From the NCBI GenBank assembly GCA_017521005.1, contig JAFXEC010000015.1, positions 1,241 through 65,240 on the forward strand: a stretch of 64,000 nucleotides of DNA, read 5' to 3'. The DNA comes from Clostridia bacterium (GTDB lineage Bacteria > Bacillota > Clostridia > TANB77 > CAG-465). The first letter of the stretch is position 1. Every line of letters begins with the position of its first letter. Both the position numbers and the translations under genes were made by a program. Shown here piece after piece: positions 1-64,000 of this stretch. The notes beneath the pieces are model-generated. The model worked only from the letters and a program-made list of their open reading frames with translations. It was not told the DNA's origin and searched no databases.

Positions 1-95
1 CATCAAGTCAATGGTCAAGTATTAGTATAGATAATTACAATAGTTATAATGAGGATTTACTTAATGCCAATGTTAATTTTGAATATACAATATAA
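1..95 (+). CDS. 3' end of an unidentified CDS entering from the left edge (...NANVNFEYTI*)
   Basis: Frame 3 is open from the window edge to TAA at 93-95 and is followed by a hairpin terminator. Too short to assign a function. Confidence 0.3.
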   Translation, partial: SSQWSSISIDNYNSYNEDLLNANVNFEYTI

Positions 96-114
96 AAACT
101 AAATACAAACGCAC

Positions 115-143
115 AAAAGGAACAGTTTTAACTGTTCCTTTTT
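115..143. terminator. Bidirectional intrinsic terminator hairpin
   Basis: A 12-bp perfect stem, aaaaggaacagt / actgttcctttt, with a 4-nt loop and A/T runs on both sides. It lies between two convergent CDS. Confidence 0.65.
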
Positions 144-154
144 GTTGTTGTGGG

Positions 155-355
155 TTAGCAATAGATCGTCAGTGCCACCGCAATAGTTAGTATTACTAAT
201 CCTGCAATAAACACTGCTTTCATCAGCTTCCACGGGTATTCGCCTTTGTACTTCCGTTCGCTTTCTGTTTCGTTAACTTGAAACATTCTAGACAAAAGTG
301 GGAGCGCTATGCAAAAGCATGCCAAATAATACAGGATTATCTTAAGCGCTAACAT
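155..355 (-). CDS. Small two-TM membrane protein (66 aa), unknown function; GC-rich relative to its surroundings
   Basis: An ORF with a GGAAGG RBS upstream of the ATG. It has two hydrophobic helices separated by a charged loop (NETESERKYKGEYPWK), and the terminator at 115-143 lies downstream. Confidence 0.45.
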   Translation of the reverse strand: MLALKIILYYLACFCIALPLLSRMFQVNETESERKYKGEYPWKLMKAVFIAGLVILTIAVALTIYC

Positions 356-526
356 TGCAACCTTCCTTTCCTTATAGATTTATTCTAAAAATTTATTAGA
401 ATACTAAATTTTTTACTGTTTGTATTATATCATACGATTTGGTAAAAAGTCAAGAAAATGGCTAGATATACGCAAAATATGACATTTTACTTTTCTCTTT
501 TAATGTATATTTTTATTGGTGGTTTT

Positions 527-1408
527 ATGGATTATGTTTTAAATATTTTGCCAATGGAAATTATGCAATTGGTTTTAAGGTTAGATAATTTAGATAGTAT
601 TACTGAAATAAGATTAAGGGCGGGAAAAAATATATATGTATATTTCGGACTAGAGGAATGTGTTTTGCCATACATTATTTCTAAAATGGATTTAATAAAT
701 ATATTAAAAAATATATCTTTTAACAGTATATATTCTGTACAACAAGAGATTAATAATGGTTTTGTTACAATAACCGGCGGACATAGAATAGGTGTAGTTG
801 GAGAAATTGTATTAAAGGATGGTGTAGTAACAAATGTTAAAAATATATCTTCTATGAATATACGTATAGCAAAGGAATATATTGGAATTAGTAATGACGT
901 GTTAGATAAAGTTTTAGTTTTAGGTTCAGTATTAAATACAATTATATTATCTCCGCCACTATGCGGCAAAACAACGTTATTACGAGATTTAGCGAGGAAT
1001 ATTAGTAATAGCGGTAAGAATGTATGCATAGTGGATGAAAGAGGAGAAATAGCGCCGATGTATGATTCTAAATGCATTTTAGATGTAGGGAATAGGACAG
1101 ATGTGATTAGTGGCGGAACAAAAGATATCGGAATAAGAATTGCTGTTAGAAGCATGGCACCAAATGTTGTATGTGTAGATGAAATTGGAACTAAAAAAGA
1201 TGCAGAAGCACTTAAATATTTAAGTATAAGCGGTGTTAATTTTATAGCGACAATGCATGGTAAAAGTATTAACGATTTGTTGCTTTCGGACATATCTTGT
1301 TTACTTAAAGAAGGATATATTTCAAGGGCTATATTGCTATCTAATAAAAATGGAATAGGAACTATTGAAAATGTTTATACTGATTTATCTTCTAATTTTC
1401 GACCATAA
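527..1408 (+). CDS. spoIIIAA: Stage III sporulation protein AA (AAA+/secretion-type ATPase)
   Basis: Walker A motif SPPLCGKTTLLRDLAR, and it is the first gene of an eight-gene spoIIIA-like array. The ORF-track start at 458 has no RBS, whereas ATG 527 (MDYVLN) follows GGTGG. A sigmaE-like -10 (CATACGAT) lies at 431-438. The start is uncertain. Confidence 0.85.
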   Translation: MDYVLNILPMEIMQLVLRLDNLDSITEIRLRAGKNIYVYFGLEECVLPYIISKMDLINILKNISFNSIYSVQQEINNGFVTITGGHRIGVVGEIVLKDGVVTNVKNISSMNIRIAKEYIGISNDVLDKVLVLGSVLNTIILSPPLCGKTTLLRDLARNISNSGKNVCIVDERGEIAPMYDSKCILDVGNRTDVISGGTKDIGIRIAVRSMAPNVVCVDEIGTKKDAEALKYLSISGVNFIATMHGKSINDLLLSDISCLLKEGYISRAILLSNKNGIGTIENVYTDLSSNFRP

Positions 1409-1496
1409 CATATATTTCTTTTATTTCTCTAGTACAAAAATATACATTATTCTTTTTTATAATAATATATATTATCTGTAGATACGGAGGATACAT

Positions 1497-2006
1497 ATGT
1501 TAATGGTTAGATTGTTTGTTGGTATTACATTAGTTGTTGTATGTGCGCTTGTGGGAGTGTACAAAAGTAGGAAGTTTGAAACAAGAGAACATATATTAAG
1601 AGAAGCTATATACCTTTTTAGAGGTTTAGAGAATGAGATTAGATTTTCATTAAATACACTTCCAAATGCAATCGAAATAATTAGACAAAGAATGAATACT
1701 CATCTTAAAGATGTATTAGGAAGTATATCTTTGATGCTTATTAAATCTAATATAGATAACAGCGAGATGTCAGGTGAATTAGATAGATTAGATTCGCTTA
1801 CATCTTATGATAAGCAAATAATACTCACAGGAATAACAAGTCTAGGTTCGAGCGATATTGATGGTGAACAAGGAATTATTAATATGACTATATCCTCTCT
1901 TGAAAGTGAACTTGATGAAGCGATTGAAAGCAAAAAGAAAAACTCTAAAATGTATAAAACAGTTGGACTTGCAACTGGTCTTGTAATTGCAATTATATTA
2001 ATTTAG
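1497..2006 (+). CDS. spoIIIAB: Stage III sporulation protein AB
   Basis: Its position in the operon, an N- and a C-terminal TM helix, its size (169 aa) and a GGAGG RBS. Confidence 0.8.
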   Translation: MLMVRLFVGITLVVVCALVGVYKSRKFETREHILREAIYLFRGLENEIRFSLNTLPNAIEIIRQRMNTHLKDVLGSISLMLIKSNIDNSEMSGELDRLDSLTSYDKQIILTGITSLGSSDIDGEQGIINMTISSLESELDEAIESKKKNSKMYKTVGLATGLVIAIILI

Positions 2007-2014
2007 GAGGAAGT

Positions 2015-2209
2015 ATGAGTATAGATATTTTATTTAAGATAGCGGGTATTGGAATACTTGTTGCGGTATTAAATCAAGTGCTTTCTAAAGCTGGACGCGA
2101 AGATCAAGCGATGTTAATTAGCATAACGGGATTAGTGATTGTTCTAATGATGGTGGTAAAAGAAATAAGCGGGCTTTTTGATACAGTAAGAACAACATTC
2201 GGATTGTAG
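2015..2209 (+). CDS. spoIIIAC: Stage III sporulation protein AC
   Basis: A 64-aa two-TM protein in the canonical position. The sequence FKIAGIGILVAVLNQVL..AGREDQA is typical of SpoIIIAC. Confidence 0.85.
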   Translation: MSIDILFKIAGIGILVAVLNQVLSKAGREDQAMLISITGLVIVLMMVVKEISGLFDTVRTTFGL

Positions 2210-2217
2210 GTGGTAAT

Positions 2218-2601
2218 TTGGATATTTTCAAAATATTAGCTTTTACGCTTGTTGCTTTAGTGGTGATTTTAATAGTAGAAAAAACCAATAAAGAAATTGG
2301 AATACTACTAGTCTTGGTTGCCAGTATATGTGTGTTTTTAAGTGTGTTTATGAGTGTGAAGGAAATTATAATAGTACTAAAAAAACTAGCGGATGGTGCG
2401 GGAATAAATCATGCATATTTGGAATTATTACTTAAGGTTACAGGAATTGCATATTTGGTTGAAATAGTTAAAAATGTGTGCATGGATGCTGGCAATTCTA
2501 CACTTGCTTCTAAAACAGAACTAGCTGGTAAAGTAAGTATAGCGATTCTTGCTATTCCTTTAATAACCAATGTTGTATCACTAATTGGGAGCGTTATATA
2601 A
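2218..2601 (+). CDS. spoIIIAD: Stage III sporulation protein AD
   Basis: A 127-aa polytopic protein that is a paralog-like partner of AC, with a TTG start after GGTGG, in the canonical position. Confidence 0.85.
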   Translation: MDIFKILAFTLVALVVILIVEKTNKEIGILLVLVASICVFLSVFMSVKEIIIVLKKLADGAGINHAYLELLLKVTGIAYLVEIVKNVCMDAGNSTLASKTELAGKVSIAILAIPLITNVVSLIGSVI

Positions 2602-3747
2602 ATGATCAAAATACTAAAGAAAATATTTATTCTAACAACTTTACTTTTAGGTATATATACAATATGTATTTGTGTATACGCAAATACAAACGATGCTATT
2701 GAAAAAGAAATAGAAAACTACAAACTAAATGACATGGTAAATACTTTAGAACAATATACTGAAGGAATAGATTTGAATACTGTAAAAGAGGATTTGTTAG
2801 AAGGTAATGGATTAGACATGCCAAACATATTTAATGCTATTGGTAATGTGCTGTTTAGGGAAATTAAAATAGAATTAAAGACGGCGGTAGAAATATTAAT
2901 GGTGTTAGTTTTGATAGGTATAATTAAATGCTTAGAATTAGAAGAAGGAAGCCTTAATAAAGTAGTAAACATATTAAGCTTTTTAATTCTTACTTCTATG
3001 ATATTAAAAAATTATACTAATATATTAACACTTTTTAAGAATACTATTGCAAATATAACTAATATAACAGAAATAATATCTCCTGTGATACTAGGAATAC
3101 TAATTGCAACCGGTGAAGTTGTAACATCTGGAATAATAGGGCCAGTTATTATGTTTTTAACATCTTTAGTAGGGATTGCTGTAAATTATATTATTATGCC
3201 ATTACTAAACATTTCTCTGGTTTTTAGAATAATTAGTAGCGTTTCAGATGCGGTGAATTTAGATAAATTAGGTGGTTTTTTAAGTAGTAGCGCAATGTGG
3301 ATAACGTCAATTGCTTTTACAATAGTTTTAGGTGTATTAGGATTAGAAACGAGTGTTTCTACAAGCGTTGATGAAATAACGGTAAAAACCACTCAAGCTG
3401 CAATTTCTAATTTGGTGCCGGTGGTTGGTAAATTTGTATCGGATAGCACGGAAATAGTTATGGGTGCATCGGAAGTAATAGGCAAAGCGATAGGTGTGAT
3501 TGGAATACTCGTAATATTTATTGTACTGTTACTACCTGCACTTAAGATATTGTTAATTGGTGGAATATATAGTCTTGTAGAGGGAATAAGTGAAACATTA
3601 GTTAAGGATAATAAAATAACAGGAATAGTAGGAACATTTGCGAAACAATATAATAAATTAGCGGGTATTATGATTGGAGTAGGAGTAACTTTTGTGATTA
3701 CCATTGCTATAGCTATAAGTTTGATTGGAAGGGCGGTAGGAAGTTAG
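2602..3747 (+). CDS. spoIIIAE: Stage III sporulation protein AE
   Basis: A 381-aa protein with a signal/TM segment plus multiple C-terminal TM helices, in the canonical position. Confidence 0.85.
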   Translation: MIKILKKIFILTTLLLGIYTICICVYANTNDAIEKEIENYKLNDMVNTLEQYTEGIDLNTVKEDLLEGNGLDMPNIFNAIGNVLFREIKIELKTAVEILMVLVLIGIIKCLELEEGSLNKVVNILSFLILTSMILKNYTNILTLFKNTIANITNITEIISPVILGILIATGEVVTSGIIGPVIMFLTSLVGIAVNYIIMPLLNISLVFRIISSVSDAVNLDKLGGFLSSSAMWITSIAFTIVLGVLGLETSVSTSVDEITVKTTQAAISNLVPVVGKFVSDSTEIVMGASEVIGKAIGVIGILVIFIVLLLPALKILLIGGIYSLVEGISETLVKDNKITGIVGTFAKQYNKLAGIMIGVGVTFVITIAIAISLIGRAVGS

Positions 3748-3748
3748 A

Positions 3749-4243
3749 ATGAAAGAATATATAACTACGTTGATATACATTTCGGTATTTAGTATTTTGC
3801 TAGAATTAGTAATTCCGTCAAGTAAACTTAAAAAATATATTTCAACTATTATATCTTTAGTTGTACTTATTTTGGTGCTTACGCCAGTTATTAATGTAGT
3901 AAAGGCCGAAAACATATTAGAGGTTTTAGCTGGAAGAGTAGATGAGATGAATTTTAATATAATAAACAGTTCTAAAGAATATGATGTTAATTTGTATAAC
4001 AATGAAAATATAAATAGTAGTGTCAAGAATAAAATAGAACAAGATATATATTATAATTGCAAGCAACAAGGTTTTGAGGTGATTATGGTTGATGTTACAT
4101 TAACTAATGAATATTTAATAACAGATGTGAATATATATGTTAGTAACATATCTAATGTGGATGCAGCAAAACAAATAATTAGATATGTAACCGAAACGTA
4201 TAACTTAAAGAAAAATTATATAAGTATTATAAAGGCGGAGTAA
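3749..4243 (+). CDS. spoIIIAF: Stage III sporulation protein AF
   Basis: A 164-aa protein with two N-terminal TM helices and a soluble ring-building-like domain, in the canonical position. Confidence 0.75.
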   Translation: MKEYITTLIYISVFSILLELVIPSSKLKKYISTIISLVVLILVLTPVINVVKAENILEVLAGRVDEMNFNIINSSKEYDVNLYNNENINSSVKNKIEQDIYYNCKQQGFEVIMVDVTLTNEYLITDVNIYVSNISNVDAAKQIIRYVTETYNLKKNYISIIKAE

Positions 4244-4246
4244 CAA

Positions 4247-4795
4247 ATGATGGATAAATTAAAAGAATTATTAAATAAAGATAAAAAGATGAGCAATCTA
4301 GTATTAATTGCAATATTACTCATAATTGTATTAATATCAACAGGATATATCTGGGGTGACGAAGAAAAACAGGTATCAAGTAATAATGTTTTAAGTAATA
4401 ACGGAAATAATATTCAGTTTAATGATGGGTATGATTTAGAAAAGAAACTATCTAATATAATATCCAAAATTGAAGGCGTAGAGTCTGCAGAGGTTATGAT
4501 AAGCTATTCTACTACCGAAAGAATAATTCCTGTATATGATGTAAAAGAAGACATTAATACGGTAAAAGAAAATGTTAAAGAAAGCACCAAGACCACTACA
4601 GAGAAGACAGTTGCGTATGAATCCAAGGATGGAAGCAAAATTGCTATCGTGGAGAGTAAAGAAACAGCTGCGGCAGTTGGTGCGATTGTTGTTGTTAGTG
4701 GAGAGGTATCGGATGATGTAAGTGAAGATATAAAAGAAGCAATATCTTTCGCTACAAGCGTACCAATACATAAAATACAAATATTTATAAATTAA
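4247..4795 (+). CDS. spoIIIAG: Stage III sporulation protein AG
   Basis: An N-terminal TM helix followed by the LSNIISKIEGVESAEVMISYS ring-building-motif region, in the canonical position. Confidence 0.8.
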   Translation: MMDKLKELLNKDKKMSNLVLIAILLIIVLISTGYIWGDEEKQVSSNNVLSNNGNNIQFNDGYDLEKKLSNIISKIEGVESAEVMISYSTTERIIPVYDVKEDINTVKENVKESTKTTTEKTVAYESKDGSKIAIVESKETAAAVGAIVVVSGEVSDDVSEDIKEAISFATSVPIHKIQIFIN

Positions 4796-4804
4796 GGAGA
4801 ATAT

Positions 4805-5362
4805 ATGAAATTGTTAAAAAGAAATCAGATGCTAATGTTATCTTTAGCTTTTATGGTTATGATAGCAGGATATATCAATTATAGATATGACCCTAAAAGA
4901 GAAGAAAATTTAGGAAGTACTGTAAAGGTGGATAGTAATAAAAATGTAAATGTATATTTAGAAACATTTACGGATAAAGATGAGAGTTTATATAAAGATA
5001 AGGAAGATAATGAGAAGAGCTTAGGAACTTTTAAATCGTCAAGAGATAATATGTTGTCTGAACTAGAAAGTACATATAAAGAACTTATTAGCGTAAATGT
5101 TAGCAGTAGTGAGATTAAAATATATAATGAAAAATTAGATGAAATAATTAAGAAGAAAAACCTAATAAAAATAGTTGAGGATATGATTAAGTTAAAAGGA
5201 ATAGAAGAAGTTGTAATAATTCCAAATGATGATTCATACAATGTAATGATAGGTAGTAAAAATGAACTTACAAAATCTCAAATCGCTATGATTGAAAAAC
5301 TTTTAATGGATGAATTTAATATAAATGCAGAAAAAATAAAAATTATTGTAAAAAGTAGTTGA
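4805..5362 (+). CDS. spoIIIAH: Stage III sporulation protein AH
   Basis: An N-terminal TM helix and a charged linker. The C-terminal domain (...GIEEVVIIPNDDSYNVMIGSK..LTKSQIAMIEKLL) is typical of SpoIIIAH. It is the last gene of the operon. Confidence 0.75.
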   Translation: MKLLKRNQMLMLSLAFMVMIAGYINYRYDPKREENLGSTVKVDSNKNVNVYLETFTDKDESLYKDKEDNEKSLGTFKSSRDNMLSELESTYKELISVNVSSSEIKIYNEKLDEIIKKKNLIKIVEDMIKLKGIEEVVIIPNDDSYNVMIGSKNELTKSQIAMIEKLLMDEFNINAEKIKIIVKSS

Positions 5363-5388
5363 CTTATATTTTTTATATATGCTATAAT
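5359..5388 (+). promoter_or_regulatory. SigmaA-type promoter overlapping the spoIIIAH stop codon
   Basis: TTGACT (5359-5364), an 18-nt spacer, then TATAAT (5383-5388). Confidence 0.55.
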
Positions 5389-5394
5389 AAATTG

Positions 5395-5648
5395 CGTACG
5401 AAAAATTAAAAGTCGCCTTAATAGGCAAGTTGTATATAGTTATGTCTGGCGTTATGCCATTTATAGAGGAAACTGACAGTTAGTTGGTATTAAGTAGATA
5501 GGTTGAGACAACAACCTTTACGAATTCTTATTTGATATTCTCCCATAGTTAAATAAGAGTGCGTAAAGTTTATATATATATTTCCCATCCCCATCTTACC
5601 CCCCTCTCCCGAGGCCTTAGATTAATTTCTAAGGTCTCTACCCTTTTA
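5395..5648 (+). ncRNA. Candidate structured small RNA of unknown family
   Basis: It lies between the strong promoter (5359-5388) and a 10-bp hairpin (5611-5638). It contains a long interrupted hairpin at 5516-5568 (ctttacg...cgtaaag, with an inner 10-bp stem). It also has a C-rich tract at 5584-5610 that is unusual for this genome. There is no plausible ORF. Confidence 0.3.
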
Positions 5649-5758
5649 AAGAGAAAAATAATATAATATGTACATAAAATAAACTGTAAATATATCTTAA
5701 AATACAGTTGAAATAAAATATAAAATGATATAGAATAAACTAAACAAGAGGTGGAAAA

Positions 5759-7453
5759 ATGGAAGAATTTTATAAGAAACTAGAGAAAGAGTATGGGATA
5801 GATAAAGAATCTTTTAAGAAACTTGCAGTAATAGGCGTTATAGCTCTTATACTTGCAGGTGTTGGTATATTTTGGCTGTTAGATTCTATGAAGGTAAAAA
5901 CATTACCATATAATGAATTGAAAGCCAAGGTAGAGAACCTTTGGAGTCAAGCAAAATCTAAGGGTGCTACAACAGAAGCAGATTATAGAAAATATATAAC
6001 AGATAGATTAACAAAAGTAAATTATAGACAATACGAACTTGATGTAACAACTAATGGCGTAGAGGTTATAGATAGAGTAGCAAGCTTAAATAAATATGGC
6101 TTCTTTTTTGATGTACCATATCAAATAATAATAACAAATAGTGATGGTATGTATACAAAATATGCAATAATATTCCATGAAGATGGAACGGCTGATACAT
6201 ACATTGCAAACGAAGAATCACAATACTACTTAGTATGTGATGCACTTCAAAACGAAAGGAACTTAAAATATGAAACCCGTTTCGTAAAACTAAATGGGTA
6301 CGATTTACAATTTTCAGCAGATGGATTTGATATAGTTATAACTAGAGTTCCAGAAGAAGGCGAAGAAATTAACGAAGAAGACATACCAAAGTATTCTGCA
6401 ACTGTAACATATGATCCTGATCATGGGATATTTAGAGAGTATGTTTATGCTGGCGTTGTAGATGATCTCCAAACTATGGTTGCATTAAGCGCAGCGGACA
6501 AATTAACAATAGTACAAGAAACTGGAACTAAAGAATTACAAATAAGAACAGATTGTGATGGACATAGAATTATATACGAAGGTAGCGTATATGCAACTGT
6601 TTCAATGGATGGCAAAACGCTTAAGATAGGAACAAATGTATTGCAAATACAAGAAACTCCATACACATATAATGTGGAACAACCAAAATATCCTGGAATG
6701 AAGGTTAAATTAGTAAACGGTTCTACTGTAGATAACTTAAAAGCTGGGAAACCAAAAACAGGGGATATAATCTTATATAACGATTATATGTATGTATGCA
6801 ATAAAAGATTTGAAAAAGACGAATGGGTTGTATTTAATGAAGATGAATCAAAACCACAATGGGGTGTGCAAGTACTAGGAACAGAGTATGAGTTAGTAGC
6901 GGATATGGAAGATGAAATATTTGGTGTGCCGGTTACTATGGTTACATATACATATGCGAATTGTACAATGTTAGCAGATGCACCTAAAATATCTACTAAT
7001 GCAAAAGATATGTCATTTGCATTTAGCTATTGTTCAAACCTTAAATATTCTCCAAGAATCCCTGAAGGCGTAAAAAATATGACTAATACATTTAGTGGAT
7101 GTAGTGCGATGAAAACAGCATCTGTTTTACCAACTGGAGTAACAACATTAGTTAAAACATTTGAAAAATGTTCGGGATTACTTAGCCCTGTTAAAATTCC
7201 GGAAAATGCAGAAGATATAACTTGCATGTACGATGGTTGCAAGATAATGACGGGTAGCCTAAAAATAGATTCCAACAAGATAGAAAAATACGATAGCTGT
7301 TTTGGAGGAACGGATGAATTAATAATACTTTCTGGAAAGTGTGAAGAAGAAAAATTAAGATTATATGCAGCTACTTCGGCTGGAAAAAATGTAAAACTTG
7401 CTTCAGACCCAGAAGTAGATACTGGTGATGGCTTTACAGAGATTAATCAATAG
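5759..7453 (+). CDS. Membrane-anchored surface protein with C-terminal BspA/DUF285-type leucine-rich repeats
   Basis: An N-terminal TM helix (aa 22-41). The C-terminus carries repeated units of about 22 aa: AKDMSFAFSYCSNL / VKNMTNTFSGCSAM / VTTLVKTFEKCSGL / AEDITCMYDGCKIM. Upstream promoter: TTGAAA, 17 nt, TAGAAT. A terminator follows at about 7466-7496. Confidence 0.6.
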   Translation: MEEFYKKLEKEYGIDKESFKKLAVIGVIALILAGVGIFWLLDSMKVKTLPYNELKAKVENLWSQAKSKGATTEADYRKYITDRLTKVNYRQYELDVTTNGVEVIDRVASLNKYGFFFDVPYQIIITNSDGMYTKYAIIFHEDGTADTYIANEESQYYLVCDALQNERNLKYETRFVKLNGYDLQFSADGFDIVITRVPEEGEEINEEDIPKYSATVTYDPDHGIFREYVYAGVVDDLQTMVALSAADKLTIVQETGTKELQIRTDCDGHRIIYEGSVYATVSMDGKTLKIGTNVLQIQETPYTYNVEQPKYPGMKVKLVNGSTVDNLKAGKPKTGDIILYNDYMYVCNKRFEKDEWVVFNEDESKPQWGVQVLGTEYELVADMEDEIFGVPVTMVTYTYANCTMLADAPKISTNAKDMSFAFSYCSNLKYSPRIPEGVKNMTNTFSGCSAMKTASVLPTGVTTLVKTFEKCSGLLSPVKIPENAEDITCMYDGCKIMTGSLKIDSNKIEKYDSCFGGTDELIILSGKCEEEKLRLYAATSAGKNVKLASDPEVDTGDGFTEINQ

Positions 7454-7632
7454 AAATTTAAATAATCAGAATAGAAATATTCTGGTTATTTTTTTAATAC
7501 AATTTAATATCAAAAGAATAGCTTAAAACAGTTGCAAAATAAGGTATTCTAATATATAATATGGTGAGTAAAATTATAACTTATAGTATAAATTAAAAGA
7601 TAAAAAATATAAATAAAAGGGAGGAAAATATT

Positions 7633-9024
7633 ATGCTAAAATTATACAATACATTAACTAGAAGCAAAGATGAGTTTATACCACTAGACAAAGAGACGGT
7701 TAAGATGTATTCATGTGGACCTACAGTATATAGCGAAGCTCACGTTGGAAACATGAGAGCATATATATTTATGGACACTCTAAGAAAAACTTTGAAATAT
7801 AACGGATACAAATTAAATCACGTAATGAATATAACAGATGTTGGACATATGACATCTGATGCTGATGAAGGCGAAGACAAAATGGAAAAAGCAGCAAGAG
7901 AAACTAAAAGAAATCCATTAGATATTGCCAAAGAATATACAGATAAGTTTTTAAGAGATATAGATAAATTAAATATAGAAAGACCAGAACATATAACACC
8001 AGCTACAGAACATATAAGAGAAATGGAAGCTTATGTTAAGAGAATAATGGATAATGGTTATGCTTATGAAACATCAAAAGGTATCTATTTTGATACTTCT
8101 AAACTTCCATCATATGGCGAACTTTCTAGAGTAAACCTAGAAAAACAAATGGCCGGTGCAAGAATTGAAGTGGATGAAGAAAAGAGAAATCCATTAGATT
8201 TCGCATTATGGATTAAAGCACCAGAAAATCACATTATGAAATGGGATAGTATTTGGGGAATCTGCTATCCAGGTTGGCATATTGAATGCTGTGCTATGAG
8301 CAACAAATACTTGGGCGAGAAATTTGATATCCATACAGGTGGAGTAGACCATATTCCAATTCACCACGAAAACGAAATAGCACAAGCTAAAGGTGCTACA
8401 GGTAAGAATCCTGCAAACTATTGGATACACAATGAATTCTTACTTATGGATGGTGGAAAGATGTCTAAGAGTTTAGGCAACTGCTATACAGTAACTACAA
8501 TTGAAGAAAGAGGTTATGAACCACTTTCATATAGATATCTAAACTTCACATCACATTATAGAAATAAATTAAACTATACATGGGAAGGAATAGATGCAGC
8601 TCAAACTTCACTTAACAGACTACGTGAAAACTATAAAGAACATGTAAACGGAACTGGTACTGTAGATGAAACAGAAATAGCAAGATTAGAACAAGAATTC
8701 TTAGATGCAATAAATGATGATATGAACATGCCAGCAGCTTTAGCAGTAGTATGGGAAATAGCAAAGAATAACAATCGTTCTAAAGATTATGCTAAACTAC
8801 TAGATAAATTTGATACAGTATTATCTTTAGGAATTGATAGAGAGCCTTTCAAAAAGGAAGAAACAATTGAAATTAACGATGAAATAGAAGAATTACTTGA
8901 AAGAAGAAAACAAGCAAGACTAAATAAAGACTTTAAAACATCTGATGAAATAAGAGATGAATTATTAAGTCTAGGATATAAAGTAATAGACACAAAAGAA
9001 GGACAAAAGATAGAAAAAGTTTAA
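7633..9024 (+). CDS. cysS: Cysteine--tRNA ligase
   Basis: A HIGH-type motif (HVGNMRAY), KMSKS ([10 protein letters not shown]), the zinc-binding CYPGWHIEC segment and a length of 463 aa. Confidence 0.95.
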
Positions 9025-9035
9025 GGAGGAAAAAC

Positions 9036-10091
9036 ATGCCTATATTAGATAGAGCTAATAAGGATGAAGTAGAAAAGTACAACAGCTTTGTTAGAAACAG
9101 GGAACATACAAGTGCACTTCAAGATTTAAATTGGGGTAAGGTAAAAGAAGGTGAGTGGGAACAGGAGGCCGTTTATTTAGAGCAAAACGGCAACATCACT
9201 GCCGCAATGATGATATTAATACGTAAGTTTGCTAAAGGAATTAGCATTATGTATGCACCACGTGGCCCTGTTTGTGACATAGAGGATGTATCAACAGTAA
9301 AAAAACTTATAGAAGAAGCAAAACCACTAGCAAAGAAATATAATGCTTTTGTACTTAAAATGGATCCAGAAGCAATATATACAGAAAAACTAGAAGGTAT
9401 GTATAAAAAATCTGGCTTCAAAGTTAGAAATAAAGATAAACATAAACACGAGTTTATTCAACCAATATATAATATGATAATCCGTATGGGCACTAAAACT
9501 GAAGAAGAAATATTTAAAGGTTACAGTGAAAAAACTAGATACAACATACGTGTTGCGGAGAAAAAGGGTGTAACAGTAAGATGGTCTAGAGATCCTAAAG
9601 ATATTGAAATTTTCCACGAGTTATCTGAAATAACTGCAACAAGAGATAAAATATCTTTAAGAAGCAAGGAATATTATATGCGTATGCTTGAAGCATATGA
9701 TGAGGAGCACTTAAGAATATATGTAGCAGAACATGAGGGCGAACCTCTATCTGCAGCTATAGCATTAAACTATGGTGGTAAGTTATTCTACATTTATGGA
9801 GCAAGCTCAAATGAAAAACGTAATCTAATGCCAAACTATCTAATGCAACAAACAATGATTAGATGGGCTTTAGAAACGGGTTGTACAGAATATGACTTTG
9901 GTGGCGTTTTTGAGATGGACAAGTCTAATGGATTATATAGATTCAAAGAAGGTTTCTGCCATCAAGAAGGTGTTACAAAGTTTATTGGTGAAATAGATCA
10001 TGTATACAAGAAAAGTGTATATTTTGCTTTTGTACATCTTTTACCAATATACAAGAAGCTTAGAGGATTACTTAAAAAGAGAAATAAATAA
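9036..10091 (+). CDS. FemAB-family peptidoglycan interpeptide-bridge aminoacyltransferase
   Basis: A 351-aa protein with the motifs YAPRGPV, YSEKTRYNIR, YGASSNE.RNLMPNYL and YDFGG that are typical of FemX/FemAB (lipid II aminoacyl transferase). Confidence 0.8.
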   Translation: MPILDRANKDEVEKYNSFVRNREHTSALQDLNWGKVKEGEWEQEAVYLEQNGNITAAMMILIRKFAKGISIMYAPRGPVCDIEDVSTVKKLIEEAKPLAKKYNAFVLKMDPEAIYTEKLEGMYKKSGFKVRNKDKHKHEFIQPIYNMIIRMGTKTEEEIFKGYSEKTRYNIRVAEKKGVTVRWSRDPKDIEIFHELSEITATRDKISLRSKEYYMRMLEAYDEEHLRIYVAEHEGEPLSAAIALNYGGKLFYIYGASSNEKRNLMPNYLMQQTMIRWALETGCTEYDFGGVFEMDKSNGLYRFKEGFCHQEGVTKFIGEIDHVYKKSVYFAFVHLLPIYKKLRGLLKKRNK

Positions 10092-10133
10092 CAATAATTA
10101 AATAAAAAATAACAAAGAAGGAGGTAAATACAT

Positions 10134-10472
10134 ATGGTACATCAAATGAGATTACAAGATTCACCTTTTAACAGTATTAAAGCTGGAACAAAGGATATAG
10201 AAATGAGACTATATGATGAAAAAAGAAGAGCAATAAAGCCAGGAGATATAATTGAATTTACTAATATAGTAACTGACGAAAAGATATCCGCAGAAGTATA
10301 TGCATTACATATTTTTGCAACATTTAAAGATATGTATTTAGCTTTTGATAAAACAAGACTAGGATATGCTGAAAGCGAAATTGCACATCCAACAGATATG
10401 GCTAAGTTTTATCCTGAAGAAGAAATTAAAGAATTTAATGTAGTTGGAATTGAGATAAGATTAATTAAATAA
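10134..10472 (+). CDS. ASCH domain protein
   Basis: A 112-aa protein. The segment PFNSIKAGTKDIEMRLYDEKRRAIKPGDII is an ASCH-like beta-barrel signature. Confidence 0.55.
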   Translation: MVHQMRLQDSPFNSIKAGTKDIEMRLYDEKRRAIKPGDIIEFTNIVTDEKISAEVYALHIFATFKDMYLAFDKTRLGYAESEIAHPTDMAKFYPEEEIKEFNVVGIEIRLIK

Positions 10473-10504
10473 CAATAAACAAATGTAAGATAAGAGGAAT
10501 ATAA

Positions 10505-12688
10505 ATGGTACTAATAGGAAAGGTTTCGCAAATTATATATAAAAATGAAAGCAATGGATATACTGTCTTTTTGATGAAATCAGAAGGGGAGTATGTTACT
10601 GCTGTAGGTGAAACTGGTGCCATTGAACCTGGTGACGAATATGAACTAGATGGAGAATTTACTTATCATAAATCTTATGGAGAACAATTTGCATTTAAGA
10701 CAATTACTAAAGTATTACCAAGTGATGCTACTGCTTTAATAGAATATATAGCTAAAAGTGGTATAAAAGGAATTGGTAAGAAGACGGCAGAAAAGGTAAT
10801 AAAAATATATGGTGATGATGCTTTAGAAGTTATTAGATACAAGCCAGATTTATTAATGGATATTAAAGGATTTAATGATGAAAAAGCGTATGCCTTAAGC
10901 GAATATATAAATGATGAATGGGAAAGGTTTAACTTAACATCATTCTTAAGTAAACACGGCATTGGAATTAATATGGCTATGAAAATATATGATGCTTTAG
11001 GGATTAATGCAGTAAACATTATAAAAGAAAATCCATATGCATTAATGGATTTTGTAGCTAATCTAGATTTCAAAACTACTGATGCGCTTGCAACAAGTTT
11101 AAATATAGATGCTACACATCCAGACAGGGTAAAAGCTGGGATTATATATATTCTTACTTGGTATATTCGCGAAGGACATACTAATATAGAAAAGGACTTG
11201 CTTTTAGACAATGCAGAAAGACTACTTGGTGTATCGTCTGTACATATAGAAGCAGCTTTAGAAAATCTAAAACACAAAGATAAAGTTGTAATAGAACCTA
11301 GAGATGAAAAAGAATATGTGTATAGAAAAAGCATGTATATAGCAGAGCTTAACATTGCTAGAAAAATAATCGAACTTACAAAGAAACCAACGCTTAATAT
11401 TAAATTAGATAAAGATATAGAAAAGGTGTCTGAAGCACAAAGTATTGTACTTTCAGATACACAAAAAGAAGCTGTAAAGACAGCAATAAAGAATAATATT
11501 TCTGTAATAACAGGAGGACCTGGTACAGGTAAGACTACAATAATTAAGTGTGTTATAGACATACTTAAAAAACGTGGACAAGACTATGTACTTGCAGCAC
11601 CAACTGGAAGGGCAGCTAAGCGTATAACAGAAACAACAAGGGAAGAAGCCAAAACATTACATAGACTTCTAGAAATAACAAAGATAGAAGATACAGATAT
11701 AGATACATTTGTTAATTTCCCTGTATCTGTAATAGATAAGGATGTATTAATTATAGATGAAGCGTCTATGATAGATACAATACTTATGAACAATGTAATG
11801 AAAGCTTTATCTGATCATACAAAACTAATAATAGTTGGAGATAGTGATCAATTACCATCTGTAGGTGCGGGTAATGTGCTTAAAGATATAATTAATTCAA
11901 ATGTAGTAAACACAGTTTGTTTAACAGAAATATATAGACAAAGTGCAAAGAGCGATATAATAATGGGTGCGCATAGTGTTAAAGCAGGTGAACACATTAG
12001 TTTTAAATCTAAAGCCACAGATTTATATTATATCGAAACAAACAGCGTAGAAGAAACTAAAAAGGAATTAGAGAGCCTTTTAACTCACAGAATAAAGAAT
12101 TTCTTTGGTGAGGATTTGGCCTTAAATACGCAGGTTATAACGCCAATAAAGAAGACTGAAATAGGTACACATGAACTTAATAAATTAATTCAAGGAATAA
12201 CACTAAATCCTAATGATGAAATGCGTCATAGAAAAGTTGGAGATAGAGTATTCTATGAAAATGATAAAGTAATGCAAGTAAAAAACAATTATGATATTAA
12301 TTGGGACTTAGAAGGTGTACAAGGTACAGGTATATACAATGGAGACATTGGATATATAGAAACAATAAATGCAAAAGATGAATATTTAATAGTAGACTTT
12401 GACGGAAAGAAAACAAGATATGACTTTGATGAACTTGACCAGTTAGAACATGCTTACGCGGTAACAGTACATAAGAGTCAAGGAAGCGAATTTGATGCTG
12501 TTATAATTCCGTTATATGTATGTTTTGAAAAACTATTTAACCGTAATTTGATATATACAGCTATGACTAGAGCGAAAAGACTTTTAATATTTATTGGAAG
12601 GCGCTCTGTTATAGATTATATGATAGATAATACTAATGAAAAGGCTAGAACAACTGGCTTAAAATACAAAATCGAGATTTTAATGTAG
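10505..12688 (+). CDS. recD2: ATP-dependent RecD2-type (SF1B) DNA helicase
   Basis: A 727-aa protein with the typical RecD2 N-terminus (IYKNESNGYTVF). It also has helix-hairpin-helix repeats, Walker A (GGPGTGKTT), Walker B (LIIDEASM) and C-terminal VHKSQGSEF. Confidence 0.9.
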   Translation: MVLIGKVSQIIYKNESNGYTVFLMKSEGEYVTAVGETGAIEPGDEYELDGEFTYHKSYGEQFAFKTITKVLPSDATALIEYIAKSGIKGIGKKTAEKVIKIYGDDALEVIRYKPDLLMDIKGFNDEKAYALSEYINDEWERFNLTSFLSKHGIGINMAMKIYDALGINAVNIIKENPYALMDFVANLDFKTTDALATSLNIDATHPDRVKAGIIYILTWYIREGHTNIEKDLLLDNAERLLGVSSVHIEAALENLKHKDKVVIEPRDEKEYVYRKSMYIAELNIARKIIELTKKPTLNIKLDKDIEKVSEAQSIVLSDTQKEAVKTAIKNNISVITGGPGTGKTTIIKCVIDILKKRGQDYVLAAPTGRAAKRITETTREEAKTLHRLLEITKIEDTDIDTFVNFPVSVIDKDVLIIDEASMIDTILMNNVMKALSDHTKLIIVGDSDQLPSVGAGNVLKDIINSNVVNTVCLTEIYRQSAKSDIIMGAHSVKAGEHISFKSKATDLYYIETNSVEETKKELESLLTHRIKNFFGEDLALNTQVITPIKKTEIGTHELNKLIQGITLNPNDEMRHRKVGDRVFYENDKVMQVKNNYDINWDLEGVQGTGIYNGDIGYIETINAKDEYLIVDFDGKKTRYDFDELDQLEHAYAVTVHKSQGSEFDAVIIPLYVCFEKLFNRNLIYTAMTRAKRLLIFIGRRSVIDYMIDNTNEKARTTGLKYKIEILM

Positions 12689-12701
12689 TAGGGGGGTATT
12701 T

Positions 12702-14654
12702 ATGAAAGAGTTAGTAGAAAGTATTGAAAATTATATAAGAAAGCCATATACAGATTACGCTGTTATGATAAATGGTGAATGGGGTAGTGGTAAAACACAC
12801 TTTTGGAATAATAAGTTAAGACAAAGAATAGAAAATATAGCAAATGCTGAAGGAAAGAGATATAAAACTATATATATTTCATTATATGGTATTAATAGTA
12901 TTGAGGAAATAAGTAAAAAGATATTCTTAGAAACAAACCCAATGATATCTAAATCACTTAAAAAGTTTGTAGATGATTCAGACGGAAATGTAATACCAGA
13001 ATATGTTAAAACAGGTATAGACATAGCTAACCTTTATGGTGCTATGCACACAAATACTCAAATGGACTTTTCTAAGGCGTTTTCAACAGACGATAAGGTT
13101 TTATGTTTTGACGATCTTGAAAGAGCAAATATAGACATTATAGATATATTAGGATATATAAATAACTTTGTTGAACATGATGGAATTAAAACAATCCTTA
13201 TTTGTAATGAAAAAGAACTTGCCACTAAGTTTAAGAATAATAATATAGAAATGAAAACATTAATAGCAACTATGCTTCTAAAGGAAGAAGGAGCTATTAA
13301 CGATGAAGATAAATTAGAACCATTTGTAAACAAACTAGATTCTAAGATAAAAAGCATTTTTGATAGAACAAATGCCTATGAAAGAATTAAAGAAAAATTA
13401 ATAGGTGAATGTTTTGAATATATGCCAGAATATACATATATATTAAATGGTATGATAATGAAGTATGAATACGATTTATCTTTATCTAAATTCTTAAAAG
13501 AAGAAATTTCTACAATAATAGCTACATTTAATAAGACAAATACAAAGAACCTAAGAGTATTAAAACATGCATTAAATGATTTTGAAAGAATATTCTCGGC
13601 AGTAAAGGATGCATATCCAGAAACTCCAAGAGAAACTTTAAGAACATTATTAATGTTCACTATAGCAGTTTCTTTTGAAATAAAAGTTGGTAGTGAAGTA
13701 AAACAAATATTCTCGGATGTAGAGTCTAATGAAGAATATCAATCATACATTTATACATCAAGTTTGATGAATGATCAAAAAGGATATTATCTTCGTGAAT
13801 TCGATACAAGATATTTCTTAAATTCAAAAGAAGAATATAGATTCTTCAAGTTTGTAGAAGTATATGTAAGAAAAAGAATATTTGATGAAAAAGTATTTGG
13901 TGCTAATATGAAGGAAATGTTAAATCAAAAAGCAGATAAACGCTCTGATCCAAACTATATGAAGCTACTTACAGGTGCATATTGGAAACTATCCGATTTT
14001 GATTTTAGCATACTAAGAGAACAAGTATTATATGATATTAAAGAGGGGAACGTTCCATCTAAAGACTACGTTAAAGTATTTGCAGTATATAAATACCTAA
14101 ATGACATGCAAATAATAACAGTAGATATGAGTGATGTAAAATCTAAGTTTACTACAGGATATAAATTAGCGCTAACAAATGAAGCTAGATACAAAATAGA
14201 TTTAGATTCTGTAAATGTAGATGTAGATGCAGAAGATGCATTAGTACAAGAATTTGCTGAAGAATGTAGAAAAGCAAAGGATGTAATATATGATGAATGT
14301 ATTCGTGAAAAGGTAGGATATCTATTCAAGAATCTTGTAGATAACATAGACGAATTCTATAAGCAAATGATAGGACCATATTCAACAATACCTGTATTTG
14401 CAAAATATGAAATGTCTGTGCTTTATGATAGACTAAGAGATGTTAAGAATAATGACCTATACAATATAGTAAGTATTATGAGCACAAGATATGATGACAA
14501 AGAAGAGCTTCTAAAACAAGATAAAGCAAATCTTAAGAAATTAACTGAAATAATAGATGAGAAAGCAGATACATTTGGAAGCACTATTAAGAGAGCATTA
14601 ATTAAAAATTTAAGCGCGGAAATTAAAAAAGTATTAAAGAGATTAGAAGAATAA
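12702..14654 (+). CDS. KAP-family P-loop NTPase (soluble, no TM insert seen)
   Basis: Walker A INGEWGSGKTHFWN and Walker B-like VLCFDDLERA (the KAP DDLDR signature). It starts 13 nt after the recD2 stop, with a GGGGGG RBS and no intervening terminator. Confidence 0.65.
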   Translation: MKELVESIENYIRKPYTDYAVMINGEWGSGKTHFWNNKLRQRIENIANAEGKRYKTIYISLYGINSIEEISKKIFLETNPMISKSLKKFVDDSDGNVIPEYVKTGIDIANLYGAMHTNTQMDFSKAFSTDDKVLCFDDLERANIDIIDILGYINNFVEHDGIKTILICNEKELATKFKNNNIEMKTLIATMLLKEEGAINDEDKLEPFVNKLDSKIKSIFDRTNAYERIKEKLIGECFEYMPEYTYILNGMIMKYEYDLSLSKFLKEEISTIIATFNKTNTKNLRVLKHALNDFERIFSAVKDAYPETPRETLRTLLMFTIAVSFEIKVGSEVKQIFSDVESNEEYQSYIYTSSLMNDQKGYYLREFDTRYFLNSKEEYRFFKFVEVYVRKRIFDEKVFGANMKEMLNQKADKRSDPNYMKLLTGAYWKLSDFDFSILREQVLYDIKEGNVPSKDYVKVFAVYKYLNDMQIITVDMSDVKSKFTTGYKLALTNEARYKIDLDSVNVDVDAEDALVQEFAEECRKAKDVIYDECIREKVGYLFKNLVDNIDEFYKQMIGPYSTIPVFAKYEMSVLYDRLRDVKNNDLYNIVSIMSTRYDDKEELLKQDKANLKKLTEIIDEKADTFGSTIKRALIKNLSAEIKKVLKRLEE

Positions 14655-14710
14655 TAAGTTCAAAATAAGGAGGTGGGTAGAAATATTCACTTCTTTTGTT
14701 ATATATATAC

Positions 14711-14739
14711 TTGAATAAAAATAAGAAATGTAATAATAT
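14711..14739 (+). promoter_or_regulatory. Promoter of pilin-like paralog 1 (shared family architecture)
   Basis: TTGAAT, a 17-nt spacer, TAATAT, followed by ATTTGTGTAG. This is the same layout as at 16248 and 20906. Confidence 0.55.
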
Positions 14740-14766
14740 ATTTGTGTAGGGAAAAGAGGTAAACAA

Positions 14767-16194
14767 ATGAGAAATAAAAAAGGAATAAGTTTGATTGTTT
14801 TAGTAATAACAATTATAGTTATGGTAATACTAGCAGCAAGCGTAGTAATTACACTATCTAATACGGGAATAATAGATAGAGCTAATCATGCAGTGCAATT
14901 AACAGACGAAAAACAAGTGCAAGATTTAGCAGCTATGTTATGGGCTGAAACCTATCTAGATCCATCAAAAAAAGATGATATAGAGAATGTTGTAAAACAA
15001 GAATTGGCAGAACAAGGCATAACTGAAGATAAGTGGAATATAGAAATTTCAAACACTGGAATTACTATAACTGCCAAAGGAAATGAAACGGATGACAATC
15101 AAGGAAATGATTCGGAAGGTGATTCTGAAAGCAGTTCCGGAAGTGATTCAGGAAATAATATTGTAGTAAATGTTACTAGTTCTACATTAAGTGAGGATTA
15201 TTTCGAGTTAGAAAGTTATGATCCTGAAACAATAACTTTCACAATTACCACTCAGTTAGAAAAATCTGTAGAAAATGAAAAGGTTAAATTAAAATATAGT
15301 TTCTATGATTTGTCGTCATCAGGAGAATATACACATTTGTCAGATGAAGATGTTGAAATAGAAACTACGGATAAGACCATAGCTACTGAAAAAAGTTTAA
15401 TTGTACAAGAGGAACAAAATATAAGAGTATGTTTACAAGTATTAGATATGTCTAATAGAGAATTGGCAACATATAATATAGATACATATAAATTATCAAA
15501 TGGTGCGACATATAGCTTAAGCACATATGCAATTTGTGTACCTGCAGGAACACTAATTCTTGTAGAAGTAGAAGAAGAGGATGAAAACGGTAATAAGAAA
15601 AAGAGAAGAAAACAAAAGAAAATCGAAGATTTAACATATGATGATAATATAGTGGTATGGGATTTTGATAATGGATGTTTCTCAACAGCTAAGCCAATTT
15701 GGTTGAAGAAAACAGAATTTGCTGATGAATATAATGAATTAACATTTAGCAATGGTTCAGTTCTTAGAACTATAAGAGAGCACAGAATATTTAATAAAGA
15801 ATTAGGTAAGTTTACATATCCAATGGGAGAAGAAACAAATATTGGAACAACAACATTTACAGCAGATGGAGAAGAAGTTAAGCTTGTAAATAGAAGAGTA
15901 GTAGATGAAAAAATAGACTATTACAATGTTATAACAAATTATCATATAAATGCTTTCGCAGATGGTATATTAACATCATGTAGATTAAGTAATTTATATG
16001 ATATTAAAGATATGAAATATGTAAAAGATGATAGAGAGATAGTTGGAATAGATAAATTTAAAGATATTCCAGAGGAATATTATTATGGTTTAAGATTAGG
16101 CGAACAAAGAAGAGATGTTAATAACAAAGGAGACTTTAGTGATCTTAAATCTTGGACAGAATATGTAAATAGACTTATCAGTAAAAAGAAATAG
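14767..16194 (+). CDS. Pilin-like N-terminus protein with acidic Ser/Asp linker and C-terminal Hint (bacterial intein-like) domain
   Basis: The N-terminus is MRNKKG|ISLIVLVITIIVMVILAASVVITLSNTGIIDRA. The Hint blocks are CVPAGTLILV (Cys257 at 15535-15537), TIREHRIF and NVITNYHINAFADGILTSC (to 15981). A hairpin terminator lies at about 16209-16238. Confidence 0.7.
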   Translation: MRNKKGISLIVLVITIIVMVILAASVVITLSNTGIIDRANHAVQLTDEKQVQDLAAMLWAETYLDPSKKDDIENVVKQELAEQGITEDKWNIEISNTGITITAKGNETDDNQGNDSEGDSESSSGSDSGNNIVVNVTSSTLSEDYFELESYDPETITFTITTQLEKSVENEKVKLKYSFYDLSSSGEYTHLSDEDVEIETTDKTIATEKSLIVQEEQNIRVCLQVLDMSNRELATYNIDTYKLSNGATYSLSTYAICVPAGTLILVEVEEEDENGNKKKRRKQKKIEDLTYDDNIVVWDFDNGCFSTAKPIWLKKTEFADEYNELTFSNGSVLRTIREHRIFNKELGKFTYPMGEETNIGTTTFTADGEEVKLVNRRVVDEKIDYYNVITNYHINAFADGILTSCRLSNLYDIKDMKYVKDDREIVGIDKFKDIPEEYYYGLRLGEQRRDVNNKGDFSDLKSWTEYVNRLISKKK

Positions 16195-16247
16195 TATGAT
16201 ATAGAAGGGGTACATGTGTAAAATATGTACTTCTTTTTATATAACTA

Positions 16248-16276
16248 TTGAACAATGTTCAAATATATAATAATAT
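16248..16276 (+). promoter_or_regulatory. Promoter of pilin-like paralog 2
   Basis: TTGAAC, a 17-nt spacer, TAATAT, then AGTTGTATAT. Confidence 0.5.
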
Positions 16277-16302
16277 AGTTGTATATACAAAGAGGTAAAC
16301 AT

Positions 16303-17283
16303 ATGAAAAACAAGCAAGGAATAAGTTTAATAGTTTTAAGTATAACAATACTTGTAATGGCAATACTTGCAGCAACAGCAATAATTGCACTAGAAGATAG
16401 TGGAATAATAAAAAGAAGTAAAGATACTGTAACTGGTAATAATTATGCGGATGAAATGACCAGATTAATTGTAATAAAAAACGGAATACTTACAGATAAT
16501 TTGGGCGAAATAACAGTCGAAGAATATATTACAGAATTAACTAACAAAGGCCTAATAGAAACAGGAAGAACAAACAACGCAGATGGAAGTATAACGGTAA
16601 CCACAAAAACTGGCTTTGAAGTAATAATATCTCAAAACGGAACGAGTGATTTAACTTTAGAAATAGAAGGATACACACCTCCAACTGTTGCAAATGGCGG
16701 TAATAATAGTGGAAATGCTGGAAGCAATGGAGACGGCAATGTTGCAAATGGTCTTCCGGGAGAGGGCGAAAAAGTGCTAGACGGATTTAAAATAGCTATG
16801 GATGAGTATTTTTGGGGTGAGACAGTTCAAATAGAAGATTCGGATAAGTATAATGCGGCAAATCCAATGCAACCTATATATGACAGCATGCAAACTTTCG
16901 AGTATGATGCAAATATGACATGGAGGCAATGGGTGAATTCATCATATAACACATATGGATATAAAATATTGGTTGCTGATGGAGCATCGGGAGGATATTC
17001 AGGAGAATCTATAGTAACAAGTGATTCGAGGAGTACGCTAGGATGTCAAGTACAAATTTCTAGTTTAGTTATATATTATAATGATGCTGCTTGTACACAA
17101 TTAGCTACGGACGAGGAATATATAGTATATCACGGAAAGATATGTACCGCGCAAATTGGACTATTTGATTTAGACACAAAAATTGAAGATACTCTTAATT
17201 CAATGGTTGTAACTGTAACACCATTTTATAATATATATGAAAAAAGATTGCCTTTTTTTGTATTCGGATATTATGAGGATTAA
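16303..17283 (+). CDS. Pilin-like N-terminus protein, paralog 2 (Gly/Asn-rich linker, unknown C-terminal domain)
   Basis: MKNKQG|ISLIVLSITILVMAILAATAIIALEDSGIIKRS. ATG 16303 follows the RBS AGAGGT; the ORF-track start at 16279 is unlikely to be the true start. Confidence 0.65.
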   Translation: MKNKQGISLIVLSITILVMAILAATAIIALEDSGIIKRSKDTVTGNNYADEMTRLIVIKNGILTDNLGEITVEEYITELTNKGLIETGRTNNADGSITVTTKTGFEVIISQNGTSDLTLEIEGYTPPTVANGGNNSGNAGSNGDGNVANGLPGEGEKVLDGFKIAMDEYFWGETVQIEDSDKYNAANPMQPIYDSMQTFEYDANMTWRQWVNSSYNTYGYKILVADGASGGYSGESIVTSDSRSTLGCQVQISSLVIYYNDAACTQLATDEEYIVYHGKICTAQIGLFDLDTKIEDTLNSMVVTVTPFYNIYEKRLPFFVFGYYED

Positions 17284-17328
17284 TATATGTAAAATAAACA
17301 CTAGTTTTGTCAAATGGTGACATAATAT

Positions 17329-17357
17329 TTGCATTTTGTAATACATTGTGGTATAAT
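17329..17357 (+). promoter_or_regulatory. Extended -10 promoter of the 96-aa GC-rich ORF
   Basis: TTGCAT, a 17-nt spacer, TATAAT, with TGg immediately upstream of the -10. Confidence 0.5.
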
Positions 17358-17399
17358 ACATAAGTTGTTAAAATAAAATTTATAGAAAGGGGCCTAACT

Positions 17400-17690
17400 A
17401 TGACCACATGTGTTGCTAACCAGTTGGAAGCAAAAAGAGAAACAGTAGTGTTCCGCAATATGGTGGATGCACGCTTAGTAAAGTATGACGAAATTCATGA
17501 ATTGCAAGATGGTTACTTCAAAGTCTTAAAAAAAGGATCGTGGGGCGTAATCACGGAGAGTGGCGAAGAAGTATTTCCTTGTTCTGCATCTACAATTTAT
17601 TATGTAGAAAACGGCAGAGTTATTTGCGGCATGGATGATGACGTCTACTCAATTGAGCTTAAGAAAGCTAAAAAGGATTTGGAAGGATAA
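17400..17690 (+). CDS. Small protein with a single WG-type repeat (KKGSWGVITESGEEVFP); GC-rich patch
   Basis: An ORF with RBS AAAGGGG and its own promoter. A 12-bp hairpin terminator (17671-17702) overlaps the stop codon. Codon usage is unlike that of its neighbours. Confidence 0.45.
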   Translation: MTTCVANQLEAKRETVVFRNMVDARLVKYDEIHELQDGYFKVLKKGSWGVITESGEEVFPCSASTIYYVENGRVICGMDDDVYSIELKKAKKDLEG

Positions 17691-17709
17691 CCAAATCCTT
17701 TTCCTTTTT
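17671..17709 (+). terminator. Intrinsic terminator of the 96-aa ORF
   Basis: Stem aaaaggatttgg / ccaaatcctttt with an 8-nt loop that contains the stop codon, followed by a T-rich tail. Confidence 0.6.
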
Positions 17710-17776
17710 ATGTATATTTTTGTATTTATGAAAAATAATATATGTAATGTTATTTTAATATATATAAGGAGGAAAA

Positions 17777-18313
17777 ATGAAATCTACAGGAATGATAAGA
17801 AAGATAGATGACTTGGGTAGAATAGTAATACCTAAAGAAATACGTAAAACATTAAAGATAAGAGAAGGTGACTCGTTAGAAATATATATAGAAGGGGATA
17901 GAATACTGCTTAATAGATATGCACCTTTAGGTGATTTTATAGAGGATATAGTTGCACTAAGCGAAAGCGTTTCTAATAATACCGATTCTAATATTTGTAT
18001 TACAGATACTAAACAAGTAGTAATTGCTACTGGATATTTAGAAAAAGAATATTTATATAAAGATATAAGTAAAGAGTTATTAGAAAAAATGGATGAAAGA
18101 ATTTTATGGCAGAACAAAGGTGGAAATAAGATTAAAATTATAGAAAACGAAAATTTATCTAAAGATGTTAATCAAGTTATTATGCCAATAATATATGAAG
18201 GAAGTGTACTAGGAGCAGTTATACTTTTAACAAATGATGTAAATAAAAAAATAACTGAAACAGAATTAAAGTTAGTAAAAGTTATAGCAGATTACTTGGC
18301 AAGTAGAATGTAG
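17777..18313 (+). CDS. spoVT: Stage V sporulation protein T (AbrB-type N-domain plus GAF-like C-domain)
   Basis: The sequence TGMIRKIDDLGRIVIPKEIRKTLKIREGDSLEIY is the SpoVT/AbrB swapped-hairpin signature. The length of 178 aa is typical. Confidence 0.9.
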   Translation: MKSTGMIRKIDDLGRIVIPKEIRKTLKIREGDSLEIYIEGDRILLNRYAPLGDFIEDIVALSESVSNNTDSNICITDTKQVVIATGYLEKEYLYKDISKELLEKMDERILWQNKGGNKIKIIENENLSKDVNQVIMPIIYEGSVLGAVILLTNDVNKKITETELKLVKVIADYLASRM

Positions 18314-18388
18314 TATTAACAAAGAAAAACATAAGTAAAAAGAAGTGAAAACGATATATAGTTTTCACTTCTTTTTTGTTAGTATATA

Positions 18389-20767
18389 TTATAAATTACC
18401 AGCTTTTTCAGCATATTTTTTAAGTTTATTATATACATGGTAAGATATTGTATTCTTTTCGAAGCCTTCGCCTTCAACATATGTTCCATATTTAACACCT
18501 GTAAGTATTTCTATACCTTCATCTATTGTAGAGATAGGATAGATGTGGAACATTCCTTTTTCAACAGCATCAATTATTTCTGCATTTAACATTAAGTTCT
18601 TAACGTTGTGATGAGGAATAATAACACCTTGAGTTCCTGTAAGCCCTTGCATTTTACAAACTTCATAGAAACCTTCAATCTTTTCTGTAACACCACCAAT
18701 AGGTTGTATTTCACCTTTTTGGTTAACTGATCCAGTAACTGCTAGACCTTGTCTAATTGGTACACCAGATAGTGAAGAAAGGATTGCGTATAGCTCTGTA
18801 GAAGAAGCACTGTCTCCGTCAACTCCATTGTATAATTGTTCAAAACATATACTTGCATTAAAGCATAGTGGGAAGTCTTGAGCAAACTTTTCACCAATAT
18901 ATGCTGAAAGGATAAATACACCTTTAGAGTGAGAGTTACCACTCATTGAAACTTCACGTTCTATGTTTACTATACCACTCTTGCCAAGGTAAGTATTAGC
19001 TGTTATTCTAACAGGTTTACCAAATGGGTAACCACCAGAATTTAGAATAGTAAGACCATTAATTTGTCCAACAGCTTCACCTGAAGTAGAGATTATAGTA
19101 GCACCGTCATAAATCATACGTTTAAGTGTATCATCAAGTTTTCCGTATCTCTTTCTTTTATTTAATGTAGCAGTTATAACATCTTGTGGTTCAACTGCTT
19201 TTCTTTCAGCAAGTTTAGCAACGTGTGCAGATTCTATTATTATATCTGTTAAATCTGTTTGCATTGCAGTAAGTTTTGTTTTATCTCCAGCACATCTAGA
19301 ACTGTATTCTATAATTGCTTTAACAGCTTCGCTCTTAAATGGAAGTAAGCTTTCTTTTTTAACAACATAAGCAACATATTCAATAGTTCTTCTTATAGTA
19401 TCTGTATTTTTATCTATAGAATCATCAAAGTCTGCTTTCATCTTAAATAGTATTTTGAAATCTGAATCAACAGTACATAGTTGTTGATATATTTGTTCAG
19501 TACCAAATAATACTATTTGAGTTTTAATTGGAATAGCTTTTGGTTTAAGAGCAATCATGTGAGATGGAGTAGCCATATCACGAGACATATCTATACTTAA
19601 TTCTTCATTTCTAATTACTCTTTTGAAAGCTTCCCAAACAGACATGTTAGTCATAATATCACGAGCGTTAACTAAAAGATAACCACCATTTGCTTTATAG
19701 AAAGCACCAGCTTTAAGAAGAGTGTGATCAGTTCTTGTAGAACCCATAACGCTTTCATATTCTAATTTGCCAAATATATCTGTATATGTTGGGTTAGAAC
19801 ACATAACAACTGGAGCGTGAGTTAACATTTCGTTGTTTACTATTACATTAACTTTATATTTATGCCATGGTTTTGTTTGATGTCTCATAGCAGGTGGCAT
19901 AGTATCTTCTTTTGGATCTTCCTTAAATTGTTCAGCATGTTTAACTATATCTTCTTGTACAGCATATAGGTAATTTTGTATTTTTAGATTGCCTTTGTAT
20001 TTAATCTTAAGATCGTTAATATTTTTAGAAACGATGTAAGAGATCATATTAGACTGCCATGCATTAACCTTTTCATAACATTCTTTTTCAAGGGCATCTA
20101 GTTGTTTCATTATACCCATAGTTTCTTGTTGTATTTTAGGAGATTTAGTTTTGTATTTTTGTTTTGTTTCTTCATCTAATTTGTTAAATTCTTCTTCGTT
20201 TAATACTTTACCTTCGTGAATAGGAGAGAAGTATATACCGTCAGTTGCTGTTTTAATCTTAAATCCTTGAGCTGTTGTATATTCATCGAATTTTTTAAGA
20301 ATAGCATTTTTCTTTTCTTGATATTTTTGCATTAAAAGTTTTTTCTCTTTTTCATAGTTTTCAGATTTGAAAACCTTACCAAGATTTTCGCGTATAGCAA
20401 CCATAAAGCGGTGCATATCTTCTTTAAGTTCACGTCCGGCACCAGGTGCTAAGAATATTGCTATTGGTTCATTTGGATTTTCGAAATTGTGTACGTAACA
20501 AAGATCATCTGGAACGGGTTTTGTTTTAGCTAGTTTGTTTACAACAGATAAAACATATGGCATTTTTCCCATACCAACTTGTCCACAAACAAATAGATTG
20601 AACCCTTTTTGAGGCATTTGTAAAGCGGTTTCAACTGTTTCAAGAGCTCTTGTTTGACCAATAATTCCGTTATATGCAGAAATATCATCTGTTGTCTTGA
20701 AGTTAAATTGAGAACCGTTTAGTTTAGAAACTAAATCTGTAGATTTTAATTCTTTAAATTTTCTCAT
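18389..20767 (-). CDS. Lon-family (LonB/LonC-like) protease with N-terminal AAA-like domain
   Basis: A 792-aa protein with a C-terminal S16 protease domain (GDSASSTELYAILSSLSGVPIRQGLAVTGSVNQKGEIQPIGGVTEKIEGF). The Walker A-like motif is GQVGMGKM, with Met in place of Ser/Thr. Confidence 0.75.
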   Translation of the reverse strand: MRKFKELKSTDLVSKLNGSQFNFKTTDDISAYNGIIGQTRALETVETALQMPQKGFNLFVCGQVGMGKMPYVLSVVNKLAKTKPVPDDLCYVHNFENPNEPIAIFLAPGAGRELKEDMHRFMVAIRENLGKVFKSENYEKEKKLLMQKYQEKKNAILKKFDEYTTAQGFKIKTATDGIYFSPIHEGKVLNEEEFNKLDEETKQKYKTKSPKIQQETMGIMKQLDALEKECYEKVNAWQSNMISYIVSKNINDLKIKYKGNLKIQNYLYAVQEDIVKHAEQFKEDPKEDTMPPAMRHQTKPWHKYKVNVIVNNEMLTHAPVVMCSNPTYTDIFGKLEYESVMGSTRTDHTLLKAGAFYKANGGYLLVNARDIMTNMSVWEAFKRVIRNEELSIDMSRDMATPSHMIALKPKAIPIKTQIVLFGTEQIYQQLCTVDSDFKILFKMKADFDDSIDKNTDTIRRTIEYVAYVVKKESLLPFKSEAVKAIIEYSSRCAGDKTKLTAMQTDLTDIIIESAHVAKLAERKAVEPQDVITATLNKRKRYGKLDDTLKRMIYDGATIISTSGEAVGQINGLTILNSGGYPFGKPVRITANTYLGKSGIVNIEREVSMSGNSHSKGVFILSAYIGEKFAQDFPLCFNASICFEQLYNGVDGDSASSTELYAILSSLSGVPIRQGLAVTGSVNQKGEIQPIGGVTEKIEGFYEVCKMQGLTGTQGVIIPHHNVKNLMLNAEIIDAVEKGMFHIYPISTIDEGIEILTGVKYGTYVEGEGFEKNTISYHVYNKLKKYAEKAGNL

Positions 20768-20905
20768 ATGTACTCCTTAAATATTTTGCTTCATTTGTAA
20801 CTACGTTCATATATATACCTAAACTATATAACAAACAATAAAAAATAGCAACTGTTTTAAGAAATAAAAGTATAGAAAAAAGAATAAAAATATATACAAA
20901 AATTA

Positions 20906-20934
20906 TTGAAAAATATTTAAATATATAATAATAT
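20906..20934 (+). promoter_or_regulatory. Promoter of pilin-like paralog 3
   Basis: TTGAAA, a 17-nt spacer, TAATAT, then ATTTGTGTAG. The -10 and the downstream 10 nt are identical to paralog 1. Confidence 0.55.
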
Positions 20935-20973
20935 ATTTGTGTAGATTAATTAAACAAAGGAGGAATGAGAAAG

Positions 20974-21999
20974 ATGCAAAAGAAACAAGGTATATCCTTA
21001 ATAGTTTTAGTCATTACAATAATAGTAATGATAATCTTAGCAGCATCTGTAGTAATTACACTAAGTAATACTGGTGTAATAGATAGAGCAAGTCAAGCAG
21101 TAGATTTAACAAATGAGTCTCAAGTACAAGATTTAGCTGCATTAACATGGGCAGATGCCTATATGGACAATCTAAGAGGTCAAAACCTAATAGATGAAGT
21201 AACAACAAAATTAGCAGAACAAGGAGTAACAACAGATGACTGGAATATAACAGTAACAGATACAGGAGTAAGTGTTACAAATAAAAACTCTGCATCAGGT
21301 ACTGGTTTAGGTTCGCTAATAACAGCAGATAATTATGGAGACACAGTAGATTATACTGTAACAGTAAATGGAACTACATATGATGATTGGCAAATATATT
21401 ATCATAATAGCGACTATGTATATCTAATAGCAGCAGAATCAATAGGAGGTACAACATTAGACAATGGAACAACAGTAGCAAGCCTAACGACAGATGAATT
21501 AGCGTTATACGAAAAATTCAGAGTAGGAGATGCAGATAAGTATACATTAGTAGATACAGTAAGTGGAAATACAGCATATAATTCGAAAGCAGTAGCACAA
21601 TTAATAAAAGACTATGCAAACTTTGCAAATACAGAGGCATATGGAACAAATGTAGTTGGAGCAATAGGAGGACCTACAATAGAATTACTAGCAGCAGGAT
21701 GGAATGCAACAGGAAAAACACCAACAATGGCACTAACAACAGACACATATGGCTATAAAATAAACAATGCCACTTATGTATCAATAACAAGTGATGGATT
21801 ATATGTACCGTCAAATTACTATTACTGGTTGGCGTCTCCGTCTGCTAACTACTATGACATTGTTTTGGATGTGGGCTCTGGCCGTGTGGGCAGCGGCTCC
21901 TATGACGGTTCTGGCGACGTTCGTCCCGTAGTTTGTCTAAAATCTAGTATCCCTGCCACAGTGGGAACAGGAGATTATGATTTTAGTTTAACAAAATAA
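20974..21999 (+). CDS. Pilin-like N-terminus protein, paralog 3, with C-terminal WLASP...VRPVVCL module
   Basis: MQKKQG|ISLIVLVITIIVMIILAASVVITLSNTGVIDRA. ATG 20974 is better spaced from the GGAGG than 20965. The last roughly 170 nt are GC-rich and adenine-poor. Confidence 0.65.
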   Translation: MQKKQGISLIVLVITIIVMIILAASVVITLSNTGVIDRASQAVDLTNESQVQDLAALTWADAYMDNLRGQNLIDEVTTKLAEQGVTTDDWNITVTDTGVSVTNKNSASGTGLGSLITADNYGDTVDYTVTVNGTTYDDWQIYYHNSDYVYLIAAESIGGTTLDNGTTVASLTTDELALYEKFRVGDADKYTLVDTVSGNTAYNSKAVAQLIKDYANFANTEAYGTNVVGAIGGPTIELLAAGWNATGKTPTMALTTDTYGYKINNATYVSITSDGLYVPSNYYYWLASPSANYYDIVLDVGSGRVGSGSYDGSGDVRPVVCLKSSIPATVGTGDYDFSLTK

Positions 22000-22121
22000 C
22001 GAAGGTACAAAATTAAAGTGCGCAAGTGGTGGGAGAATCCGCCTGCGTAAGCGCACGAAATTTGCAAGTGCATTATGTTACATAATGCAATATTTTGTAT
22101 AAAATGTGAGAAAAGGACTTA

Positions 22122-22571
22122 TTAAATTAAGTCCTTTTTCATTATATTTGCATCTTCTAAATTATCATAATATTTAGCTCTAGTAGATATTTTACTATAG
22201 TTTAATTTTGTATATAGGTTAATAGCAGGTATGTTTGAAGTGCGAACTTCAAGGAATATGCTTTCTATTTGTTTTTCTTGTAAGTGCTGTTCTAGTGCTT
22301 TTAGTAGAGAAGAAGCAATACCTTGTTTTAGGTAATCTTTATCTGTTGCTACTGCGGTTATATCTGCGTGTTCTACTAATAGTTCACATCCTATATATCC
22401 AACTACTTTGTTTGTAGTATTGTCTATTGCCACAAGATAATATGTGTTTTCATTTTCTAAATCTTTTTTTATTGAATCATATGAAAGATTTCTATGTTCT
22501 AATGTTTTTTCTATCGCTTCAATTTGATTTAGGTGAGAAACATCAGCTTTTGTTATAGATATGTTGTTCAT
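22122..22571 (-). CDS. rimI: Ribosomal-protein-alanine N-acetyltransferase (GNAT)
   Basis: A 149-aa GNAT protein (QGIASSLL motif) in the conserved tsaE-tsaB-rimI arrangement. Confidence 0.75.
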   Translation of the reverse strand: MNNISITKADVSHLNQIEAIEKTLEHRNLSYDSIKKDLENENTYYLVAIDNTTNKVVGYIGCELLVEHADITAVATDKDYLKQGIASSLLKALEQHLQEKQIESIFLEVRTSNIPAINLYTKLNYSKISTRAKYYDNLEDANIMKKDLI

Positions 22572-23254
22572 TATTTTTCACCATCACGAGTTCTTTCAGC
22601 TTCGCTATTTCTAAAATACATTGCATCTAATGTTTCGTATGTATATGTATTTTTATCTGTTACATCTTCCTTAAATATATTTCTTAAATCTAGAGTAGAA
22701 GATACAACTTCTGTACCTGTTATTTGCTCTGTAAATGGATTTTCAAGCATTTCTTTGTTGTCTGTAACAACTAATATGTCTGCTATTTCTTTTTCTTTTA
22801 GAAGGCTTATTAGAGCTTCGTATGGAAGGTTACCAGATATGCTTGTTTCTTTTAATTCTTTATTATCTTTAACTTCAAATAGTTCATAATATACTCTAGT
22901 GTTTTTTGCATCTAGTGTAGATAAGATATATTTGTGATCTGTATCTAAATGGTTTAACGCCATAAGCTTTAAACTAGTAACACCAAGTATTTTTTTATTT
23001 AATACTTTAGCTAACGCTTTAACAGTAGCTATACCAATTCTAACACCTGTAAAAGAACCAGGCCCTAGAGTGCATGCTAATAAATCCATATCTTTAACTT
23101 TTACATTGTTTTCATTAAGTACATCATCTACTAAAGGTAGAAGCTTTTCTGAATGAGTTATTTCATTATCTATTTCTTTAACGTAAGTAGTATCATTTAA
23201 CATTAATGCTACTGCAGCTTTTTTAGTTGTGCTGTCTATTGCTAATATATTCAT
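22571..23254 (-). CDS. tsaB: tRNA t6A37 threonylcarbamoyl-transfer protein TsaB
   Basis: MNILAIDSTT... and GPGSFTGVRIG are the YeaZ/TsaB signature. It is translationally coupled to its neighbours. Confidence 0.85.
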   Translation of the reverse strand: MNILAIDSTTKKAAVALMLNDTTYVKEIDNEITHSEKLLPLVDDVLNENNVKVKDMDLLACTLGPGSFTGVRIGIATVKALAKVLNKKILGVTSLKLMALNHLDTDHKYILSTLDAKNTRVYYELFEVKDNKELKETSISGNLPYEALISLLKEKEIADILVVTDNKEMLENPFTEQITGTEVVSSTLDLRNIFKEDVTDKNTYTYETLDAMYFRNSEAERTRDGEK

Positions 23255-23709
23255 TAGTTATTTCCTCCGTGTATTTCTATTGTTCTTTCATTGTCTTCAT
23301 ATTCGTTATTTCTAGTTATTGTTATATATATTGTGCTAGTAGGTAATATATCTTTAATTATTTCGCCCCATTCAATAATACATAAACCAGAGTGGAAGTA
23401 GTCTGTTCCTATTGTGTTTTCAAAATCTTCACCATCTGTTAAACGATATGTATCAAAATGGAATATTTTATTTACCTTATCTAAATTCTCTTTTGGAGTA
23501 TATTCATTAACTATGGTAAAGGTAGGAGAAGATACATCGTTTTCTATTCCAAAGTACCTTGCAACTCCACGCATAAATCTTGTTTTACCAGTTCCTAAAT
23601 CTCCAGTTAAAACTATTATACTGTTATTATCTAATTTTTTTGCAAAGTCATATGCAAAATTTTCTGTTTCTTTTTCTGAATGTGTTGTTATTTTCATTGT
23701 TTTCACCAA
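23254..23709 (-). CDS. tsaE: tRNA t6A37 ATPase TsaE
   Basis: LTGDLGTGKTRFMRG P-loop, SPTFT, and HFDTYRL motifs, and a length of 151 aa. Confidence 0.85.
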   Translation of the reverse strand: MVKTMKITTHSEKETENFAYDFAKKLDNNSIIVLTGDLGTGKTRFMRGVARYFGIENDVSSPTFTIVNEYTPKENLDKVNKIFHFDTYRLTDGEDFENTIGTDYFHSGLCIIEWGEIIKDILPTSTIYITITRNNEYEDNERTIEIHGGNN

Positions 23710-24051
23710 AAATATTATACTATTTATATATTAAAAATACAATGTAAATAGGGAATTTAAGGGAAAAATGTATCTAAAAAGTGCATAAAAAGAAGAAAAA
23801 TGGTAAAAAATTTTTAGAAAAATATCTGGTATACATAAAATATAAAGGAAAGAAGCTTTAATATGCTAAAATGCGCATAAATAAAGGGTTTTAAGATATT
23901 ATATTAATAATATTTCATCAATGTTTAATAATTATGGAAACTTAATATGTAATGTGAGAATTTTGAAATAAAAAAGTTTCTAAAAAGTGTTGACTTTTAG
24001 CCATTCATGAAGTATAACATAGTTGTAATCTTATTACAGGAGGTAAGAAAT

Positions 24052-24327
24052 ATGAATAAAGGTGAACTTATTGCAAAAATCGCTGAAGAAAGCAAATTAA
24101 CTAAAAAAGCTGCTGAAGCTGCTTTAGACGCTTTCGTATCATCAGTAGAAGGTGCTCTTAAAAAAGGAGAAAAAGTTCAATTAGTTGGATTTGGTACTTT
24201 TGAAGTTAGACAAAGAGCTGCAAGAAAAGGAAGAAATCCTCAAACTAAAGCAGAAATAAAAATACCTGCTTCTAAAGCTCCAGTATTCAAAGCTGGTAAA
24301 GCTTTAAAAGAAACTGTTAACAAATAA
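24052..24327 (+). CDS. hup: DNA-binding protein HU
   Basis: [14 protein letters not shown]...[20 protein letters not shown]. The start at 24052 follows AGGAGG. Promoter: TTGACT, 17 nt, TATAAC at about 23991-24019. Confidence 0.95.
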
Positions 24328-24345
24328 TAATTAATACAGTATCTT

Positions 24346-24376
24346 AAAGAACCCACTTGTTGGGTTCTTTCTTTTT
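24346..24376 (+). terminator. hup terminator
   Basis: Stem aaagaaccca / tgggttcttt followed by a T-run. Confidence 0.7.
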
Positions 24377-24377
24377 G

Positions 24378-24406
24378 TTGTAAAATCTACCTTTTTGTGA
24401 TATAAT
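24378..24406 (+). promoter_or_regulatory. Extended -10 promoter of the 132-aa GC-rich ORF
   Basis: TTGTAA, a 17-nt spacer, TATAAT, with TGa immediately upstream. It is strikingly similar to the promoter at 24913-24940. Confidence 0.5.
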
Positions 24407-24455
24407 TCTTGTCGTTAGAAAAACAAATCACATTACTAATGTAAGGAGAATTAGC

Positions 24456-24854
24456 ATGAAGAGTTTCGTAGAAGGTTATTTAGAAAGTCTCTATTCTACA
24501 CTTAAGCCGGAGTATATTTCTTGGCTTAAGGAGTATGTAAAGGAGCACAAGTTTTTTACAGACAATCCCAATGCCACGGAAAACAGTGCAGCATCAGAGG
24601 AAGATCAGGAAAGAATATATAAAATTTCTAAGTTCTTTTATCTTGTTCACCAGTACTGTGAGAAACATGGGATTGAGGTTGAAGGAAGTGAGAACGGTTT
24701 TGTAAGACTCATGGTAGTTATCAACTTGGATAATGATACTACTATTGAGGTGATTACCTGGATTGGCCAAGGAGCAGAAACACAAGTAACACTTGTGGGG
24801 GCAGGTTCTGGTAAAATTAATCTTGAGGATGTCCTTAAGGATAACAAGATGTAA
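24456..24854 (+). CDS. Hypothetical protein (132 aa), no recognisable family; GC-rich patch
   Basis: An ORF with RBS AAGGAG, its own promoter and its own terminator (24859-24899). Its AAG/GAG/CTT-rich codon usage is unlike that of neighbouring genes. Confidence 0.5.
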   Translation: MKSFVEGYLESLYSTLKPEYISWLKEYVKEHKFFTDNPNATENSAASEEDQERIYKISKFFYLVHQYCEKHGIEVEGSENGFVRLMVVINLDNDTTIEVITWIGQGAETQVTLVGAGSGKINLEDVLKDNKM

Positions 24855-24858
24855 CCGT

Positions 24859-24899
24859 AAAGAATGAGTATAAGTTTATCTTATGCTCATTCTTTTTTT
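24859..24899 (+). terminator. Terminator of the 132-aa ORF
   Basis: A 14-bp stem, agaatgagtataag / cttatgctcattct (one G-U pair), followed by T7. Confidence 0.65.
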
Positions 24900-24912
24900 A
24901 TCCCTAAATTCG

Positions 24913-24940
24913 TTGAAAAATCACACTTTTGTGGTATAAT
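24913..24940 (+). promoter_or_regulatory. Promoter of the aminopeptidase gene
   Basis: TTGAAA, a 16-nt spacer, TATAAT, with TGg extended -10. Confidence 0.5.
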
Positions 24941-24978
24941 ATGTAACATAGAATAAAATAATATATGTGAGGTGGAAT

Positions 24979-26364
24979 ATGGTTAAGTACAAAAAAGAAA
25001 ATTCATATGAAAAACTAAATAAATTCGAGCAAGAAGAAATGTACAAATATGCAGATGAATATATTAAATTTCTAAACGCAGCTAAAACAGAATATAAATG
25101 TGTGGATGTTATAAAGTCTGAATTAGAAGGTGCTGGGTTTAAGGATATTTCTTGCTTTAAAGTATTAGTTCCAGGAGACAAAATATATTATATAAATAAA
25201 GATAGAAGTATATATGCAGCAATAATTGGAGAGAGCGCAGAAACATTAGGTGTAAATATAATTGGATCACATATAGATAGTCCAAGATTAGATACTAAGC
25301 CAATGCCTTTATTTGAAAAGCATGGTATGGCATTAATGAAAACACAATATTATGGTGGAATAAAGAAGTACCAATGGTTAAGTATACCTCTTGCAATGTA
25401 TGGTGTTGTATATAACGAATCTGGCGAAAAAATAGATGTTGTGTTAGGTGAACCAAATGATGACTTTACATTTGTAATTACTGATCTATTACCACATCTT
25501 GGTCGTGAAGAATCTGAAAAGAAAGCATCAGAATTTATTGACCCAGAAAACTTAAATGTTTTAGTTGGTTCAATTCCAGATTTAGATGAAAAAGAGGATA
25601 AGGTTAAATCTAAAATACTTAAGGCATTAAATAAAAAATACGGTATTACTGAAATAGATTTTGCAAGAAGTGATATTCGCTTTGTACCAGCATTTGACGC
25701 TAAATATATTGGTATAGACAAAGGCATGATAGCAGGCTATGGCCAAGATGATAGAGTTTGTGCTTATGCAACTATTACAGCTATGTTAAATCTAATTGAA
25801 GAAGGAAAAACATTAAATAAAACAGCTATAGCTTTAATAGTAGATAAAGAAGAAATTGGTAGCGAAGGAAATACTTCAATGAATTCTTGGGGCTTTGAAC
25901 TATTTATGACTAAGCTTTTAAGACTTAGAGGAAAAGAATCAAGAGAAGACTTGTTACAAACATTAGATAATTCATATATGTTATCTGCAGACGTATCTGC
26001 AGCGGTAGATCCAATGCATGACCATTTAAGCGATATACAAAATGGTAATATAGCAGGATGCGGAATATCTATAGAAAAATATACTGGTAGCGGTGGTAAA
26101 TATTCTGCAAATGATGCATCAGCAAAGTATATGTCTTATGTAACGAACTTATTTGAAAGAAATAATGTTAATTACCAATTAGGAACATTGGGTAAAATTG
26201 GTAAAGGTGGTGGCGGTACTATTGCATACATCCTTGCAGCAAAAGGTGTAGAAGTAGTAGACTGCGGCACAGCACTTTTATCTATGCATTCTCCTTATGA
26301 AGTAGCATCTGTAATAGATGTGTATATGACATACAAAGCATACAAGGCATTCTTTAAGGGATAA
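24979..26364 (+). CDS. M18-family aminopeptidase
   Basis: Motifs IIGSHIDSPRLD, GYGQDDRVC, DKEEIGSEG and LSMHSPYE. ATG 24979 follows GAGGTGG. Confidence 0.8.
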   Translation: MVKYKKENSYEKLNKFEQEEMYKYADEYIKFLNAAKTEYKCVDVIKSELEGAGFKDISCFKVLVPGDKIYYINKDRSIYAAIIGESAETLGVNIIGSHIDSPRLDTKPMPLFEKHGMALMKTQYYGGIKKYQWLSIPLAMYGVVYNESGEKIDVVLGEPNDDFTFVITDLLPHLGREESEKKASEFIDPENLNVLVGSIPDLDEKEDKVKSKILKALNKKYGITEIDFARSDIRFVPAFDAKYIGIDKGMIAGYGQDDRVCAYATITAMLNLIEEGKTLNKTAIALIVDKEEIGSEGNTSMNSWGFELFMTKLLRLRGKESREDLLQTLDNSYMLSADVSAAVDPMHDHLSDIQNGNIAGCGISIEKYTGSGGKYSANDASAKYMSYVTNLFERNNVNYQLGTLGKIGKGGGGTIAYILAAKGVEVVDCGTALLSMHSPYEVASVIDVYMTYKAYKAFFKG

Positions 26365-26380
26365 TAAATAAGGGGGATAT

Positions 26381-27487
26381 ATGAAAAATGTATTTAGGAA
26401 TACCGATTATATATTACTAGGACTTGTAATAGTCCTGGTAGTAATTGGAGTAATCGGAATATATAGTGCAGGGATGAATAGTACAAGCTCTAGCGATGAG
26501 TGGGTAAAACAAATAGTATGGGTAGGTATATCTTTAGCAGTTATGTTTGCTGCATGGATGTTAGATTACCATTTAACAGGAAGTATAGGAATAGTAGCCT
26601 ATCCAATATTTTTAGTAGCCCTGGTTGTAGTACTCTTTATGCCAGAGATTAACGGAGCATCCAGCTGGTTTAATCTTGGCGGCTTTTTACTTCAACCATC
26701 TGAGTTTATGAAAATAGCATATATTTTAGCTGTAGCAAAATATATGGAATATATGGGTAAAGGTAAAGCGGCAGTTAACAAATGGCAAAACATATTAGTA
26801 ATAGGAGCTATGTTTGCGATTCCTGTAATACTAATAATGTTACAACCAGACTTAGGTACAGCTATAGTTTTTGCTAGTATAACATTCTTTATGATGTTTA
26901 AATCTGGCTTAAGCTATAAATATGTTATAGCATTAATATTACTTGTAATAATACTTGTACCAATTGTATATTTCTTTGTGTTAAATGATTACCAACAACA
27001 AAGAATACTAGTGTTCTTAGATCCAGAAAGAGAACCACTAGGTGCAGGATATAACGCAATACAATCTAAGATAGCAGTTGGCTCTGGAATGTTATTTGGG
27101 ACAGGCTTAGGTAAAGGAACACAAACACAATGGGGATATTTGCCGGTTAAATCTTCAGACTTTATATACTCAGTAATATCTGAAGAATTTGGATTTGTTG
27201 CATCCTTTTTAATAGTTATAGCATACGTATTTATGCTACTTAGAATATTAAAGATAGCAGAAACTTCTAAAGACAGATTTGGAAGTTTAATAGCAATTGG
27301 GGTATTTGGAATGTACTTTTTCCACTTTGTAGAAAATATTGGTATGACGATTGGTCTTATGCCTATTACAGGTATACCATTACCATTTGTAAGCTATGGT
27401 GGAAGTAGTCTTCTTACAAACTTTACTTGCCTAGGACTTCTTTTAAGCATAAGCGGAAGAAGACAAAAATCTTTATTTGTAGAATAG
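26381..27487 (+). CDS. SEDS-family peptidoglycan glycosyltransferase (FtsW/RodA/SpoVE)
   Basis: A 368-aa polytopic protein with the motifs LQPSEFMKI, MLQPDLGTA, GLGKGTQ and PLPFVSYGGSSLL. Confidence 0.85.
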   Translation: MKNVFRNTDYILLGLVIVLVVIGVIGIYSAGMNSTSSSDEWVKQIVWVGISLAVMFAAWMLDYHLTGSIGIVAYPIFLVALVVVLFMPEINGASSWFNLGGFLLQPSEFMKIAYILAVAKYMEYMGKGKAAVNKWQNILVIGAMFAIPVILIMLQPDLGTAIVFASITFFMMFKSGLSYKYVIALILLVIILVPIVYFFVLNDYQQQRILVFLDPEREPLGAGYNAIQSKIAVGSGMLFGTGLGKGTQTQWGYLPVKSSDFIYSVISEEFGFVASFLIVIAYVFMLLRILKIAETSKDRFGSLIAIGVFGMYFFHFVENIGMTIGLMPITGIPLPFVSYGGSSLLTNFTCLGLLLSISGRRQKSLFVE

Positions 27488-27513
27488 AAAACAAACATAA
27501 AGGAGAAATTAGT

Positions 27514-28503
27514 TTGGAACTAAAAGAATATATAAAGGAAATAAAAGTTGGGAATGTACCGGTAAAACACAATGTGTTTTTAGCGCCAATGGCAGGTGTT
27601 ACAGATTTACCATTTAGATATATTTGTAACAAATATGGTGGTGTGGTATATTCTCCAACAGAAATGGTTAGTACTCGTGGACTTGTATATCAAGATAAAA
27701 AGACACATAAAATAATGGATATGCATGAAAACGAAAATCCCAAAGTAATACAAATATTTGGTAGTGAACCGGATATTATAAAACAAGTGGTACTTAAACT
27801 AAACGAAAGTGATGATGTAGACATTATAGACTTTAATATGGGATGCCCAGCACCTAAAGTAGTAAAAAATGGTGATGGTAGTGAACTTCTAAAAGACTTA
27901 GATAAGGTAGAAGAAATAATTAAAACACTTACAGAAACTAGTGCTAAACCAGTTACAATAAAAACAAGACTTGGATATAACAAGGATACAATGACTGCTG
28001 TTAAAGTTGCTAAACTTTGTGAAAAATATGGAGTTAGCATGCTAACAGTTCATGGTAGAACAAGAGATCAGTATTATACAGGTATAGCAGATTTAGAAGG
28101 TATAAAAGAAGTTAAAGAAAGCGTATCTATTCCGGTAGTAGGAAATGGAGATGTTGTAGATGTAGAATCTGCTAAAAGGATGTTTGAAACAGGTGTAGAT
28201 GCAATTATGATAGGTAGAGCTGCGATGGGAAATCCTTGGATATTTAGAAGTATAATAGAAGGAAAAGAATATATACCAAGTTTAGAAGAAAGATTTAATG
28301 TAATACGAGAGCATTTGGATTTAGCTCTGTCTCGTGAAAGAGAAGAAGTGGCAATACCTAAAATGCGTAAACATATTGCTTGGTATTTTAAAGGATTAAA
28401 ACATAGTAGTATTGCAAGAGATAGAATAAACAAAGAAAACACATATGAAGGTGTGGTAAATATTCTAAATGAATATTATGAAATGCTAAAGAGGGAAGAA
28501 TAA
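27514..28503 (+). CDS. dusB: tRNA-dihydrouridine synthase
   Basis: Motifs LAPMAGVTDLPFR, IDFNMGCPAPKV and TVHGRTR. The probable start is TTG at 27514, after AAAGGAGA. The 5' part of the ORF-track frame overlaps the preceding gene. Confidence 0.85.
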   Translation: MELKEYIKEIKVGNVPVKHNVFLAPMAGVTDLPFRYICNKYGGVVYSPTEMVSTRGLVYQDKKTHKIMDMHENENPKVIQIFGSEPDIIKQVVLKLNESDDVDIIDFNMGCPAPKVVKNGDGSELLKDLDKVEEIIKTLTETSAKPVTIKTRLGYNKDTMTAVKVAKLCEKYGVSMLTVHGRTRDQYYTGIADLEGIKEVKESVSIPVVGNGDVVDVESAKRMFETGVDAIMIGRAAMGNPWIFRSIIEGKEYIPSLEERFNVIREHLDLALSREREEVAIPKMRKHIAWYFKGLKHSSIARDRINKENTYEGVVNILNEYYEMLKREE

Positions 28504-28599
28504 ACCAAACAGGACATAGAAGAATTAGTCAATTCTCACTTTGTGTCCTGTTATTTTTTAGTTAGATATTATAGAATAAAGACTAGAAAGAGGTGGATT

Positions 28600-29274
28600 A
28601 TGGATCAAGAAAAAATAGGAAGATTTATAGCAGAAAGAAGAAAAGAGAAAAATATGACGCAAGAACAAATGGCAGAAAAAATAGGAGTATCTAGTAAATC
28701 AATAAGCCGTTGGGAAAATGGAAAAACAATGCCAGATGTTTCGTTATTTGAAACACTATGCGAAGAATTAAATATAACAGTTAATGAATTATTAAAAGGA
28801 GAAAAAATAACTAGTAAAAGCAAATCAATTAATTTATCTGCAAAAACACTTTTAGATTACACAAACTATATAAAAAGAAAAAACAAGAGAATAATACTAA
28901 CTATATTATTCTTTATGAGTTTATTACCAATGTTAATGAATCAATATGGTGGGCTAAAAGGTGTACAAGAAATAACAGGTCTAATTAATTTATTAAATCC
29001 AATAGGAATATTATCTGTAATATTATTTCTTCTAGGAGTATGGTTACCGTTTAAGAAAGATATAATAGGGAAAATAATAGGAGGAATTGGTGTAATAGGA
29101 ATTGTAACATCAGAAATATATAAATTCTTCACATGGCATATTATGAACATAACAGGCGAAATGAGCTTAGCAAACAGCATAGAATTTGCTTTTCCAGAAT
29201 TTTATATAGGAATGGGAATATCTTTAATTATGGTAGTTATATATTTTTTAATAGATAAAATAATAAAAGAATAA
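28600..29274 (+). CDS. Membrane-tethered XRE-family HTH regulator
   Basis: An N-terminal HTH (MTQEQMAEKIGVSSKSISRWENGKTMPD) followed by about four TM helices. ATG 28600 follows GAGGTGG. Confidence 0.7.
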   Translation: MDQEKIGRFIAERRKEKNMTQEQMAEKIGVSSKSISRWENGKTMPDVSLFETLCEELNITVNELLKGEKITSKSKSINLSAKTLLDYTNYIKRKNKRIILTILFFMSLLPMLMNQYGGLKGVQEITGLINLLNPIGILSVILFLLGVWLPFKKDIIGKIIGGIGVIGIVTSEIYKFFTWHIMNITGEMSLANSIEFAFPEFYIGMGISLIMVVIYFLIDKIIKE

Positions 29275-29331
29275 AGTAACAGTTAGCAGAAATGCTAGCT
29301 GTTTTTGTGCATATAATACAATAGGTGGATT

Positions 29332-29712
29332 ATGAAACGTGGAGATATATATTATGCAGATTTAGGCAAGGTAGTAGGAAGTGAACAATCGGGAATTAGA
29401 CCGGTTGTTGTTGTACAAAACAATCTGGGAAACAAATACAGTAATACAGTAATAGTTTTACCTATAACCTCTAGAGTTAAAAAGAAATTACCAACGCATG
29501 TGAGTATAAGCAAAAATAAATATGGTTTGGAAAAGGACTCAATTATTCTTGTAGAACAGATTAGAACGTTAGATAAAAGTAGGTTAAAAGAAAGAATAGG
29601 AAGGGTAGATAAAAAGGTTTTAGATGAGATTAAAAATGCCGTAATTATTAGTTGCGACTTGCGTGGAAATGCTAGTTTTTTAGAGTGCTTAAAGTTTTTT
29701 AGAAATATGTGA
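29332..29712 (+). CDS. mazF: MazF/EndoA-type endoribonuclease toxin
   Basis: MKRGDIYYADLGKVVGSEQSGIRPVVVVQNN.GN...PTHV...DSIILVEQIRTLDKSRL is close to Bacillus EndoA along its whole length. There is no antitoxin ORF on either side. Confidence 0.85.
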   Translation: MKRGDIYYADLGKVVGSEQSGIRPVVVVQNNLGNKYSNTVIVLPITSRVKKKLPTHVSISKNKYGLEKDSIILVEQIRTLDKSRLKERIGRVDKKVLDEIKNAVIISCDLRGNASFLECLKFFRNM

Positions 29713-29731
29713 TAAAATATGTGAAATTTCC

Positions 29732-29760
29732 TTGCAATATGTTTTTATGAATGTTAAAAT
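29732..29760 (+). promoter_or_regulatory. Extended -10 promoter upstream of the beta-CASP gene
   Basis: TTGCAA, a 17-nt spacer, TAAAAT, with TGt upstream. Confidence 0.45.
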
Positions 29761-29810
29761 AAAGGCAGTAGTACAAATTTACTCTAATTATAATTAAAGG
29801 AGAATAGTAT

Positions 29811-31325
29811 ATGGACAGTAGACTAAAAATCAAAGCTTATGTAACATCGTACTCTGAGGAAGTCACTGGTAGCTGCAACCATGTGAAGGTTGCCTGGCCG
29901 GATGGTCGGGAACTTTCGTTTGTAATCGATTGCGGACTCTTCCAGGAAAAAGAACATTTAGAAAGGAATGCTGAAAAGTTCGGTTTTACACCAAGCAACA
30001 TCGCGTTTGCAATCGCAACCCACGTACACACTGACCATGTTGGTCGGTTCCCGTATCTGGTAAAGAAAGGTTTTATGGGTAGAATCTATACTACCGAGGA
30101 AACTAAGCAACTCCTTCCTTATATCTTGTCTGAGACAAGTGACAGACTTCAGGAAGAATATGACGTTGCACTTAAGAAGTACAAAGCGGAGAAGAAGGCT
30201 GTGCGTAAGGCAAAGCTGGATTCGAAAGGTCGCGGCAAGAGAGACAAGCAGCGTAGGGAATATACCAAGGATAAGCCCAAAACTGAAACTCATATGCCGG
30301 TATTAATTTTTGAAAGAAAAGACATTGATGTCTGCTTAGATAGAGTTAACACAGTAGCACCTTTTGAAATGTTTTCTCCCGCGGAAGGTTTGGAAATCAC
30401 ATTCTATCCGAATGCTCATATCGGCGGTGCAGTTCTTGTACACGTAAGGGCTTTCGATGAAAGTGAAGAGTTGAACTTCTTGTTCACTGGAGACCTGGGA
30501 ATGACAAATCCTGTCACCGGCGGAGTTACAATCATTCCTGACGAGGTTTGTAAAAAGATTGACTTTGTAGTATCTGAAGCTACCTACGGAGCATCTGATG
30601 GACCTCGCGATGATGAAGCAGAGAGACAAAGACACATCAAGATTCTGGAAAACGTTCGTAAGAAGCGTGGAACAGTAATGTATATGTCCAACTCTCTCGA
30701 AAGACCTCAGAAAGTTTGTGCAGACCTCGTAAGTATGCAGAGGGAAAATGTATTTGAAGGAATCAAGGATTTCAAAATCTATTTCGATTCTACCTTTGGT
30801 ATTAAGTGCCATTCCAAGTATGTAAAGCTTTACGGCACAGACTATGTTCCGGAAAACTTCAGAATTATCGACAAGACCGACCGCGAGTTGGTTGCAGCCG
30901 AGCAAGGACCTAAGATGATTATCTGCACATCGCCGAGACTTTATCAAGGTTCGTTTGTAACGTATGGTGCAAAGATGCTTGCAAACAAAAATGTAACGCT
31001 TATCTTTGTAGCATATATTCCGGAGAATGTAAGGAACATCGTAAATCTGCCTCGTGGAACTGAAATCGAGTATATGGGCGAGAAAGTAAAACTCATGTGT
31101 AAGATGTATAACTTCGGTTATTACTCTTCGCACATCCCTCCTGAAGACTTGGATAAGTTCCTTGCAAGGTTTGAAAACGCAAAAGCACTTCTTTTCAACC
31201 ACGGCACTGTAGAAGCAAAGAGCAATTATGTAAGAAGATACAAGACGGATGTAAACTCCACACACAACCTCTTGTTCGGAAGAACGGTAATGCTCACTTC
31301 TGATGGAATCAAAAAGTATTATTAA
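29811..31325 (+). CDS. Metallo-beta-lactamase fold nuclease of the beta-CASP family (CPSF/RNase J/SNM1-like), with a Lys/Arg-rich insert
   Basis: MBL motifs: VIDCG (1), HVHTDHVGR (2), NAHIGGAV (3) and FTGDLG (4). beta-CASP motifs: SEATYG (A), YSSH (B) and FNHG (C). A basic insert spans about aa 125-165. A hand count of the first 120 nt gives about 45% GC, against about 30% in the flanking DNA. Confidence 0.7.
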   Translation: MDSRLKIKAYVTSYSEEVTGSCNHVKVAWPDGRELSFVIDCGLFQEKEHLERNAEKFGFTPSNIAFAIATHVHTDHVGRFPYLVKKGFMGRIYTTEETKQLLPYILSETSDRLQEEYDVALKKYKAEKKAVRKAKLDSKGRGKRDKQRREYTKDKPKTETHMPVLIFERKDIDVCLDRVNTVAPFEMFSPAEGLEITFYPNAHIGGAVLVHVRAFDESEELNFLFTGDLGMTNPVTGGVTIIPDEVCKKIDFVVSEATYGASDGPRDDEAERQRHIKILENVRKKRGTVMYMSNSLERPQKVCADLVSMQRENVFEGIKDFKIYFDSTFGIKCHSKYVKLYGTDYVPENFRIIDKTDRELVAAEQGPKMIICTSPRLYQGSFVTYGAKMLANKNVTLIFVAYIPENVRNIVNLPRGTEIEYMGEKVKLMCKMYNFGYYSSHIPPEDLDKFLARFENAKALLFNHGTVEAKSNYVRRYKTDVNSTHNLLFGRTVMLTSDGIKKYY

Positions 31326-31342
31326 GCTTAAGTCTCAAATTA

Positions 31343-31375
31343 GGGCTAACACCTAAAGGTGTTAGCTCTTTTTTG
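31343..31375 (+). terminator. Terminator of the beta-CASP gene
   Basis: An 11-bp stem, gggctaacacc / ggtgttagctc, followed by T6. Confidence 0.7.
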
Positions 31376-31463
31376 CGCAAATATATCTAGATATTTTGTA
31401 GTGTTCTTGCAACATTTTCTCTTTTTTGATAAAATACTATATGTAAAATTTGAGGTGGTATAT

Positions 31464-32606
31464 ATGGCAAATGTAATAGATTATATAAAATGGAGAGGCG
31501 ATTTAAGTGTAACCCAAGATGGCTTTAACGAAGTAGATGGATTAATACTTTCTAGAGCGTCATATTTTCCATTTGAATCTTTAATGGAAGATAATGAAAC
31601 AGTTACATTTAAGGAAATTGGTGAAAGATATTCTAAACTTGATGTAAAGACGTTAAATATCCTTTGGCCGGATGATGTATACTTAATTCCTGCAATGGGA
31701 AGCTCAAAAAGATTTGGAGAAATGTTAGTAACTAAATATGATCATAAGATTGTAAAAGAACAAGATATACAATATGCAGCTGTGACTATACTTATGCCAA
31801 ATGACACGATATATGTGTCATATAGAGGAACAGATAGTACGGTAGTAGGTTGGAAAGAAGACCTTAATATGACATTTATGACTCATGTTGCATCACAAAA
31901 AGAAGGTGTGAAATATTTAGAACAAGTTGCTAAAGAATTTCCTAACAAAAAGATATTAGTAGGCGGACATTCTAAAGGTGGAAATGTAGCGGTGTATTCT
32001 GCTATATATGCTAGCAAAGAAGTGCAAGATAGAATTGTAACTGTATATAACAATGAAGGCCCTGGATTTAATAAAGAAATTATTGAATCAAAAGAATATA
32101 AGCAAATGATAAATAAAGTTGAAACGTATATTCCACAAGATTCAATCTTTGGAAGAATGTTATATAACGAAGGTAAATATACAGTAGTAAAAAGTAATGA
32201 ATTTGGCGTTATGCAACATGATTTATACAGCTGGGAAATAGAAGGCAATAAATTTATAAAACTTAAAGAAGTAACAAACGGTAGTAAATTTATAGATAAG
32301 AGCTTAAAAGATTGGTTGGAACAAACTGATCCTAAGAAACGTGAAAAGGTAATTGAAGTTGTATTTGAAATAATAAACACAACAAATATAGAATCATTTA
32401 AAGAGCTTATGAAAAATCCAATAGCTAAAGGTAAAATATTACTTGGATCATATAAAGAATTAGATGAAGAAACTAAGGATATGATTATAAAAACAATAAC
32501 AATACTATTTAAGATAATGAAAGATAACTTTGTAGAAGAAACAAAATTAAAAACAAAAACTAAAAAAGAAGGGAAAAAGAATGTTGGAGCTGAACAAACA
32601 GTATAA
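31464..32606 (+). CDS. Mbeg1-like (DUF2974) alpha/beta-hydrolase, lipase-class-3-like
   Basis: MANVIDYIKWRGD..., YVSYRGTD and the nucleophile elbow GGHSKGGNVA. ATG 31464 follows GAGGTGG, and the upstream part of the ORF-track frame is non-coding. Confidence 0.65.
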   Translation: MANVIDYIKWRGDLSVTQDGFNEVDGLILSRASYFPFESLMEDNETVTFKEIGERYSKLDVKTLNILWPDDVYLIPAMGSSKRFGEMLVTKYDHKIVKEQDIQYAAVTILMPNDTIYVSYRGTDSTVVGWKEDLNMTFMTHVASQKEGVKYLEQVAKEFPNKKILVGGHSKGGNVAVYSAIYASKEVQDRIVTVYNNEGPGFNKEIIESKEYKQMINKVETYIPQDSIFGRMLYNEGKYTVVKSNEFGVMQHDLYSWEIEGNKFIKLKEVTNGSKFIDKSLKDWLEQTDPKKREKVIEVVFEIINTTNIESFKELMKNPIAKGKILLGSYKELDEETKDMIIKTITILFKIMKDNFVEETKLKTKTKKEGKKNVGAEQTV

Positions 32607-33945
32607 TTTCAAAATAAAAGATGTTGGTATGAATTTTGAAGGTATTGCTAAATCTGATGATGGACTTACTGTGTTTGTACTAGGAGCATTAAAAGACGAA
32701 GAAGTTAATGCTAAGATAATAAAGCTTAATAAGAATTATGCACTTGGAGACTTAAAAGAAATAAAAGAAGCTTCTAAAAGAAGAGCCAAACCAATATGTG
32801 AATATTATTCTAGATGTGGCGGTTGTGAAGCTATGCATACAGACTACAAAAACACATTAGAAATAAAGAAAGAAAAAGTAATTAACAACATAAAGAAACA
32901 AGGTTTAGATGAAAAATTAGTTAAAGATATATATGGTATGGATAAACCATATTATTATAGGAATAAAGTTCAATACCCTATGATAAACCGTAATGGTAGA
33001 AACTATGTTGGTATGTATGAAAAAGGTAGCCACGATTTAGTAAATAACACAGAATGCTACATACAAGATGAAATAACACATAAAGTTGCAAGAAGATTAT
33101 TTGAACTTTTAGACAAAGAAAAGTTTGTAGGATACAATGAAAAAACACTAACTGGAGATATACGTAATATAATGGTTAGACGTGGAATACATACAAATGA
33201 GGTTATGTGTGTATTAGTTGTAACAGATAAGTGTTTAGCAAAAGATGCAAGAATGGACAAGGTAGTAAAAGAAATTACAAAAGAATATCCAAACATTAAA
33301 TCTTTTGTACTAAATATAAATAGCAAAAATACAAATGTAATATTATCTGATGAAAATGTTTGTATATATGGAGATGAATATATAACAGATAAAATAGGTA
33401 ATTATACATTTAAGATTACAGCAGATTCATTCTTTCAAGTAAATACGCTTCAAGCCGAAGTGCTATATAACCTTCTAAAAGCAGAAATGGAACTTGAAAA
33501 AGATAAAACAGTATTAGAGTTATATAGTGGAGTTGGAAGTATAGGAATATACTTGTCTGATGCCGTAAAAGATATATATGCAGTAGAAATTGTAGAATCT
33601 GCAGTAGAAGCTGCAAAAGAAAATGCAAGAATAAACAATGTAACAAATGTAATACATGTATTAGGGGATGCTACAAAAGAAACATTAAAATTAAAAGACG
33701 AAGGTAAGTTTTTTGATTATATAGTAGTAGATCCACCAAGAAAAGGATTAGATGAACAAGGTGTAGAATTAATACTAGAACTTGCTCCTACTAAAATAGG
33801 ATATGTAAGTTGCAACTCAGCTACACTTGCAAGAGACTTAAAACTTTTATCTCAAAAATATGATATAAAAGAAATAAAGATGGTAGATATGTTCCCTTGG
33901 ACAAGCCATATAGAATGTGTTTGTGTATTGGAACTTAAGAAATAA
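32581..33945 (+). CDS. rlmD: 23S rRNA (uracil-C5)-methyltransferase, RlmD/RumA family
   Basis: An N-terminal TRAM domain, the Fe-S Cys cluster CEYYSRCGGCEAMH, the SAM motif LELYSGVGSIG and C-terminal DPPRKG...VSCN. Confidence 0.85.
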   Translation: MLELNKQYNFKIKDVGMNFEGIAKSDDGLTVFVLGALKDEEVNAKIIKLNKNYALGDLKEIKEASKRRAKPICEYYSRCGGCEAMHTDYKNTLEIKKEKVINNIKKQGLDEKLVKDIYGMDKPYYYRNKVQYPMINRNGRNYVGMYEKGSHDLVNNTECYIQDEITHKVARRLFELLDKEKFVGYNEKTLTGDIRNIMVRRGIHTNEVMCVLVVTDKCLAKDARMDKVVKEITKEYPNIKSFVLNINSKNTNVILSDENVCIYGDEYITDKIGNYTFKITADSFFQVNTLQAEVLYNLLKAEMELEKDKTVLELYSGVGSIGIYLSDAVKDIYAVEIVESAVEAAKENARINNVTNVIHVLGDATKETLKLKDEGKFFDYIVVDPPRKGLDEQGVELILELAPTKIGYVSCNSATLARDLKLLSQKYDIKEIKMVDMFPWTSHIECVCVLELKK

Positions 33946-33974
33946 GAAAGGTAAAAAATAAAGGAATATACAAA

Positions 33975-34736
33975 ATGATTAGATATTATTACTCGATTAT
34001 TAGAAATGCTTTTACAATTCTAAATGAAGTAGAAGCAATGAACAAGATGAATAAAGATTTAGAAAACAATCCAAATGAATATTCAGACGAATATATATAT
34101 AAATATGTTAAAGATAATATATTATCTGTAATGCATAGAACAGGACGTATAGAAACAATAGTATATGGTGAAGAGAATTTACCTAAAGAGGGTGGATATA
34201 TGATGTACCCTAATCACCAAGGCAAATATGATGTATATGGTATTGTTTCTGTTCATGAAAAGCCTTGTACCTTTGTAATGGATATAGAAAAGTCATATAG
34301 ATTAGGTGTAAATCAATTAGTAAAACTTATGAGAGCTAAACGCTTAAACAAAAAAGATAACAGACAAGCTATGAAGGTAATTAATGCGGTGGCAGAAGAA
34401 GTAAAACAAGGCAGAAAATATGTCTTATTCCCAGAAGGTACTTACGATGGTAAAAAACCTAATGAACTTCTAGAGTTTAAACCGGGGTGCTTTAAGATAG
34501 CGTTAAAATCCGGTGTGCCAATTGTACCAGTAGTACTAGTAAACTCGCATATACCATACAATTCATGGAGTTTAAGAAAAGTAACAACAGAAGTGCATTA
34601 TTTAGAGCCAATATGTTATGATGAGTATAAAGATATGAATACTCAACAAATTGCAGAAATGGTAAAGAGTAAAATAGCAAATAAAATAGCAGAAGTACAA
34701 GAAAACAAAAAGAAGAATAAGGGAAAAAAGAAATAA
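33975..34736 (+). CDS. Lysophospholipid (1-acyl-glycerol-3-phosphate) acyltransferase family protein
   Basis: An HX4D-like motif (PNHQGKYD), FPEGT and VPIVPV blocks, and a Lys-rich tail. Confidence 0.65.
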   Translation: MIRYYYSIIRNAFTILNEVEAMNKMNKDLENNPNEYSDEYIYKYVKDNILSVMHRTGRIETIVYGEENLPKEGGYMMYPNHQGKYDVYGIVSVHEKPCTFVMDIEKSYRLGVNQLVKLMRAKRLNKKDNRQAMKVINAVAEEVKQGRKYVLFPEGTYDGKKPNELLEFKPGCFKIALKSGVPIVPVVLVNSHIPYNSWSLRKVTTEVHYLEPICYDEYKDMNTQQIAEMVKSKIANKIAEVQENKKKNKGKKK

Positions 34737-34761
34737 AATCTAAATTTAGGAGAAATAGCTT

Positions 34762-35949
34762 ATGGAAAAAGAGAAGAAGAGTTTTTTTAAGAATAAAACA
34801 GTTAGAATATTACTAAAACTTATACTCACAGCAATAGTATTATTTGTGAGCTGGATAATAGGAATTTTCTTACTAATAATAGGTAGTTCGTCAGATATTT
34901 TAGGAATACTAACTTTCTTAAGTGTATTAGTAGTGCCAGGATTATTTTTACCATTAATATACGCTAAGAAGAAAAAGAAAGTACTTAAGATTTGGTGCAT
35001 ATTTGTTATAGTATTAGCTATATGTTTAGGTATAAATATAGGTATTGTTAAGTATGATGAAAGCATTACAATAAACACAAATCCTAATATTAATACAAGC
35101 GAATATTTACCGTTTACTAATAATTCTAAAATAGTAAAATTAGACTATGAAGCAAGTCTAAAGTTAAAAGATAATTTACCAATTGTAGATGGAGCAGCGG
35201 CAGTATTTCCAGTATATTCTGCTTTTGTAAATGCTGTATATCCAAATACAACTACTCTAAATGATGGCGTATTTGAGTACAACAATACAGTTAGAGGATA
35301 TAGACTGCTTGGAGAAAAAAGAATAGATATATTCTTTGGAGCATATCCATCAGAAGAACAGATAGAAACTGCAAAAGAAAATAACACTGAATTTGAGTAC
35401 ACTAAAATAGGAACAGAAGCTTTTGTGTTCTTTGTTCATAAAGATAATCCAGTTACAAGTTTAACAGCAGATCAAATTAGAAAGATTTATTCTGGCGAAA
35501 TAACAAACTGGAAAGAAGTTGGGGGAAAGAATGAGGAAATAGTAGCCTTCCAAAGAAATGAAGGAAGCGGCAGTCAAAGTATGCTAATTCGTTTTATGGA
35601 TGGTAAGAAGATAATGAAAGCCCCAACAGAACAAGTAAATGATATGATGTCTGGAATAATAGAACAAGTTTCTAATTACAGAAACAAAACAAATTCAATA
35701 GGATTTTCGTTTAGATACTACCTAGAAGGTATTATTAAAAATCCGGATGTAAAGATGGTAAGTATAGATGGTATATCACCAACTGTAGAAAATATTAAAA
35801 ACGGAAGTTATCCAATTACTACTTCTTTATACGCAGTAACATATAAAGATAATCCAAACGAAAATGTGAATAAATTAATAAAATGGGTATTATCTAAAGA
35901 AGGCCAAGAAATAATAGAAAAAACAGGCTATGTAGGAGTAGGAAAATAA
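34762..35949 (+). CDS. Membrane-anchored PstS-like (PBP type 2) substrate-binding protein
   Basis: Three N-terminal TM helices followed by the PBP-like blocks DGAAAVFPVY, QRNEGSGSQ and ISIDG. No cognate pstCAB genes are adjacent. Confidence 0.6.
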   Translation: MEKEKKSFFKNKTVRILLKLILTAIVLFVSWIIGIFLLIIGSSSDILGILTFLSVLVVPGLFLPLIYAKKKKKVLKIWCIFVIVLAICLGINIGIVKYDESITINTNPNINTSEYLPFTNNSKIVKLDYEASLKLKDNLPIVDGAAAVFPVYSAFVNAVYPNTTTLNDGVFEYNNTVRGYRLLGEKRIDIFFGAYPSEEQIETAKENNTEFEYTKIGTEAFVFFVHKDNPVTSLTADQIRKIYSGEITNWKEVGGKNEEIVAFQRNEGSGSQSMLIRFMDGKKIMKAPTEQVNDMMSGIIEQVSNYRNKTNSIGFSFRYYLEGIIKNPDVKMVSIDGISPTVENIKNGSYPITTSLYAVTYKDNPNENVNKLIKWVLSKEGQEIIEKTGYVGVGK

Positions 35950-36064
35950 AGTTAGATATATTAAATAAAAACTATCCAGAAATGGGTAGTTTTTATTATG
36001 TTTGTTATATGTCGAAAGTTGTCAAAAATTGCGATGAAAAGTGGTGGAAATTAAATAAAATATA

Positions 36065-36093
36065 TTTACAAAAGAACTAATGTTTGCTAAAAT
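36065..36093 (+). promoter_or_regulatory. Promoter with embedded LexA (Cheo) box
   Basis: TTTACA (36065-36070), a 17-nt spacer, then TAAAAT (36088-36093). The spacer contains aGAACtaatGTTtg (36073-36086), matching the Firmicute SOS-box core GAAC-N4-GTTY. Confidence 0.5.
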
Positions 36094-36120
36094 CTTTCTT
36101 ACAAAAGAGGAGGTTATAAT

Positions 36121-36990
36121 ATGAATAATAAATTAGAAACAATTTCAAATCTTTTTGAAGGGAGTGAAATAAGAAGCGTATGGGATGCAGAGAAAGAAGA
36201 ATACTTTTTTAGCGTTGTTGATGTTGTTGGTGCACTAACTGGTAGTAAAGAACCAAGAAAATACTGGTCTGTCTTAAAAGTAAGGCTGAAAAAAGAAGGT
36301 AGCGAACTGACTACAAAATGTAGTCAGTTGAAAATGCTTGCACCAGATGGCAAATATAGAATTAGAGATGTTATGATAACACAAGATATTTTTAGATTAA
36401 TTGAGTCTATTCCTAGTCCTAAAGCAGAACCATTTAAATTATGGCTGGCAAGGCTTGGAAGTGAAAGAATTGACGAAGTATTTGATCCTGAGATTGCTAT
36501 TAAAAGAGGAATAGAATATTATAGAAAACATGGTTACTCAGATAGATGGATAGAAGCAAGATTAAAAGGTATATTAGATAGGAACAAATTAACAGACGTT
36601 TGGAAGGATAATGGAATAAAAGAAAATTATGAGTATGCTATCTTAACTAATGAAATATATAAAACATGGTCTGGTATGAAGGCAAACGAATATAAAGAAT
36701 ATAAAAATATAAGAAAAGAATCTTTAAGGGATAATATGACCGATGTTGAAATTGCACTAACAGACTTGGGTGAAATAGCAACAAGAGAACTTGCTAAAAA
36801 ATATAAGCCACAAGGATTAGAAAGAAATAAAGAAATAGCTAAAGCAGGTGGCGGAGTTGCTAAAACTGCTCGTAAAGACTTAGAAGAAAAACTTGGCGAA
36901 ACGATTGTTAGTAGTAAAAACAATCTTAATTATGAATATTTGGATAATAATAAGTTGCTAAAAGGAAGCGTGGAGAGCAGGGATAATTAA
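36121..36990 (+). CDS. BRO-N domain protein with DinD-like (DNA-damage-inducible protein D) C-terminal region
   Basis: The N-terminus FEGSEIRSVWDAEKEEYFFSVVDVVGALTGS is BRO-N like. The C-terminus ...DNMTDVEIALTDLGEIATRELAKKY...AKAGGGVAKTARKDLEEKLGE resembles the DinD family. Confidence 0.6.
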   Translation: MNNKLETISNLFEGSEIRSVWDAEKEEYFFSVVDVVGALTGSKEPRKYWSVLKVRLKKEGSELTTKCSQLKMLAPDGKYRIRDVMITQDIFRLIESIPSPKAEPFKLWLARLGSERIDEVFDPEIAIKRGIEYYRKHGYSDRWIEARLKGILDRNKLTDVWKDNGIKENYEYAILTNEIYKTWSGMKANEYKEYKNIRKESLRDNMTDVEIALTDLGEIATRELAKKYKPQGLERNKEIAKAGGGVAKTARKDLEEKLGETIVSSKNNLNYEYLDNNKLLKGSVESRDN

Positions 36991-37113
36991 TGAATTAGTA
37001 TAATTTAAATAATATGAAGAAAATGATTAATATAACTAAACAATAGAGAATAATTAGTTGCTAATTATTCTCTATTGTGATATTATGAGCATATATAAAC
37101 AAGGAGAAAACAA

Positions 37114-37386
37114 ATGAAAGGAATAGTAAAAATAATTATTACAATAACAATATTTGTAATAATAGGATTTGGACTTACAGATTATTATACTGTATCAAGA
37201 TTTGAGAAACCTATATTTTGTATAGGTACAGAACTTAAAGATGATGGTGGAAGTGGTAAATATACAGGAATAGGTTATTCTTTTAATATAGAAGGAAACT
37301 TTATGCCAGAAGATGAATTCCCTGGTGTAACTAGATATGACTTCTACATCTTTGGTAAACATATAGAATCAGGAATAAGAGATTAG
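37114..37386 (+). CDS. Small membrane-anchored hypothetical protein (90 aa)
   Basis: An ORF with a GGAG RBS and an N-terminal TM/signal anchor. It is followed 8 nt later by a second similar gene. Confidence 0.45.
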   Translation: MKGIVKIIITITIFVIIGFGLTDYYTVSRFEKPIFCIGTELKDDGGSGKYTGIGYSFNIEGNFMPEDEFPGVTRYDFYIFGKHIESGIRD

Positions 37387-37394
37387 GTGGTTAT

Positions 37395-37763
37395 ATGACT
37401 AAGCATAAATTAAAAGTATTGTTTATAGTAATCCCGTTAATAATTTTAATTATAGCTAGTACTATTGTTGTAGCACTTGGTACAAACAAAACATTCTTTA
37501 AGGAAGAATATGAAGGGGTAGATGGTAAAATTAGATTTATACCAAAGTATTCATATTTTAAGAGCGAATGCTGTATGACAGCTGCTATATTTTATTCCTT
37601 AAGAAGTGAAAGTACATTAAAAGAAGAAATAGAAAACTATATGAAAGATTTTAAGTATTTTGACGATGAATCAACATATGGATATATGAAAGAGGATGTA
37701 TTTATACAAGAATATACAGTAACAGATGAAGGATTATATAGAATAATATGCATTACATATTAA
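37395..37763 (+). CDS. Small membrane-anchored hypothetical protein (122 aa)
   Basis: An ORF with a GGTGG RBS and an N-terminal TM anchor. Confidence 0.45.
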   Translation: MTKHKLKVLFIVIPLIILIIASTIVVALGTNKTFFKEEYEGVDGKIRFIPKYSYFKSECCMTAAIFYSLRSESTLKEEIENYMKDFKYFDDESTYGYMKEDVFIQEYTVTDEGLYRIICITY

Positions 37764-37774
37764 GGAGGAACTAA

Positions 37775-38917
37775 ATGGAAGAGAAAAAAGGAAGAGATAC
37801 TTTATCTAGATTTTTTAGAAATGTTGTATTAATACTTGCGGCTTGGTGGTTAATAAATAATGTTAAAGTTTTAGGAACAGTATTATCTAAAGTAGCAAAT
37901 ATATTATTACCATTTATAATAGGTGGAGCAATTGCGTTTATAATAAATATACCAATGACATTTTTTGAAAAGCATATGTCTTGGATTAAACTGAAAGTAA
38001 TTAGAAGAATAATATCAATTATTTTATCGGTAGCAATTGTAACTTTAATTATATATTTAATAATAAACTTAATAGTACCAGAATTAGGCGCTATTATTAA
38101 TATGTTAATTACAAACATTCCATATTATATAACAGAAGTAAAAGAACTTGCTGTAAAATGGGATTTAACAGAATATATAGAGAAATTAAATTTAGATGAA
38201 ACAAGCTTAAAAGCACAAATATTATCTATAGCATCAAATGTGTTTACATCATCAATATCTTTAGTAAGCTCAGTATTTGGAGTTGTTTCTACAGCAATAA
38301 TATCTATAATATTTGCAATATATGTGTTAGCAAGTAAAGAAAAGATAGCAGAAACATTAAAAACATTACTTAATGTATATGCTCCAAAGAAAGCTAAAAA
38401 GATAATAGATTTAGGAAGTTTAACAAATGTATCGTTTAAGAGTTTCTTTACAGTACAATGTTTAGAAGCAATAATATTAGGTGTGCTATGCTATATAGGT
38501 ATGTTAATACTTAAAATACCATATGCAATACCAATTAGTGTACTTATATCTGTAACAGCATTAGTACCAATAGTTGGTGGAATTGTTGGTATAATAATTG
38601 GTGCAATATTAATAGTTGCCGTTGAACCTACAAAAGCACTACCATTTATAATATTTATGGTTGTGTTACAACAATTTGAAGGTAATGTAATTTATCCAAA
38701 AGTTGTAGGTGAATCTTTAGGACTACCTGGTATACTTGTGTTAGTAGCTGTAACACTTGGCGGTAATATGTTTGGTGTACTTGGAATGTTATTAAGTGTA
38801 CCAACAGCAGTAGTAATATACACATTAGTTAAAAACGACATTAAAGATAAAACTAAGAAAGATGGCAAAAAGGAAATAAAAGAAACAAAACCTAAAAAAG
38901 AAATCAAAAAAGCATAG
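37775..38917 (+). CDS. AI-2E family (PerM/YtvI-like) transporter
   Basis: A 380-aa polytopic protein. The block VLQQFEGNVIYPKVVGESLGLPG is characteristic of the family. Confidence 0.75.
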   Translation: MEEKKGRDTLSRFFRNVVLILAAWWLINNVKVLGTVLSKVANILLPFIIGGAIAFIINIPMTFFEKHMSWIKLKVIRRIISIILSVAIVTLIIYLIINLIVPELGAIINMLITNIPYYITEVKELAVKWDLTEYIEKLNLDETSLKAQILSIASNVFTSSISLVSSVFGVVSTAIISIIFAIYVLASKEKIAETLKTLLNVYAPKKAKKIIDLGSLTNVSFKSFFTVQCLEAIILGVLCYIGMLILKIPYAIPISVLISVTALVPIVGGIVGIIIGAILIVAVEPTKALPFIIFMVVLQQFEGNVIYPKVVGESLGLPGILVLVAVTLGGNMFGVLGMLLSVPTAVVIYTLVKNDIKDKTKKDGKKEIKETKPKKEIKKA

Positions 38918-38934
38918 TGCTTTAGGAGGTTTGT

Positions 38935-39570
38935 ATGAAAGAATTAGTAAATGTAAACTTAAGAAAATACATTGAGGAGAATATATATCCAGAATACAAC
39001 CTAAATGATAAAGGTCATAATTTAGAACATATAGAATTTGTTCTAAACAGGGCATATGAAATATCTAAAAACTATAACCTTAACCTAGATATGTTATATG
39101 TAGTAGTTTCTTTTCATGATATTGCTTGTCATATAAATAGAGAAGAACATGAAATACTTTCTGCTAAAAGAATGTATGAAGATGAAAAGTTAAAAGAGTT
39201 CTTTACAGAAGAACAAAGATTAATTATGAAAGAAGCAATAGAAGATCATAGAGCTTCTTTAGAATATGTTCCAAGAAATATATATGGAAAAATATTATCT
39301 TCTGCAGATAGAAAAATAGACATAGATATTTATCTTACATCTTCTATGGGATTTAGCATAAAGAAGAATCCAGATATTACAGATGAAGATGTAATAGAAG
39401 AATCATATGAATTCGCAATAAAGAAATTTGGTAAGAATGGTTATGCTACTACTAAAATGTATGTAGAAGATAAAAAGTATAAAGAATATCTAGATGAATT
39501 ACAAAGACTAATAGATAACAAACAAGAATATATATTAAGAGCTAGAAAGGTACTAAGTAATTTAAGATAA
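38935..39570 (+). CDS. HD-domain phosphohydrolase
   Basis: Motifs H..H (GHNLEHIEF), SFHDIACH and SSADR. Length 211 aa. Confidence 0.65.
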   Translation: MKELVNVNLRKYIEENIYPEYNLNDKGHNLEHIEFVLNRAYEISKNYNLNLDMLYVVVSFHDIACHINREEHEILSAKRMYEDEKLKEFFTEEQRLIMKEAIEDHRASLEYVPRNIYGKILSSADRKIDIDIYLTSSMGFSIKKNPDITDEDVIEESYEFAIKKFGKNGYATTKMYVEDKKYKEYLDELQRLIDNKQEYILRARKVLSNLR

Positions 39571-39579
39571 TGTATAAAT

Positions 39580-39611
39580 AACAAGGCCTGAAAATATTTA
39601 GGCCTTGTTTT
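39580..39611 (+). terminator. Intrinsic terminator / possible attenuator immediately upstream of the ABC-F gene RBS
   Basis: A 9-bp stem, aacaaggcc / ggccttgtt, with a 12-nt loop and a T-rich tail. It starts 9 nt after the HD-gene stop and ends 6 nt before the GGAGG at 39618. Confidence 0.6.
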
Positions 39612-39629
39612 AAGTATGGAGGTGAATAT

Positions 39630-41114
39630 ATGTCAGTAATAAGTGTAAACAATTTAACTTTTGGTTATGATGGAAGTTATACTAATATATTTGAGAATGT
39701 TTCTTTAAACATAGATACGGACTGGAAACTAGGTTTAATAGGAAGAAATGGAAAAGGAAAAACCACCTTCTTAAAATTATTACAAGATAAATATGAATAC
39801 AAAGGAAGTATATCTAAAAATGTAGATGTGGATTATTTCCCTTATGATATACCTAACAAAGATAGATTAGTAATGGATGTTATACAAGAGATTGCACCAC
39901 TTGCAGAAGAATGGGAAATAATAAAAGAAATAAATTTACTACATGCAGATGTTGGAATATTATACAGAAGTTTTAATACATTAAGTGGTGGAGAACAAGT
40001 TAAAGTGTTGTTAATAAGCTTATTCTTGAAAGGTAATAACTTTTTGCTTGTTGATGAACCGACTAATCATTTAGATAACGAAACAAGAGAGAACTTAGTA
40101 GAATATTTAGCTAAGAAAAAAGGGTATATATTAGTATCACACGATAGAAACTTTCTAGATAGAGTAGTAGACCATATTATCGCTATAAATAACACTAATA
40201 TTGAAATTAGACAAGGTAATTTTAGTATTTGGAAGGAAAACAAAGATAGACAAGATGCTTTTGAACTTACACAAAACGAAAGACTACAAAGAGATATAGC
40301 AAGACTTGAAACAGCTGCTAAAAATACGGCTAAATGGTCAAATGAATCAGAAAAGGCTAAGAGCAGAAAACACAATACTGCCGAATTTATAGATACTGGA
40401 TATATTGGGCATAAATCTGCTAAAATGATGAAAAGCTCTAAGGTAATGGAACAAAGATTAGAAAGAGTAATTGATGAGAAAAGCGAATTGCTTAAAAATA
40501 TAGATAGAACGGATAAATTAAAAATAATCCCAATAGATAGTGCAAGAAATCCATTAGTAAGTTTAAATAAAGTTCAAGTTGTATATGATGGTAAGAGTAT
40601 ATTTAACCCTATTACATTTGAAATAAATTCTAAAGAAAGAATTGCACTTGTTGGTAAAAATGGAGTTGGTAAATCTAGTATATTGAAATTAATATTAGGT
40701 GAGAATATAGAATATACAGGAAACATAAAGGTGCAAAACGGAATAAAAATATCTTATGTATCTCAAAGTACAGAACATCTTAATGGTAATTTAAAAGATT
40801 TTGCAATAGATAACACTGTGGATGAAAGTATATTTAAATCTATGTTAGCAAAGATGGGATTTACAGATAAAGATTTTGACACAAACATTGAAGCGATGAG
40901 TGAAGGTCAAAAGAAAAAAGTATTAATTGCTAAAAGCATTTCAGAACAAGCAAATTTATATATATGGGATGAACCACTAAATTATATAGATATATTAACA
41001 CGTGAACAAATTGAAGATGCAGTTTTAACATATAATCCAACAATAATATTTGTAGAGCACGATGAAAGATTTATAGAAAAGCTAGCAACAAAAATTGTAA
41101 ATATAGGAAAATAG
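39630..41114 (+). CDS. lsa: ABC-F ribosomal-protection protein, Lsa family (lincosamide/streptogramin A/pleuromutilin type)
   Basis: A 494-aa protein with two ABC cassettes and no TM domain. It is colinear with my recollection of Lsa(A): DTDWKLGLIGRNGKGKTT, LSGGEQVKVLL, ILVSHDRNFLD..VDHI, NFSIW, DAFEL, MSEGQKKKV and LYIWDEPLNY. Confidence 0.8.
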   Translation: MSVISVNNLTFGYDGSYTNIFENVSLNIDTDWKLGLIGRNGKGKTTFLKLLQDKYEYKGSISKNVDVDYFPYDIPNKDRLVMDVIQEIAPLAEEWEIIKEINLLHADVGILYRSFNTLSGGEQVKVLLISLFLKGNNFLLVDEPTNHLDNETRENLVEYLAKKKGYILVSHDRNFLDRVVDHIIAINNTNIEIRQGNFSIWKENKDRQDAFELTQNERLQRDIARLETAAKNTAKWSNESEKAKSRKHNTAEFIDTGYIGHKSAKMMKSSKVMEQRLERVIDEKSELLKNIDRTDKLKIIPIDSARNPLVSLNKVQVVYDGKSIFNPITFEINSKERIALVGKNGVGKSSILKLILGENIEYTGNIKVQNGIKISYVSQSTEHLNGNLKDFAIDNTVDESIFKSMLAKMGFTDKDFDTNIEAMSEGQKKKVLIAKSISEQANLYIWDEPLNYIDILTREQIEDAVLTYNPTIIFVEHDERFIEKLATKIVNIGK

Positions 41115-41126
41115 AATGGGGTAAAA

Positions 41127-41396
41127 ATGAATAAACAAGGAAATATAGAAGTAGAAGGAACAATAATTAAATTAAAGAAAATATGGTGGATAAAAATAAA
41201 TACAAAAGCTTTTAGAAAATCATCATTAGATGGAGCAACGTTTCCATATATAATAACTGTTAAATACACTGTAAATGACACCACTTACGAAAAGAACAAA
41301 TTTGTGTATTTAGGAGATAAAGAAATAAACAATGGAGACAAGTTAAAGGTTGTTTGTGATGTAATTAATCCTAAAAAGATAGTCATACATAAATAA
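41127..41396 (+). CDS. Hypothetical protein (89 aa)
   Basis: An ORF starting 12 nt after the ABC-F stop. No family recognised. Confidence 0.4.
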   Translation: MNKQGNIEVEGTIIKLKKIWWIKINTKAFRKSSLDGATFPYIITVKYTVNDTTYEKNKFVYLGDKEINNGDKLKVVCDVINPKKIVIHK

Positions 41397-41491
41397 ATGA
41401 TAATTTGTAGCATGCAACCTATAATTGACAAATAGTTGGTAGAACGCAATTATTAAAATTTATATAATTATCCTAGAAGGAGGTAATTATT

Positions 41492-42124
41492 ATGACCATT
41501 GGAAGTAGAATTAGAGATTTGAGAAGAAATCTGAACTATTCTCAAGAATATCTTGCAGAACAATTAGAAGTAAGTCGACAAGCAGTATCAAAGTGGGAAC
41601 AAGATATATCAAATCCGGATACTAATAATATTATTAAATTAGCAGAGCTGTTAAATTCCACAGTAGAATACATTGCATCAGGCAAACAAGAAACAGTAGA
41701 TACGAGTAAGTCTAAACAAAAATTATCTAAAAGACAAAAAATAAAAATAGGTATTATAATTAGCGTTTGTGTATTATTAATAGTATGTGGAACTTTAGTT
41801 GGATATATTTATACTAGACCTGTGGATTGGGATGCTGGCGCTTGTGGTGGAGGATATGCTACTTGGATTTTTGATAAATACAATAAAGATTTAACTGAAG
41901 TTTTCTTAAATGGAATGGGAGAAGAAAAAGAAAATGTTATTTCTATTAATTCATTGCGAGGTACACAAAGTGCTACCTGGGACGAAAATAAAATATTTTT
42001 AACATTTAATATTAAGTATGAGCATAAAGATTATGGCTTAGTAGAAGAAAAGGTTAATTTTATAGGCACACGTTATTGGATAGACTCATTTAAATGGAGT
42101 GGCGCTATTATAGTTGGTGAATAA
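41492..42124 (+). CDS. Membrane-tethered XRE-family HTH regulator
   Basis: An HTH (YSQEYLAEQLEVSRQAVSKWEQDISNPD), one TM helix and an extracytoplasmic domain of about 100 aa. Confidence 0.7.
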   Translation: MTIGSRIRDLRRNLNYSQEYLAEQLEVSRQAVSKWEQDISNPDTNNIIKLAELLNSTVEYIASGKQETVDTSKSKQKLSKRQKIKIGIIISVCVLLIVCGTLVGYIYTRPVDWDAGACGGGYATWIFDKYNKDLTEVFLNGMGEEKENVISINSLRGTQSATWDENKIFLTFNIKYEHKDYGLVEEKVNFIGTRYWIDSFKWSGAIIVGE

Positions 42125-42218
42125 AATATATGAAAAAGCAAGATGGAATATCTTGCTTTTTTCTCTTGTTAAAGTATTATCCTTGTGATATAACATTGTT
42201 AATATAAAGAGGTGTAGT

Positions 42219-43397
42219 ATGAAATATAGAAAAGATAAGTACGGAAATGATATATCTGTTTTAGGTTTTGGGTGTATGAGATTTACCAAAAAAGGAACAG
42301 GAATAGATTTGGATAAAATGGATAAAGAGGTAATGACTGCTATTAATGCTGGTGTAAACTATTTTGATACAGCATACATTTATCCAGGAAGTGAAGCTGC
42401 TTTAGGGCATGTTTTAGCAAAGAATAATGCTAGAGATAAAATATACATAGCTACTAAGTTACCACAATATTTAATTAAATCTAAAGAAAGTGCTGAAAAA
42501 TGTTTTAACGAAGAATTAGAACGTCTTAAAACAGATCATGTAGATTATTACTTAATGCATATGTTAACAGATGTAAAGAGTTGGGAAAGATTATGTGAAC
42601 TTGGTATTGCAGATTGGATTCGTGAGAAAAAAGAAAGTGGCAAGATTAGACAAATTGGTTTTTCTTATCACGGGAATTCAGATATGTTCTGTCAAATTGT
42701 TGACGCATATGATTGGGATTTTTGCCAAATACAATATAACTATTTAGATGAAACTTCTCAAGCAGGAGTAAAAGGTCTTAAACATGCAAATGCTAAAGGG
42801 TTACCAGTAGTAATAATGGAACCATTAAGGGGTGGAAGACTTGTTAATAATCTTCCAGAAAAGGCTAAAAAGTTATTTGAAAACTACAAGACTAAACGTA
42901 CACCAGCTGAATGGGCGTTTAGATGGTTATGGAATCAACCAGAAGTTACTTGTGTATTATCTGGTATGAATTCAGTTCAGATGGTAGAAGAAAATGTTAA
43001 GAATGCATCTACTGCAGAAGTTGGAGAATTTAACACGGAAGATTTCAAACTATTAGAAGATGTAGTAAAAGAAATAAATAGAAGCATGAAGGTTGGATGT
43101 ACTGGTTGTGGATATTGTATGCCTTGCCCTATGAAGGTAGATATCCCAGGAACATTTTCTGCATATAACAAATTACACACAGATAGTAAATTTGTTGGGC
43201 TTAAAGAGTATGTAATGTGTACACTACTTAGAAAAGATTCTACATCAGCTTCTAACTGCGTAGGATGCGGTAAATGTGAGAAACACTGTCCACAAGGATT
43301 AGAAATAAGAAAACATCTTAAAGATGCTAAACGTGAGCTTGAAGGACCAGCATACAAAGTAGCAAAAAGATTTGCTAAATGGTTCTTAAAATATTAG
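42219..43397 (+). CDS. Aldo/keto reductase fused to a C-terminal 4Fe-4S ferredoxin-like domain
   Basis: AKR blocks (LGFGCMRF, GVNYFDTAYIY, DYYLMH) and C-terminal Cys clusters (CTGCGYCMPCP, CVGCGKCEKHCP). Confidence 0.75.
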   Translation: MKYRKDKYGNDISVLGFGCMRFTKKGTGIDLDKMDKEVMTAINAGVNYFDTAYIYPGSEAALGHVLAKNNARDKIYIATKLPQYLIKSKESAEKCFNEELERLKTDHVDYYLMHMLTDVKSWERLCELGIADWIREKKESGKIRQIGFSYHGNSDMFCQIVDAYDWDFCQIQYNYLDETSQAGVKGLKHANAKGLPVVIMEPLRGGRLVNNLPEKAKKLFENYKTKRTPAEWAFRWLWNQPEVTCVLSGMNSVQMVEENVKNASTAEVGEFNTEDFKLLEDVVKEINRSMKVGCTGCGYCMPCPMKVDIPGTFSAYNKLHTDSKFVGLKEYVMCTLLRKDSTSASNCVGCGKCEKHCPQGLEIRKHLKDAKRELEGPAYKVAKRFAKWFLKY

Positions 43398-43422
43398 ATA
43401 ATAAATATACAAGAGGTGAAAT

Positions 43423-44649
43423 ATGAGACTTGTACCTATACCAGAGGATAAATATGATGAATATAGACTAGGAGCAATATTTGACTGCTATAAATGGGAT
43501 CCACAGTTTAAGGATAATAATACAGTAGCAAAATATGCTTTAGTATTAACTAAAGAAGAATATGAAGAATTAGTATTTCTTACAGAGTCTATGGATAAAG
43601 AAACAATAGCAGCTGAAGAATATTTAAATGCAAATTTAGATAAAGCAAAACCATTAGGACTAGCAAGAAGACTAAAAAAGGACATAGAATCTATGTCAAA
43701 CTATGATAAAACAAAACATGTTAGACTTATGCGTTATGATTTTCATCCAACAATAGATGGAAAATGGGCAGTAAGTGAAGTAAATAGTGATGTGCCAGGA
43801 GGATTTGCTGAAGCATCTTTGCTTCCTAAACTTGCTAAAGAAATAATTGGTTTAGATGATACATATTCTGTGAAATGTTTTGGAGATATTTTAGCTAATG
43901 CAATTAAAGCTAAAACAAAAGAAAATGGAACTATTATGATGGTGCATTGTACTTGTTTTAGTGATGATAGACAAGTTATGCAATATATGGGGGATAAACT
44001 TGCTAATATGGGATTTAAGATAATATATGGAGCGGCAGACCATATTATATTTAAAGAAGGAGTACCATACAGTATACTTTCAGGGAATGAATGTAAATTA
44101 GATGGAATTGTTAGATTTAATCCTTTAGAATGGGTAACTAGAATTAAACCCAAAAAATGGGGAGGATATTTTAGTACAGAAACCATGTCTTGTAACCATC
44201 CAATTGCATTGTTTGCACAAACTAAAAGATTTCCGCTTGTTTGGGATAACTTAGAAAAAGCAGGAATATCTATGAAATATTGGAGAGAGCTTTTGCCAGA
44301 CACGAAACTTATTAAAGACTACAAAAAATTAGAAGACAAAAGTGGATATATATACAAACCAGTGTATGGTAGAGTAGGAGAAAAGATAGGTATTAAAGAA
44401 GCTTGTGAGGAAGGCGAATACGATAAAATACTAAAAGAAGTAAAGTGGCATCCCAAACGCTATCTTGCTCAAAAGAAATTTATTAGTAAACCTTTAGAAG
44501 GAATAAATGGTGAAGAATGTCACGTGTGCGTTGGGTCGTATACAGTAGATGGTAAACAAGCAGGATTCTATGCACGTATTAGTAATGTGCCTCGTATAGA
44601 CTCTAATGCGGCAGATATTCCAGTTTTAATAGAAGGGGGCATAAATTAA
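43423..44649 (+). CDS. Glutathionylspermidine-synthase-like (pre-ATP-grasp) amidoligase
   Basis: The blocks CYKWDPQF, RYDFH and WAVSEVNSDVPGG resemble the GspS/YjfC family. Confidence 0.6.
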   Translation: MRLVPIPEDKYDEYRLGAIFDCYKWDPQFKDNNTVAKYALVLTKEEYEELVFLTESMDKETIAAEEYLNANLDKAKPLGLARRLKKDIESMSNYDKTKHVRLMRYDFHPTIDGKWAVSEVNSDVPGGFAEASLLPKLAKEIIGLDDTYSVKCFGDILANAIKAKTKENGTIMMVHCTCFSDDRQVMQYMGDKLANMGFKIIYGAADHIIFKEGVPYSILSGNECKLDGIVRFNPLEWVTRIKPKKWGGYFSTETMSCNHPIALFAQTKRFPLVWDNLEKAGISMKYWRELLPDTKLIKDYKKLEDKSGYIYKPVYGRVGEKIGIKEACEEGEYDKILKEVKWHPKRYLAQKKFISKPLEGINGEECHVCVGSYTVDGKQAGFYARISNVPRIDSNAADIPVLIEGGIN

Positions 44650-45302
44650 TGGTAGGAAAAGAAATATATAAAATTTGGGCTCCTAAAAGCAAATGGCAGG
44701 GGTGGGTTAGACCGGTAATATTTGTAGGACTAGACATGGATAATGTTAAGGAAGAATACTTTAGCAAAAACTTAGATGAAATACTTTATAAAGAGTATAT
44801 AAATAAAGAAACAGCGTTTATTATAGACTTACCAGGAGCAGAAAGTGTAAGAGAAGGGCTTAGTCTTGCAAAATATGGAGTAAGACCTATTGTAATATAT
44901 AATGGACCGGATGAACAATTAGGTTCTACGGCAAATGTAGACAATTCTCCACTAGAATTAGCTGTTTTATGGGGAGCGAATATTCTTAAAGAGATATCTT
45001 TTGAAGAAGATGCGCCACCCGCATTTTTGTTTGACAGTACTAGAATGAATTTATTTAGAAAAGATAGAACTGTATATGATAATAGTTGGTATGTATATGA
45101 ACAAGATATGCCAAGCGCTAAATATCTTTTAGATAATGGAATAAAGAAAGTAATTCTTGTTTCGGATAGTGAAAAGATAAGGAAAGATACAAACAAACTA
45201 TTATATACATATAAAACAAAAGGACTAGAGATACTACATACAGATGGTTTTAAGGAACCAGTTAAAGCAAAGATAAAGAAAGCAAAAAAAGAGATAGATT
45301 AG
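44649..45302 (+). CDS. Hypothetical protein (217 aa) translationally coupled to the amidoligase
   Basis: Its ATG overlaps the preceding TAA (ATTAATGG). No family recognised. Confidence 0.45.
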   Translation: MVGKEIYKIWAPKSKWQGWVRPVIFVGLDMDNVKEEYFSKNLDEILYKEYINKETAFIIDLPGAESVREGLSLAKYGVRPIVIYNGPDEQLGSTANVDNSPLELAVLWGANILKEISFEEDAPPAFLFDSTRMNLFRKDRTVYDNSWYVYEQDMPSAKYLLDNGIKKVILVSDSEKIRKDTNKLLYTYKTKGLEILHTDGFKEPVKAKIKKAKKEID

Positions 45303-45357
45303 AGATAGATATAATAAAAAGAGTTCATATTTAATGAACTCTTTTATTTGTTATTTA

Positions 45358-47544
45358 TTAGTGACCGCCGCCACCGCCGCCGCCACCACGACCGCCTCCG
45401 TAGTATCCGCCGCTACTCATGTGGCTAGAGTATGATCTTGATGCAGAACGTACACTCGAACTAAATGAACGACTGCTAGAACGGAAGTATGTTGAACGAT
45501 AGTATCTATTTTCGAACATAGGACTTGGTGTTAATTCGAATTCTTGGCATCTTATATTCAATGCTTTGATAACTTTTTCTGAAATTCCAAAAGCTGTAGC
45601 ATAAACCAAATATTTTTCCCATAGCACTAAATCTACAACTGTTTTTTCGTTCATTAGTGTTTGGCTGTTTAAGAAGTCGTATAAGCCCTTCCATTTTGCA
45701 TATTCATCTTCGCCAAATTGTGTATATAGAAGTGCTGTGCGACCAATTTTACTTATCTTGTACGCTTTAAGTAGAAGCGCTATACCAATTAGTGTAAATG
45801 CACCATAAGCATAATCTAAACGAGTAAAGTGAGAAATGAAGTTTACTATAATAATAAATATTAGACCCCAATTTCTTGAAGATTTTGCTTTGGCTAGCAT
45901 TTTATTTTTTTCTTTATCATATTCTACTGTTTGGAAATATCCGTGTAACACACCTATATTTTTTACAGAACGTTTAACCTTCTTAACAAATGAATCTGTA
46001 TTAGAATAATCTGCTTTAATTCTTTGTTGGAATTGTTCCATTGTTAATCCATCAGGTCTATTATATCTATATATAAGATTTAGATATGCTTCTTCAGAAG
46101 GAGTTAGTTCTTCTAATTCGCCGTATGTATCTGAATAATATTTTGAGATTTTTGTGGCTGTTACTGGATTTTTTTCCATCTCAGCGATTCTATCCATAAT
46201 GCTAGGGCGTGGAGTAGTAGAATTGTATGCTATAGTATTAGGATTAGATGCTGGTTCGGCCTGTCTGTTATCTACTTTAGCTAATATTTTGAACACAGTA
46301 TTTTTAGGTGTCCAATCTATATTCATGTCCTTCTTTTCTAAAGAAATATATTTTTTACGTACTAAACTTAACATTAATGCGGAATATACTTCTTTTAATT
46401 CTTTTTTCTTTCTTTCTTTTGAGAATACTAGAGTAGCAGCAAAATATGGGTCTAAGTTACTAGGTATATCTCTAAAATATTGAACATTTATACTTGGCCT
46501 ATAGAACGTGTTATCCTTATACAACTTGTTAATTGTAAGTGTTGTAGAGAACAATATAATTACTGAAACTATAATAGCAATTACAAGCACTTTTGTTTTA
46601 GTGCTACGAGCCGCCGGAACTAGCGCATCATATTCTTCTTGTTCATCTAATATTTCTTGAAGTGCAGGATCGTTATAATATCTATTTCTTGAAGCGTAAT
46701 CTGTAAATTTATGTCTGTCCTTACCATATGAAAGTAAAGTAAATTCTATATATTGATTATATGGTCTAAATTTAAGTTCGGATTCATCCAAATCAATAAT
46801 AAATGTATGGTATCCTGGATTTTTGAAATCTGATTCTGTAAAGTTAAATGTATGTGAATTTGTTCCATATGTACCAGCTTTATAATTTCCTACATCTGGC
46901 ATATCTTTATCTGGTATTAATATTTCTGCTTTGAAAGATTTAAGATATTTAATTGTAGACTCAGAATACATAGTTAAGTATAAAGAAGAGCAGTCTGCAT
47001 ATCTTAAAGCCGCGTTATTCATTTCATAAATTATTTCAAATTGCACTTTTTCTCTATATAGTCCGTTAACATACATTAATACACATTCGTATCTATCGTA
47101 GTCTGGATTGTATGGTCCAGGGCTATGGAACCAATGATATGGTCCGCGTCTATATTCATAATCATACCAATAGATTCTGCTTGCAGGTCTGTATACTCTG
47201 TAAGAACCATCAGGCAATATTTCTTTAACAGACAAGACATTATAGTCTACTTTTACGCCATCTTCATATTTTTCTGGCAATGCCCTCCAAAGTTCCCAAA
47301 ACAAATTACCTTTTGAGAAGGCGTGAATGTCAAATGTGAGTTTTTCTGTTACGTGTATTTTTCCGTTGCTTCCGGACTCATCAATAAGAACGGCTTTGTA
47401 ATCTACATCTGTTATTCTTGCATAATCCCATGGATTTAGATTTATTTCAGAAAAATCAATAAATTCTGAAGCAAAAGATATGAAGAAAAAGAAGAGATAC
47501 ACCACAACGATAATCGTAGATGGATTAATATATCCTTTTTTCAT
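45358..47544 (-). CDS. DUF2207-type membrane protein with poly-Gly C-terminal tail
   Basis: A signal/TM segment, a large extracytoplasmic domain, TM helices and a terminal GGYYGGGRGGGGGGGGH. ATG 47544 follows GGGGGAAAA. The upstream 46 codons of the ORF-track frame are unlikely to be coding. Confidence 0.65.
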   Translation of the reverse strand: MKKGYINPSTIIVVVYLFFFFISFASEFIDFSEINLNPWDYARITDVDYKAVLIDESGSNGKIHVTEKLTFDIHAFSKGNLFWELWRALPEKYEDGVKVDYNVLSVKEILPDGSYRVYRPASRIYWYDYEYRRGPYHWFHSPGPYNPDYDRYECVLMYVNGLYREKVQFEIIYEMNNAALRYADCSSLYLTMYSESTIKYLKSFKAEILIPDKDMPDVGNYKAGTYGTNSHTFNFTESDFKNPGYHTFIIDLDESELKFRPYNQYIEFTLLSYGKDRHKFTDYASRNRYYNDPALQEILDEQEEYDALVPAARSTKTKVLVIAIIVSVIILFSTTLTINKLYKDNTFYRPSINVQYFRDIPSNLDPYFAATLVFSKERKKKELKEVYSALMLSLVRKKYISLEKKDMNIDWTPKNTVFKILAKVDNRQAEPASNPNTIAYNSTTPRPSIMDRIAEMEKNPVTATKISKYYSDTYGELEELTPSEEAYLNLIYRYNRPDGLTMEQFQQRIKADYSNTDSFVKKVKRSVKNIGVLHGYFQTVEYDKEKNKMLAKAKSSRNWGLIFIIIVNFISHFTRLDYAYGAFTLIGIALLLKAYKISKIGRTALLYTQFGEDEYAKWKGLYDFLNSQTLMNEKTVVDLVLWEKYLVYATAFGISEKVIKALNIRCQEFELTPSPMFENRYYRSTYFRSSSRSFSSSVRSASRSYSSHMSSGGYYGGGRGGGGGGGGH

Positions 47545-47714
47545 GTTTTCCCCCTTAATATATATACAAAATAAGTATATATTAAAGCTAAAAAAATGTA
47601 AAACGAAATATTGTAAATAGAAAACAAAAAGCAAAAATGATATATATTTGTAATATTTAAGAGTGGAAAAAGTTTTTCTCATGTGATATATTACATATAA
47701 CTCATGGAGGGAAT

Positions 47715-48584
47715 ATGAAAAGAAATATTGAAATAGGTAAACACGCTGGCTTTTGTGGAGGAGTTAATTTGTGTATAAAGGCATTAGACGAAGAACTAGA
47801 AAAAAGTAGCGAAAAAATATATTGTTTAGGGGAATTAGTACACAACAAAGATGTGGTAAATAGTTTTAAGAACAAAGGAGTAATATTTGTAGATAGTATA
47901 AATATGGTACCAAATAATTCTAAACTAGTTATAAGAGCACACGGGGCTGAGAAGCATACATATGAGCTTGCAGAAAGAAGAGGGATGAGAGTTTTAGACT
48001 TAACATGTCCAAAAGTAGCGAAAATTAAAGAGGATGTAAGGGAATATATAAATGAAGAATCATATATAATTCTTGTTGCTAAAAAAGACCATCCCGAAGC
48101 AAAAAGTACAATAAGTTTTTTAGGCGCAAATGCTAGCATCATAGAAAACGAAGTGGAATTAAAAGAAATAGTAAATAAACTTAATATATATAAGCATGTA
48201 GCGGTTATAGCACAAACAACATTTGATGAAAAAGTGTTTTTAGAATATGCAGAATATATAAAAGGAAATGTATGTAAAGATGTAAATGTAATGGTTAAAA
48301 ATACAATATGTAATGCAACTAGCATAAGACAAAATGAAACAAGAGAAATGGCAAAATCTAAAGACATAATGATTATAGTAGGTGGAAAGAATAGTTCAAA
48401 TACACACAAATTATATAATATATCAAAAGAAGAGTGTAAAAATACATATTGGGTAGAAACAAAAGATGAGTTGAATCTTAAGGTATTTGAAGGAAAGTTA
48501 GATGTTGGAATTATGGCTGGGGCGTCTACACCTAAAAATGTAATAGATGATGTTGTACAAGCTATAGAAGAATATGAGGGATAA
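47715..48584 (+). CDS. ispH: 4-hydroxy-3-methylbut-2-enyl diphosphate reductase
   Basis: Motifs GFCGGVN, HNKDVV, RAHG, CPKV, IAQTT, NTICNAT, GGKNSSNT and AGASTP. Confidence 0.9.
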   Translation: MKRNIEIGKHAGFCGGVNLCIKALDEELEKSSEKIYCLGELVHNKDVVNSFKNKGVIFVDSINMVPNNSKLVIRAHGAEKHTYELAERRGMRVLDLTCPKVAKIKEDVREYINEESYIILVAKKDHPEAKSTISFLGANASIIENEVELKEIVNKLNIYKHVAVIAQTTFDEKVFLEYAEYIKGNVCKDVNVMVKNTICNATSIRQNETREMAKSKDIMIIVGGKNSSNTHKLYNISKEECKNTYWVETKDELNLKVFEGKLDVGIMAGASTPKNVIDDVVQAIEEYEG

Positions 48585-48587
48585 TAT

Positions 48588-49160
48588 ATGGTAATAGGAA
48601 TAGATTTAGATGGAGTTGTTTTTGATTCAGAAAATGTTTTTAGAACATATGAAGAGATTTATGACATTGAAGAATTAAAAGGAAATAACTTAATAGACAG
48701 AAGTGAACCAAAACATAGTCAAAGATATAATTGGACGGAAGAGCAAACGAAAGTGTTTAGGGATAAATATTATTTAGAAATTTCAAAAGTAAGTCCTTTA
48801 ATGGCAGGGTTTGAGACGGTATATAAAAAATTAATAGAAGAGGGACATACATTTGTTGTAATAACAGCTAGAGGTGGATGGATTCCTGAAATGAAAGATG
48901 ATGCAATAAGAATATTTGAAGAAAAAGGTCTTTCTTTTGATAAATATTACTGGCATACATCAGACAAGCTAAATGCGTGCTTGGAATCAAAAGTAGATGT
49001 TATGATAGATGATGATTACAAGGTAATAGAACATTTATCTAAAAATAAAGTTAAGACATTATACTTTAGAGATACTAATTTAAAGAAATTAGAGGAAAAC
49101 GAATATGTTAAAGAGGTAAATAACTGGGGAGATATCTATAGATATATAAAAAATCGATAA
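48588..49160 (+). CDS. HAD-superfamily hydrolase (5'(3')-deoxyribonucleotidase-like)
   Basis: The DxD motif IGIDLDGVV, plus ITAR and MIDDD. Confidence 0.55.
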   Translation: MVIGIDLDGVVFDSENVFRTYEEIYDIEELKGNNLIDRSEPKHSQRYNWTEEQTKVFRDKYYLEISKVSPLMAGFETVYKKLIEEGHTFVVITARGGWIPEMKDDAIRIFEEKGLSFDKYYWHTSDKLNACLESKVDVMIDDDYKVIEHLSKNKVKTLYFRDTNLKKLEENEYVKEVNNWGDIYRYIKNR

Positions 49161-49255
49161 AATTTTACATAATACTTGAAAAAAACTTGCATTTATTATA
49201 GAACTATAGTAATATATAGTGCCCGAATCGCGGGGAGAAAACAAAGGAGATATTT

Positions 49256-50731
49256 ATGATAAAAACAAAAATAGTGGCGACAATAGGACCAAGCTCAGAA
49301 AGTGAAGCTATGTTAGAAAAACTAATGAAAGCAGGACTTAATGTGGCAAGATTTAATATGTCACACGGTTCTCATCCAGAACACTTAGCAAAAATAGAGA
49401 GAGTAAAAAAACTAAATAAAAAATTAAATAAAAATGTTGGTTTAATGTTAGATACAAAAGGGCCAGAAATTCGTTTGGGTGTATTTGCAGAAGAACCAGT
49501 GTTATTAGTTCAAGGCTCAGAATTTACACTTACTACTAAAGATGTTGTAGGAGATACAGAAAAAGTTAGCGTTACATACAAAGGTTTAGTAGATGATGTT
49601 AAAGTAGGCTCAACAATATTATTAGACGATGGATTAATAGAATTAGAAGTTGTTAAAATAAAAAAAGAAGACATCGTATGTCTTGTTAAAAATACAGGCT
49701 CAATTAAGTCTAAAAAAGGTGTTAATATACCAGGTATAAAATTATCTTTACCAGCTTTAACAGATAGAGATAAGGAAGATATTAAATTTGGTGTAGAAAA
49801 TGATGTAGACTTTATAGCTGCATCTTTTGTAAGAAAAGTTCAAGATGTTTTAGATTTAAGAAGTTATTTAAGTAGCATAAATGGAGATAAAGTTAAAATA
49901 ATTGCTAAAATAGAAAACCAAGAAGGAATAGACAATTACGATGATATATTAGAAGTGGTTGACGGAGTAATGGTAGCAAGAGGAGATATGGGTGTCGAAG
50001 TACCTATAGCTAAACTTCCTCAAATCCAAAAAGATATGATTAAGAAAGCCACAGCTGCAGGCAAAATGGTTATAACTGCAACACAAATGCTAGAATCAAT
50101 GGTAACTAATCCAAGACCAACTCGTGCTGAAGTATCTGACGTAGCAAACGCGATATATGATGGTACAGGTGCAATAATGCTTTCTGGAGAATCTGCATCT
50201 GGTAAATATCCAGTAGAATGTATAAACATGATGAAAAATATTGCAGCAGAGACAGAAGACAGCATAGATTATTGGAATAGATTTAAGAAACGTAATGTAA
50301 GCAAATTGGGCGCTTATGTAGAAGCAGATGATGAAGCTGAAACTAAAGATGCAAATTTATTTAGAAGACAAATAAACTTTGCTGTATGCTCAAGTGCATT
50401 ATTTACAGAAGCAAAAGCAATAATATCTATATCAGATAAAGGTAAAACTCCAGCGGTTCTTTCTGGATATAGACCAAAATGTCCAATATATGTGTTTACT
50501 GCAAACGAAAAAACATATAGACAATTATCTTTAGAATGGGGAGTAACAGCATACTATTTCCCAGAAGAACATAATTTTGAAGAAATATTAAAAAAAGGTG
50601 TAGACATATTAATTACAGAGAAACGTATTAAAAAAGGAGATATAGTAATCCTAGGCGGCGGTACAACTAATGATCATATATCTGAAAACTACTTATCTAC
50701 ACAAGCGATGGGAGCTGTAATTAGAATATAA
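49256..50731 (+). CDS. pyk: Pyruvate kinase
   Basis: Motifs TKIVATIGPS, ARFNMSHG, DTKGPEIR, MVARGDMGVE and TQMLESM. Confidence 0.95.
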   Translation: MIKTKIVATIGPSSESEAMLEKLMKAGLNVARFNMSHGSHPEHLAKIERVKKLNKKLNKNVGLMLDTKGPEIRLGVFAEEPVLLVQGSEFTLTTKDVVGDTEKVSVTYKGLVDDVKVGSTILLDDGLIELEVVKIKKEDIVCLVKNTGSIKSKKGVNIPGIKLSLPALTDRDKEDIKFGVENDVDFIAASFVRKVQDVLDLRSYLSSINGDKVKIIAKIENQEGIDNYDDILEVVDGVMVARGDMGVEVPIAKLPQIQKDMIKKATAAGKMVITATQMLESMVTNPRPTRAEVSDVANAIYDGTGAIMLSGESASGKYPVECINMMKNIAAETEDSIDYWNRFKKRNVSKLGAYVEADDEAETKDANLFRRQINFAVCSSALFTEAKAIISISDKGKTPAVLSGYRPKCPIYVFTANEKTYRQLSLEWGVTAYYFPEEHNFEEILKKGVDILITEKRIKKGDIVILGGGTTNDHISENYLSTQAMGAVIRI

Positions 50732-50821
50732 AAGTATTTATAAAAAGTACTTGCAAATATAAAAAAAGTGTGTTAAAATACTATGTGTAAAATTAAGACC
50801 AGTACAAGGGAGGGAATATAA

Positions 50822-51007
50822 ATGGCAAAATGTGAAATTTGCGCAAAAGAAGTAAACTTTGGAAATAATGTAAGTCACTCTAACAGAAAGACTTCAAGAA
50901 CATACAAACCAAACGTTCAATCAGTTAAAGTAAATGAGAACGGAACAGTAAAATCTATAAAAGTATGTACTAGATGCTTAAAATCTGGTAAAGTTGAAAG
51001 AGCGTAG
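50822..51007 (+). CDS. rpmB: 50S ribosomal protein L28
   Basis: MAKCEICAKEVNFGNNVSHSNRKTSRTYKPNVQ. A hairpin terminator follows at about 51018-51044. Confidence 0.9.
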   Translation: MAKCEICAKEVNFGNNVSHSNRKTSRTYKPNVQSVKVNENGTVKSIKVCTRCLKSGKVERA

Positions 51008-51080
51008 GAATAATTAAAAGAGGCATAAGCCTCTTTTTTGTTGCCTTTTTTAACCTTTAAGATTTGAAGGTGCATTGGTA

Positions 51081-51293
51081 TTACCGAATTTTTTTTTCGT
51101 ATTCTGCACTTTTAATAGAATAATCTAAATATTCATTTAGATAACGGTAATAATAATATTGATTGTTATAAAAATCCATAGGTGAAGGTAAAAACGAAGG
51201 CGGTGGAGCTACATTGGGTGGTAATGACGTGTTAGGTGTAATGTTATTAAAATTATATGGATTAAAAAATGCTCTTTCGTCCAAGAAAATCAT
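51081..51293 (-). CDS. Pro/Tyr/Asn-rich small protein (possible spore-coat-type protein)
   Basis: An ORF downstream of ylbJ-like with a low-complexity sequence (PPNVAPPPSFLPSP, NNQYYYYRYLNEY). The start is uncertain: the ATG abuts the GGAG, and the TTG at 51284 is better spaced. Confidence 0.35.
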   Translation of the reverse strand: MIFLDERAFFNPYNFNNITPNTSLPPNVAPPPSFLPSPMDFYNNQYYYYRYLNEYLDYSIKSAEYEKKIR

Positions 51294-51384
51294 CTCCTTT
51301 ATGTATATTATATAAATATTTGGTGAATAATATGATTACCTCATATATAAATGAGAATCCCCCTTTTATTAGAAACGATAGTTA

Positions 51385-52476
51385 CTATCGTTTCTTTTTT
51401 AATGTTAAATATAATATAACAATTGTAGATGAGATTATATATACATACAAACTAGGTAATAGATAAGGAGAAACATTAAAGTTACTTATGTTTAATGATA
51501 CTGGTATATTTGATGCAATCTTAAATATGTTAAGATTTAATATAACGTACGTAATTATTGTGCTTATAATTCCTTGCAACAGTTTATAGAACATTAATTC
51601 TTTTAATTTAATCCCTATTTTATATACAAAAGAGTATACTTGAAAGATTATCATAAACGAGCTAAAAGACAAAGTAAAAGATGTTAATAGTATTGCAGTA
51701 GTTGTATTTAGAGGCAATATAGAAACCGATTGTATTCCTGTTGTGATTTCAAATATACCTGCTAAAAAACTCTTAATTAAATTTGGTGCTTTTAAATCGT
51801 TTAATAGGATGCTTGGAACAAGTGAAAATATTATTAAATATCCTAAAATTATTCCTAATGTCTTAAAAGAATTTAGTGTTGATGTAAGCAATATATCAAA
51901 TGGAGAAGATATTTTGTAAAAACTATTTGAAATTGATACATTTTGTTGTATAATATGCTGTGAGTAAGGATAACATATTCCAATAATTATACTGGATAAA
52001 AAATGTGAAATAAGTAGAATTATTCCTATACTCAAACTATTAAACATACTTATACCAATAGCACAAAGAATATATGATGGACTTGCATTGTTTGTAAATG
52101 AGACAAGCTTTCTTGCAAGAGGTAAGGATATTTTTCCATCGTTATATAATTTAGCTATGCATTTGGCAGAGTTGGGATATCCTAAAAGAAAGGATATAAG
52201 TATAATAAAAGTAGCATCTTTTGGGATTCTAAATATTTTAGATAATATTTTAGATATACCAAATGATAAGTTATATATAAGATTAGTATTTATTAATATT
52301 TCTGTTATAAGTAAGTAAATATATAAAGAAGGTACTAGCGTGTGAAGAAATATATTTAGCGAATTAGATACACATGTATATACATTTTCGGATCTAATAA
52401 ATAGCAGAATTATACATAGGTAAATAAATATATTAGTAATAAATATTTTGGTTTTGCTGGTAGATACAATCTTCAT
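51385..52476 (-). CDS. Polytopic membrane protein, YlbJ-like sporulation integral membrane protein (nucleoside-recognition/Gate type)
   Basis: A 363-aa protein with about 10 TM helices and a size and topology like YlbJ. The stop codon lies inside a terminator hairpin. Confidence 0.5.
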   Translation of the reverse strand: MKIVSTSKTKIFITNIFIYLCIILLFIRSENVYTCVSNSLNIFLHTLVPSLYIYLLITEILINTNLIYNLSFGISKILSKIFRIPKDATFIILISFLLGYPNSAKCIAKLYNDGKISLPLARKLVSFTNNASPSYILCAIGISMFNSLSIGIILLISHFLSSIIIGICYPYSQHIIQQNVSISNSFYKISSPFDILLTSTLNSFKTLGIILGYLIIFSLVPSILLNDLKAPNLIKSFLAGIFEITTGIQSVSILPLNTTTAILLTSFTLSFSSFMIIFQVYSFVYKIGIKLKELMFYKLLQGIISTIITYVILNLNIFKIASNIPVSLNISNFNVSPYLLPSLYVYIISSTIVILYLTLKKKR

Positions 52477-52516
52477 AAAAACACCTAATAGATATTACTA
52501 AAAAGGAGAATAATAT

Positions 52517-53413
52517 ATGCAATATGTAGAAGATTTTGTGGACTTCAAATTAATAGACATGGCTGGTGGAGAAAAACTAGAACGTTGGGGTAAATATTTG
52601 TTAATTAGACCAGATCCACAAATAGTATGGAATAAAAAGAGTAATCCTAAACTTTGGGAACAAGCAGATGCCAGATATATTAGAAGCAAAACCGGCGGTG
52701 GACACTGGGAGGTTAAAAAGAAGCTACCAGATAGTTGGCAGGTTTCATATAACAAATTAAATTTTAATATTAAACCAATGGGATTTAAACACACTGGACT
52801 TTTCCCAGAACAAGCAGTTAACTGGACATATATGAAGGAAAGAATTGCAGCAAGAAAGAAAACAGGCAAAGATACTAAAGTATTAAATCTATTTGCATAT
52901 ACTGGTGGAGCAACAGTAGCGTGTTTAGAGGCCGGTGCTAGCGTGTGCCATGTAGATGCATCTAAAGGTATGGTAGCTTGGGCTAAAGAAAATGTAATTA
53001 GTTCAGGACTTAAAGATGCGCCAGTTAGATTTATAGTAGATGATGTAATAAAATTTGTTAAAAGAGAAATTAAAAGAGGAAATAAATACGATGCAATAAT
53101 AATGGATCCACCAAGCTACGGAAGAGGTGCAAATGGTGAAGTGTGGAGCATAGAAAAAGATTTAGAAGGGCTTTTAGAGTTATGTGTAGAGTTATTATCT
53201 AAAGATGCAGAGTTTGTAGTAATAAATACATATACAGGCGGACTTTCTGGAACGGTTATTTCCAATCTTTTAACTATGGTGCTAGAAGAGTCTAGAAAAG
53301 ATTTAATAAAAAAAGGTAGAATTGTAACAGACGAAATAGGAATTAAAATGGAAAACTCATCTTTTGTTCTTCCTTGTGGAATAACAACAAAGTGGGAAAA
53401 TGGAGGTATATAA
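52517..53413 (+). CDS. Class I SAM-dependent methyltransferase (RlmI/YwbD-like)
   Basis: Motifs VLNLFAYTGGATV, HVDASK and IIMDPPSYGRG. Confidence 0.7.
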   Translation: MQYVEDFVDFKLIDMAGGEKLERWGKYLLIRPDPQIVWNKKSNPKLWEQADARYIRSKTGGGHWEVKKKLPDSWQVSYNKLNFNIKPMGFKHTGLFPEQAVNWTYMKERIAARKKTGKDTKVLNLFAYTGGATVACLEAGASVCHVDASKGMVAWAKENVISSGLKDAPVRFIVDDVIKFVKREIKRGNKYDAIIMDPPSYGRGANGEVWSIEKDLEGLLELCVELLSKDAEFVVINTYTGGLSGTVISNLLTMVLEESRKDLIKKGRIVTDEIGIKMENSSFVLPCGITTKWENGGI

Positions 53414-53414
53414 T

Positions 53415-54515
53415 ATGCAAGAATCAGTAGGTAATTTATCCTTAAAAGAAAGAATCGGTCAAATGTTTATAGTTGGCCTTGATGGGACTGAAACAGATGC
53501 GGATATAACTGAGTTAATTCAAACATATAAAATAGGTGGTGTATACATTAGAGAAAGAAATATGTATACAGTAGAAAAACTACAAAACTTAATCAACGAA
53601 TTGAAAGCGGCTAATGCAGGAAATTCTGTACCGTTGTTTGTAGCAACAGAACAAGAAACAGGAAGAGGTAATGTTTTACCAGATGAAATAAGAGCAATAC
53701 CTGCTATGAAATATATAGTAGAAAATGCAGATAAATCTGTTGTATATGATACAGCAAATTTAACAGCCGACCTTTTAAGAAAGTTAGGCTTTAACATGAA
53801 TTTTGCGCCGCTTATGGATATGGGTGGTATGGTAAACGGTGTACCTTTAGGGGATAGATGTATTTCTGAAGGCAATACTACATTGATATCAGGAACTGCA
53901 GTGCAAATTGTAAATGCTCATAAGAATAATGGCATAATACCAGTTCCTAAATATTTCCCAGGACATTCTACAACAAAAGCTGAAAGAAGCAATCTAGTAA
54001 TACCATATACAAATAAATCTATAGCTAAATTAGAACATTTAGATTTAGCGGGATTTAAATATTTGATAGAAGAAGGTATTGAAACGATGTTAGTTGGACA
54101 TATACATCTTTCTAAATTAAATATGTTTACACCAGCATCTTTGTCCCATAAAGTAATAGATAAAGTATTAAAACATAGATATAACTTTAATGGAATTACA
54201 ATAGCGGATGATTTAGCCAGCATGTCAATAGCAGTACAATATGGATTAAAACCTGCTGTACATAAAGCAATTCTAGCCGGAAATGATATCATGATAATAT
54301 CTAATGCAGGAAAAGTAAAAGCAATATTAGAAGATTTAGAAAAACAAATTTCTAAAGGTAATATCGATGGAAAAGTAATTGAAAATAGAGTTCAAAAAAT
54401 ACTTGATCTTAAACTAAAATATAATATAAATGATAATGAAGTTCCTTCTATAAATATAGATTTAGAAAATGAAAAAATAGAAGAATTAATTAAAAGAATT
54501 AGACAAATAGGATAA
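53415..54515 (+). CDS. Glycoside hydrolase family 3 N-terminal-domain protein (beta-N-acetylhexosaminidase NagZ-like)
   Basis: Motifs LKERIGQMFIVG, NFAPLMD, KYFPGHS and TMLVGH. ATG 53415 follows GGAGG. Confidence 0.75.
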   Translation: MQESVGNLSLKERIGQMFIVGLDGTETDADITELIQTYKIGGVYIRERNMYTVEKLQNLINELKAANAGNSVPLFVATEQETGRGNVLPDEIRAIPAMKYIVENADKSVVYDTANLTADLLRKLGFNMNFAPLMDMGGMVNGVPLGDRCISEGNTTLISGTAVQIVNAHKNNGIIPVPKYFPGHSTTKAERSNLVIPYTNKSIAKLEHLDLAGFKYLIEEGIETMLVGHIHLSKLNMFTPASLSHKVIDKVLKHRYNFNGITIADDLASMSIAVQYGLKPAVHKAILAGNDIMIISNAGKVKAILEDLEKQISKGNIDGKVIENRVQKILDLKLKYNINDNEVPSINIDLENEKIEELIKRIRQIG

Positions 54516-54606
54516 TAGTAATATAAATAATGAAAATAATATAACCCCAAGGGTTTCATCCCTTGGGGTTTATAGTATTTATAAGGTTTAATTTAGCTAT
54601 TTATTA

Positions 54607-54750
54607 TTAGCATCCGCAACAACAAACTAAAATTACTATAATAAGTATTATCCATATACAGCAGCAGTTTCCACCACCGAAACCACCAAATCCTCCTTGG
54701 CATCCACCGCATTGGTTACCGCAACCGCATCCACATCTTTCATCTATCAT
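54607..54750 (-). CDS. Tiny Cys/Gly-rich tail-anchored peptide (47 aa), YjcZ-like
   Basis: Hand translation: MIDERCGCGCGNQCGGCQGGFGGFGGGNCCCIWIILIIVILVCCCGC*. A GGAGG RBS lies 7 nt upstream, and the bidirectional hairpin at 54543-54572 lies downstream. It is absent from the ORF track because it is under 60 aa. Confidence 0.6.
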   Translation of the reverse strand: MIDERCGCGCGNQCGGCQGGFGGFGGGNCCCIWIILIIVILVCCCGC

Positions 54751-54763
54751 ATTAAATCCTCCT

Positions 54764-54928
54764 TTAACTATTGAAGAAACTATTAGTCATATGAGTAGGA
54801 CCTGTAAGCTTGAAATAATCGCCTTGGCTAATAGAATCATTAGAATTCTGTTTAAAGAAAATTAATATAAGCAAGACAAACCAAATAATCCAATTCGAAT
54901 AATTATTGTCGTTATTTTGCCACCACAT
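54764..54928 (-). CDS. Small single-TM protein (54 aa)
   Basis: Hand translation: MWWQNNDNNYSNWIIWFVLLILIFFKQNSNDSISQGDYFKLTGPTHMTNSFFNS*. It has an AAAGGAG RBS, and its stop lies just upstream of the downstream gene's RBS. Confidence 0.45.
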   Translation of the reverse strand: MWWQNNDNNYSNWIIWFVLLILIFFKQNSNDSISQGDYFKLTGPTHMTNSFFNS

Positions 54929-55072
54929 GTAAACTCCTTTGCTATATACAATCTGTTGTATATATTACATAATATGTAAAAATAAATATCTTGTTACAAT
55001 AAAAAAGATTTATATATAGTATTGAAAAAAATATATTTATATAATAAAATTTTTATAAATAGAGGTAAAAGT

Positions 55073-56383
55073 TTGAAGAAGATATTATATAATACATTTA
55101 AGTATATAGGAATCTTTATTTTGCTAGTATCTATTGCCCTTATGCTCCTTGTTATTACAGCTATGATACCAAAAGAGCGAATAGAAAATAATATGAAAGA
55201 ATCTGTTCAGTTCTATAAAGATAATCAAGGAATAGCAGGGAAAATTGGACATGAGTATGCGTTTAGGCATTATTACGCAGACTCAATATTATTAAATATT
55301 ATATATAACATAGATACAGATAAGCCAGTAGAATCTGTACTATGGTCAAAGTATTATGAAACTATAAAGATAGATATAAATAAAGATTTTATTGAAACGG
55401 TAGAACAGTCAAAAGAGGCTAATCAACAATATTTAAGATATTGGCATGGAAGCATGGCAGTATTAAGGCCGCTATTTGTTATCTTTAATGTAAATCAAAT
55501 ATACAGTATAAACAAAGTAATTTTATTTGGACTTGCAATAGCATTGTTCATAATATTGTTTATGAAACACAAAGTTCTTGCGATAACCTATCTAATATCG
55601 CTAATTATGACAACATTTAACATAGTTCCGATGTGCTTTGAATATTCATGGACATTTTACATCATGTTCATTGTATCAATAATAATAGCATTAAGTGAAA
55701 AAGGTAAGAGCGATAATTATTTTTGCATGCTCTTTTTTATAACTGGTATAATAACATGTTATTTAGATTTTTTAACAACTGAAATAATAACATATTTTGT
55801 ACCTATGTTAATATTAATAGCGTTAAGGAATAAAGAAAAACGAATAGAAAAGTTTAAGAATGCTTTAAGTTTAGTAATAAAAACCGGTTTGCTGTGGCTT
55901 GTAGGTTATGCGTTGATGTGGGTTGCAAAATGGGGTATAGCAGGTGCCGTATTAAACATAAATCCAATTATATATGTAAAAGATAATTTACTACAAAGGG
56001 TTTATAGTCACATATCTTTTATTAATGCGGGTGGATTTAATTCTACAGCGGTGATTAAAAATTTTTGGACATTATATCCAATATTTTTTGGAAACAATGT
56101 TGTTGCACAAGCATGGATAATTGCAGGTTTGGTACTTATATTTGCAATAGTTATAGATTGGAATAATCTTAAAGGTAAATGGATAGCTGTAATATATCTA
56201 ATATTAGCAATGGCACCGTATGCAAGATATTATTTCTTAACTTCACATTCTTGGAGTCACTTCTTTTTTACATATAGAAGTCAGATGATTACAATAATTG
56301 CATTAGGCTTGCTAATTATGGAGTGTTTCAATTATAATATATTAAGAAAGATAAAAAGAAAGACGGGTGCTAAAGATGAATGA
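55073..56383 (+). CDS. Polytopic membrane protein (about 11 TM), possible GT-C-type glycosyltransferase
   Basis: A long hydrophobic ORF whose stop overlaps the GT2 start (ATGAATGA). The TTG at 55073 follows AGAGGTAAAAG. Function is inferred from context only. Confidence 0.5.
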   Translation: MKKILYNTFKYIGIFILLVSIALMLLVITAMIPKERIENNMKESVQFYKDNQGIAGKIGHEYAFRHYYADSILLNIIYNIDTDKPVESVLWSKYYETIKIDINKDFIETVEQSKEANQQYLRYWHGSMAVLRPLFVIFNVNQIYSINKVILFGLAIALFIILFMKHKVLAITYLISLIMTTFNIVPMCFEYSWTFYIMFIVSIIIALSEKGKSDNYFCMLFFITGIITCYLDFLTTEIITYFVPMLILIALRNKEKRIEKFKNALSLVIKTGLLWLVGYALMWVAKWGIAGAVLNINPIIYVKDNLLQRVYSHISFINAGGFNSTAVIKNFWTLYPIFFGNNVVAQAWIIAGLVLIFAIVIDWNNLKGKWIAVIYLILAMAPYARYYFLTSHSWSHFFFTYRSQMITIIALGLLIMECFNYNILRKIKRKTGAKDE

Positions 56384-57063
56384 ATTGGAATTAACAATAT
56401 TAATACCATGTCTTAATGAAGAAGAAACACTAGCAATATGTATAAACAAAGCAAAATCCTTTCTGGAAAAAAATAATATTAAAGGTGAAGTTTTAATAGC
56501 AGATAACGGAAGTACAGACAAATCTATTGAAATTGCTAAAGATAATGGCGCTAGAGTTATAAACGTATCACATAAGGGTTATGGAAATGCATTAAGATAC
56601 GGAAGTAAAGAAGCTTGCGGAACATATACAATTATGGGAGATGCGGATGACAGTTATAACTTCTCTGAACTGGAAGATTTTATTAAATATTTAAGAGAAG
56701 GTTATGATTTTGTAATTGGAAATAGATTTAAAGCAAATTTGGAAAAACGGAGCAATGCCGTTTTGGAATAGGTATTTAGGCACTCCGGTTATATCTTTTA
56801 TTGGTAGACTTAGAAGTAAAACTAAAATAGGAGATTTTAATTGTGGTTTAAGAGGTTACAATACAGAAAAAATAAATTCATTAAATTGTAAATGCGAGGG
56901 CATGGAATATGCAACTGAAATGATATTAAGAGCTGGCAAGGCTAAATTAAAAATAAAAGAAGTGCCAATAAATTTCTACAAAGATAAAAGAAATAAGCCA
57001 CCACACTTAAGACCGATTAGAGATGGTATAAGGCATCTAAAGATGCTTTTTAATAAATTATAA
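56376..57063 (+). pseudogene. Family-2 glycosyltransferase (polyprenyl-phosphate sugar synthase-like) interrupted by a +1/-1 frameshift
   Basis: The N-terminal half (ILIPCLNEE, IADNGSTD, GDADDSY, GNRFK) is in one frame. The C-terminal half (GAMPFWNRYLGTPVISFIGRL...DFNCGLRGY) is in the next frame. The junction is at ggaaaaacgg (56741-56750). Confidence 0.7.
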
Positions 57064-57075
57064 GGAGGAAAACAT

Positions 57076-58182
57076 ATGAAAAGAAAACAAGGAATATCAT
57101 TAATAGTATTGGTAATTACAATAATAGTAATGATAATATTAGCGGCTGCCGTAGTTATTACATTAAATAACACAGGAATAATTGGCAGAGCAAACGAAGC
57201 GGTTGACGCGACAAACTACAAACAAGTAGAACAATTAGCAAATTTAATTTGGTCTGAAGAGTTTTTAGCAGGAAAAAGGGACCAAGCATTAAAAGATTCT
57301 GTATTAGAAAAATTAGAGGATTATAAAGATAAATATGAATTTGAAGTAAATAATGGTGGTGTAACAGTAACATTACCAGGTGCTGTAAAACTAGTAAAAA
57401 ATGAATATGGATTCTATTTTGATAAATTATATTTAACTAATAGTTTAACAAGTGTATCAGGGAACCCAGTACTAGGTTATGCGTTTTTTGAGAATGGAAC
57501 ATATGTGGGATATACTATAAATGTTACAGAAACAGGAGAAGTATTAGTAGTTGCTGGAACATATGGAACAGTAGATGGATATGCTGATTTGAGTGCAAAC
57601 ATTTCGGGTGTAGCTAATTTTACATTCTCTGAGGATGGAAAAACTATAACAAATTCAACTCCTTACACAATGACAATGATGGAAAAAGAAACTGTTACAG
57701 GAATTAAATATGGTGTAGAATATATAGATGGTACAGATAAATTAACGATTGATGCTACTGGTAAAGTTGCAACATATTATAATGGGAACCTTATGTCAGA
57801 AAGTGTATATAACGTGCTTTGTGATAAACATGTATACACATATGGCGGTGGTTCTGGTGCAAGAAAGATATCAGTGTCTCCATTTGGAGAAGATTTAATA
57901 TTCCAAACAGCAGGAAGATATAATTATGCAAGAAAAACAAGCTCAGCTAAAGTTGGCGCATATCTTGGCTCAACATATGTTGATGAAGATGGTAATGAAT
58001 TAGTGCTAAAATCTGATGGAACAATAACCATTACTGGTGCAACACCATACAGTTCTACATACACATATATGGATACAGCTAACATGTATGTAGATGGTAA
58101 TGGAACAGACAGTTATATACCATTATTATCTGGTAAAGCGATAGCTTGTTCTAAAACAGGAAAGATGTTTGTACTTAAATAA
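57076..58182 (+). CDS. Pilin-like N-terminus protein, paralog 4 (Gly/Thr/Tyr-rich C-terminal domain)
   Basis: MKRKQG|ISLIVLVITIIVMIILAAAVVITLNNTGIIGRA. It has a GGAGG RBS 12 nt after the GT2 stop and no promoter of its own. Confidence 0.65.
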   Translation: MKRKQGISLIVLVITIIVMIILAAAVVITLNNTGIIGRANEAVDATNYKQVEQLANLIWSEEFLAGKRDQALKDSVLEKLEDYKDKYEFEVNNGGVTVTLPGAVKLVKNEYGFYFDKLYLTNSLTSVSGNPVLGYAFFENGTYVGYTINVTETGEVLVVAGTYGTVDGYADLSANISGVANFTFSEDGKTITNSTPYTMTMMEKETVTGIKYGVEYIDGTDKLTIDATGKVATYYNGNLMSESVYNVLCDKHVYTYGGGSGARKISVSPFGEDLIFQTAGRYNYARKTSSAKVGAYLGSTYVDEDGNELVLKSDGTITITGATPYSSTYTYMDTANMYVDGNGTDSYIPLLSGKAIACSKTGKMFVLK

Positions 58183-58190
58183 TAATTAAG

Positions 58191-58221
58191 AGTGATTAGG
58201 TTGTGCCTAGTCACTTTTTTA
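58191..58221 (+). terminator. Terminator after pilin-like paralog 4
   Basis: A 10-bp stem, agtgattagg / cctagtcact, followed by T6. Confidence 0.65.
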
Positions 58222-58302
58222 TTAATATTATGTATATTGTTCTTGAGAATTAACTTAGAGTGTGGTATAATTCAAGGCATAATATAGATGCGGGTGTAAA
58301 AG

Positions 58303-59565
58303 TTGAAAAGAAGTAGAATTATTTGTAGCATAATTACAATAATATATATGCTATTGCTAGTATATATAGCTATCTGCTTATTAAAAAATAGCATAACTGT
58401 AAAAAGTGATTTAGGCTTTGGAATAAAGCTTGTATATATGCTTATTTTAATAAGTAGTATTTCTATGTATATGTGGCTAAAAAAGAGGTTAAACAAAAAA
58501 GTAACAAGCACAAAAATAATGGTACTATACAGGTATATGTACCTTGCGGTTCTGACGCTTGTTACAAGAATAGGTATGGTGTTTGTATTTACCAAAAGGA
58601 ATGTAGAAATAATACCACCATCGTTTGGCCAAGGGTTGGGTTCTTATCTTTTCAAACTAGTTAATTTAGTTATTGGTAATACTATTTACACAAATGTTAT
58701 AATAAATACAACGATTACATATATTGTGGTCGTATTAATAAAGAAAATATTAGAGAATATTACAAAGAGCGATTTCTTATCCGCAACAGCAACAATATTA
58801 TATATATTTCTACCACAGTCGTTATATTTTGTAATAGAATATAATAGATATAATTACAATTTGTTATTTGTATTAACAGGATTCTATATAATATTAAATA
58901 TAATAGATTTAGTAAAACAATATAAATTAAAAACAAAGAAATATTTATACATGTCTTTAATATTAGGTGGTATAGCAAGTATAGATATAATACTTGGTGG
59001 TTCGTGGATGTTTTGGATGCTATTTGTAACAACTTTAACAGCTGCAGCGACATATATAGATATAGCACACATATCTTTTGGTGAAAAAATAAAATCAAAA
59101 GTTTCGTTTAATATAAAGAAAATATTATATAAAATAGAACAAACTAATTTCTCAAAATTAATTAATACAGCGTTAATAGTATTAGCATTAACAGGTGTTG
59201 TTACAATAATAGTTAGTTTAACAACATCTTCTACAAATTTTGTATTTACAACAAATATATCAGAACTTGTAAATAGAACTATAGAAGCGTTAAATACATC
59301 TAGAAATTATTATATAGTTCTAATAGTATTAATAGTGTTATTAGAAATAATAGGCGTAATATTAAAAAGAAATTTAGATATAAAAATGGTAGCTGTAAAG
59401 ATTCTAAATATACTTGTAATTATTTCAATGATGTTAAGTAAAAATGTAACATATACCGCAACAATTTTTGATGTAACATTAATATTATTGCTTGTTTCAA
59501 ACATGTGTAATATATATTATAATAGAGAAGAGAAGATAAAATTATTAAAAGATAGAAACGATTAA
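58303..59565 (+). CDS. Polytopic membrane protein (about 11 TM), unknown function
   Basis: A long hydrophobic ORF with a TTG start (uncertain). Upstream promoter: TTGAGA, 17 nt, TATAAT (TG-extended). There is no terminator before dnaG. Confidence 0.5.
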   Translation: MKRSRIICSIITIIYMLLLVYIAICLLKNSITVKSDLGFGIKLVYMLILISSISMYMWLKKRLNKKVTSTKIMVLYRYMYLAVLTLVTRIGMVFVFTKRNVEIIPPSFGQGLGSYLFKLVNLVIGNTIYTNVIINTTITYIVVVLIKKILENITKSDFLSATATILYIFLPQSLYFVIEYNRYNYNLLFVLTGFYIILNIIDLVKQYKLKTKKYLYMSLILGGIASIDIILGGSWMFWMLFVTTLTAAATYIDIAHISFGEKIKSKVSFNIKKILYKIEQTNFSKLINTALIVLALTGVVTIIVSLTTSSTNFVFTTNISELVNRTIEALNTSRNYYIVLIVLIVLLEIIGVILKRNLDIKMVAVKILNILVIISMMLSKNVTYTATIFDVTLILLLVSNMCNIYYNREEKIKLLKDRND

Positions 59566-59596
59566 TTTAATACAAATAAAATAGAAGGAGGAAATT

Positions 59597-61399
59597 ATGG
59601 CATATTATTCAGAAGATTTAATAGATGAAATCTTAGCATCTACAGACATAGTAGAAGTAGTAAATGAATATGTACCATTAAAAAGAAGAGGCGCGAACTA
59701 CTTGGGTTTATGTCCTTTCCACAAAGAAAAGACTCCTTCTTTTACTGTGTCAGCGGACAAGCAAATATATAAATGTTTTGGATGCGGACAAGGAGGTACA
59801 GTAATACAATTTGTATCTAAACTAGAAAATCTAGATTTTAGGGAAACATTAGAAACATTAGCAGAAAGAGCTAATATAGATTTAGAAAAATTTAAGACAA
59901 ATACTACTGTAGATACAAAAAAAGATTTAAGAGATACAATACTTGAAATAAACAAATCTACGGCAAGATATTTCTTTGATGCATTAACAGAAGAAGTTAA
60001 GAAAGAAAAGAGTATCCTTAAAGATTATTTAATAAAAAGAGACTTGGATTCAAAAACTATAACTAGATTTGGCCTAGGATACGGTTCTAAGAGTTCAGAA
60101 ACTCTAATGGCATACTTAACAAGGTTGGGGTATAGAAAAGAGGATATTTTGGCTGCTGGAGTTGTTTCAAAAAATATGCGTGGAGACATATACGAAAATT
60201 TTGCAGGTAGATTAATATTCCCAATCTTTGACACAAGAGATAGAGTAATTGCTTTTGGTGGTAGAGTATTAGACAACTCTTTACCTAAGTATGTTAATTC
60301 GCCAGAAAACGCATTATACCACAAAGGTAGCAATTTATACGGAATGAATGTTGCAAAAAAAGAACAATTAAATTCTGTAATAATTGTTGAAGGATATATG
60401 GATACAGTAGCTCCGCATAAGTCTGGTATTACAAATGTTGTAGCAAGTTTGGGTACTGCTTTTACAGAAAAGCAAGCGAAATTGCTTAAGAAATATACAG
60501 ATACTGTAATTATTTCATATGACCAAGATGCTGCCGGACAAAATGCTACATTAAGAGCAATAGATATACTTGTTAAAGAGGGACTTAAAGTTAAAGTATT
60601 AAGACTAGATAAAGAAGATGCAAAAGATCCAGATGAATATATTAAAAAGTATGGAAAAGAACGCTTTGAAGATTGTGTAAAGAAAAGTATTTCACATATA
60701 GAGTATAAGATAAGCAGAATGGAAAAACTACTAGAAGATGACAATAACTTTGATAACAAAGTTAAATTCTTAAGTAGAACGGCAGATATTTTAGCAACTC
60801 TTGAAAACGATATAGAAAGAGAAATGTATGTAGATACAATTGCAAAGAAATATAACGTAAGTAAAGCGGCAATTGAATCTGAAATAAATAAAAAGCTTAA
60901 AAAGAATGTTAAAGAGGAAAAAGTAGTCAAGGTTAAAGAAAAAGTAGCTGAACGAAAAGAAAAAGGCCCTTTGACACTCAGAAAGAAGCAAGAAGAATAT
61001 ATAGTGGCTATGTTACTTGGTAAAGATAAAAAATTAATTAACCAAGTACTAGATAGATTTAACGAAAGAGATTTTGTATACGAGGATGTGCGAAACTTAT
61101 TTATCTTCCTAAAGGAATTAAATAACGAGCAAGATATAACAAAGATTAATGTATTAACAAGAATCTCTGATAGTGACACCTTAAACTTAATTACTGAAAT
61201 TTTAGCAATTAACCTATCCGATTTTGATAAAGATAAACTTTATACAGAAATGGATAAAACATTTAAGAAGTATTATTACCAAAACAGAAGAGAAGAGATA
61301 TTTAAAGAATTAGAAAAAGAAAATATATCTAAAGATGAAAAGGAATTTCTTGAGGTAGAACTTAAACAAATAATGCTAAAAATTGCTAAAATGAAATAA
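59597..61399 (+). CDS. dnaG: DNA primase
   Basis: A zinc finger (CPFHKEKTPSF...CFGCG), the TOPRIM block EGYMD and DQDAAG. Length 600 aa. Confidence 0.95.
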   Translation: MAYYSEDLIDEILASTDIVEVVNEYVPLKRRGANYLGLCPFHKEKTPSFTVSADKQIYKCFGCGQGGTVIQFVSKLENLDFRETLETLAERANIDLEKFKTNTTVDTKKDLRDTILEINKSTARYFFDALTEEVKKEKSILKDYLIKRDLDSKTITRFGLGYGSKSSETLMAYLTRLGYRKEDILAAGVVSKNMRGDIYENFAGRLIFPIFDTRDRVIAFGGRVLDNSLPKYVNSPENALYHKGSNLYGMNVAKKEQLNSVIIVEGYMDTVAPHKSGITNVVASLGTAFTEKQAKLLKKYTDTVIISYDQDAAGQNATLRAIDILVKEGLKVKVLRLDKEDAKDPDEYIKKYGKERFEDCVKKSISHIEYKISRMEKLLEDDNNFDNKVKFLSRTADILATLENDIEREMYVDTIAKKYNVSKAAIESEINKKLKKNVKEEKVVKVKEKVAERKEKGPLTLRKKQEEYIVAMLLGKDKKLINQVLDRFNERDFVYEDVRNLFIFLKELNNEQDITKINVLTRISDSDTLNLITEILAINLSDFDKDKLYTEMDKTFKKYYYQNRREEIFKELEKENISKDEKEFLEVELKQIMLKIAKMK

Positions 61400-61468
61400 A
61401 AAAAGAAAAAAGGTTGTAATTTAAAATTTAATGTTGTATAAATTTAATATTAGGGAGAGAATAATATA

Positions 61469-62770
61469 ATGGGAAGAAAAAAGGAATCTGAAATAAAGGA
61501 AGTAGAAGTAGTGGAAGAAGTTAAAACTAAAAAAACTACAAAAGCATCTAAAAAGAATGCTAAAGAAACAGCTATAGCAGAATTTGTAGAAGCAGCAGTA
61601 GCTAAAAAAGGATTTACATATAAAGAAATAGTAGATTACATGGGTGAAAAGGGTCTAGCTCCAGAAGATGTAGACGCTTTATATCAAAAACTTGAACAAG
61701 CTGGTATAGAAATGATAGACGAAACTAAAAAAGAAGATGACATAATACCAGAAGAACCCGATGAAGATGAAGAAGTAAAAGATGATAGCCTAATAGAAAA
61801 AATGGCGCAAGGAGATAAATCAGTATCTCTTGCTGAATTAGATATTGAACCAAACTTAGAAGATATTTCTGAAATTGAAAAAAATATATTATTAGAAGAT
61901 GATATAAATGATTTCTCATTTATAGACAATATAAGTGTAGACGATCCTGTAAGAATGTTCTTAAAAGAAATAGGAAAGATAGAACTATTATCTTTAGATG
62001 AAGAAGCAGAGCTTGCAGAAAGAATGGTTCAAGGAGATAAAGCTGCTAAGAAAAAACTTGTAGAATCTAACCTAAGACTTGTTGTAAGTATAGCTAAAAG
62101 ATATATAGGTAGAGGAATGCACTTCTTAGATTTAATACAAGAAGGAAACCTTGGCTTAATAAAAGCTGTAGATAAATTTGACCCAGTAAAAGGATTTAAA
62201 TTTAGTACATATGCTACATGGTGGATTAGACAAGCGATAACAAGAGCAATTGCCGACCAAGCTAGAACAATAAGAATACCAGTACACATGGTTGAAACAA
62301 TAAATAGACTTATGAGAGTATCTAGACATCTATTACAAACTATGGGAAGAGAACCAACTCCAGAAGAGATAGCTGCAGAAATGGAAATACCAGTAGATAA
62401 AGTAAGAGATATATTAAAAATATCTCAAGATCCAATATCTCTAGAAACTCCAGTTGGTGAAGAAGATGATAGTAGCGTTGGAAACTTTATTCCAGATGAC
62501 GATGCGCCATCTCCATCAGATCAAGCAGCAGATGTTCTACTTAAAGAACAAATAGAAGAAGTAATGGAAACATTAACACCAAGAGAAGCTAGAGTATTAA
62601 GACTTAGATTTGGTTTAGAAGATGGAAGAACAAGAACTCTTGAAGAAGTTGGTCGTGAATTCATGGTAACTCGTGAAAGAATAAGACAAATAGAAGCAAA
62701 AGCTTTAAGAAAATTAAGACATCCATCAAGAAGTAAAAAATTAAAAGATTTTATGAGCACAGACAAATAA
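61469..62770 (+). CDS. sigA: RNA polymerase primary sigma factor
   Basis: An acidic region 1, region 2 ([32 protein letters not shown]) and region 4 ([30 protein letters not shown]). Confidence 0.95.
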
Positions 62771-62776
62771 AAATAA

Positions 62777-62805
62777 AAGAGCAGTAGTTTTAACTACTGC
62801 TCTTT
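62777..62805. terminator. Bidirectional terminator between sigA and the convergent GC-rich operon
   Basis: The hairpin aagagcagtagtt / aactactgctctt with A/T runs on both sides. Confidence 0.65.
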
Positions 62806-62812
62806 ATTACGC

Positions 62813-63421
62813 TTACAAGCGCTTCATAAGTCTGTTAAGCTGGTATCTGAATTCTTCTTCGGTAAGAACTGTGTCGGAACGGTCATCCTTTCCAGTGGTG
62901 TGAATCAGGATTTTGCCCTTGAACTTAGGAAGCACGATTTCTCTGAAAATAACATTTGTTTCAAAGAGTGCATCGTAAGCTTTTGTGATGAGTTCGGTGT
63001 ATTCATCGCTGTATCTGTTGTAAGGGACTCCGTTAAACCAGAGGGTTTGGGAATCTTTCCAATCGTTTAAGATTGCAGACATTTTGTATGCGGCCATGCC
63101 GGAATAGTTACGCATAAAAATATTTTGCAAATCTTTATCTTGAATCTTAAGTCCTTGCAAGAAGGATTCCATAGAAGGGCAGGTTATCTGCTTCTCAGAA
63201 AGATTTGTTGTGGGATATAACCCATAGAGAATAAACTCATGTGGGTAAAGATTGGAAAGAGAAGCAGACCTGGGATCTCCGTATGAGATGTTTACAACGT
63301 TTTCGTCGCTTGAAAGAAAACCACATTCATCGCATCTGTAAAGTGGATTTACATGAATGGGTAACCGCTTAGCGGTTTTGCCACATACCGGGCAAATGAT
63401 TGAGTTTTTAGGTTCTGTCAT
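62813..63421 (-). CDS. Zinc-ribbon protein with a possible NADAR/YbiA-like domain
   Basis: An N-terminal CPVC...CDEC ribbon. The segments LSNLYPHEF, CPSMESFLQGLK and ILIHTTGKDD are loosely colinear with the NADAR motifs FSNF, SEHYFQAQK and EHT..D. It lies in a GC-rich patch. Confidence 0.4.
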   Translation of the reverse strand: MTEPKNSIICPVCGKTAKRLPIHVNPLYRCDECGFLSSDENVVNISYGDPRSASLSNLYPHEFILYGLYPTTNLSEKQITCPSMESFLQGLKIQDKDLQNIFMRNYSGMAAYKMSAILNDWKDSQTLWFNGVPYNRYSDEYTELITKAYDALFETNVIFREIVLPKFKGKILIHTTGKDDRSDTVLTEEEFRYQLNRLMKRL

Positions 63422-63437
63422 TTGTATCTCTCCTTAA

Positions 63438-63638
63438 TTAAAGTTGACGTATTTCATTGCGAGCAGACATTTTAACCATTGCCTGGGACATAAAATGCCA
63501 CTCGTATTTTGTGATTGATTGAGCAACTCCACCTTGAAGTGCCCAACCTTCTTTAAGAAGTTTGTTGACCTTTTTCTCGAGCTCTTCGGCAACTTTGTAA
63601 AATTCGCCGCCTTGTGCATAAACTACTTGGTATTCCAT
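63438..63638 (-). CDS. Small protein (66 aa), DUF1737/DUF4177-like, tandem paralog B
   Basis: MEYQVV...LEKKVNKLLKEGWALQGG, with an AAAGGAG RBS. Confidence 0.5.
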   Translation of the reverse strand: MEYQVVYAQGGEFYKVAEELEKKVNKLLKEGWALQGGVAQSITKYEWHFMSQAMVKMSARNEIRQL

Positions 63639-63652
63639 ATGAACTCCTTTAT

Positions 63653-63835
63653 TTAAGATTCTTTCGTGAGAACTTGATATACAACGAAATATGTGGATTC
63701 GGTGTGAGGGACAATTTTAAGATTGCCTCTTAATTGCCAACCAGCCTTAAGAAGTTCGTTTACTTCTTTTTCAACCTTTTTGATTGCACCTGCAAAAGAT
63801 GTCGCTGCTTCTACTTGAACTACTTTGTACTCCAT
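63653..63835 (-). CDS. Small protein (60 aa), DUF1737/DUF4177-like, tandem paralog A
   Basis: MEYKVV...VEKEVNELLKAGWQLRGN, with an AAAGGAG RBS. It is the first gene of a three-gene operon. Confidence 0.5.
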   Translation of the reverse strand: MEYKVVQVEAATSFAGAIKKVEKEVNELLKAGWQLRGNLKIVPHTESTYFVVYQVLTKES

Positions 63836-63890
63836 ACTTTAAATCTCCTTTAAATAATTATTTTTTGGTTCTTTGTATCAAAGTGAAAAT

Positions 63891-63919
63891 ATTATATCAC
63901 AGAAATTGGCAAATGACAA
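63891..63919 (-). promoter_or_regulatory. Extended -10 promoter of the three-gene GC-rich operon
   Basis: Minus strand: TTGTCA (63914-63919), a 17-nt spacer, then TATAAT (63891-63896), preceded by TGtga. Confidence 0.5.
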
Positions 63920-63960
63920 TAAAAGAGAACAAAAGGTTACATAAAACTAAAATAGATACA

Positions 63961-63987
63961 AAAAAATACAAGTATGTTGAATACTTG
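63961..63987 (-). terminator. Terminator of a minus-strand gene lying beyond the right edge
   Basis: Minus strand: stem caagtat / atacttg followed by a T-run. Confidence 0.4.
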
Positions 63988-64000
63988 CATTTGGTGGGAG

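Follow-up and report, generated by a model that had tools for sequence, protein, structure and literature searches.

The window analysed here, a stretch of 64,000 nucleotides, contains four genes whose products begin with a short basic leader ending in Gly and a near-invariant hydrophobic helix. The reading that we favour, with a probability of about 0.6, is that they encode modular minor pilins displayed by an atypical type IV pilus (T4P) and that they are members of a greatly expanded family. The host lineage consists of uncultured, spore-forming gut Clostridia with ~30% GC.

The conserved N-terminal module and its variable heads

The four coding sequences (Table 1) had been located by a first-pass annotation; all are real, with open frames at the starts then claimed and identical gene calls in public assemblies, and a six-frame motif scan combined with tblastn found these four copies and no others in the 64 kb. 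The start codon of paralog 3 sits ~10 nt downstream of an AGGAGG sequence, and an alternative ATG at 20965 was rejected as too near the ribosome-binding site. As a generic promoter scan of the AT-rich window DNA gave no signal above chance, the boxes shared by the upstream regions of paralogs 1, 2 and 3 are to be taken as putative promoters. Orthologues of paralog 2 (96% identical; JAZSJJ, locus L020:8215-9192) and paralog 4 (73% identical; L072:10001-11104) are present in the sampled loci.

Table 1. Positions of the pilin-like genes and associated features in the window
Feature	Position	Strand	Remarks
Terminator-like hairpin	14667-14696		between upstream KAP NTPase gene and paralog 1
Promoter-like box 5' of paralog 1	14729-14749	+	TGTAATAATATATTTGTGTAG; read directly from sequence
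Paralog 1 CDS	14767-16194	+	475 aa; leader MRNKKG, then ISLIVLVITIIVMVILAASVVITL
Paralog 1 N-terminal pilin-like module	14767-15060	+	~98 aa; from alignment
Paralog 1 variable head	15061-16194	+	unique among sampled loci
Box resembling that of paralog 1 (paralog 2)	16263-16287		
Paralog 2 CDS	16303-17283	+	326 aa; leader MKNKQG, then ISLIVLSITILVMAILAATAIIAL
Box resembling that of paralog 1 (paralog 3)	20921-20944		
Paralog 3 CDS	20974-21999	+	341 aa
Paralog 3 head	21307-21999	+	residues ~112-341
Paralog 4 CDS	57076-58182	+	368 aa; leader MKRKQG, then ISLIVLVITIIVMIILAAAVVITL

The common N-terminus of the four paralogs can be written as M-[KRQ]x-K-x-G followed by ISLIVL.ITI.VM.ILAA. Their alignment has 25 invariant columns, nearly all within residues 1-38 (among them M1, K4, G6, I7, S8, L9, I10, V11, L12, I14, T15, I16, V18 and M19, and further I21, L22, A23, A24, I28, L30, G34, I36 and R38). 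The conserved region of paralogs 1, 3 and 4, earlier put at 55-60 aa, is really ~95-100 aa long, and these three proteins are 54-63% identical over their first 100 aa, through the segment '...KLAEQG.T.DKWNI.V.NTG.'; for paralog 2, whose module is the most divergent of the four, the alignment upholds strong sharing over ~40 aa. Among the four copies, 5-11 of 16-19 identical codon positions are written with different codons, and in a set of 107 family members the codons differ at 37% of identical residues, with Ser+2 encoded by both TCN and AGY. These codon differences show that the shared sequence does not stem from recent duplication or gene conversion, and, judging from the sequences, the near-identical N-terminus is kept by purifying selection at the protein level.

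Loci sampled from five related MAGs contain 111-112 unique family members, or at least 14-24 per genome. Their leaders conform to M[KQR]x0-3K[KQ]G, with Gly-1 in 111/111 members and likewise in each of the four proteins of the window, and the proposed replacement of Phe/Met and Glu by Ile+1 and Val+5 is borne out in 106/111 and 108/111 members, respectively. Directly after the Gly come ~20 hydrophobic residues (ISLIVLVITIIVMIILAASVVITL), in the position expected of an α1-N helix. Worldwide, 14,987 cluster representatives (~15,000) match the N-terminal profile at E<=1e-3; among the 150 matches listed, the profile always aligns at the protein N-terminus. A tblastn search with the module gave no match in plasmid and phage collections.

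None of the four proteins matches N_methyl (PF07963/TIGR02532) at E<=1 in Pfam and NCBIfam, nor do they match the Flp and archaellin models there, the only hits being weak ones to TadF models (E=0.003). N_methyl models likewise found none of the 104 family members scanned, and the T2SSK domain matched neither the four proteins nor the scanned members. The Glu-Tyr pair at +5/+6 of the Flp/Tad motif (G followed by xxxxEY) is missing from the family. The N-terminus aligns with MshA (E=0.019) and with an archaellin (5z1l; E=0.19), both in register at Gly-1, and by hhalign with E. coli PpdD and GspG-K (P=4e-4), again in register; the spacing 'GxSLIxLxxxIxxxxILAA' equals that of bacterial T4a pilins residue for residue. 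A deeper family profile scored lower against solved pilins in the PDB (E only about 1), because it becomes specific for Ser2/Val5. Paralog 3 has 1103 homologues, some of them automatically named 'type II secretion system protein', PulG or PilE. The short N-terminal query retrieved mostly fragments from the protein database and was useful only for finding small operon pilins.

An AF2 model of paralog 3 (mean pLDDT 88) predicts a helix over residues 5-32 and, in order, a long N-terminal helix, a hinge, α1-C, a further helix, a two-stranded hairpin and a separate, confident head. By analogy with this model, the module of paralog 1 would comprise a 6-aa leader ending in Gly, a ~24-residue hydrophobic helix, an amphipathic helix, a short helix and a hairpin. 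The predicted carrier module is minimal and differs from the classical arrangement of an α-helix and a four-stranded sheet, and a Foldseek search of the PDB with the whole paralog 3 model returned nothing significant.

The C-terminal parts of the four proteins had been described as mutually unrelated, and BLASTP agrees: the architecture is a conserved module of ~100 aa followed by heads without mutual similarity, and the AF2 model of paralog 3 shows two separate domains. The Hint domain formerly assigned to paralog 1 did not hold up, as the isolated segment has no Pfam match at E<=10 and no PDB sequence match; its resemblance to Hint is at motif level only (C-VPAGT..., ...HINAFADGILT), and in BLASTP against the sampled loci this head matches itself alone. 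In the JAZSJJ and JAFXHJ loci, identity to the window ends at 15041/15060, where the relatives bear another head, which places the module boundary of paralog 1. The paralog 2 head has no Pfam match and the Thr/Gly/Tyr-rich head of paralog 4 no family match. The head of paralog 3, modelled as a confident globular domain (pLDDT >90), is of DUF6273/DUF1566 type and possibly C-type-lectin-like: the DUF6273 match, weak in paralog 3 itself (Pfam E=0.0045), is as strong as 3e-15 elsewhere in the family, DUF6273/DUF1566 phage proteins in BFVD are matched at E=1e-4, and PDB matches to Lcl-C and NKR-P1 are weak (E about 0.2). Among the 104 members scanned, heads include LRR_5 (BspA) in 7 and DUF6273 in 10, and also LRR_8 and β-helix.

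A T4P operon in close relatives of the window

The statement that the window lacks PilB, PilC, PilD and PilT homologues was confirmed by phmmer and tblastn with E. coli and lineage-specific seeds; the sole distant relative in it is SpoIIIAA (458-1408), part of the sporulation spoIIIA operon. Genetic association with PilB and PilC is, however, present in syntenic relatives. Loci L084/L085 (JAFXHJ MAG) and L035 (JAZSJJ), which are 92-96% identical to the window in nucleotide sequence, carry a bacterial-type T4P operon with a PilM/N-like fusion, a PilO-like protein, PilB, PilT and PilC. The earlier condition that an assembly ATPase must exist is thereby borne out, on evidence from close relatives and not from the genome of the window itself. 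The order of genes is a large minor pilin, Asp23, PilM/N-like, PilO-like, a 128-aa pilin (MKKGISLIVLVITIIVMIIIAGA...), PilD-like, minor pilins, PilB, PilT and PilC, then a family member, and this operon is also present in L080, L081 and L086, which are more distant relatives. Pfam assignments are strong for PilB (T2SSE, 5.6e-98, plus MshEN), PilT (T2SSE, 8e-35) and the PilD-like protein (A24_N_bact, 3.9e-29) and weak for PilN (0.004) and PilO (0.008); PilC, located by phmmer with E. coli seeds, matches T2SSF. The Walker A motif of PilB in this lineage is APTGEGKTT, and a regular expression for T2SSE (GPTGSGK) missed it.

The small putative major pilin of the operon starts MKKGISLIVLVITIIVMIII, the same N-terminus as that of the window family, and in L084 it matches the N-terminus of paralog 1 at E=3e-14. 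The predicted mature family proteins share their first 15 residues with the small operon pilin, and the gene next downstream of pilC in the syntenic relatives codes for a family member. The operon pilin thus supports the earlier proposal that the leader-Gly-hydrophobic N-terminus is a class III (prepilin-like) handle on variable heads, in a form specific to this lineage.

The operon's PilD homologue, the only one found, consists of the N-terminal (methylase) domain A24_N_bact without Peptidase_A24, as do all 120 homologues listed, and is fused to a GspI-like pseudopilin bearing Glu/Asp+5. Its four invariant Cys are kept and the position of the first catalytic Asp is not conserved. A search for an A24 peptidase (GspO phmmer, GxGD-type motifs) found none in ~1.3 Mb of sampled loci, which make up ~10% of each genome, so this null is not evidence of absence. 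With a PilD homologue lacking the peptidase domain and no A24 enzyme in the sampled DNA, cleavage after the Gly is to be regarded as a putative step.

Alternative readings and a proposed pathway

Sulfolobus 'bindosome' sugar-binding proteins, in work from Albers and Szabo, are said to carry class III signals, and by analogy with these, or with T2SS-like secretion by a short pseudopilus, the family could consist of substrates of a T4P-like machine that use the handle for surface display or release and are not pilus subunits. The sheer number of paralogs per genome, their enzyme- or binder-like heads and the lack of Glu5 in every pilin-like protein would fit, Glu5 being required for polymerisation in canonical systems (PMC10191384). 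We nevertheless think it unlikely, because identity of the first 15 mature residues with those of the small operon pilin is what would be expected of co-polymerising subunits, the PilT retraction ATPase and the PilM/N/O-like proteins point to true dynamic pili, and the conserved carrier module of ~100 aa suits a modular-pilin architecture.

The peptidase-less PilD and the A24 null, together with the absence of Phe1, of Glu5 and of any N_methyl HMM match, would also be compatible with a plain uncleaved signal-anchor. The proteins would then be type II membrane proteins, their resemblance to pilins would be incidental or vestigial, and conservation of the helix would reflect something else, for instance oligomerisation or contact with a partner in the membrane. 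This is likewise improbable in our estimation: the Gly-1, invariant in 111/111 members, follows a Lys or Gln, as it does in prepilins; purifying selection has kept the helix at each residue, to a degree that far exceeds the needs of hydrophobicity; and the same sequence heads pilin genes within the pil operon. Retention of a methylase-type PilD N-domain with its four invariant Cys also counts against a signal-anchor, since it makes sense only if a new N-terminus is created (PMC10191384).

Read from the sequence, the basic n-region, hydrophobic core and 'LAA', an acceptable -3/-1 motif, might suggest an ordinary Sec signal peptide cut by SPase I between ...IILAA and S, with the heads released as soluble proteins. 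The chance of this seems to us very small. The hydrophobic stretch runs at least 6 conserved residues beyond 'LAA' (SVVITL), giving a helix of ~24-28 residues; canonical pilins share 'GILAA' (alignment with MshA and geopilin) yet are not SPase I substrates; signal peptides are not normally 95% identical across paralogs with unrelated mature parts; and the family genes are linked to pil genes. Hardly credible at all is an archaeal-type class III system, with pilins acquired from archaea and a PibD/FlaK/TadV-type peptidase without methylase domain: Ile+1 and the missing Glu5 do resemble archaeal pilins and archaellins (5z1l being in register at E=0.19), and a stand-alone A24 peptidase, of which the sampled loci showed none, would supply the function that PilD lacks, but an archaeal origin, and with it the initial description of the handle as 'archaeal rather than bacterial', is rejected because the associated machinery in the relatives is bacterial T4aP-like (PilB with MshEN, PilT, PilC and PilN/PilO-like proteins), and in addition MshA matches at least as well as the archaellin and outscores it, the bacterial-type A24_N_bact domain is retained and the spacing of the motif is that of bacterial T4a pilins.

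On the modular-pilin reading, each protein would be built from a short basic leader ending in Gly, a near-invariant hydrophobic helix (ISLIVLVITIIVMIILAA...) that would be this lineage's version of α1-N, a small carrier (pilin) module of ~70 further residues and a grafted, highly variable head, which may be a BspA-type LRR, a DUF6273/lectin-like domain, a β-helix or a domain without assignment. Insertion into the membrane would occur through the N-terminal helix, as follows from its sequence. Recognition by the T4aP-like machine (PilB/PilT/PilC and the PilM/N/O-like proteins) would come next, because the family shares the α1-N segment of the machine's major pilin; both this shared segment and the genetic linkage are seen in the close relatives. 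A prepilin peptidase whose gene lies outside the operon would probably cut off the leader after its Gly, and the operon's PilD-N domain could then methylate the N-terminus so exposed. Finally, the subunits may be incorporated at the pilus tip or along the shaft, displaying alternative adhesive heads; the model for this step is Streptococcus sanguinis with its modular pilins PilB and PilC. Modular pilins as a concept, and their display at the tip, are established in the literature (PMC8179133, PMC9934059).

The presence of Ile1/Val5 for Phe1/Glu5 in every free pilin, the putative major pilin included, marks a derived, non-canonical bacterial T4P and not an archaeal system. A wider picture can be offered only tentatively, and as a whole it is more doubtful than the reading of the four genes. 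A widespread clade of uncultured gut Clostridia might possess a re-engineered bacterial T4P in which every free pilin has lost Phe1 and Glu5, the bifunctional prepilin peptidase has been split or its protease lost, and the methylase domain is fused to the sole Glu5-bearing, GspI-like pseudopilin; the filament would be a display scaffold on which each genome could present modular pilins, interchangeable and numbering in the dozens. Many of these would be turned on and off individually by a phase-variable (AC)n leader-peptide attenuator, and their heads would be swapped by recombination at the conserved module boundary.

Relation to known pilins and implications

The closest parallel is with the modular pilins PilB and PilC of S. 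sanguinis (Raynaud et al. 2021, PMC8179133; PMC9934059), in which a small N-terminal pilin module carries a bulky grafted functional or adhesive module; there, too, the T4P is that of a monoderm with PilB, PilT and PilC, and filament display is the predicted role here. In known modular pilins, however, the class III signal is canonical (IPR012902, Glu5) and a genome has just one or a few of them, whereas the present family lacks Phe1 and Glu5, is missed by N_methyl models, has at least 14-24 members per genome dispersed round the chromosome, and has heads swapped between near-identical strains. The lack of Glu5 is shared with tip pilins (GspK/PilX/PilK-type 'K' subunits and PilA of S. sanguinis), whose proposed role is to enter the filament first and form its cap (PMC10191384, PMC9934059), and the start of E. 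coli GspK (...RG then VALLIVLMLL) resembles that of the family (G then ISLIVLVITI). Known systems have one such subunit each, whereas here every free pilin is of this kind, the putative major pilin included, and, unlike the 'K' subunits, the family has no T2SSK-domain match.

Canonical T4a pilins and T2SS pseudopilins (PilA, PilE, MshA, PulG) agree with the family in leader length, Gly-1, a ~24-residue helix with ...ILAA... and machinery; they differ in having Phe/Met at +1 where it has Ile, Glu at +5 where it has Val, an N_methyl match and a cognate PilD with a peptidase domain. Archaeal class III proteins (archaellins, Aap/Ups pilins and Sulfolobus bindosome proteins) also lack Glu5, vary at +1 and, as here, place one handle on many functionally diverse proteins, but those systems use a FlaI/FlaJ-type ATPase and platform and PibD/FlaK peptidases without methylase, whereas here the machine and the PilD N-domain are bacterial. 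No description of such a system turned up in the literature when the sequence motif, peptidase-less PilD proteins and Glu5-less major pilins were searched for.

Type IV filaments are defined by a class III signal with Glu5 and a bifunctional PilD, and genome surveys detect pilins through the N_methyl/IPR012902 signature. As a family of ~15,000 cluster representatives in metagenomes is invisible to that signature, the pilin repertoires of gut Clostridia are probably strongly under-counted. If pili do form although Glu5 is missing and the peptidase is split or absent, this would bear directly on the purpose of Glu5 and N-methylation and on the manner in which subunits dock. Dozens of adhesin-headed modular pilins in each small genome would, if the reading is true, constitute an unusually large surface-variation system for a gut commensal, and the strain-level swapping of heads and the possibly phase-variable leaders would be relevant to colonisation, phage receptors and interaction with the host.

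Pilus operon in close relatives

A PilC homologue was detected with phmmer, using E. coli HofC/GspF as seeds, at the very end of a contig of JAZSJJ (locus L035), a MAG syntenic with the window, and a family member (a protein with the same pilin-like N-terminus as the window copies) follows it directly. When this PilC was used as the query, it led to L080, a metagenome contig on which the pilus operon is complete, and L081, L084/L085 and L086 were then found to carry this operon too; L084 belongs to the sheep-rectum MAG JAFXHJ (assembly GCA_017536445.1), also syntenic with the window. In L084, yabP-yqfD-ybeY-dagK, a 338-aa minor pilin (MKKG↓ITVISL..., the arrow marking the putative cleavage site) and an Asp23 gene are followed by a PilM/N-like fusion, a PilO-like protein, a 116-aa transmembrane protein, a 128-aa pilin (MKKG↓ISLIVLVITIIVMIIIAGAIIISL...), a PilD-like protein, pilins of 144 and 58 aa, PilB, PilT, PilC, a family member that starts MQKKKG↓ISLIVLVITIIVMIILAA... 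and Asp23-nusB-xseA. Pfam assigns T2SSE (5.6e-98) and MshEN to PilB, T2SSE (8e-35) to PilT, T2SSF to PilC and A24_N_bact (3.9e-29) to the PilD-like protein, with weak matches for the PilN- and PilO-like proteins. The pilus machine linked to the family is of the bacterial T4aP type. We also note that, in every relative examined, Asp23-family genes are conserved both within the pil operon and directly behind it.

Nucleotide identity is 92-96% between the window and the collinear loci of JAZSJJ and JAFXHJ, and the three genomes are therefore congeneric and near-conspecific. It is in these near-identical genomes that the family is linked to a PilB/PilT/PilC operon, and the assembly ATPase, one of the components on which the pilin reading of the first-pass annotation depended, is thus present in close relatives. 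The small operon pilin matches the window N-termini with E=1e-13 to 1e-14 (1e-4 for paralog 2). Because it shares its N-terminus with the window copies and adjoins the machinery, the handle, as we call this shared N-terminus, is the alpha1-N of the lineage's own T4P pilins, which supports the earlier description of it as pilin-like.

A shared N-terminal module with variable heads

Gene calls, a six-frame motif scan and tblastn bear out the four CDS with a common N-terminus that had been noticed in the window (paralogs 1-4) and give exactly four copies of the handle. All four begin with M-[KRQ]-x-K-[KQ]-G, then ISLIVL(V/S)ITI(I/L)VM.ILAA, and their alignment has 25 invariant columns, nearly all within residues 1-38. 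Paralogs 1, 3 and 4 are 54-63% identical across ~100 residues, making the conserved module of 55-60 residues originally proposed for them too short, and strong sharing in paralog 2 is limited to ~40 residues. Downstream of the helix the proteins are unrelated, as had been claimed: their C-terminal parts have no mutual similarity by BLASTP. Different codons are used at 5-11 of 16-19 identical positions between window copies and at 37% of identical residues among 107 family members, with Ser+2 (numbered from the putative cleavage after the leader Gly) encoded by both TCN and AGY. The handle is therefore kept at the protein level, and, as judged from these codon comparisons, the alpha1-N common to the family is evidently under strong purifying selection.

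An AF2 model of paralog 3 (mean pLDDT 88.3; 83 homologues) shows a two-module architecture, in which helices at 5-32, 48-64 and 69-82 and a hairpin at 90-103 are accompanied by a separate, very confident head at residues 112-341; a low-confidence hinge at 29-42 corresponds to the conserved SNTG.I.RA. The whole model has no significant match in the PDB, the top weak ones being C-type-lectin-like folds such as Legionella Lcl-C, and in a set of predicted viral structures the head has matches to gut-phage DUF6273/DUF1566 proteins (E=1e-4 to 1e-3). These matches would fit a ligand-binding module.

None of the four proteins matches the N_methyl (PF07963/TIGR02532), Flp or archaellin models at E<=1, and TadF is the only model matched, weakly. 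When a four-sequence profile was compared with PDB sequences, the leader-Gly was in register with that of the bacterial pilin MshA (E=0.019), archaellin 5z1l (E=0.19) and geopilin, as it was in hhalign against E. coli PpdD/GspG-K N-termini (P=4e-4); solved pilins score only E about 1 with a 100-sequence family profile, which is more family-specific. Sequence similarity by itself is thus suggestive of a pilin relationship, not conclusive. Some of the 1103 homologues of paralog 3 are named 'type II secretion system protein', PulG or PilE by their sources.

In a scan covering one genome per species, 333 relatives were detected, and only five MAGs account for the best 80. The sampled loci contain 111-112 unique members of about 100 to 729 aa, with at least 14-24 in each MAG; Gly-1 is present in 111/111, Ile+1 in 106/111, Ser+2 in 110/111 and Val+5 in 108/111. 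Exhaustive comparison of the N-terminal profile with 1.84 billion cluster representatives returned 14,987 at E<=1e-3, 1,126 at E<=1e-10 and 114 at E<=1e-30; in the 150 matches listed (93-853 aa), the similarity is always at the protein N-terminus. The family includes heads of adhesin type: among 104 members, Pfam recognises DUF6273 (10/104), BspA-type LRR_5 (7/104), LRR_8, beta-helix and DUF285, and most heads have no Pfam match. A 564-aa window protein that weakly matches BspA-type LRRs lacks the handle and has an ordinary internal N-terminal transmembrane segment as its anchor; the same head type is therefore found with and without the pilin module.

Locus variation, upstream sequences and neighbouring genes

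Near-identical genomes differ at the paralog 1/2 locus, a replacement hot spot flanked by DNA that is 92-94% identical: JAZSJJ has a different head beyond the boundary of the paralog 1 pilin module, and JAFXHJ a single different gene in place of paralogs 1 and 2. A promoter-like box, TATAATAATATA(T/G)TTGT(G/A)TA, lies ~15-30 nt upstream of the ribosome-binding site of paralogs 1-3; paralog 4 has none and is directly preceded by a glycosyltransferase gene. A conserved 5' leader of ~200 nt that no Rfam family matches precedes about one in four members of the family in related MAGs; it is absent from all four window copies. Within the leader, a small ORF, M(I)KNAESLAAV(HT)n, includes an (AC)n tract, whose length varies between 7 and 25 nt, and precedes two hairpin-plus-T-run elements; the second of these is terminator-like and lies just 5' of the ribosome-binding site. 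The length of the tract sets the frame, so the stop varies in position relative to the hairpins, lying before hairpin 1 in 5 copies, inside it in 5 and inside hairpin 2 in 11. The leader looks like, and could be, a phase-variable, translation-coupled attenuator.

The window (GC ~30%) comes from an uncultured, spore-forming Clostridia MAG and encodes, in addition to sporulation genes, LonC, TsaE/B and DnaG. Directly upstream of paralog 1 is the gene for a 650-aa KAP-family P-loop NTPase, with a terminator-like hairpin between the two. The coding sequence of the family-2 glycosyltransferase (GT2) that directly precedes paralog 4 is interrupted and occupies two overlapping ORFs; it may be frameshifted, a pseudogene or the product of an assembly error. 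It lies between large polytopic membrane proteins that match no Pfam family, and a comparable GT2-plus-polytopic pair is found near the pil locus in L035. A role for these proteins in surface or pilin glycosylation is possible. The 64-kb window has no tRNA, rRNA or Rfam family that reaches threshold, and this includes the region ahead of cysS (7633), a place where one could expect a T-box.

Coordinates of features in the window and in loci of related genomes (L-numbers)
Feature	Location	Strand
spoIIIAA-AH operon	window 458-5362	
Putative BspA-type LRR protein	window 5759-7453	
KAP NTPase gene	window 12702-14654	
Terminator-like hairpin	window 14667-14696	
Paralogs 1-4, CDS starts	window 14767, 16303, 20974, 57076	+
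Promoter-like box, paralogs 1-3	window 14729-14749, 16263-16287, 20921-20944	
Replacement hot spot	window 15041-17480; L020:7322-9192; L048:5844-6728	
SpoVT	window 17777-18313	
Polytopic membrane proteins	window 55022-56383, 58303-59565	
Split glycosyltransferase	window 56367-57063 (ORFs 56367-56771, 56716-57063)	
GT2-plus-polytopic pair	L035:6882-9288	
Asp23 genes	L084:6059-6487, 16494-17042; L080:1770-2213; L035:2513-3061	
PilD-like protein	L084:10001-10828; L080:5680-6498; L081:10489-11292; L086:2701-3540	
~200-nt leader	L038:9780-10000; upstream of L045:10001, L031:10001, L012:2577, L058:5770 and about 20 others	

Pilins without Glu5 and a truncated PilD

Phe1 and Glu5 are absent from every free pilin of the system, the small putative major pilin among them, and an acidic +5 class III motif occurs in the sampled DNA only inside the PilD-like protein. 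In known systems, the one Glu5-less subunit is the tip-capping 'K' subunit or S. sanguinis PilA (PMC10191384, PMC9934059), whereas here every free pilin lacks Glu5.

The PilD homologue (264-307 aa) retains only the N-terminal domain of PilD: PF06750 is present and PF01478 absent in all 120 homologues listed, down to 43% identity. The zinc/methylase loop has four invariant Cys; in some homologues Ser, Asn or Glu takes the place of catalytic Asp1, a position that is therefore not conserved. Past a Lys-rich linker come KK.G↓A(I/L)(N/S).(E/D)I..A..IF, a canonical Gly-1/Glu(Asp)+5 motif, and ~100 further residues. The AF2 model of this C-terminal part (mean pLDDT 86.5), a 50-residue helix and a four-stranded sheet, has as its best PDB matches the GspI-type minor pseudopilins XcpV and EpsI (probability 0.95-0.96, TM 0.59-0.67, E only about 0.5). 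In this T4aP-like system PilD has thus lost its protease domain, and its methylase domain is joined to a GspI-like pseudopilin.

We favour a route in which, after membrane insertion, the 3-6-residue leader would be removed after the Gly and the protein N-methylated by the PilD-N domain; PilB/PilC would then extract it, and it would enter the pilus, either at its tip or along its shaft, where alternative heads would be displayed. Display by the same machine with no polymerisation, in a bindosome- or T2SS-like manner, seems unlikely. In the ~1.3 Mb of loci sampled, only some 10% of every genome, no A24 peptidase was found; the intact methylase-type domain and the retained Gly-1 argue for a peptidase that would act in trans; that the handle is instead an uncleaved signal-anchor is doubtful to a similar degree. 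Sec/SPase I cleavage after ILAA is improbable. Least probable of all is an archaeal-type system, and the bacterial type of the linked machine refutes the first-pass annotation's view of the N-terminus as archaeal rather than bacterial.

The reading in the first-pass annotation is partly supported: the proteins are pilin-like and modular, but the system is bacterial. No description of it was found in the searchable literature; the proposed route agrees with the concept of modular pilins (PMC8179133), here in a system that has dispensed with Glu5. The family is a large set of modular type IV pilin-like proteins, whose non-canonical class III signal is missed by standard models.

Follow-up and report, generated by a model that had tools for sequence, protein, structure and literature searches.

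The window analysed in our study, that is, the whole stretch of 64,000 nucleotides of DNA from a Clostridia bacterium, was found to contain a gene encoding a pilin-like surface protein of 475 aa with a Hint module at its C-terminus. The features of the locus, together with the basis on which each was placed, are given below.

14767..16194, forward strand: whole gene, 475 aa, pilin-like surface protein with C-terminal Hint module (ORF list)
14753-14759, forward strand: ribosome-binding site AAAGAGG (sequence read directly)
14767..15081, forward strand: pilin-like head, residues 1-105, with helix 9-64, helix 69-82 and strands 90-95 and 98-103 (full-length model)
15082..15156, forward strand: low-complexity linker, acidic and Ser-rich, residues 106-130 (pLDDT <50 across residues 106-130)
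15166..15498, forward strand: beta-sandwich passenger domain, residues 134-244 (eight strands in the model)
15532..15537, forward strand: predicted scissile junction Ile256/Cys257 (the conserved module starts exactly at Cys257; cleavage is inferred)
15535..15981, forward strand: Hint-fold domain, residues 257-405 (profile against PDB, structure model, Foldseek and hhalign)
15535-15564, forward strand: N-terminal nucleophile block CVPAGTLILV, residues 257-266 (sequence)
15565..15621, forward strand: Glu-rich/Lys-rich lengthened first beta-hairpin EVEEEDENGNKKKRRKQKK, residues 267-285 (strands 7-15 and 21-29 of the module model)
residues 286-299, forward strand: IEDLTYDDNIVVWD (sequence)
15769..15783, forward strand: block B, Thr335 to His339 within TIREHRIF, residues 335-342 (conservation; alignment to BIL2 and to Hedgehog His72)
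15919..15981, forward strand: C-terminal Hint blocks YYNVITNYHINAFADGILTSC, residues 385-405 (alignment to BIL2 and Hedgehog)
15982..16191, forward strand: conserved 70-residue extension, residues 406-475, RLSNLYxIKDMKYVKD ... GLRLxEQ (conservation and model)
16199..16243, forward strand: hairpin and U run resembling an intrinsic terminator, directly 3' of the stop codon (folding energy)

The 475-aa gene looks expressed and intact, because a ribosome-binding site, a terminator of its own and every invariant residue were present. The terminator-like hairpin had a folding energy of -17.8 kcal/mol (z -5.9), and 0 of 200 shuffled sequences folded equally well. A protein from Clostridia MAGs (P0001) was found to be 97% identical to the 475-aa protein, and comparison with it showed a 12-residue indel relative to the sister strain in the linker (residues 106-130). 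Reading the DNA directly, the charged hairpin of residues 267-285 was found to be encoded by a purine-rich tract.

The head contained the leader MRNKKG followed by the hydrophobic helix ISLIVLVITIIVMVILAASVVITL, a second helix and a beta-hairpin. The short basic leader ending in Gly, the hydrophobic helix of about 25 residues and the small alpha/beta head are shared with type IV pilins and pseudopilins. The protein differs from them in that the +5 residue is Val and not Glu, N_methyl (PF07963) gave no match, and the 64-kb window yielded no Walker A motif of the T2SE type (GPTGSGKT-like), the mark of pilus-assembly ATPases. A TadF match was weak (E 0.0029) and below the cutoff. The head was 56% identical to that of a Hint-less paralog at 20974, and the beta-sandwich passenger domain was kept only in close Clostridia relatives.

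The AlphaFold (AF2) model of residues 257-475 had a pLDDT of 94.1 and a pTM of 0.89. When this model was compared with the PDB by Foldseek, 50 of the 50 top matches were Hint domains, including BIL2 (E 3.5e-8), the BIL domain of C. thermocellum (target-normalised TM-score, TMt, 0.82), the RecA intein and Hedgehog-C (TMt 0.76). The sequence identity to the BIL structural matches was just 13-15%. The family profile, searched against PDB sequences, matched Tetrahymena BIL2 with an E of 0.002 over positions 2-135 and also an intein with an E of 0.077, whereas phmmer with the single sequence against the same sequences returned noise only. By hhalign, a 16-sequence Hedgehog-C profile was aligned from Cys1 to the final Cys with an E of 2.6e-4, at a probability of only 43%. 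A usable Hedgehog-C alignment came only from this profile; a single Drosophila Hedgehog-C sequence was too weak for use in both hhalign and hmmsearch. A sequence-only reading of this DNA had claimed a Hint domain here, and the Hint motifs it quoted were all located exactly at the residues it gave; Foldseek, the family profile and hhalign agree with that claim. The modelled structure, and not Pfam, thus confirmed the predicted presence of a genuine Hint domain within residues 257-475.

In Pfam and NCBIfam, no Hint match at E<=1 was found for the whole 475-aa protein or for the module alone, and PHROGs gave nothing for the module. Among 44 family members, PT-HINT (PF07591) matched weakly in 3 (best E 0.0025), Hint_2 (PF13403) below threshold in 6 (best E 0.038) and PF01079 below threshold in 11 (best E 0.0092), none of the three matching the query itself. 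The score of P0230 against Hint_2 was 22.4 bits, where the cutoff is 28.4. Two other models, PF26182 and PF26918, were rejected as the module because they were present in only 2 and 4, respectively, of the 120 listed module-bearing matches. Most relatives contained a short 'ADGTSK' turn in place of the charged hairpin of residues 267-285, and this lineage-specific hairpin insertion removes all Pfam signal from the 475-aa protein. The earlier reading had suggested a search with Pfam profiles as a check; the query was unmatched by any Hint model, so that the refutation condition set by that reading itself would have discarded a genuine Hint domain in error.

Residue conservation was counted in 101 non-redundant relatives. 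Cys257 was Cys in 101/101, and His339 of block B, which aligns with the His of BIL2 and with Hedgehog His72, was His in 101/101. Asn395 of the HxN motif was conserved in 99 relatives and His393 in 88, and the Leu-Thr-Ser residues before position 405 were conserved in 93, 91 and 84 relatives, respectively. Position 405 contained Cys in 38 relatives and otherwise Asn, Leu, Thr, Met, Arg or other residues. Block B of the 475-aa protein (T-x-x-x-H) exceeds the canonical TxxH by one residue, the block-B Thr was kept in just 47 of the 101 relatives, and the block-F Asp was replaced by Asn. The residue at position -1 of the module was Ile256 here and was variable across the family, not Gly. In inteins, the acyl shift is slow when Ile occupies position -1. 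The invariance of Cys257, at the domain boundary, and of His339 over a range of about 26-100% identity is hard to explain without catalysis.

The C-terminal blocks YYNVITNYHINAFADGILTSC aligned with NNHNFFANGVLA of BIL2 and with sVaASC of Hedgehog. When the BIL2 alignment was extended without gaps, Cys405 fell at the position of the terminal Asn, and the profile-profile alignment placed it on Hedgehog Cys143; if the register is shifted, the residue after Cys405 is Arg. The register of Thr-Ser-Cys against the intein His-Asn-(+1) is ambiguous in these alignments. The Hint domain ends with Leu-Thr-Ser-Cys, and terminal Asn, Gln or Asp was not present at its end. The sequence-only reading had proposed that Thr-Ser takes the place of His-Asn before a +1 Cys: the lack of His-Asn was borne out, but a functional +1 nucleophile at Cys405 was not supported, with Cys in a minority of relatives. 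A catalytic role of Cys405 like that of Hedgehog Cys143 was likewise downgraded, because position 405 is poorly conserved. The same reading had placed the domain among cleaving, non-splicing Hint domains, which is the right class because the Cys nucleophile and the block-B His are present and the terminal His-Asn is not.

The extension (residues 406-475) contained invariant Asn, Tyr, Ile, Gly, Arg and Glu residues, with a mean column identity of 48%, and conservation in its first portion was equal to that of the catalytic core. In the model, the extension folds with the Hint domain (pTM 0.89). It showed no match to PDB sequences and no similarity to the Hedgehog SRR, and it has no detectable relatives outside the family in these searches and in those of curated models. 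Across the family, the Hint domain and the extension are conserved together as a single C-terminal module of 205-220 aa.

Out of 8,000 candidates scored, 813 database proteins were matched at E<=1e-3. An exhaustive profile search gave 3,604 clusters (50% identity) at E<=1e-3 and 807 at E<=1e-30. In 229 of 241 representatives the Cys was the very first residue of the conserved block, and the module end lay 30 residues or fewer from the C-terminus in 234 of the 241. The family is far beyond chance because of these match numbers and the start of the block at the Cys. It ranges over gut MAGs, uncultured phages, giant viruses, and Gram-positive and Gram-negative bacteria of several phyla. The viral members are known solely from metagenomes. 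When a tail-fibre-borne module was searched by tblastn against 50,697 GenBank phage records, no match was found.

The N-termini of the family were variable and included pilin-like anchors, Sec/TAT signals and tail-fibre-like proteins. Pilin-type N-termini were present in at least 68 of the 241 representatives, so the link between such an N-terminus and a Hint domain, noticed earlier in this one protein, is recurrent. A canonical Glu+5 prepilin motif, in several styles, was present in 17 of these at least 68 representatives; some family members contained canonical Gly|Phe-Thr-Leu-x-Glu motifs, and one was above the N_methyl threshold. Pilin-like heads like those on the module proteins were also found without the module. 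None of the Pfam, NCBIfam and PHROG models searched covers the family, and no experimental or descriptive literature on it was found. We also found no paper describing a pilin-like N-terminus with a Hint module, in agreement with the earlier suggestion that the combination was undescribed. The family is a separate branch of the Hint superfamily with its own C-terminal signature.

The gene downstream of the 475-aa gene encodes a 326-aa pilin-like paralog that is missing from a sister strain. When 1,808 ORFs taken from 154 loci were clustered all against all, no conserved partner gene emerged, as expected for a self-acting domain. The sole recurrent neighbour was secA, which was present downstream in 11 loci.

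What is observed is the fold, where the domains begin and end, how residues are conserved and how the module is distributed among proteins; we propose that residues 257-475 are probably a C-terminal autoprocessing module, made of a Hint-fold domain of 149 residues and the extension, in which cleavage driven by Cys257 separates the 256-residue passenger. We infer the cleavage by homology, together with its chemistry, topology and purpose. The protein would most likely be exported with its pilin-like N-terminal helix staying in the membrane, or alternatively a pilus-type system may handle it. Once the protein is outside the cell, Cys257 would attack the carbonyl of Ile256 with the help of His339, an N-to-S acyl shift whose thioester product would then be resolved by water or another nucleophile. 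The 256-residue passenger (head, linker and beta-sandwich) would thereby be parted from the 25-kDa module, in a reaction working like Hedgehog C-terminal autoprocessing. The precedent for this chemistry is found in Hedgehog and BIL domains (PMC12054796, PMC7664689, PMC7765530). Neither C-terminal cleavage nor splicing would be expected, as there is no terminal Asn. The module may serve as a removable folding or assembly cap, as at phage fibre tips. Several points stand against this proposal, namely the lack of a curated Hint match, the odd block-B spacing, the weak block-B Thr, the block-F Asn, Ile256 at the junction and an export that is predicted only, with a pilin-like signal that has no Glu+5 and no T2SE-type Walker A motif found in the window.

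In a reading that we consider unlikely, the extension would bind a specific nucleophile (a lipid, a sugar, a cell-wall amine or a Lys of another subunit), which would resolve the thioester, perhaps after a relay to Cys405, so that the passenger becomes covalently modified or attached, as in Hedgehog. The architecture parallels that of Hedgehog-C, in which a Hint domain and a region of about 70 residues follow variable secreted passengers (PMC2362128, PMC12054796); the early extension, conserved like the catalytic core and co-folding with the Hint domain, is consistent with such a role, and the best structural match, BIL2, derives from a proposed conjugation system. By hhalign, moreover, Cys405 falls on Cys143, the residue that in Hedgehog forms the branched intermediate, but the poor conservation of Cys405 in the relatives argues against this reading. 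A hydrophobic residue was aligned to Asp46, the general base of Hedgehog, the extension is unlike the sterol-recognition region, the -1 residue is not Gly, and the Gram-positive, Gram-negative, phage and giant-virus hosts have no obvious common acceptor. The stronger proposal of a prokaryotic and viral Hedgehog counterpart, in which the thioester at the new C-terminus of the passenger would be passed to an acceptor chosen by the extension, appears less probable again.

We give still less credence to a catalytically dead Hint fold that would be kept attached for structure, binding or oligomerisation. The absence of a curated Hint match for the query, the non-canonical spacing of block B and the replacement of the block-F Asp would suit such a fold, and the conserved extension could be a binding surface. 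However, Cys257 lies exactly at the boundary and is invariant together with the block-B His, including in viral members and in members from several phyla.

The sequence-only reading had likened the domain to those of polymorphic toxins and had treated the tail as a possible toxin or cargo. In this reading, the Hint domain would free the 70-residue tail as an effector, against which a nearby gene would protect. In polymorphic toxin systems, C-terminal toxins are indeed found behind Hint domains (PMC3482391), and there were weak PT-HINT matches in family members, but the conservation pattern contradicts this explanation and makes it very improbable. The variability is reversed: the N-terminus varies, and the tail is constant, is conserved with the Hint domain and folds onto it, with no terminal Asn by which it could be severed. 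The cognate immunity-like ORF for which that reading had suggested a search was not found, as the next gene encodes the pilin-like paralog and no neighbour family of this kind recurs in the 154 loci. A true intein or splicing BIL domain joining the passenger to the tail is hardly credible, for although the query has the Hint fold, Cys at position 1 and Cys after Thr-Ser, it lacks a terminal Asn, Gln or Asp, its putative +1 Cys is poorly conserved, there is no homing endonuclease and no conserved host protein, and the N-side is unrelated between members while the C-side always accompanies the Hint domain.

Inteins, Hedgehog maturation and several protein-engineering tools all depend on Hint-domain chemistry. 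In uncultured gut Clostridia and other gut lineages the module studied here is carried on pilin-like proteins, and in uncultured phages and giant viruses on tail-fibre-like ones. If the module simply cleaves itself, these adhesin-like and fibre-like proteins would undergo a new maturation step, and the module would be a small self-removing tag whose natural place is the C-terminus. If an acceptor takes over the thioester, surface proteins would be attached covalently by a new route, a bacterial or viral parallel to Hedgehog lipidation, giving protein-autonomous, sortase-free lipidation, glycosylation, cross-linking or wall-anchoring of pilin-like proteins and virus fibre tips. The hairpin-lengthened Hint domain also exposes a practical limit of curated-profile searches.

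Intramolecular chaperones of the Peptidase_S74 type are autocleaving C-terminal domains of phage tail spikes and fibres that use a Ser-Lys dyad. The module resembles them as a putative C-terminal self-removing cap, and many module members have tail-fibre N-termini, whereas the fold and the chemistry, with a Hint Cys here, are unrelated, and no sequence or structure match was found. PT-HINT (PF07591), a Hint autopeptidase, likewise lies close to the C-terminus in large proteins of the surface or fibre-like type, and is also present on some proteins with tail-fibre repeats (PMC3482391). There, the Hint domain is followed by a variable toxin and an immunity gene, whereas here it is followed by the constant 70-residue extension with no immunity gene.

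The BIL-A domain of C. thermocellum (PDB 2lwy) and Tetrahymena BUBL BIL2 (PDB 6y75/6tmm) were the best sequence and structure matches of the module. BIL domains are present in variable regions of non-conserved secreted proteins, and cleavage rather than splicing is expected of them (PMC7765530, PMC7664689). BIL-A domains have a conserved terminal His-Asn (PMC7765530) and cut their own C-terminus, whereas the module ends with Leu-Thr-Ser-x followed by the conserved extension; moreover, the module is always terminal, whereas BIL domains are embedded in the protein. B-type BIL domains lack the intein C-terminal motif, and N-terminal cleavage is expected of them (PMC7765530). The module also lacks this motif; it is set apart in that the Pfam model Hint_2 (PF13403) does not match the query and matches few family members, all below threshold.

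The module belongs to none of the Hog, BIL-A and intein families. It differs from Hedgehog/Hog (PF01079) in the lack of a PF01079 match in the query, in a -1 residue other than Gly, in the Leu/Ile found at the position of Asp46, in the absence of a Cys143 equivalent from most relatives, in an extension unrelated to the SRR and in its bacterial and viral hosts. Both contain a C-terminal Hint domain of about 140-150 residues with an extension of about 70 residues, the Cys at position 1 and the block-B His, and the query has a hydrophobic-(Ala/Thr)-Ser-Cys ending in which Cys405 aligns with Hedgehog Cys143. Both are also joined to many unrelated secreted N-terminal passengers that are found without the C-terminal module as well, a pattern known from the nematode hedgehog-related genes (PMC1636047, PMC2362128).

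The gene at 14767..16194 (+) was found to encode 475 residues. It looks like an intact, separate transcription unit, because an AAAGAGG sequence was present 7 nt 5' of the ATG and a strong hairpin with a U run (-17.8 kcal/mol, z -5.9) was located immediately 3' of the stop codon. The five strings quoted in the sequence-only reading were all found at the residues it gave, and the Cys257 codon begins at nucleotide 15535. A protein 97% identical to the query was present in a Clostridia MAG. The window is low in GC (~30%) and its neighbouring genes were housekeeping and sporulation genes (spoIIIAE/AF, cysS, femAB, recD2, KAP NTPase, spoVT, lonC). No functional tie of the KAP NTPase or the WG-repeat ORF to the Hint gene is known.

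Pilin-like genes of the window and the ORFs flanking the Hint gene
12702-14654, KAP-family P-loop NTPase, 650 aa, immediately 5' of the Hint gene, also kept in sister strains
14767-16194, + strand, Hint gene, the only one of the four pilin-like paralogs with the module
16303-17283 (ATG to stop), + strand, second pilin-like paralog
17400-17690, WG-repeat ORF, 96 aa, downstream of the Hint gene, also kept in sister strains
20974, + strand, pilin-like paralog
57076, + strand, pilin-like paralog

The last 205-222 residues were common to hundreds of proteins with unrelated N-terminal parts, at 50-68% identity, and the shared block started exactly at the Cys (Cys257 in the query). A profile of 44 such modules, compared with PDB sequences, matched the Tetrahymena BIL2 domain (6y75/6tmm; E 0.002) from module position 2 to the ...FANGILT strand, and an intein at E 0.077. 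The AlphaFold2 model of the module, built from the 44-module alignment, had a pLDDT of 94.1 and a pTM of 0.89, and its best 50 Foldseek matches in the PDB were all Hint domains: BIL2 (E 3.5e-8), the C. thermocellum BIL domain 2lwy (TM-score normalised by target length, TMt, 0.82), the Mtu RecA intein (E 5.0e-6), the DnaB, DnaE and gp41-1 inteins (E 1.5e-5 to 3e-4) and Hedgehog-C 1at0 (TMt 0.76) were among them. The profile match and the predicted structure bear out the Hint domain that had been proposed, and on these grounds the assignment of residues 257-405 to the Hint fold is judged right. The profile search proposed with it gave no Hint-related match at E<=1 in Pfam and NCBIfam, with either the whole protein or residues 257-475, and would have overlooked a true Hint domain. 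When the 44 members were scanned singly against Pfam, only sub-threshold matches were found (best E 3.4e-4), most frequently to the Hint clan (Hom_end_hint in 15, Intein_splicing in 13, Hint in 11, Hint_2 in 6 and PT-HINT in 3); AXH also gave 16 weak matches, and the query itself had none of these. The silence of Pfam on the query is likely owed to a Glu/Lys-rich insertion in the first hairpin.

In the model, this charged stretch (residues 267-285) is predicted to form a longer first beta-hairpin (module-model strands 7-15 and 21-29). The charged hairpin was confined to one Clostridia sub-lineage, most relatives having a short turn. Its coding DNA (15565-15621) was nearly all purine (gaagtagaagaagaggatgaaaacggtaataagaaaaagagaagaaaacaaaagaaa), and its length differed among relatives, as would be consistent with growth of the tract through slippage. 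The extension (residues 406-475), modelled jointly with the Hint part, contained two short strands and three helices at high confidence, with invariant Asn, Tyr and Ile of SNLYxI and Gly, Arg and Glu of GLRLxEQ; it is thus no loose tail. The extension profile had no match among PDB sequences or to the Hedgehog sterol-recognition region (SRR).

The 154 loci, bacterial and viral, yielded 101 non-redundant modules, with relatives as distant as 26-32% identity among them, and residue conservation was examined in this set. Cys257 and His339 were conserved in all 101, followed by Asn395 of H-x-N in 99, Leu402, Thr403 and Ser404 in 93, 91 and 84, respectively, Asn409 and Tyr411 at the start of the extension in ~85%, and the block-B Thr335 in 47. 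Cys405, which had been taken for the +1 nucleophile, was conserved in only 38 and does not bear out that role. Before de-duplication (143 modules), the site contained Cys in 53, Asn in 15, Leu in 13, Thr in 13, Arg in 8, Met in 5, Ser in 5 and other residues. The terminal Asn was absent from the query, so Asn-driven C-terminal cleavage and splicing are not expected, and the earlier view of a cleaving, non-splicing domain would hold. In a viral tail-fibre-like group (L099-L103, L105, L108, L114, L121) the Cys405 site contained Asn (GILTSN followed by RFNN), where an intein would have its terminal Asn; the C-terminal extension might still be cut off in those proteins.

The module was thus established as a Hint fold with a sharp boundary at an invariant Cys, an invariant block-B His and no terminal Asn, and as a constant C-terminal unit on variable, predicted extracellular passengers, with no partner gene. 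For its mechanism, the chemistry already established for Hedgehog, inteins and BIL domains served as the model (PMC7664689, PMC7765530, PMC12054796). By analogy, an N-to-S acyl shift would occur at Ile256-Cys257, and resolution of the thioester would leave a 256-residue passenger and a 25-kDa module as separate parts. The module is found at the end of tail-fibre-like proteins, so its role would most economically be that of a removable cap for folding or assembly. A more novel but less likely reading would have the thioester handed over, as in Hedgehog, to an acceptor picked by the extension. Profile-profile alignment with 16 Hedgehog-C domains (E 2.6e-4, Cys1 on Cys1) ended with gILTSC on sVaASC, placing Cys405 on Hedgehog Cys143, recently shown to be a branched thioester carrier (PMC12054796), whereas the BIL2 alignment, extended ungapped, placed it at the terminal-Asn position. 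The register is ambiguous, and in either one Cys405 cannot, from its conservation, be essential to the family. The hand-over reading is weakened by this lack of conservation, by the lack of an Asp46 equivalent and by the very broad host range. The notion of the tail as cargo or toxin was not borne out, the extension being conserved, modelled together with the Hint part and without an immunity-type neighbour; no gene family recurred next to the module across the loci compared, which fits a self-acting domain and speaks against a toxin-immunity pair.

HMMER, run exhaustively on 1.84 billion representatives, found 3,604 clusters at the E<=1e-3 cutoff, of which 807 also reached E<=1e-30. Of 241 representatives, 234 had the end of the module no more than 30 residues from the C-terminus. 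The N-termini were a Clostridia-type pilin-like anchor without Glu+5 (at least 51/241), canonical Glu+5 prepilin signals of several styles (17/241, one above the N_methyl threshold), Sec and twin-arginine signals, and tail-fibre- or baseplate-like parts with PHROG tail matches. No publication was found that describes a Hint domain attached to a pilin or a tail fibre, and the pilin pairing, as had been supposed, appears undescribed. Among GTDB species representatives, 78 module loci were found, almost all labelled metagenome-assembled or uncultured, from Clostridia, gut 'Alphaproteobacteria', Gastranaerophilaceae, Tenericutes, Erysipelotrichaceae, Burkholderiales and Neisseriaceae. In 11 of these 78 bacterial loci (L005, L006, L008, L011, L012, L013, L014, L018, L027, L038, L045) the module gene was followed immediately by secA, on the same strand; L012 contained it in two tandem copies and L011 in three. 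This arrangement could reflect lineage synteny or a tie to Sec export. IMG/VR contained 76 module loci, among them contigs >300 kb and giant-virus MAGs (L090, L091, L125). The best BFVD match was the Gaeavirus protein A0A3G5A239, 43% identical, with a query-normalised TM-score of 0.84 across the whole module, extension included; the module therefore crosses bacterial, phage and eukaryotic-virus gene pools. The UniProt name of this protein is 'Hedgehog/Intein (Hint) domain-containing protein', so in at least one member the Hint part is already recognised by automatic annotation. A tblastn search with one tail-fibre-borne module of the family against 50,697 GenBank phage records gave no match.

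A few architectures were rare. P0201 contained two complete Hint and extension modules in tandem at the C-terminus; in P0215 and P0230 the module was mid-protein, followed by a HAD_SAK_2 domain, and P0215 also contained an N-terminal glycosyltransferase-25 domain. A deep-branching subfamily (L060-L078, 26-32% identity; MAGs labelled Faecousia, Oscillospiraceae, Christensenellaceae, Eubacteriales and Clostridia) was found at the end of very large proteins of ~970-2,190 aa (e.g., L075:64-6636, 2,190 aa), with CVTxDTLV, HxFFD and HYN motifs and a short or divergent extension.

The four pilin-like paralogs shared a GISLIVL-type N-terminus without Glu+5 and similar heads, followed by unrelated C-terminal domains; no T2SE-type Walker A motif, the pilus-assembly ATPase signature, was found in any frame of the window. 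The full-length model of the query (pLDDT 74) predicts a long N-terminal helix at 9-64, then another helix with a hairpin; these are followed by an acidic linker, disordered over 106-130, by a beta-sandwich at residues 134-244 and by the Hint module. The query head was 56% identical to that of the 20974 paralog, and the paralog 2 head was 77% identical to that of the module-bearing relative P0009; the same heads thus exist with and without the module, a pattern like that of nematode hedgehog-related gene families (PMC1636047). Paralog 2 and its promoter region form a ~1.05-kb insertion (16238-17286) missing from the sister-strain contigs L156-L158, where the WG-repeat ORF directly follows the Hint gene. 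The beta-sandwich, Hint module and terminator (15139-16237) were 99.2% identical to L156, whereas the flanks (12712-15117 and 17287-20853) were ~91% identical each, which points to recent exchange of the cassette among strains.

No published experimental study of this Hint branch was found. Of the sequence-only reading, the Hint domain, cleavage in place of splicing and the undescribed pilin pairing have stood, and the cargo tail and the +1 Cys have not. Unlike an intein, the module has no terminal Asn, conserved +1 residue or host protein; unlike BIL-A, it has no His-Asn; unlike Hog, the query has no Gly at -1, Asp46 or SRR; and unlike a polymorphic toxin, it has no variable C-terminus or immunity gene. 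Matches to Hint_2, PT-HINT and PF01079 were below threshold. As the module lacks the defining features of every named family tested, it was placed in the Hint superfamily as a branch of its own. Its mode of action would be similar to that of the Hog domain and the cleaving BIL domains; the chemistry is familiar, and the family is very large, unmodelled and carried on biologically interesting proteins.
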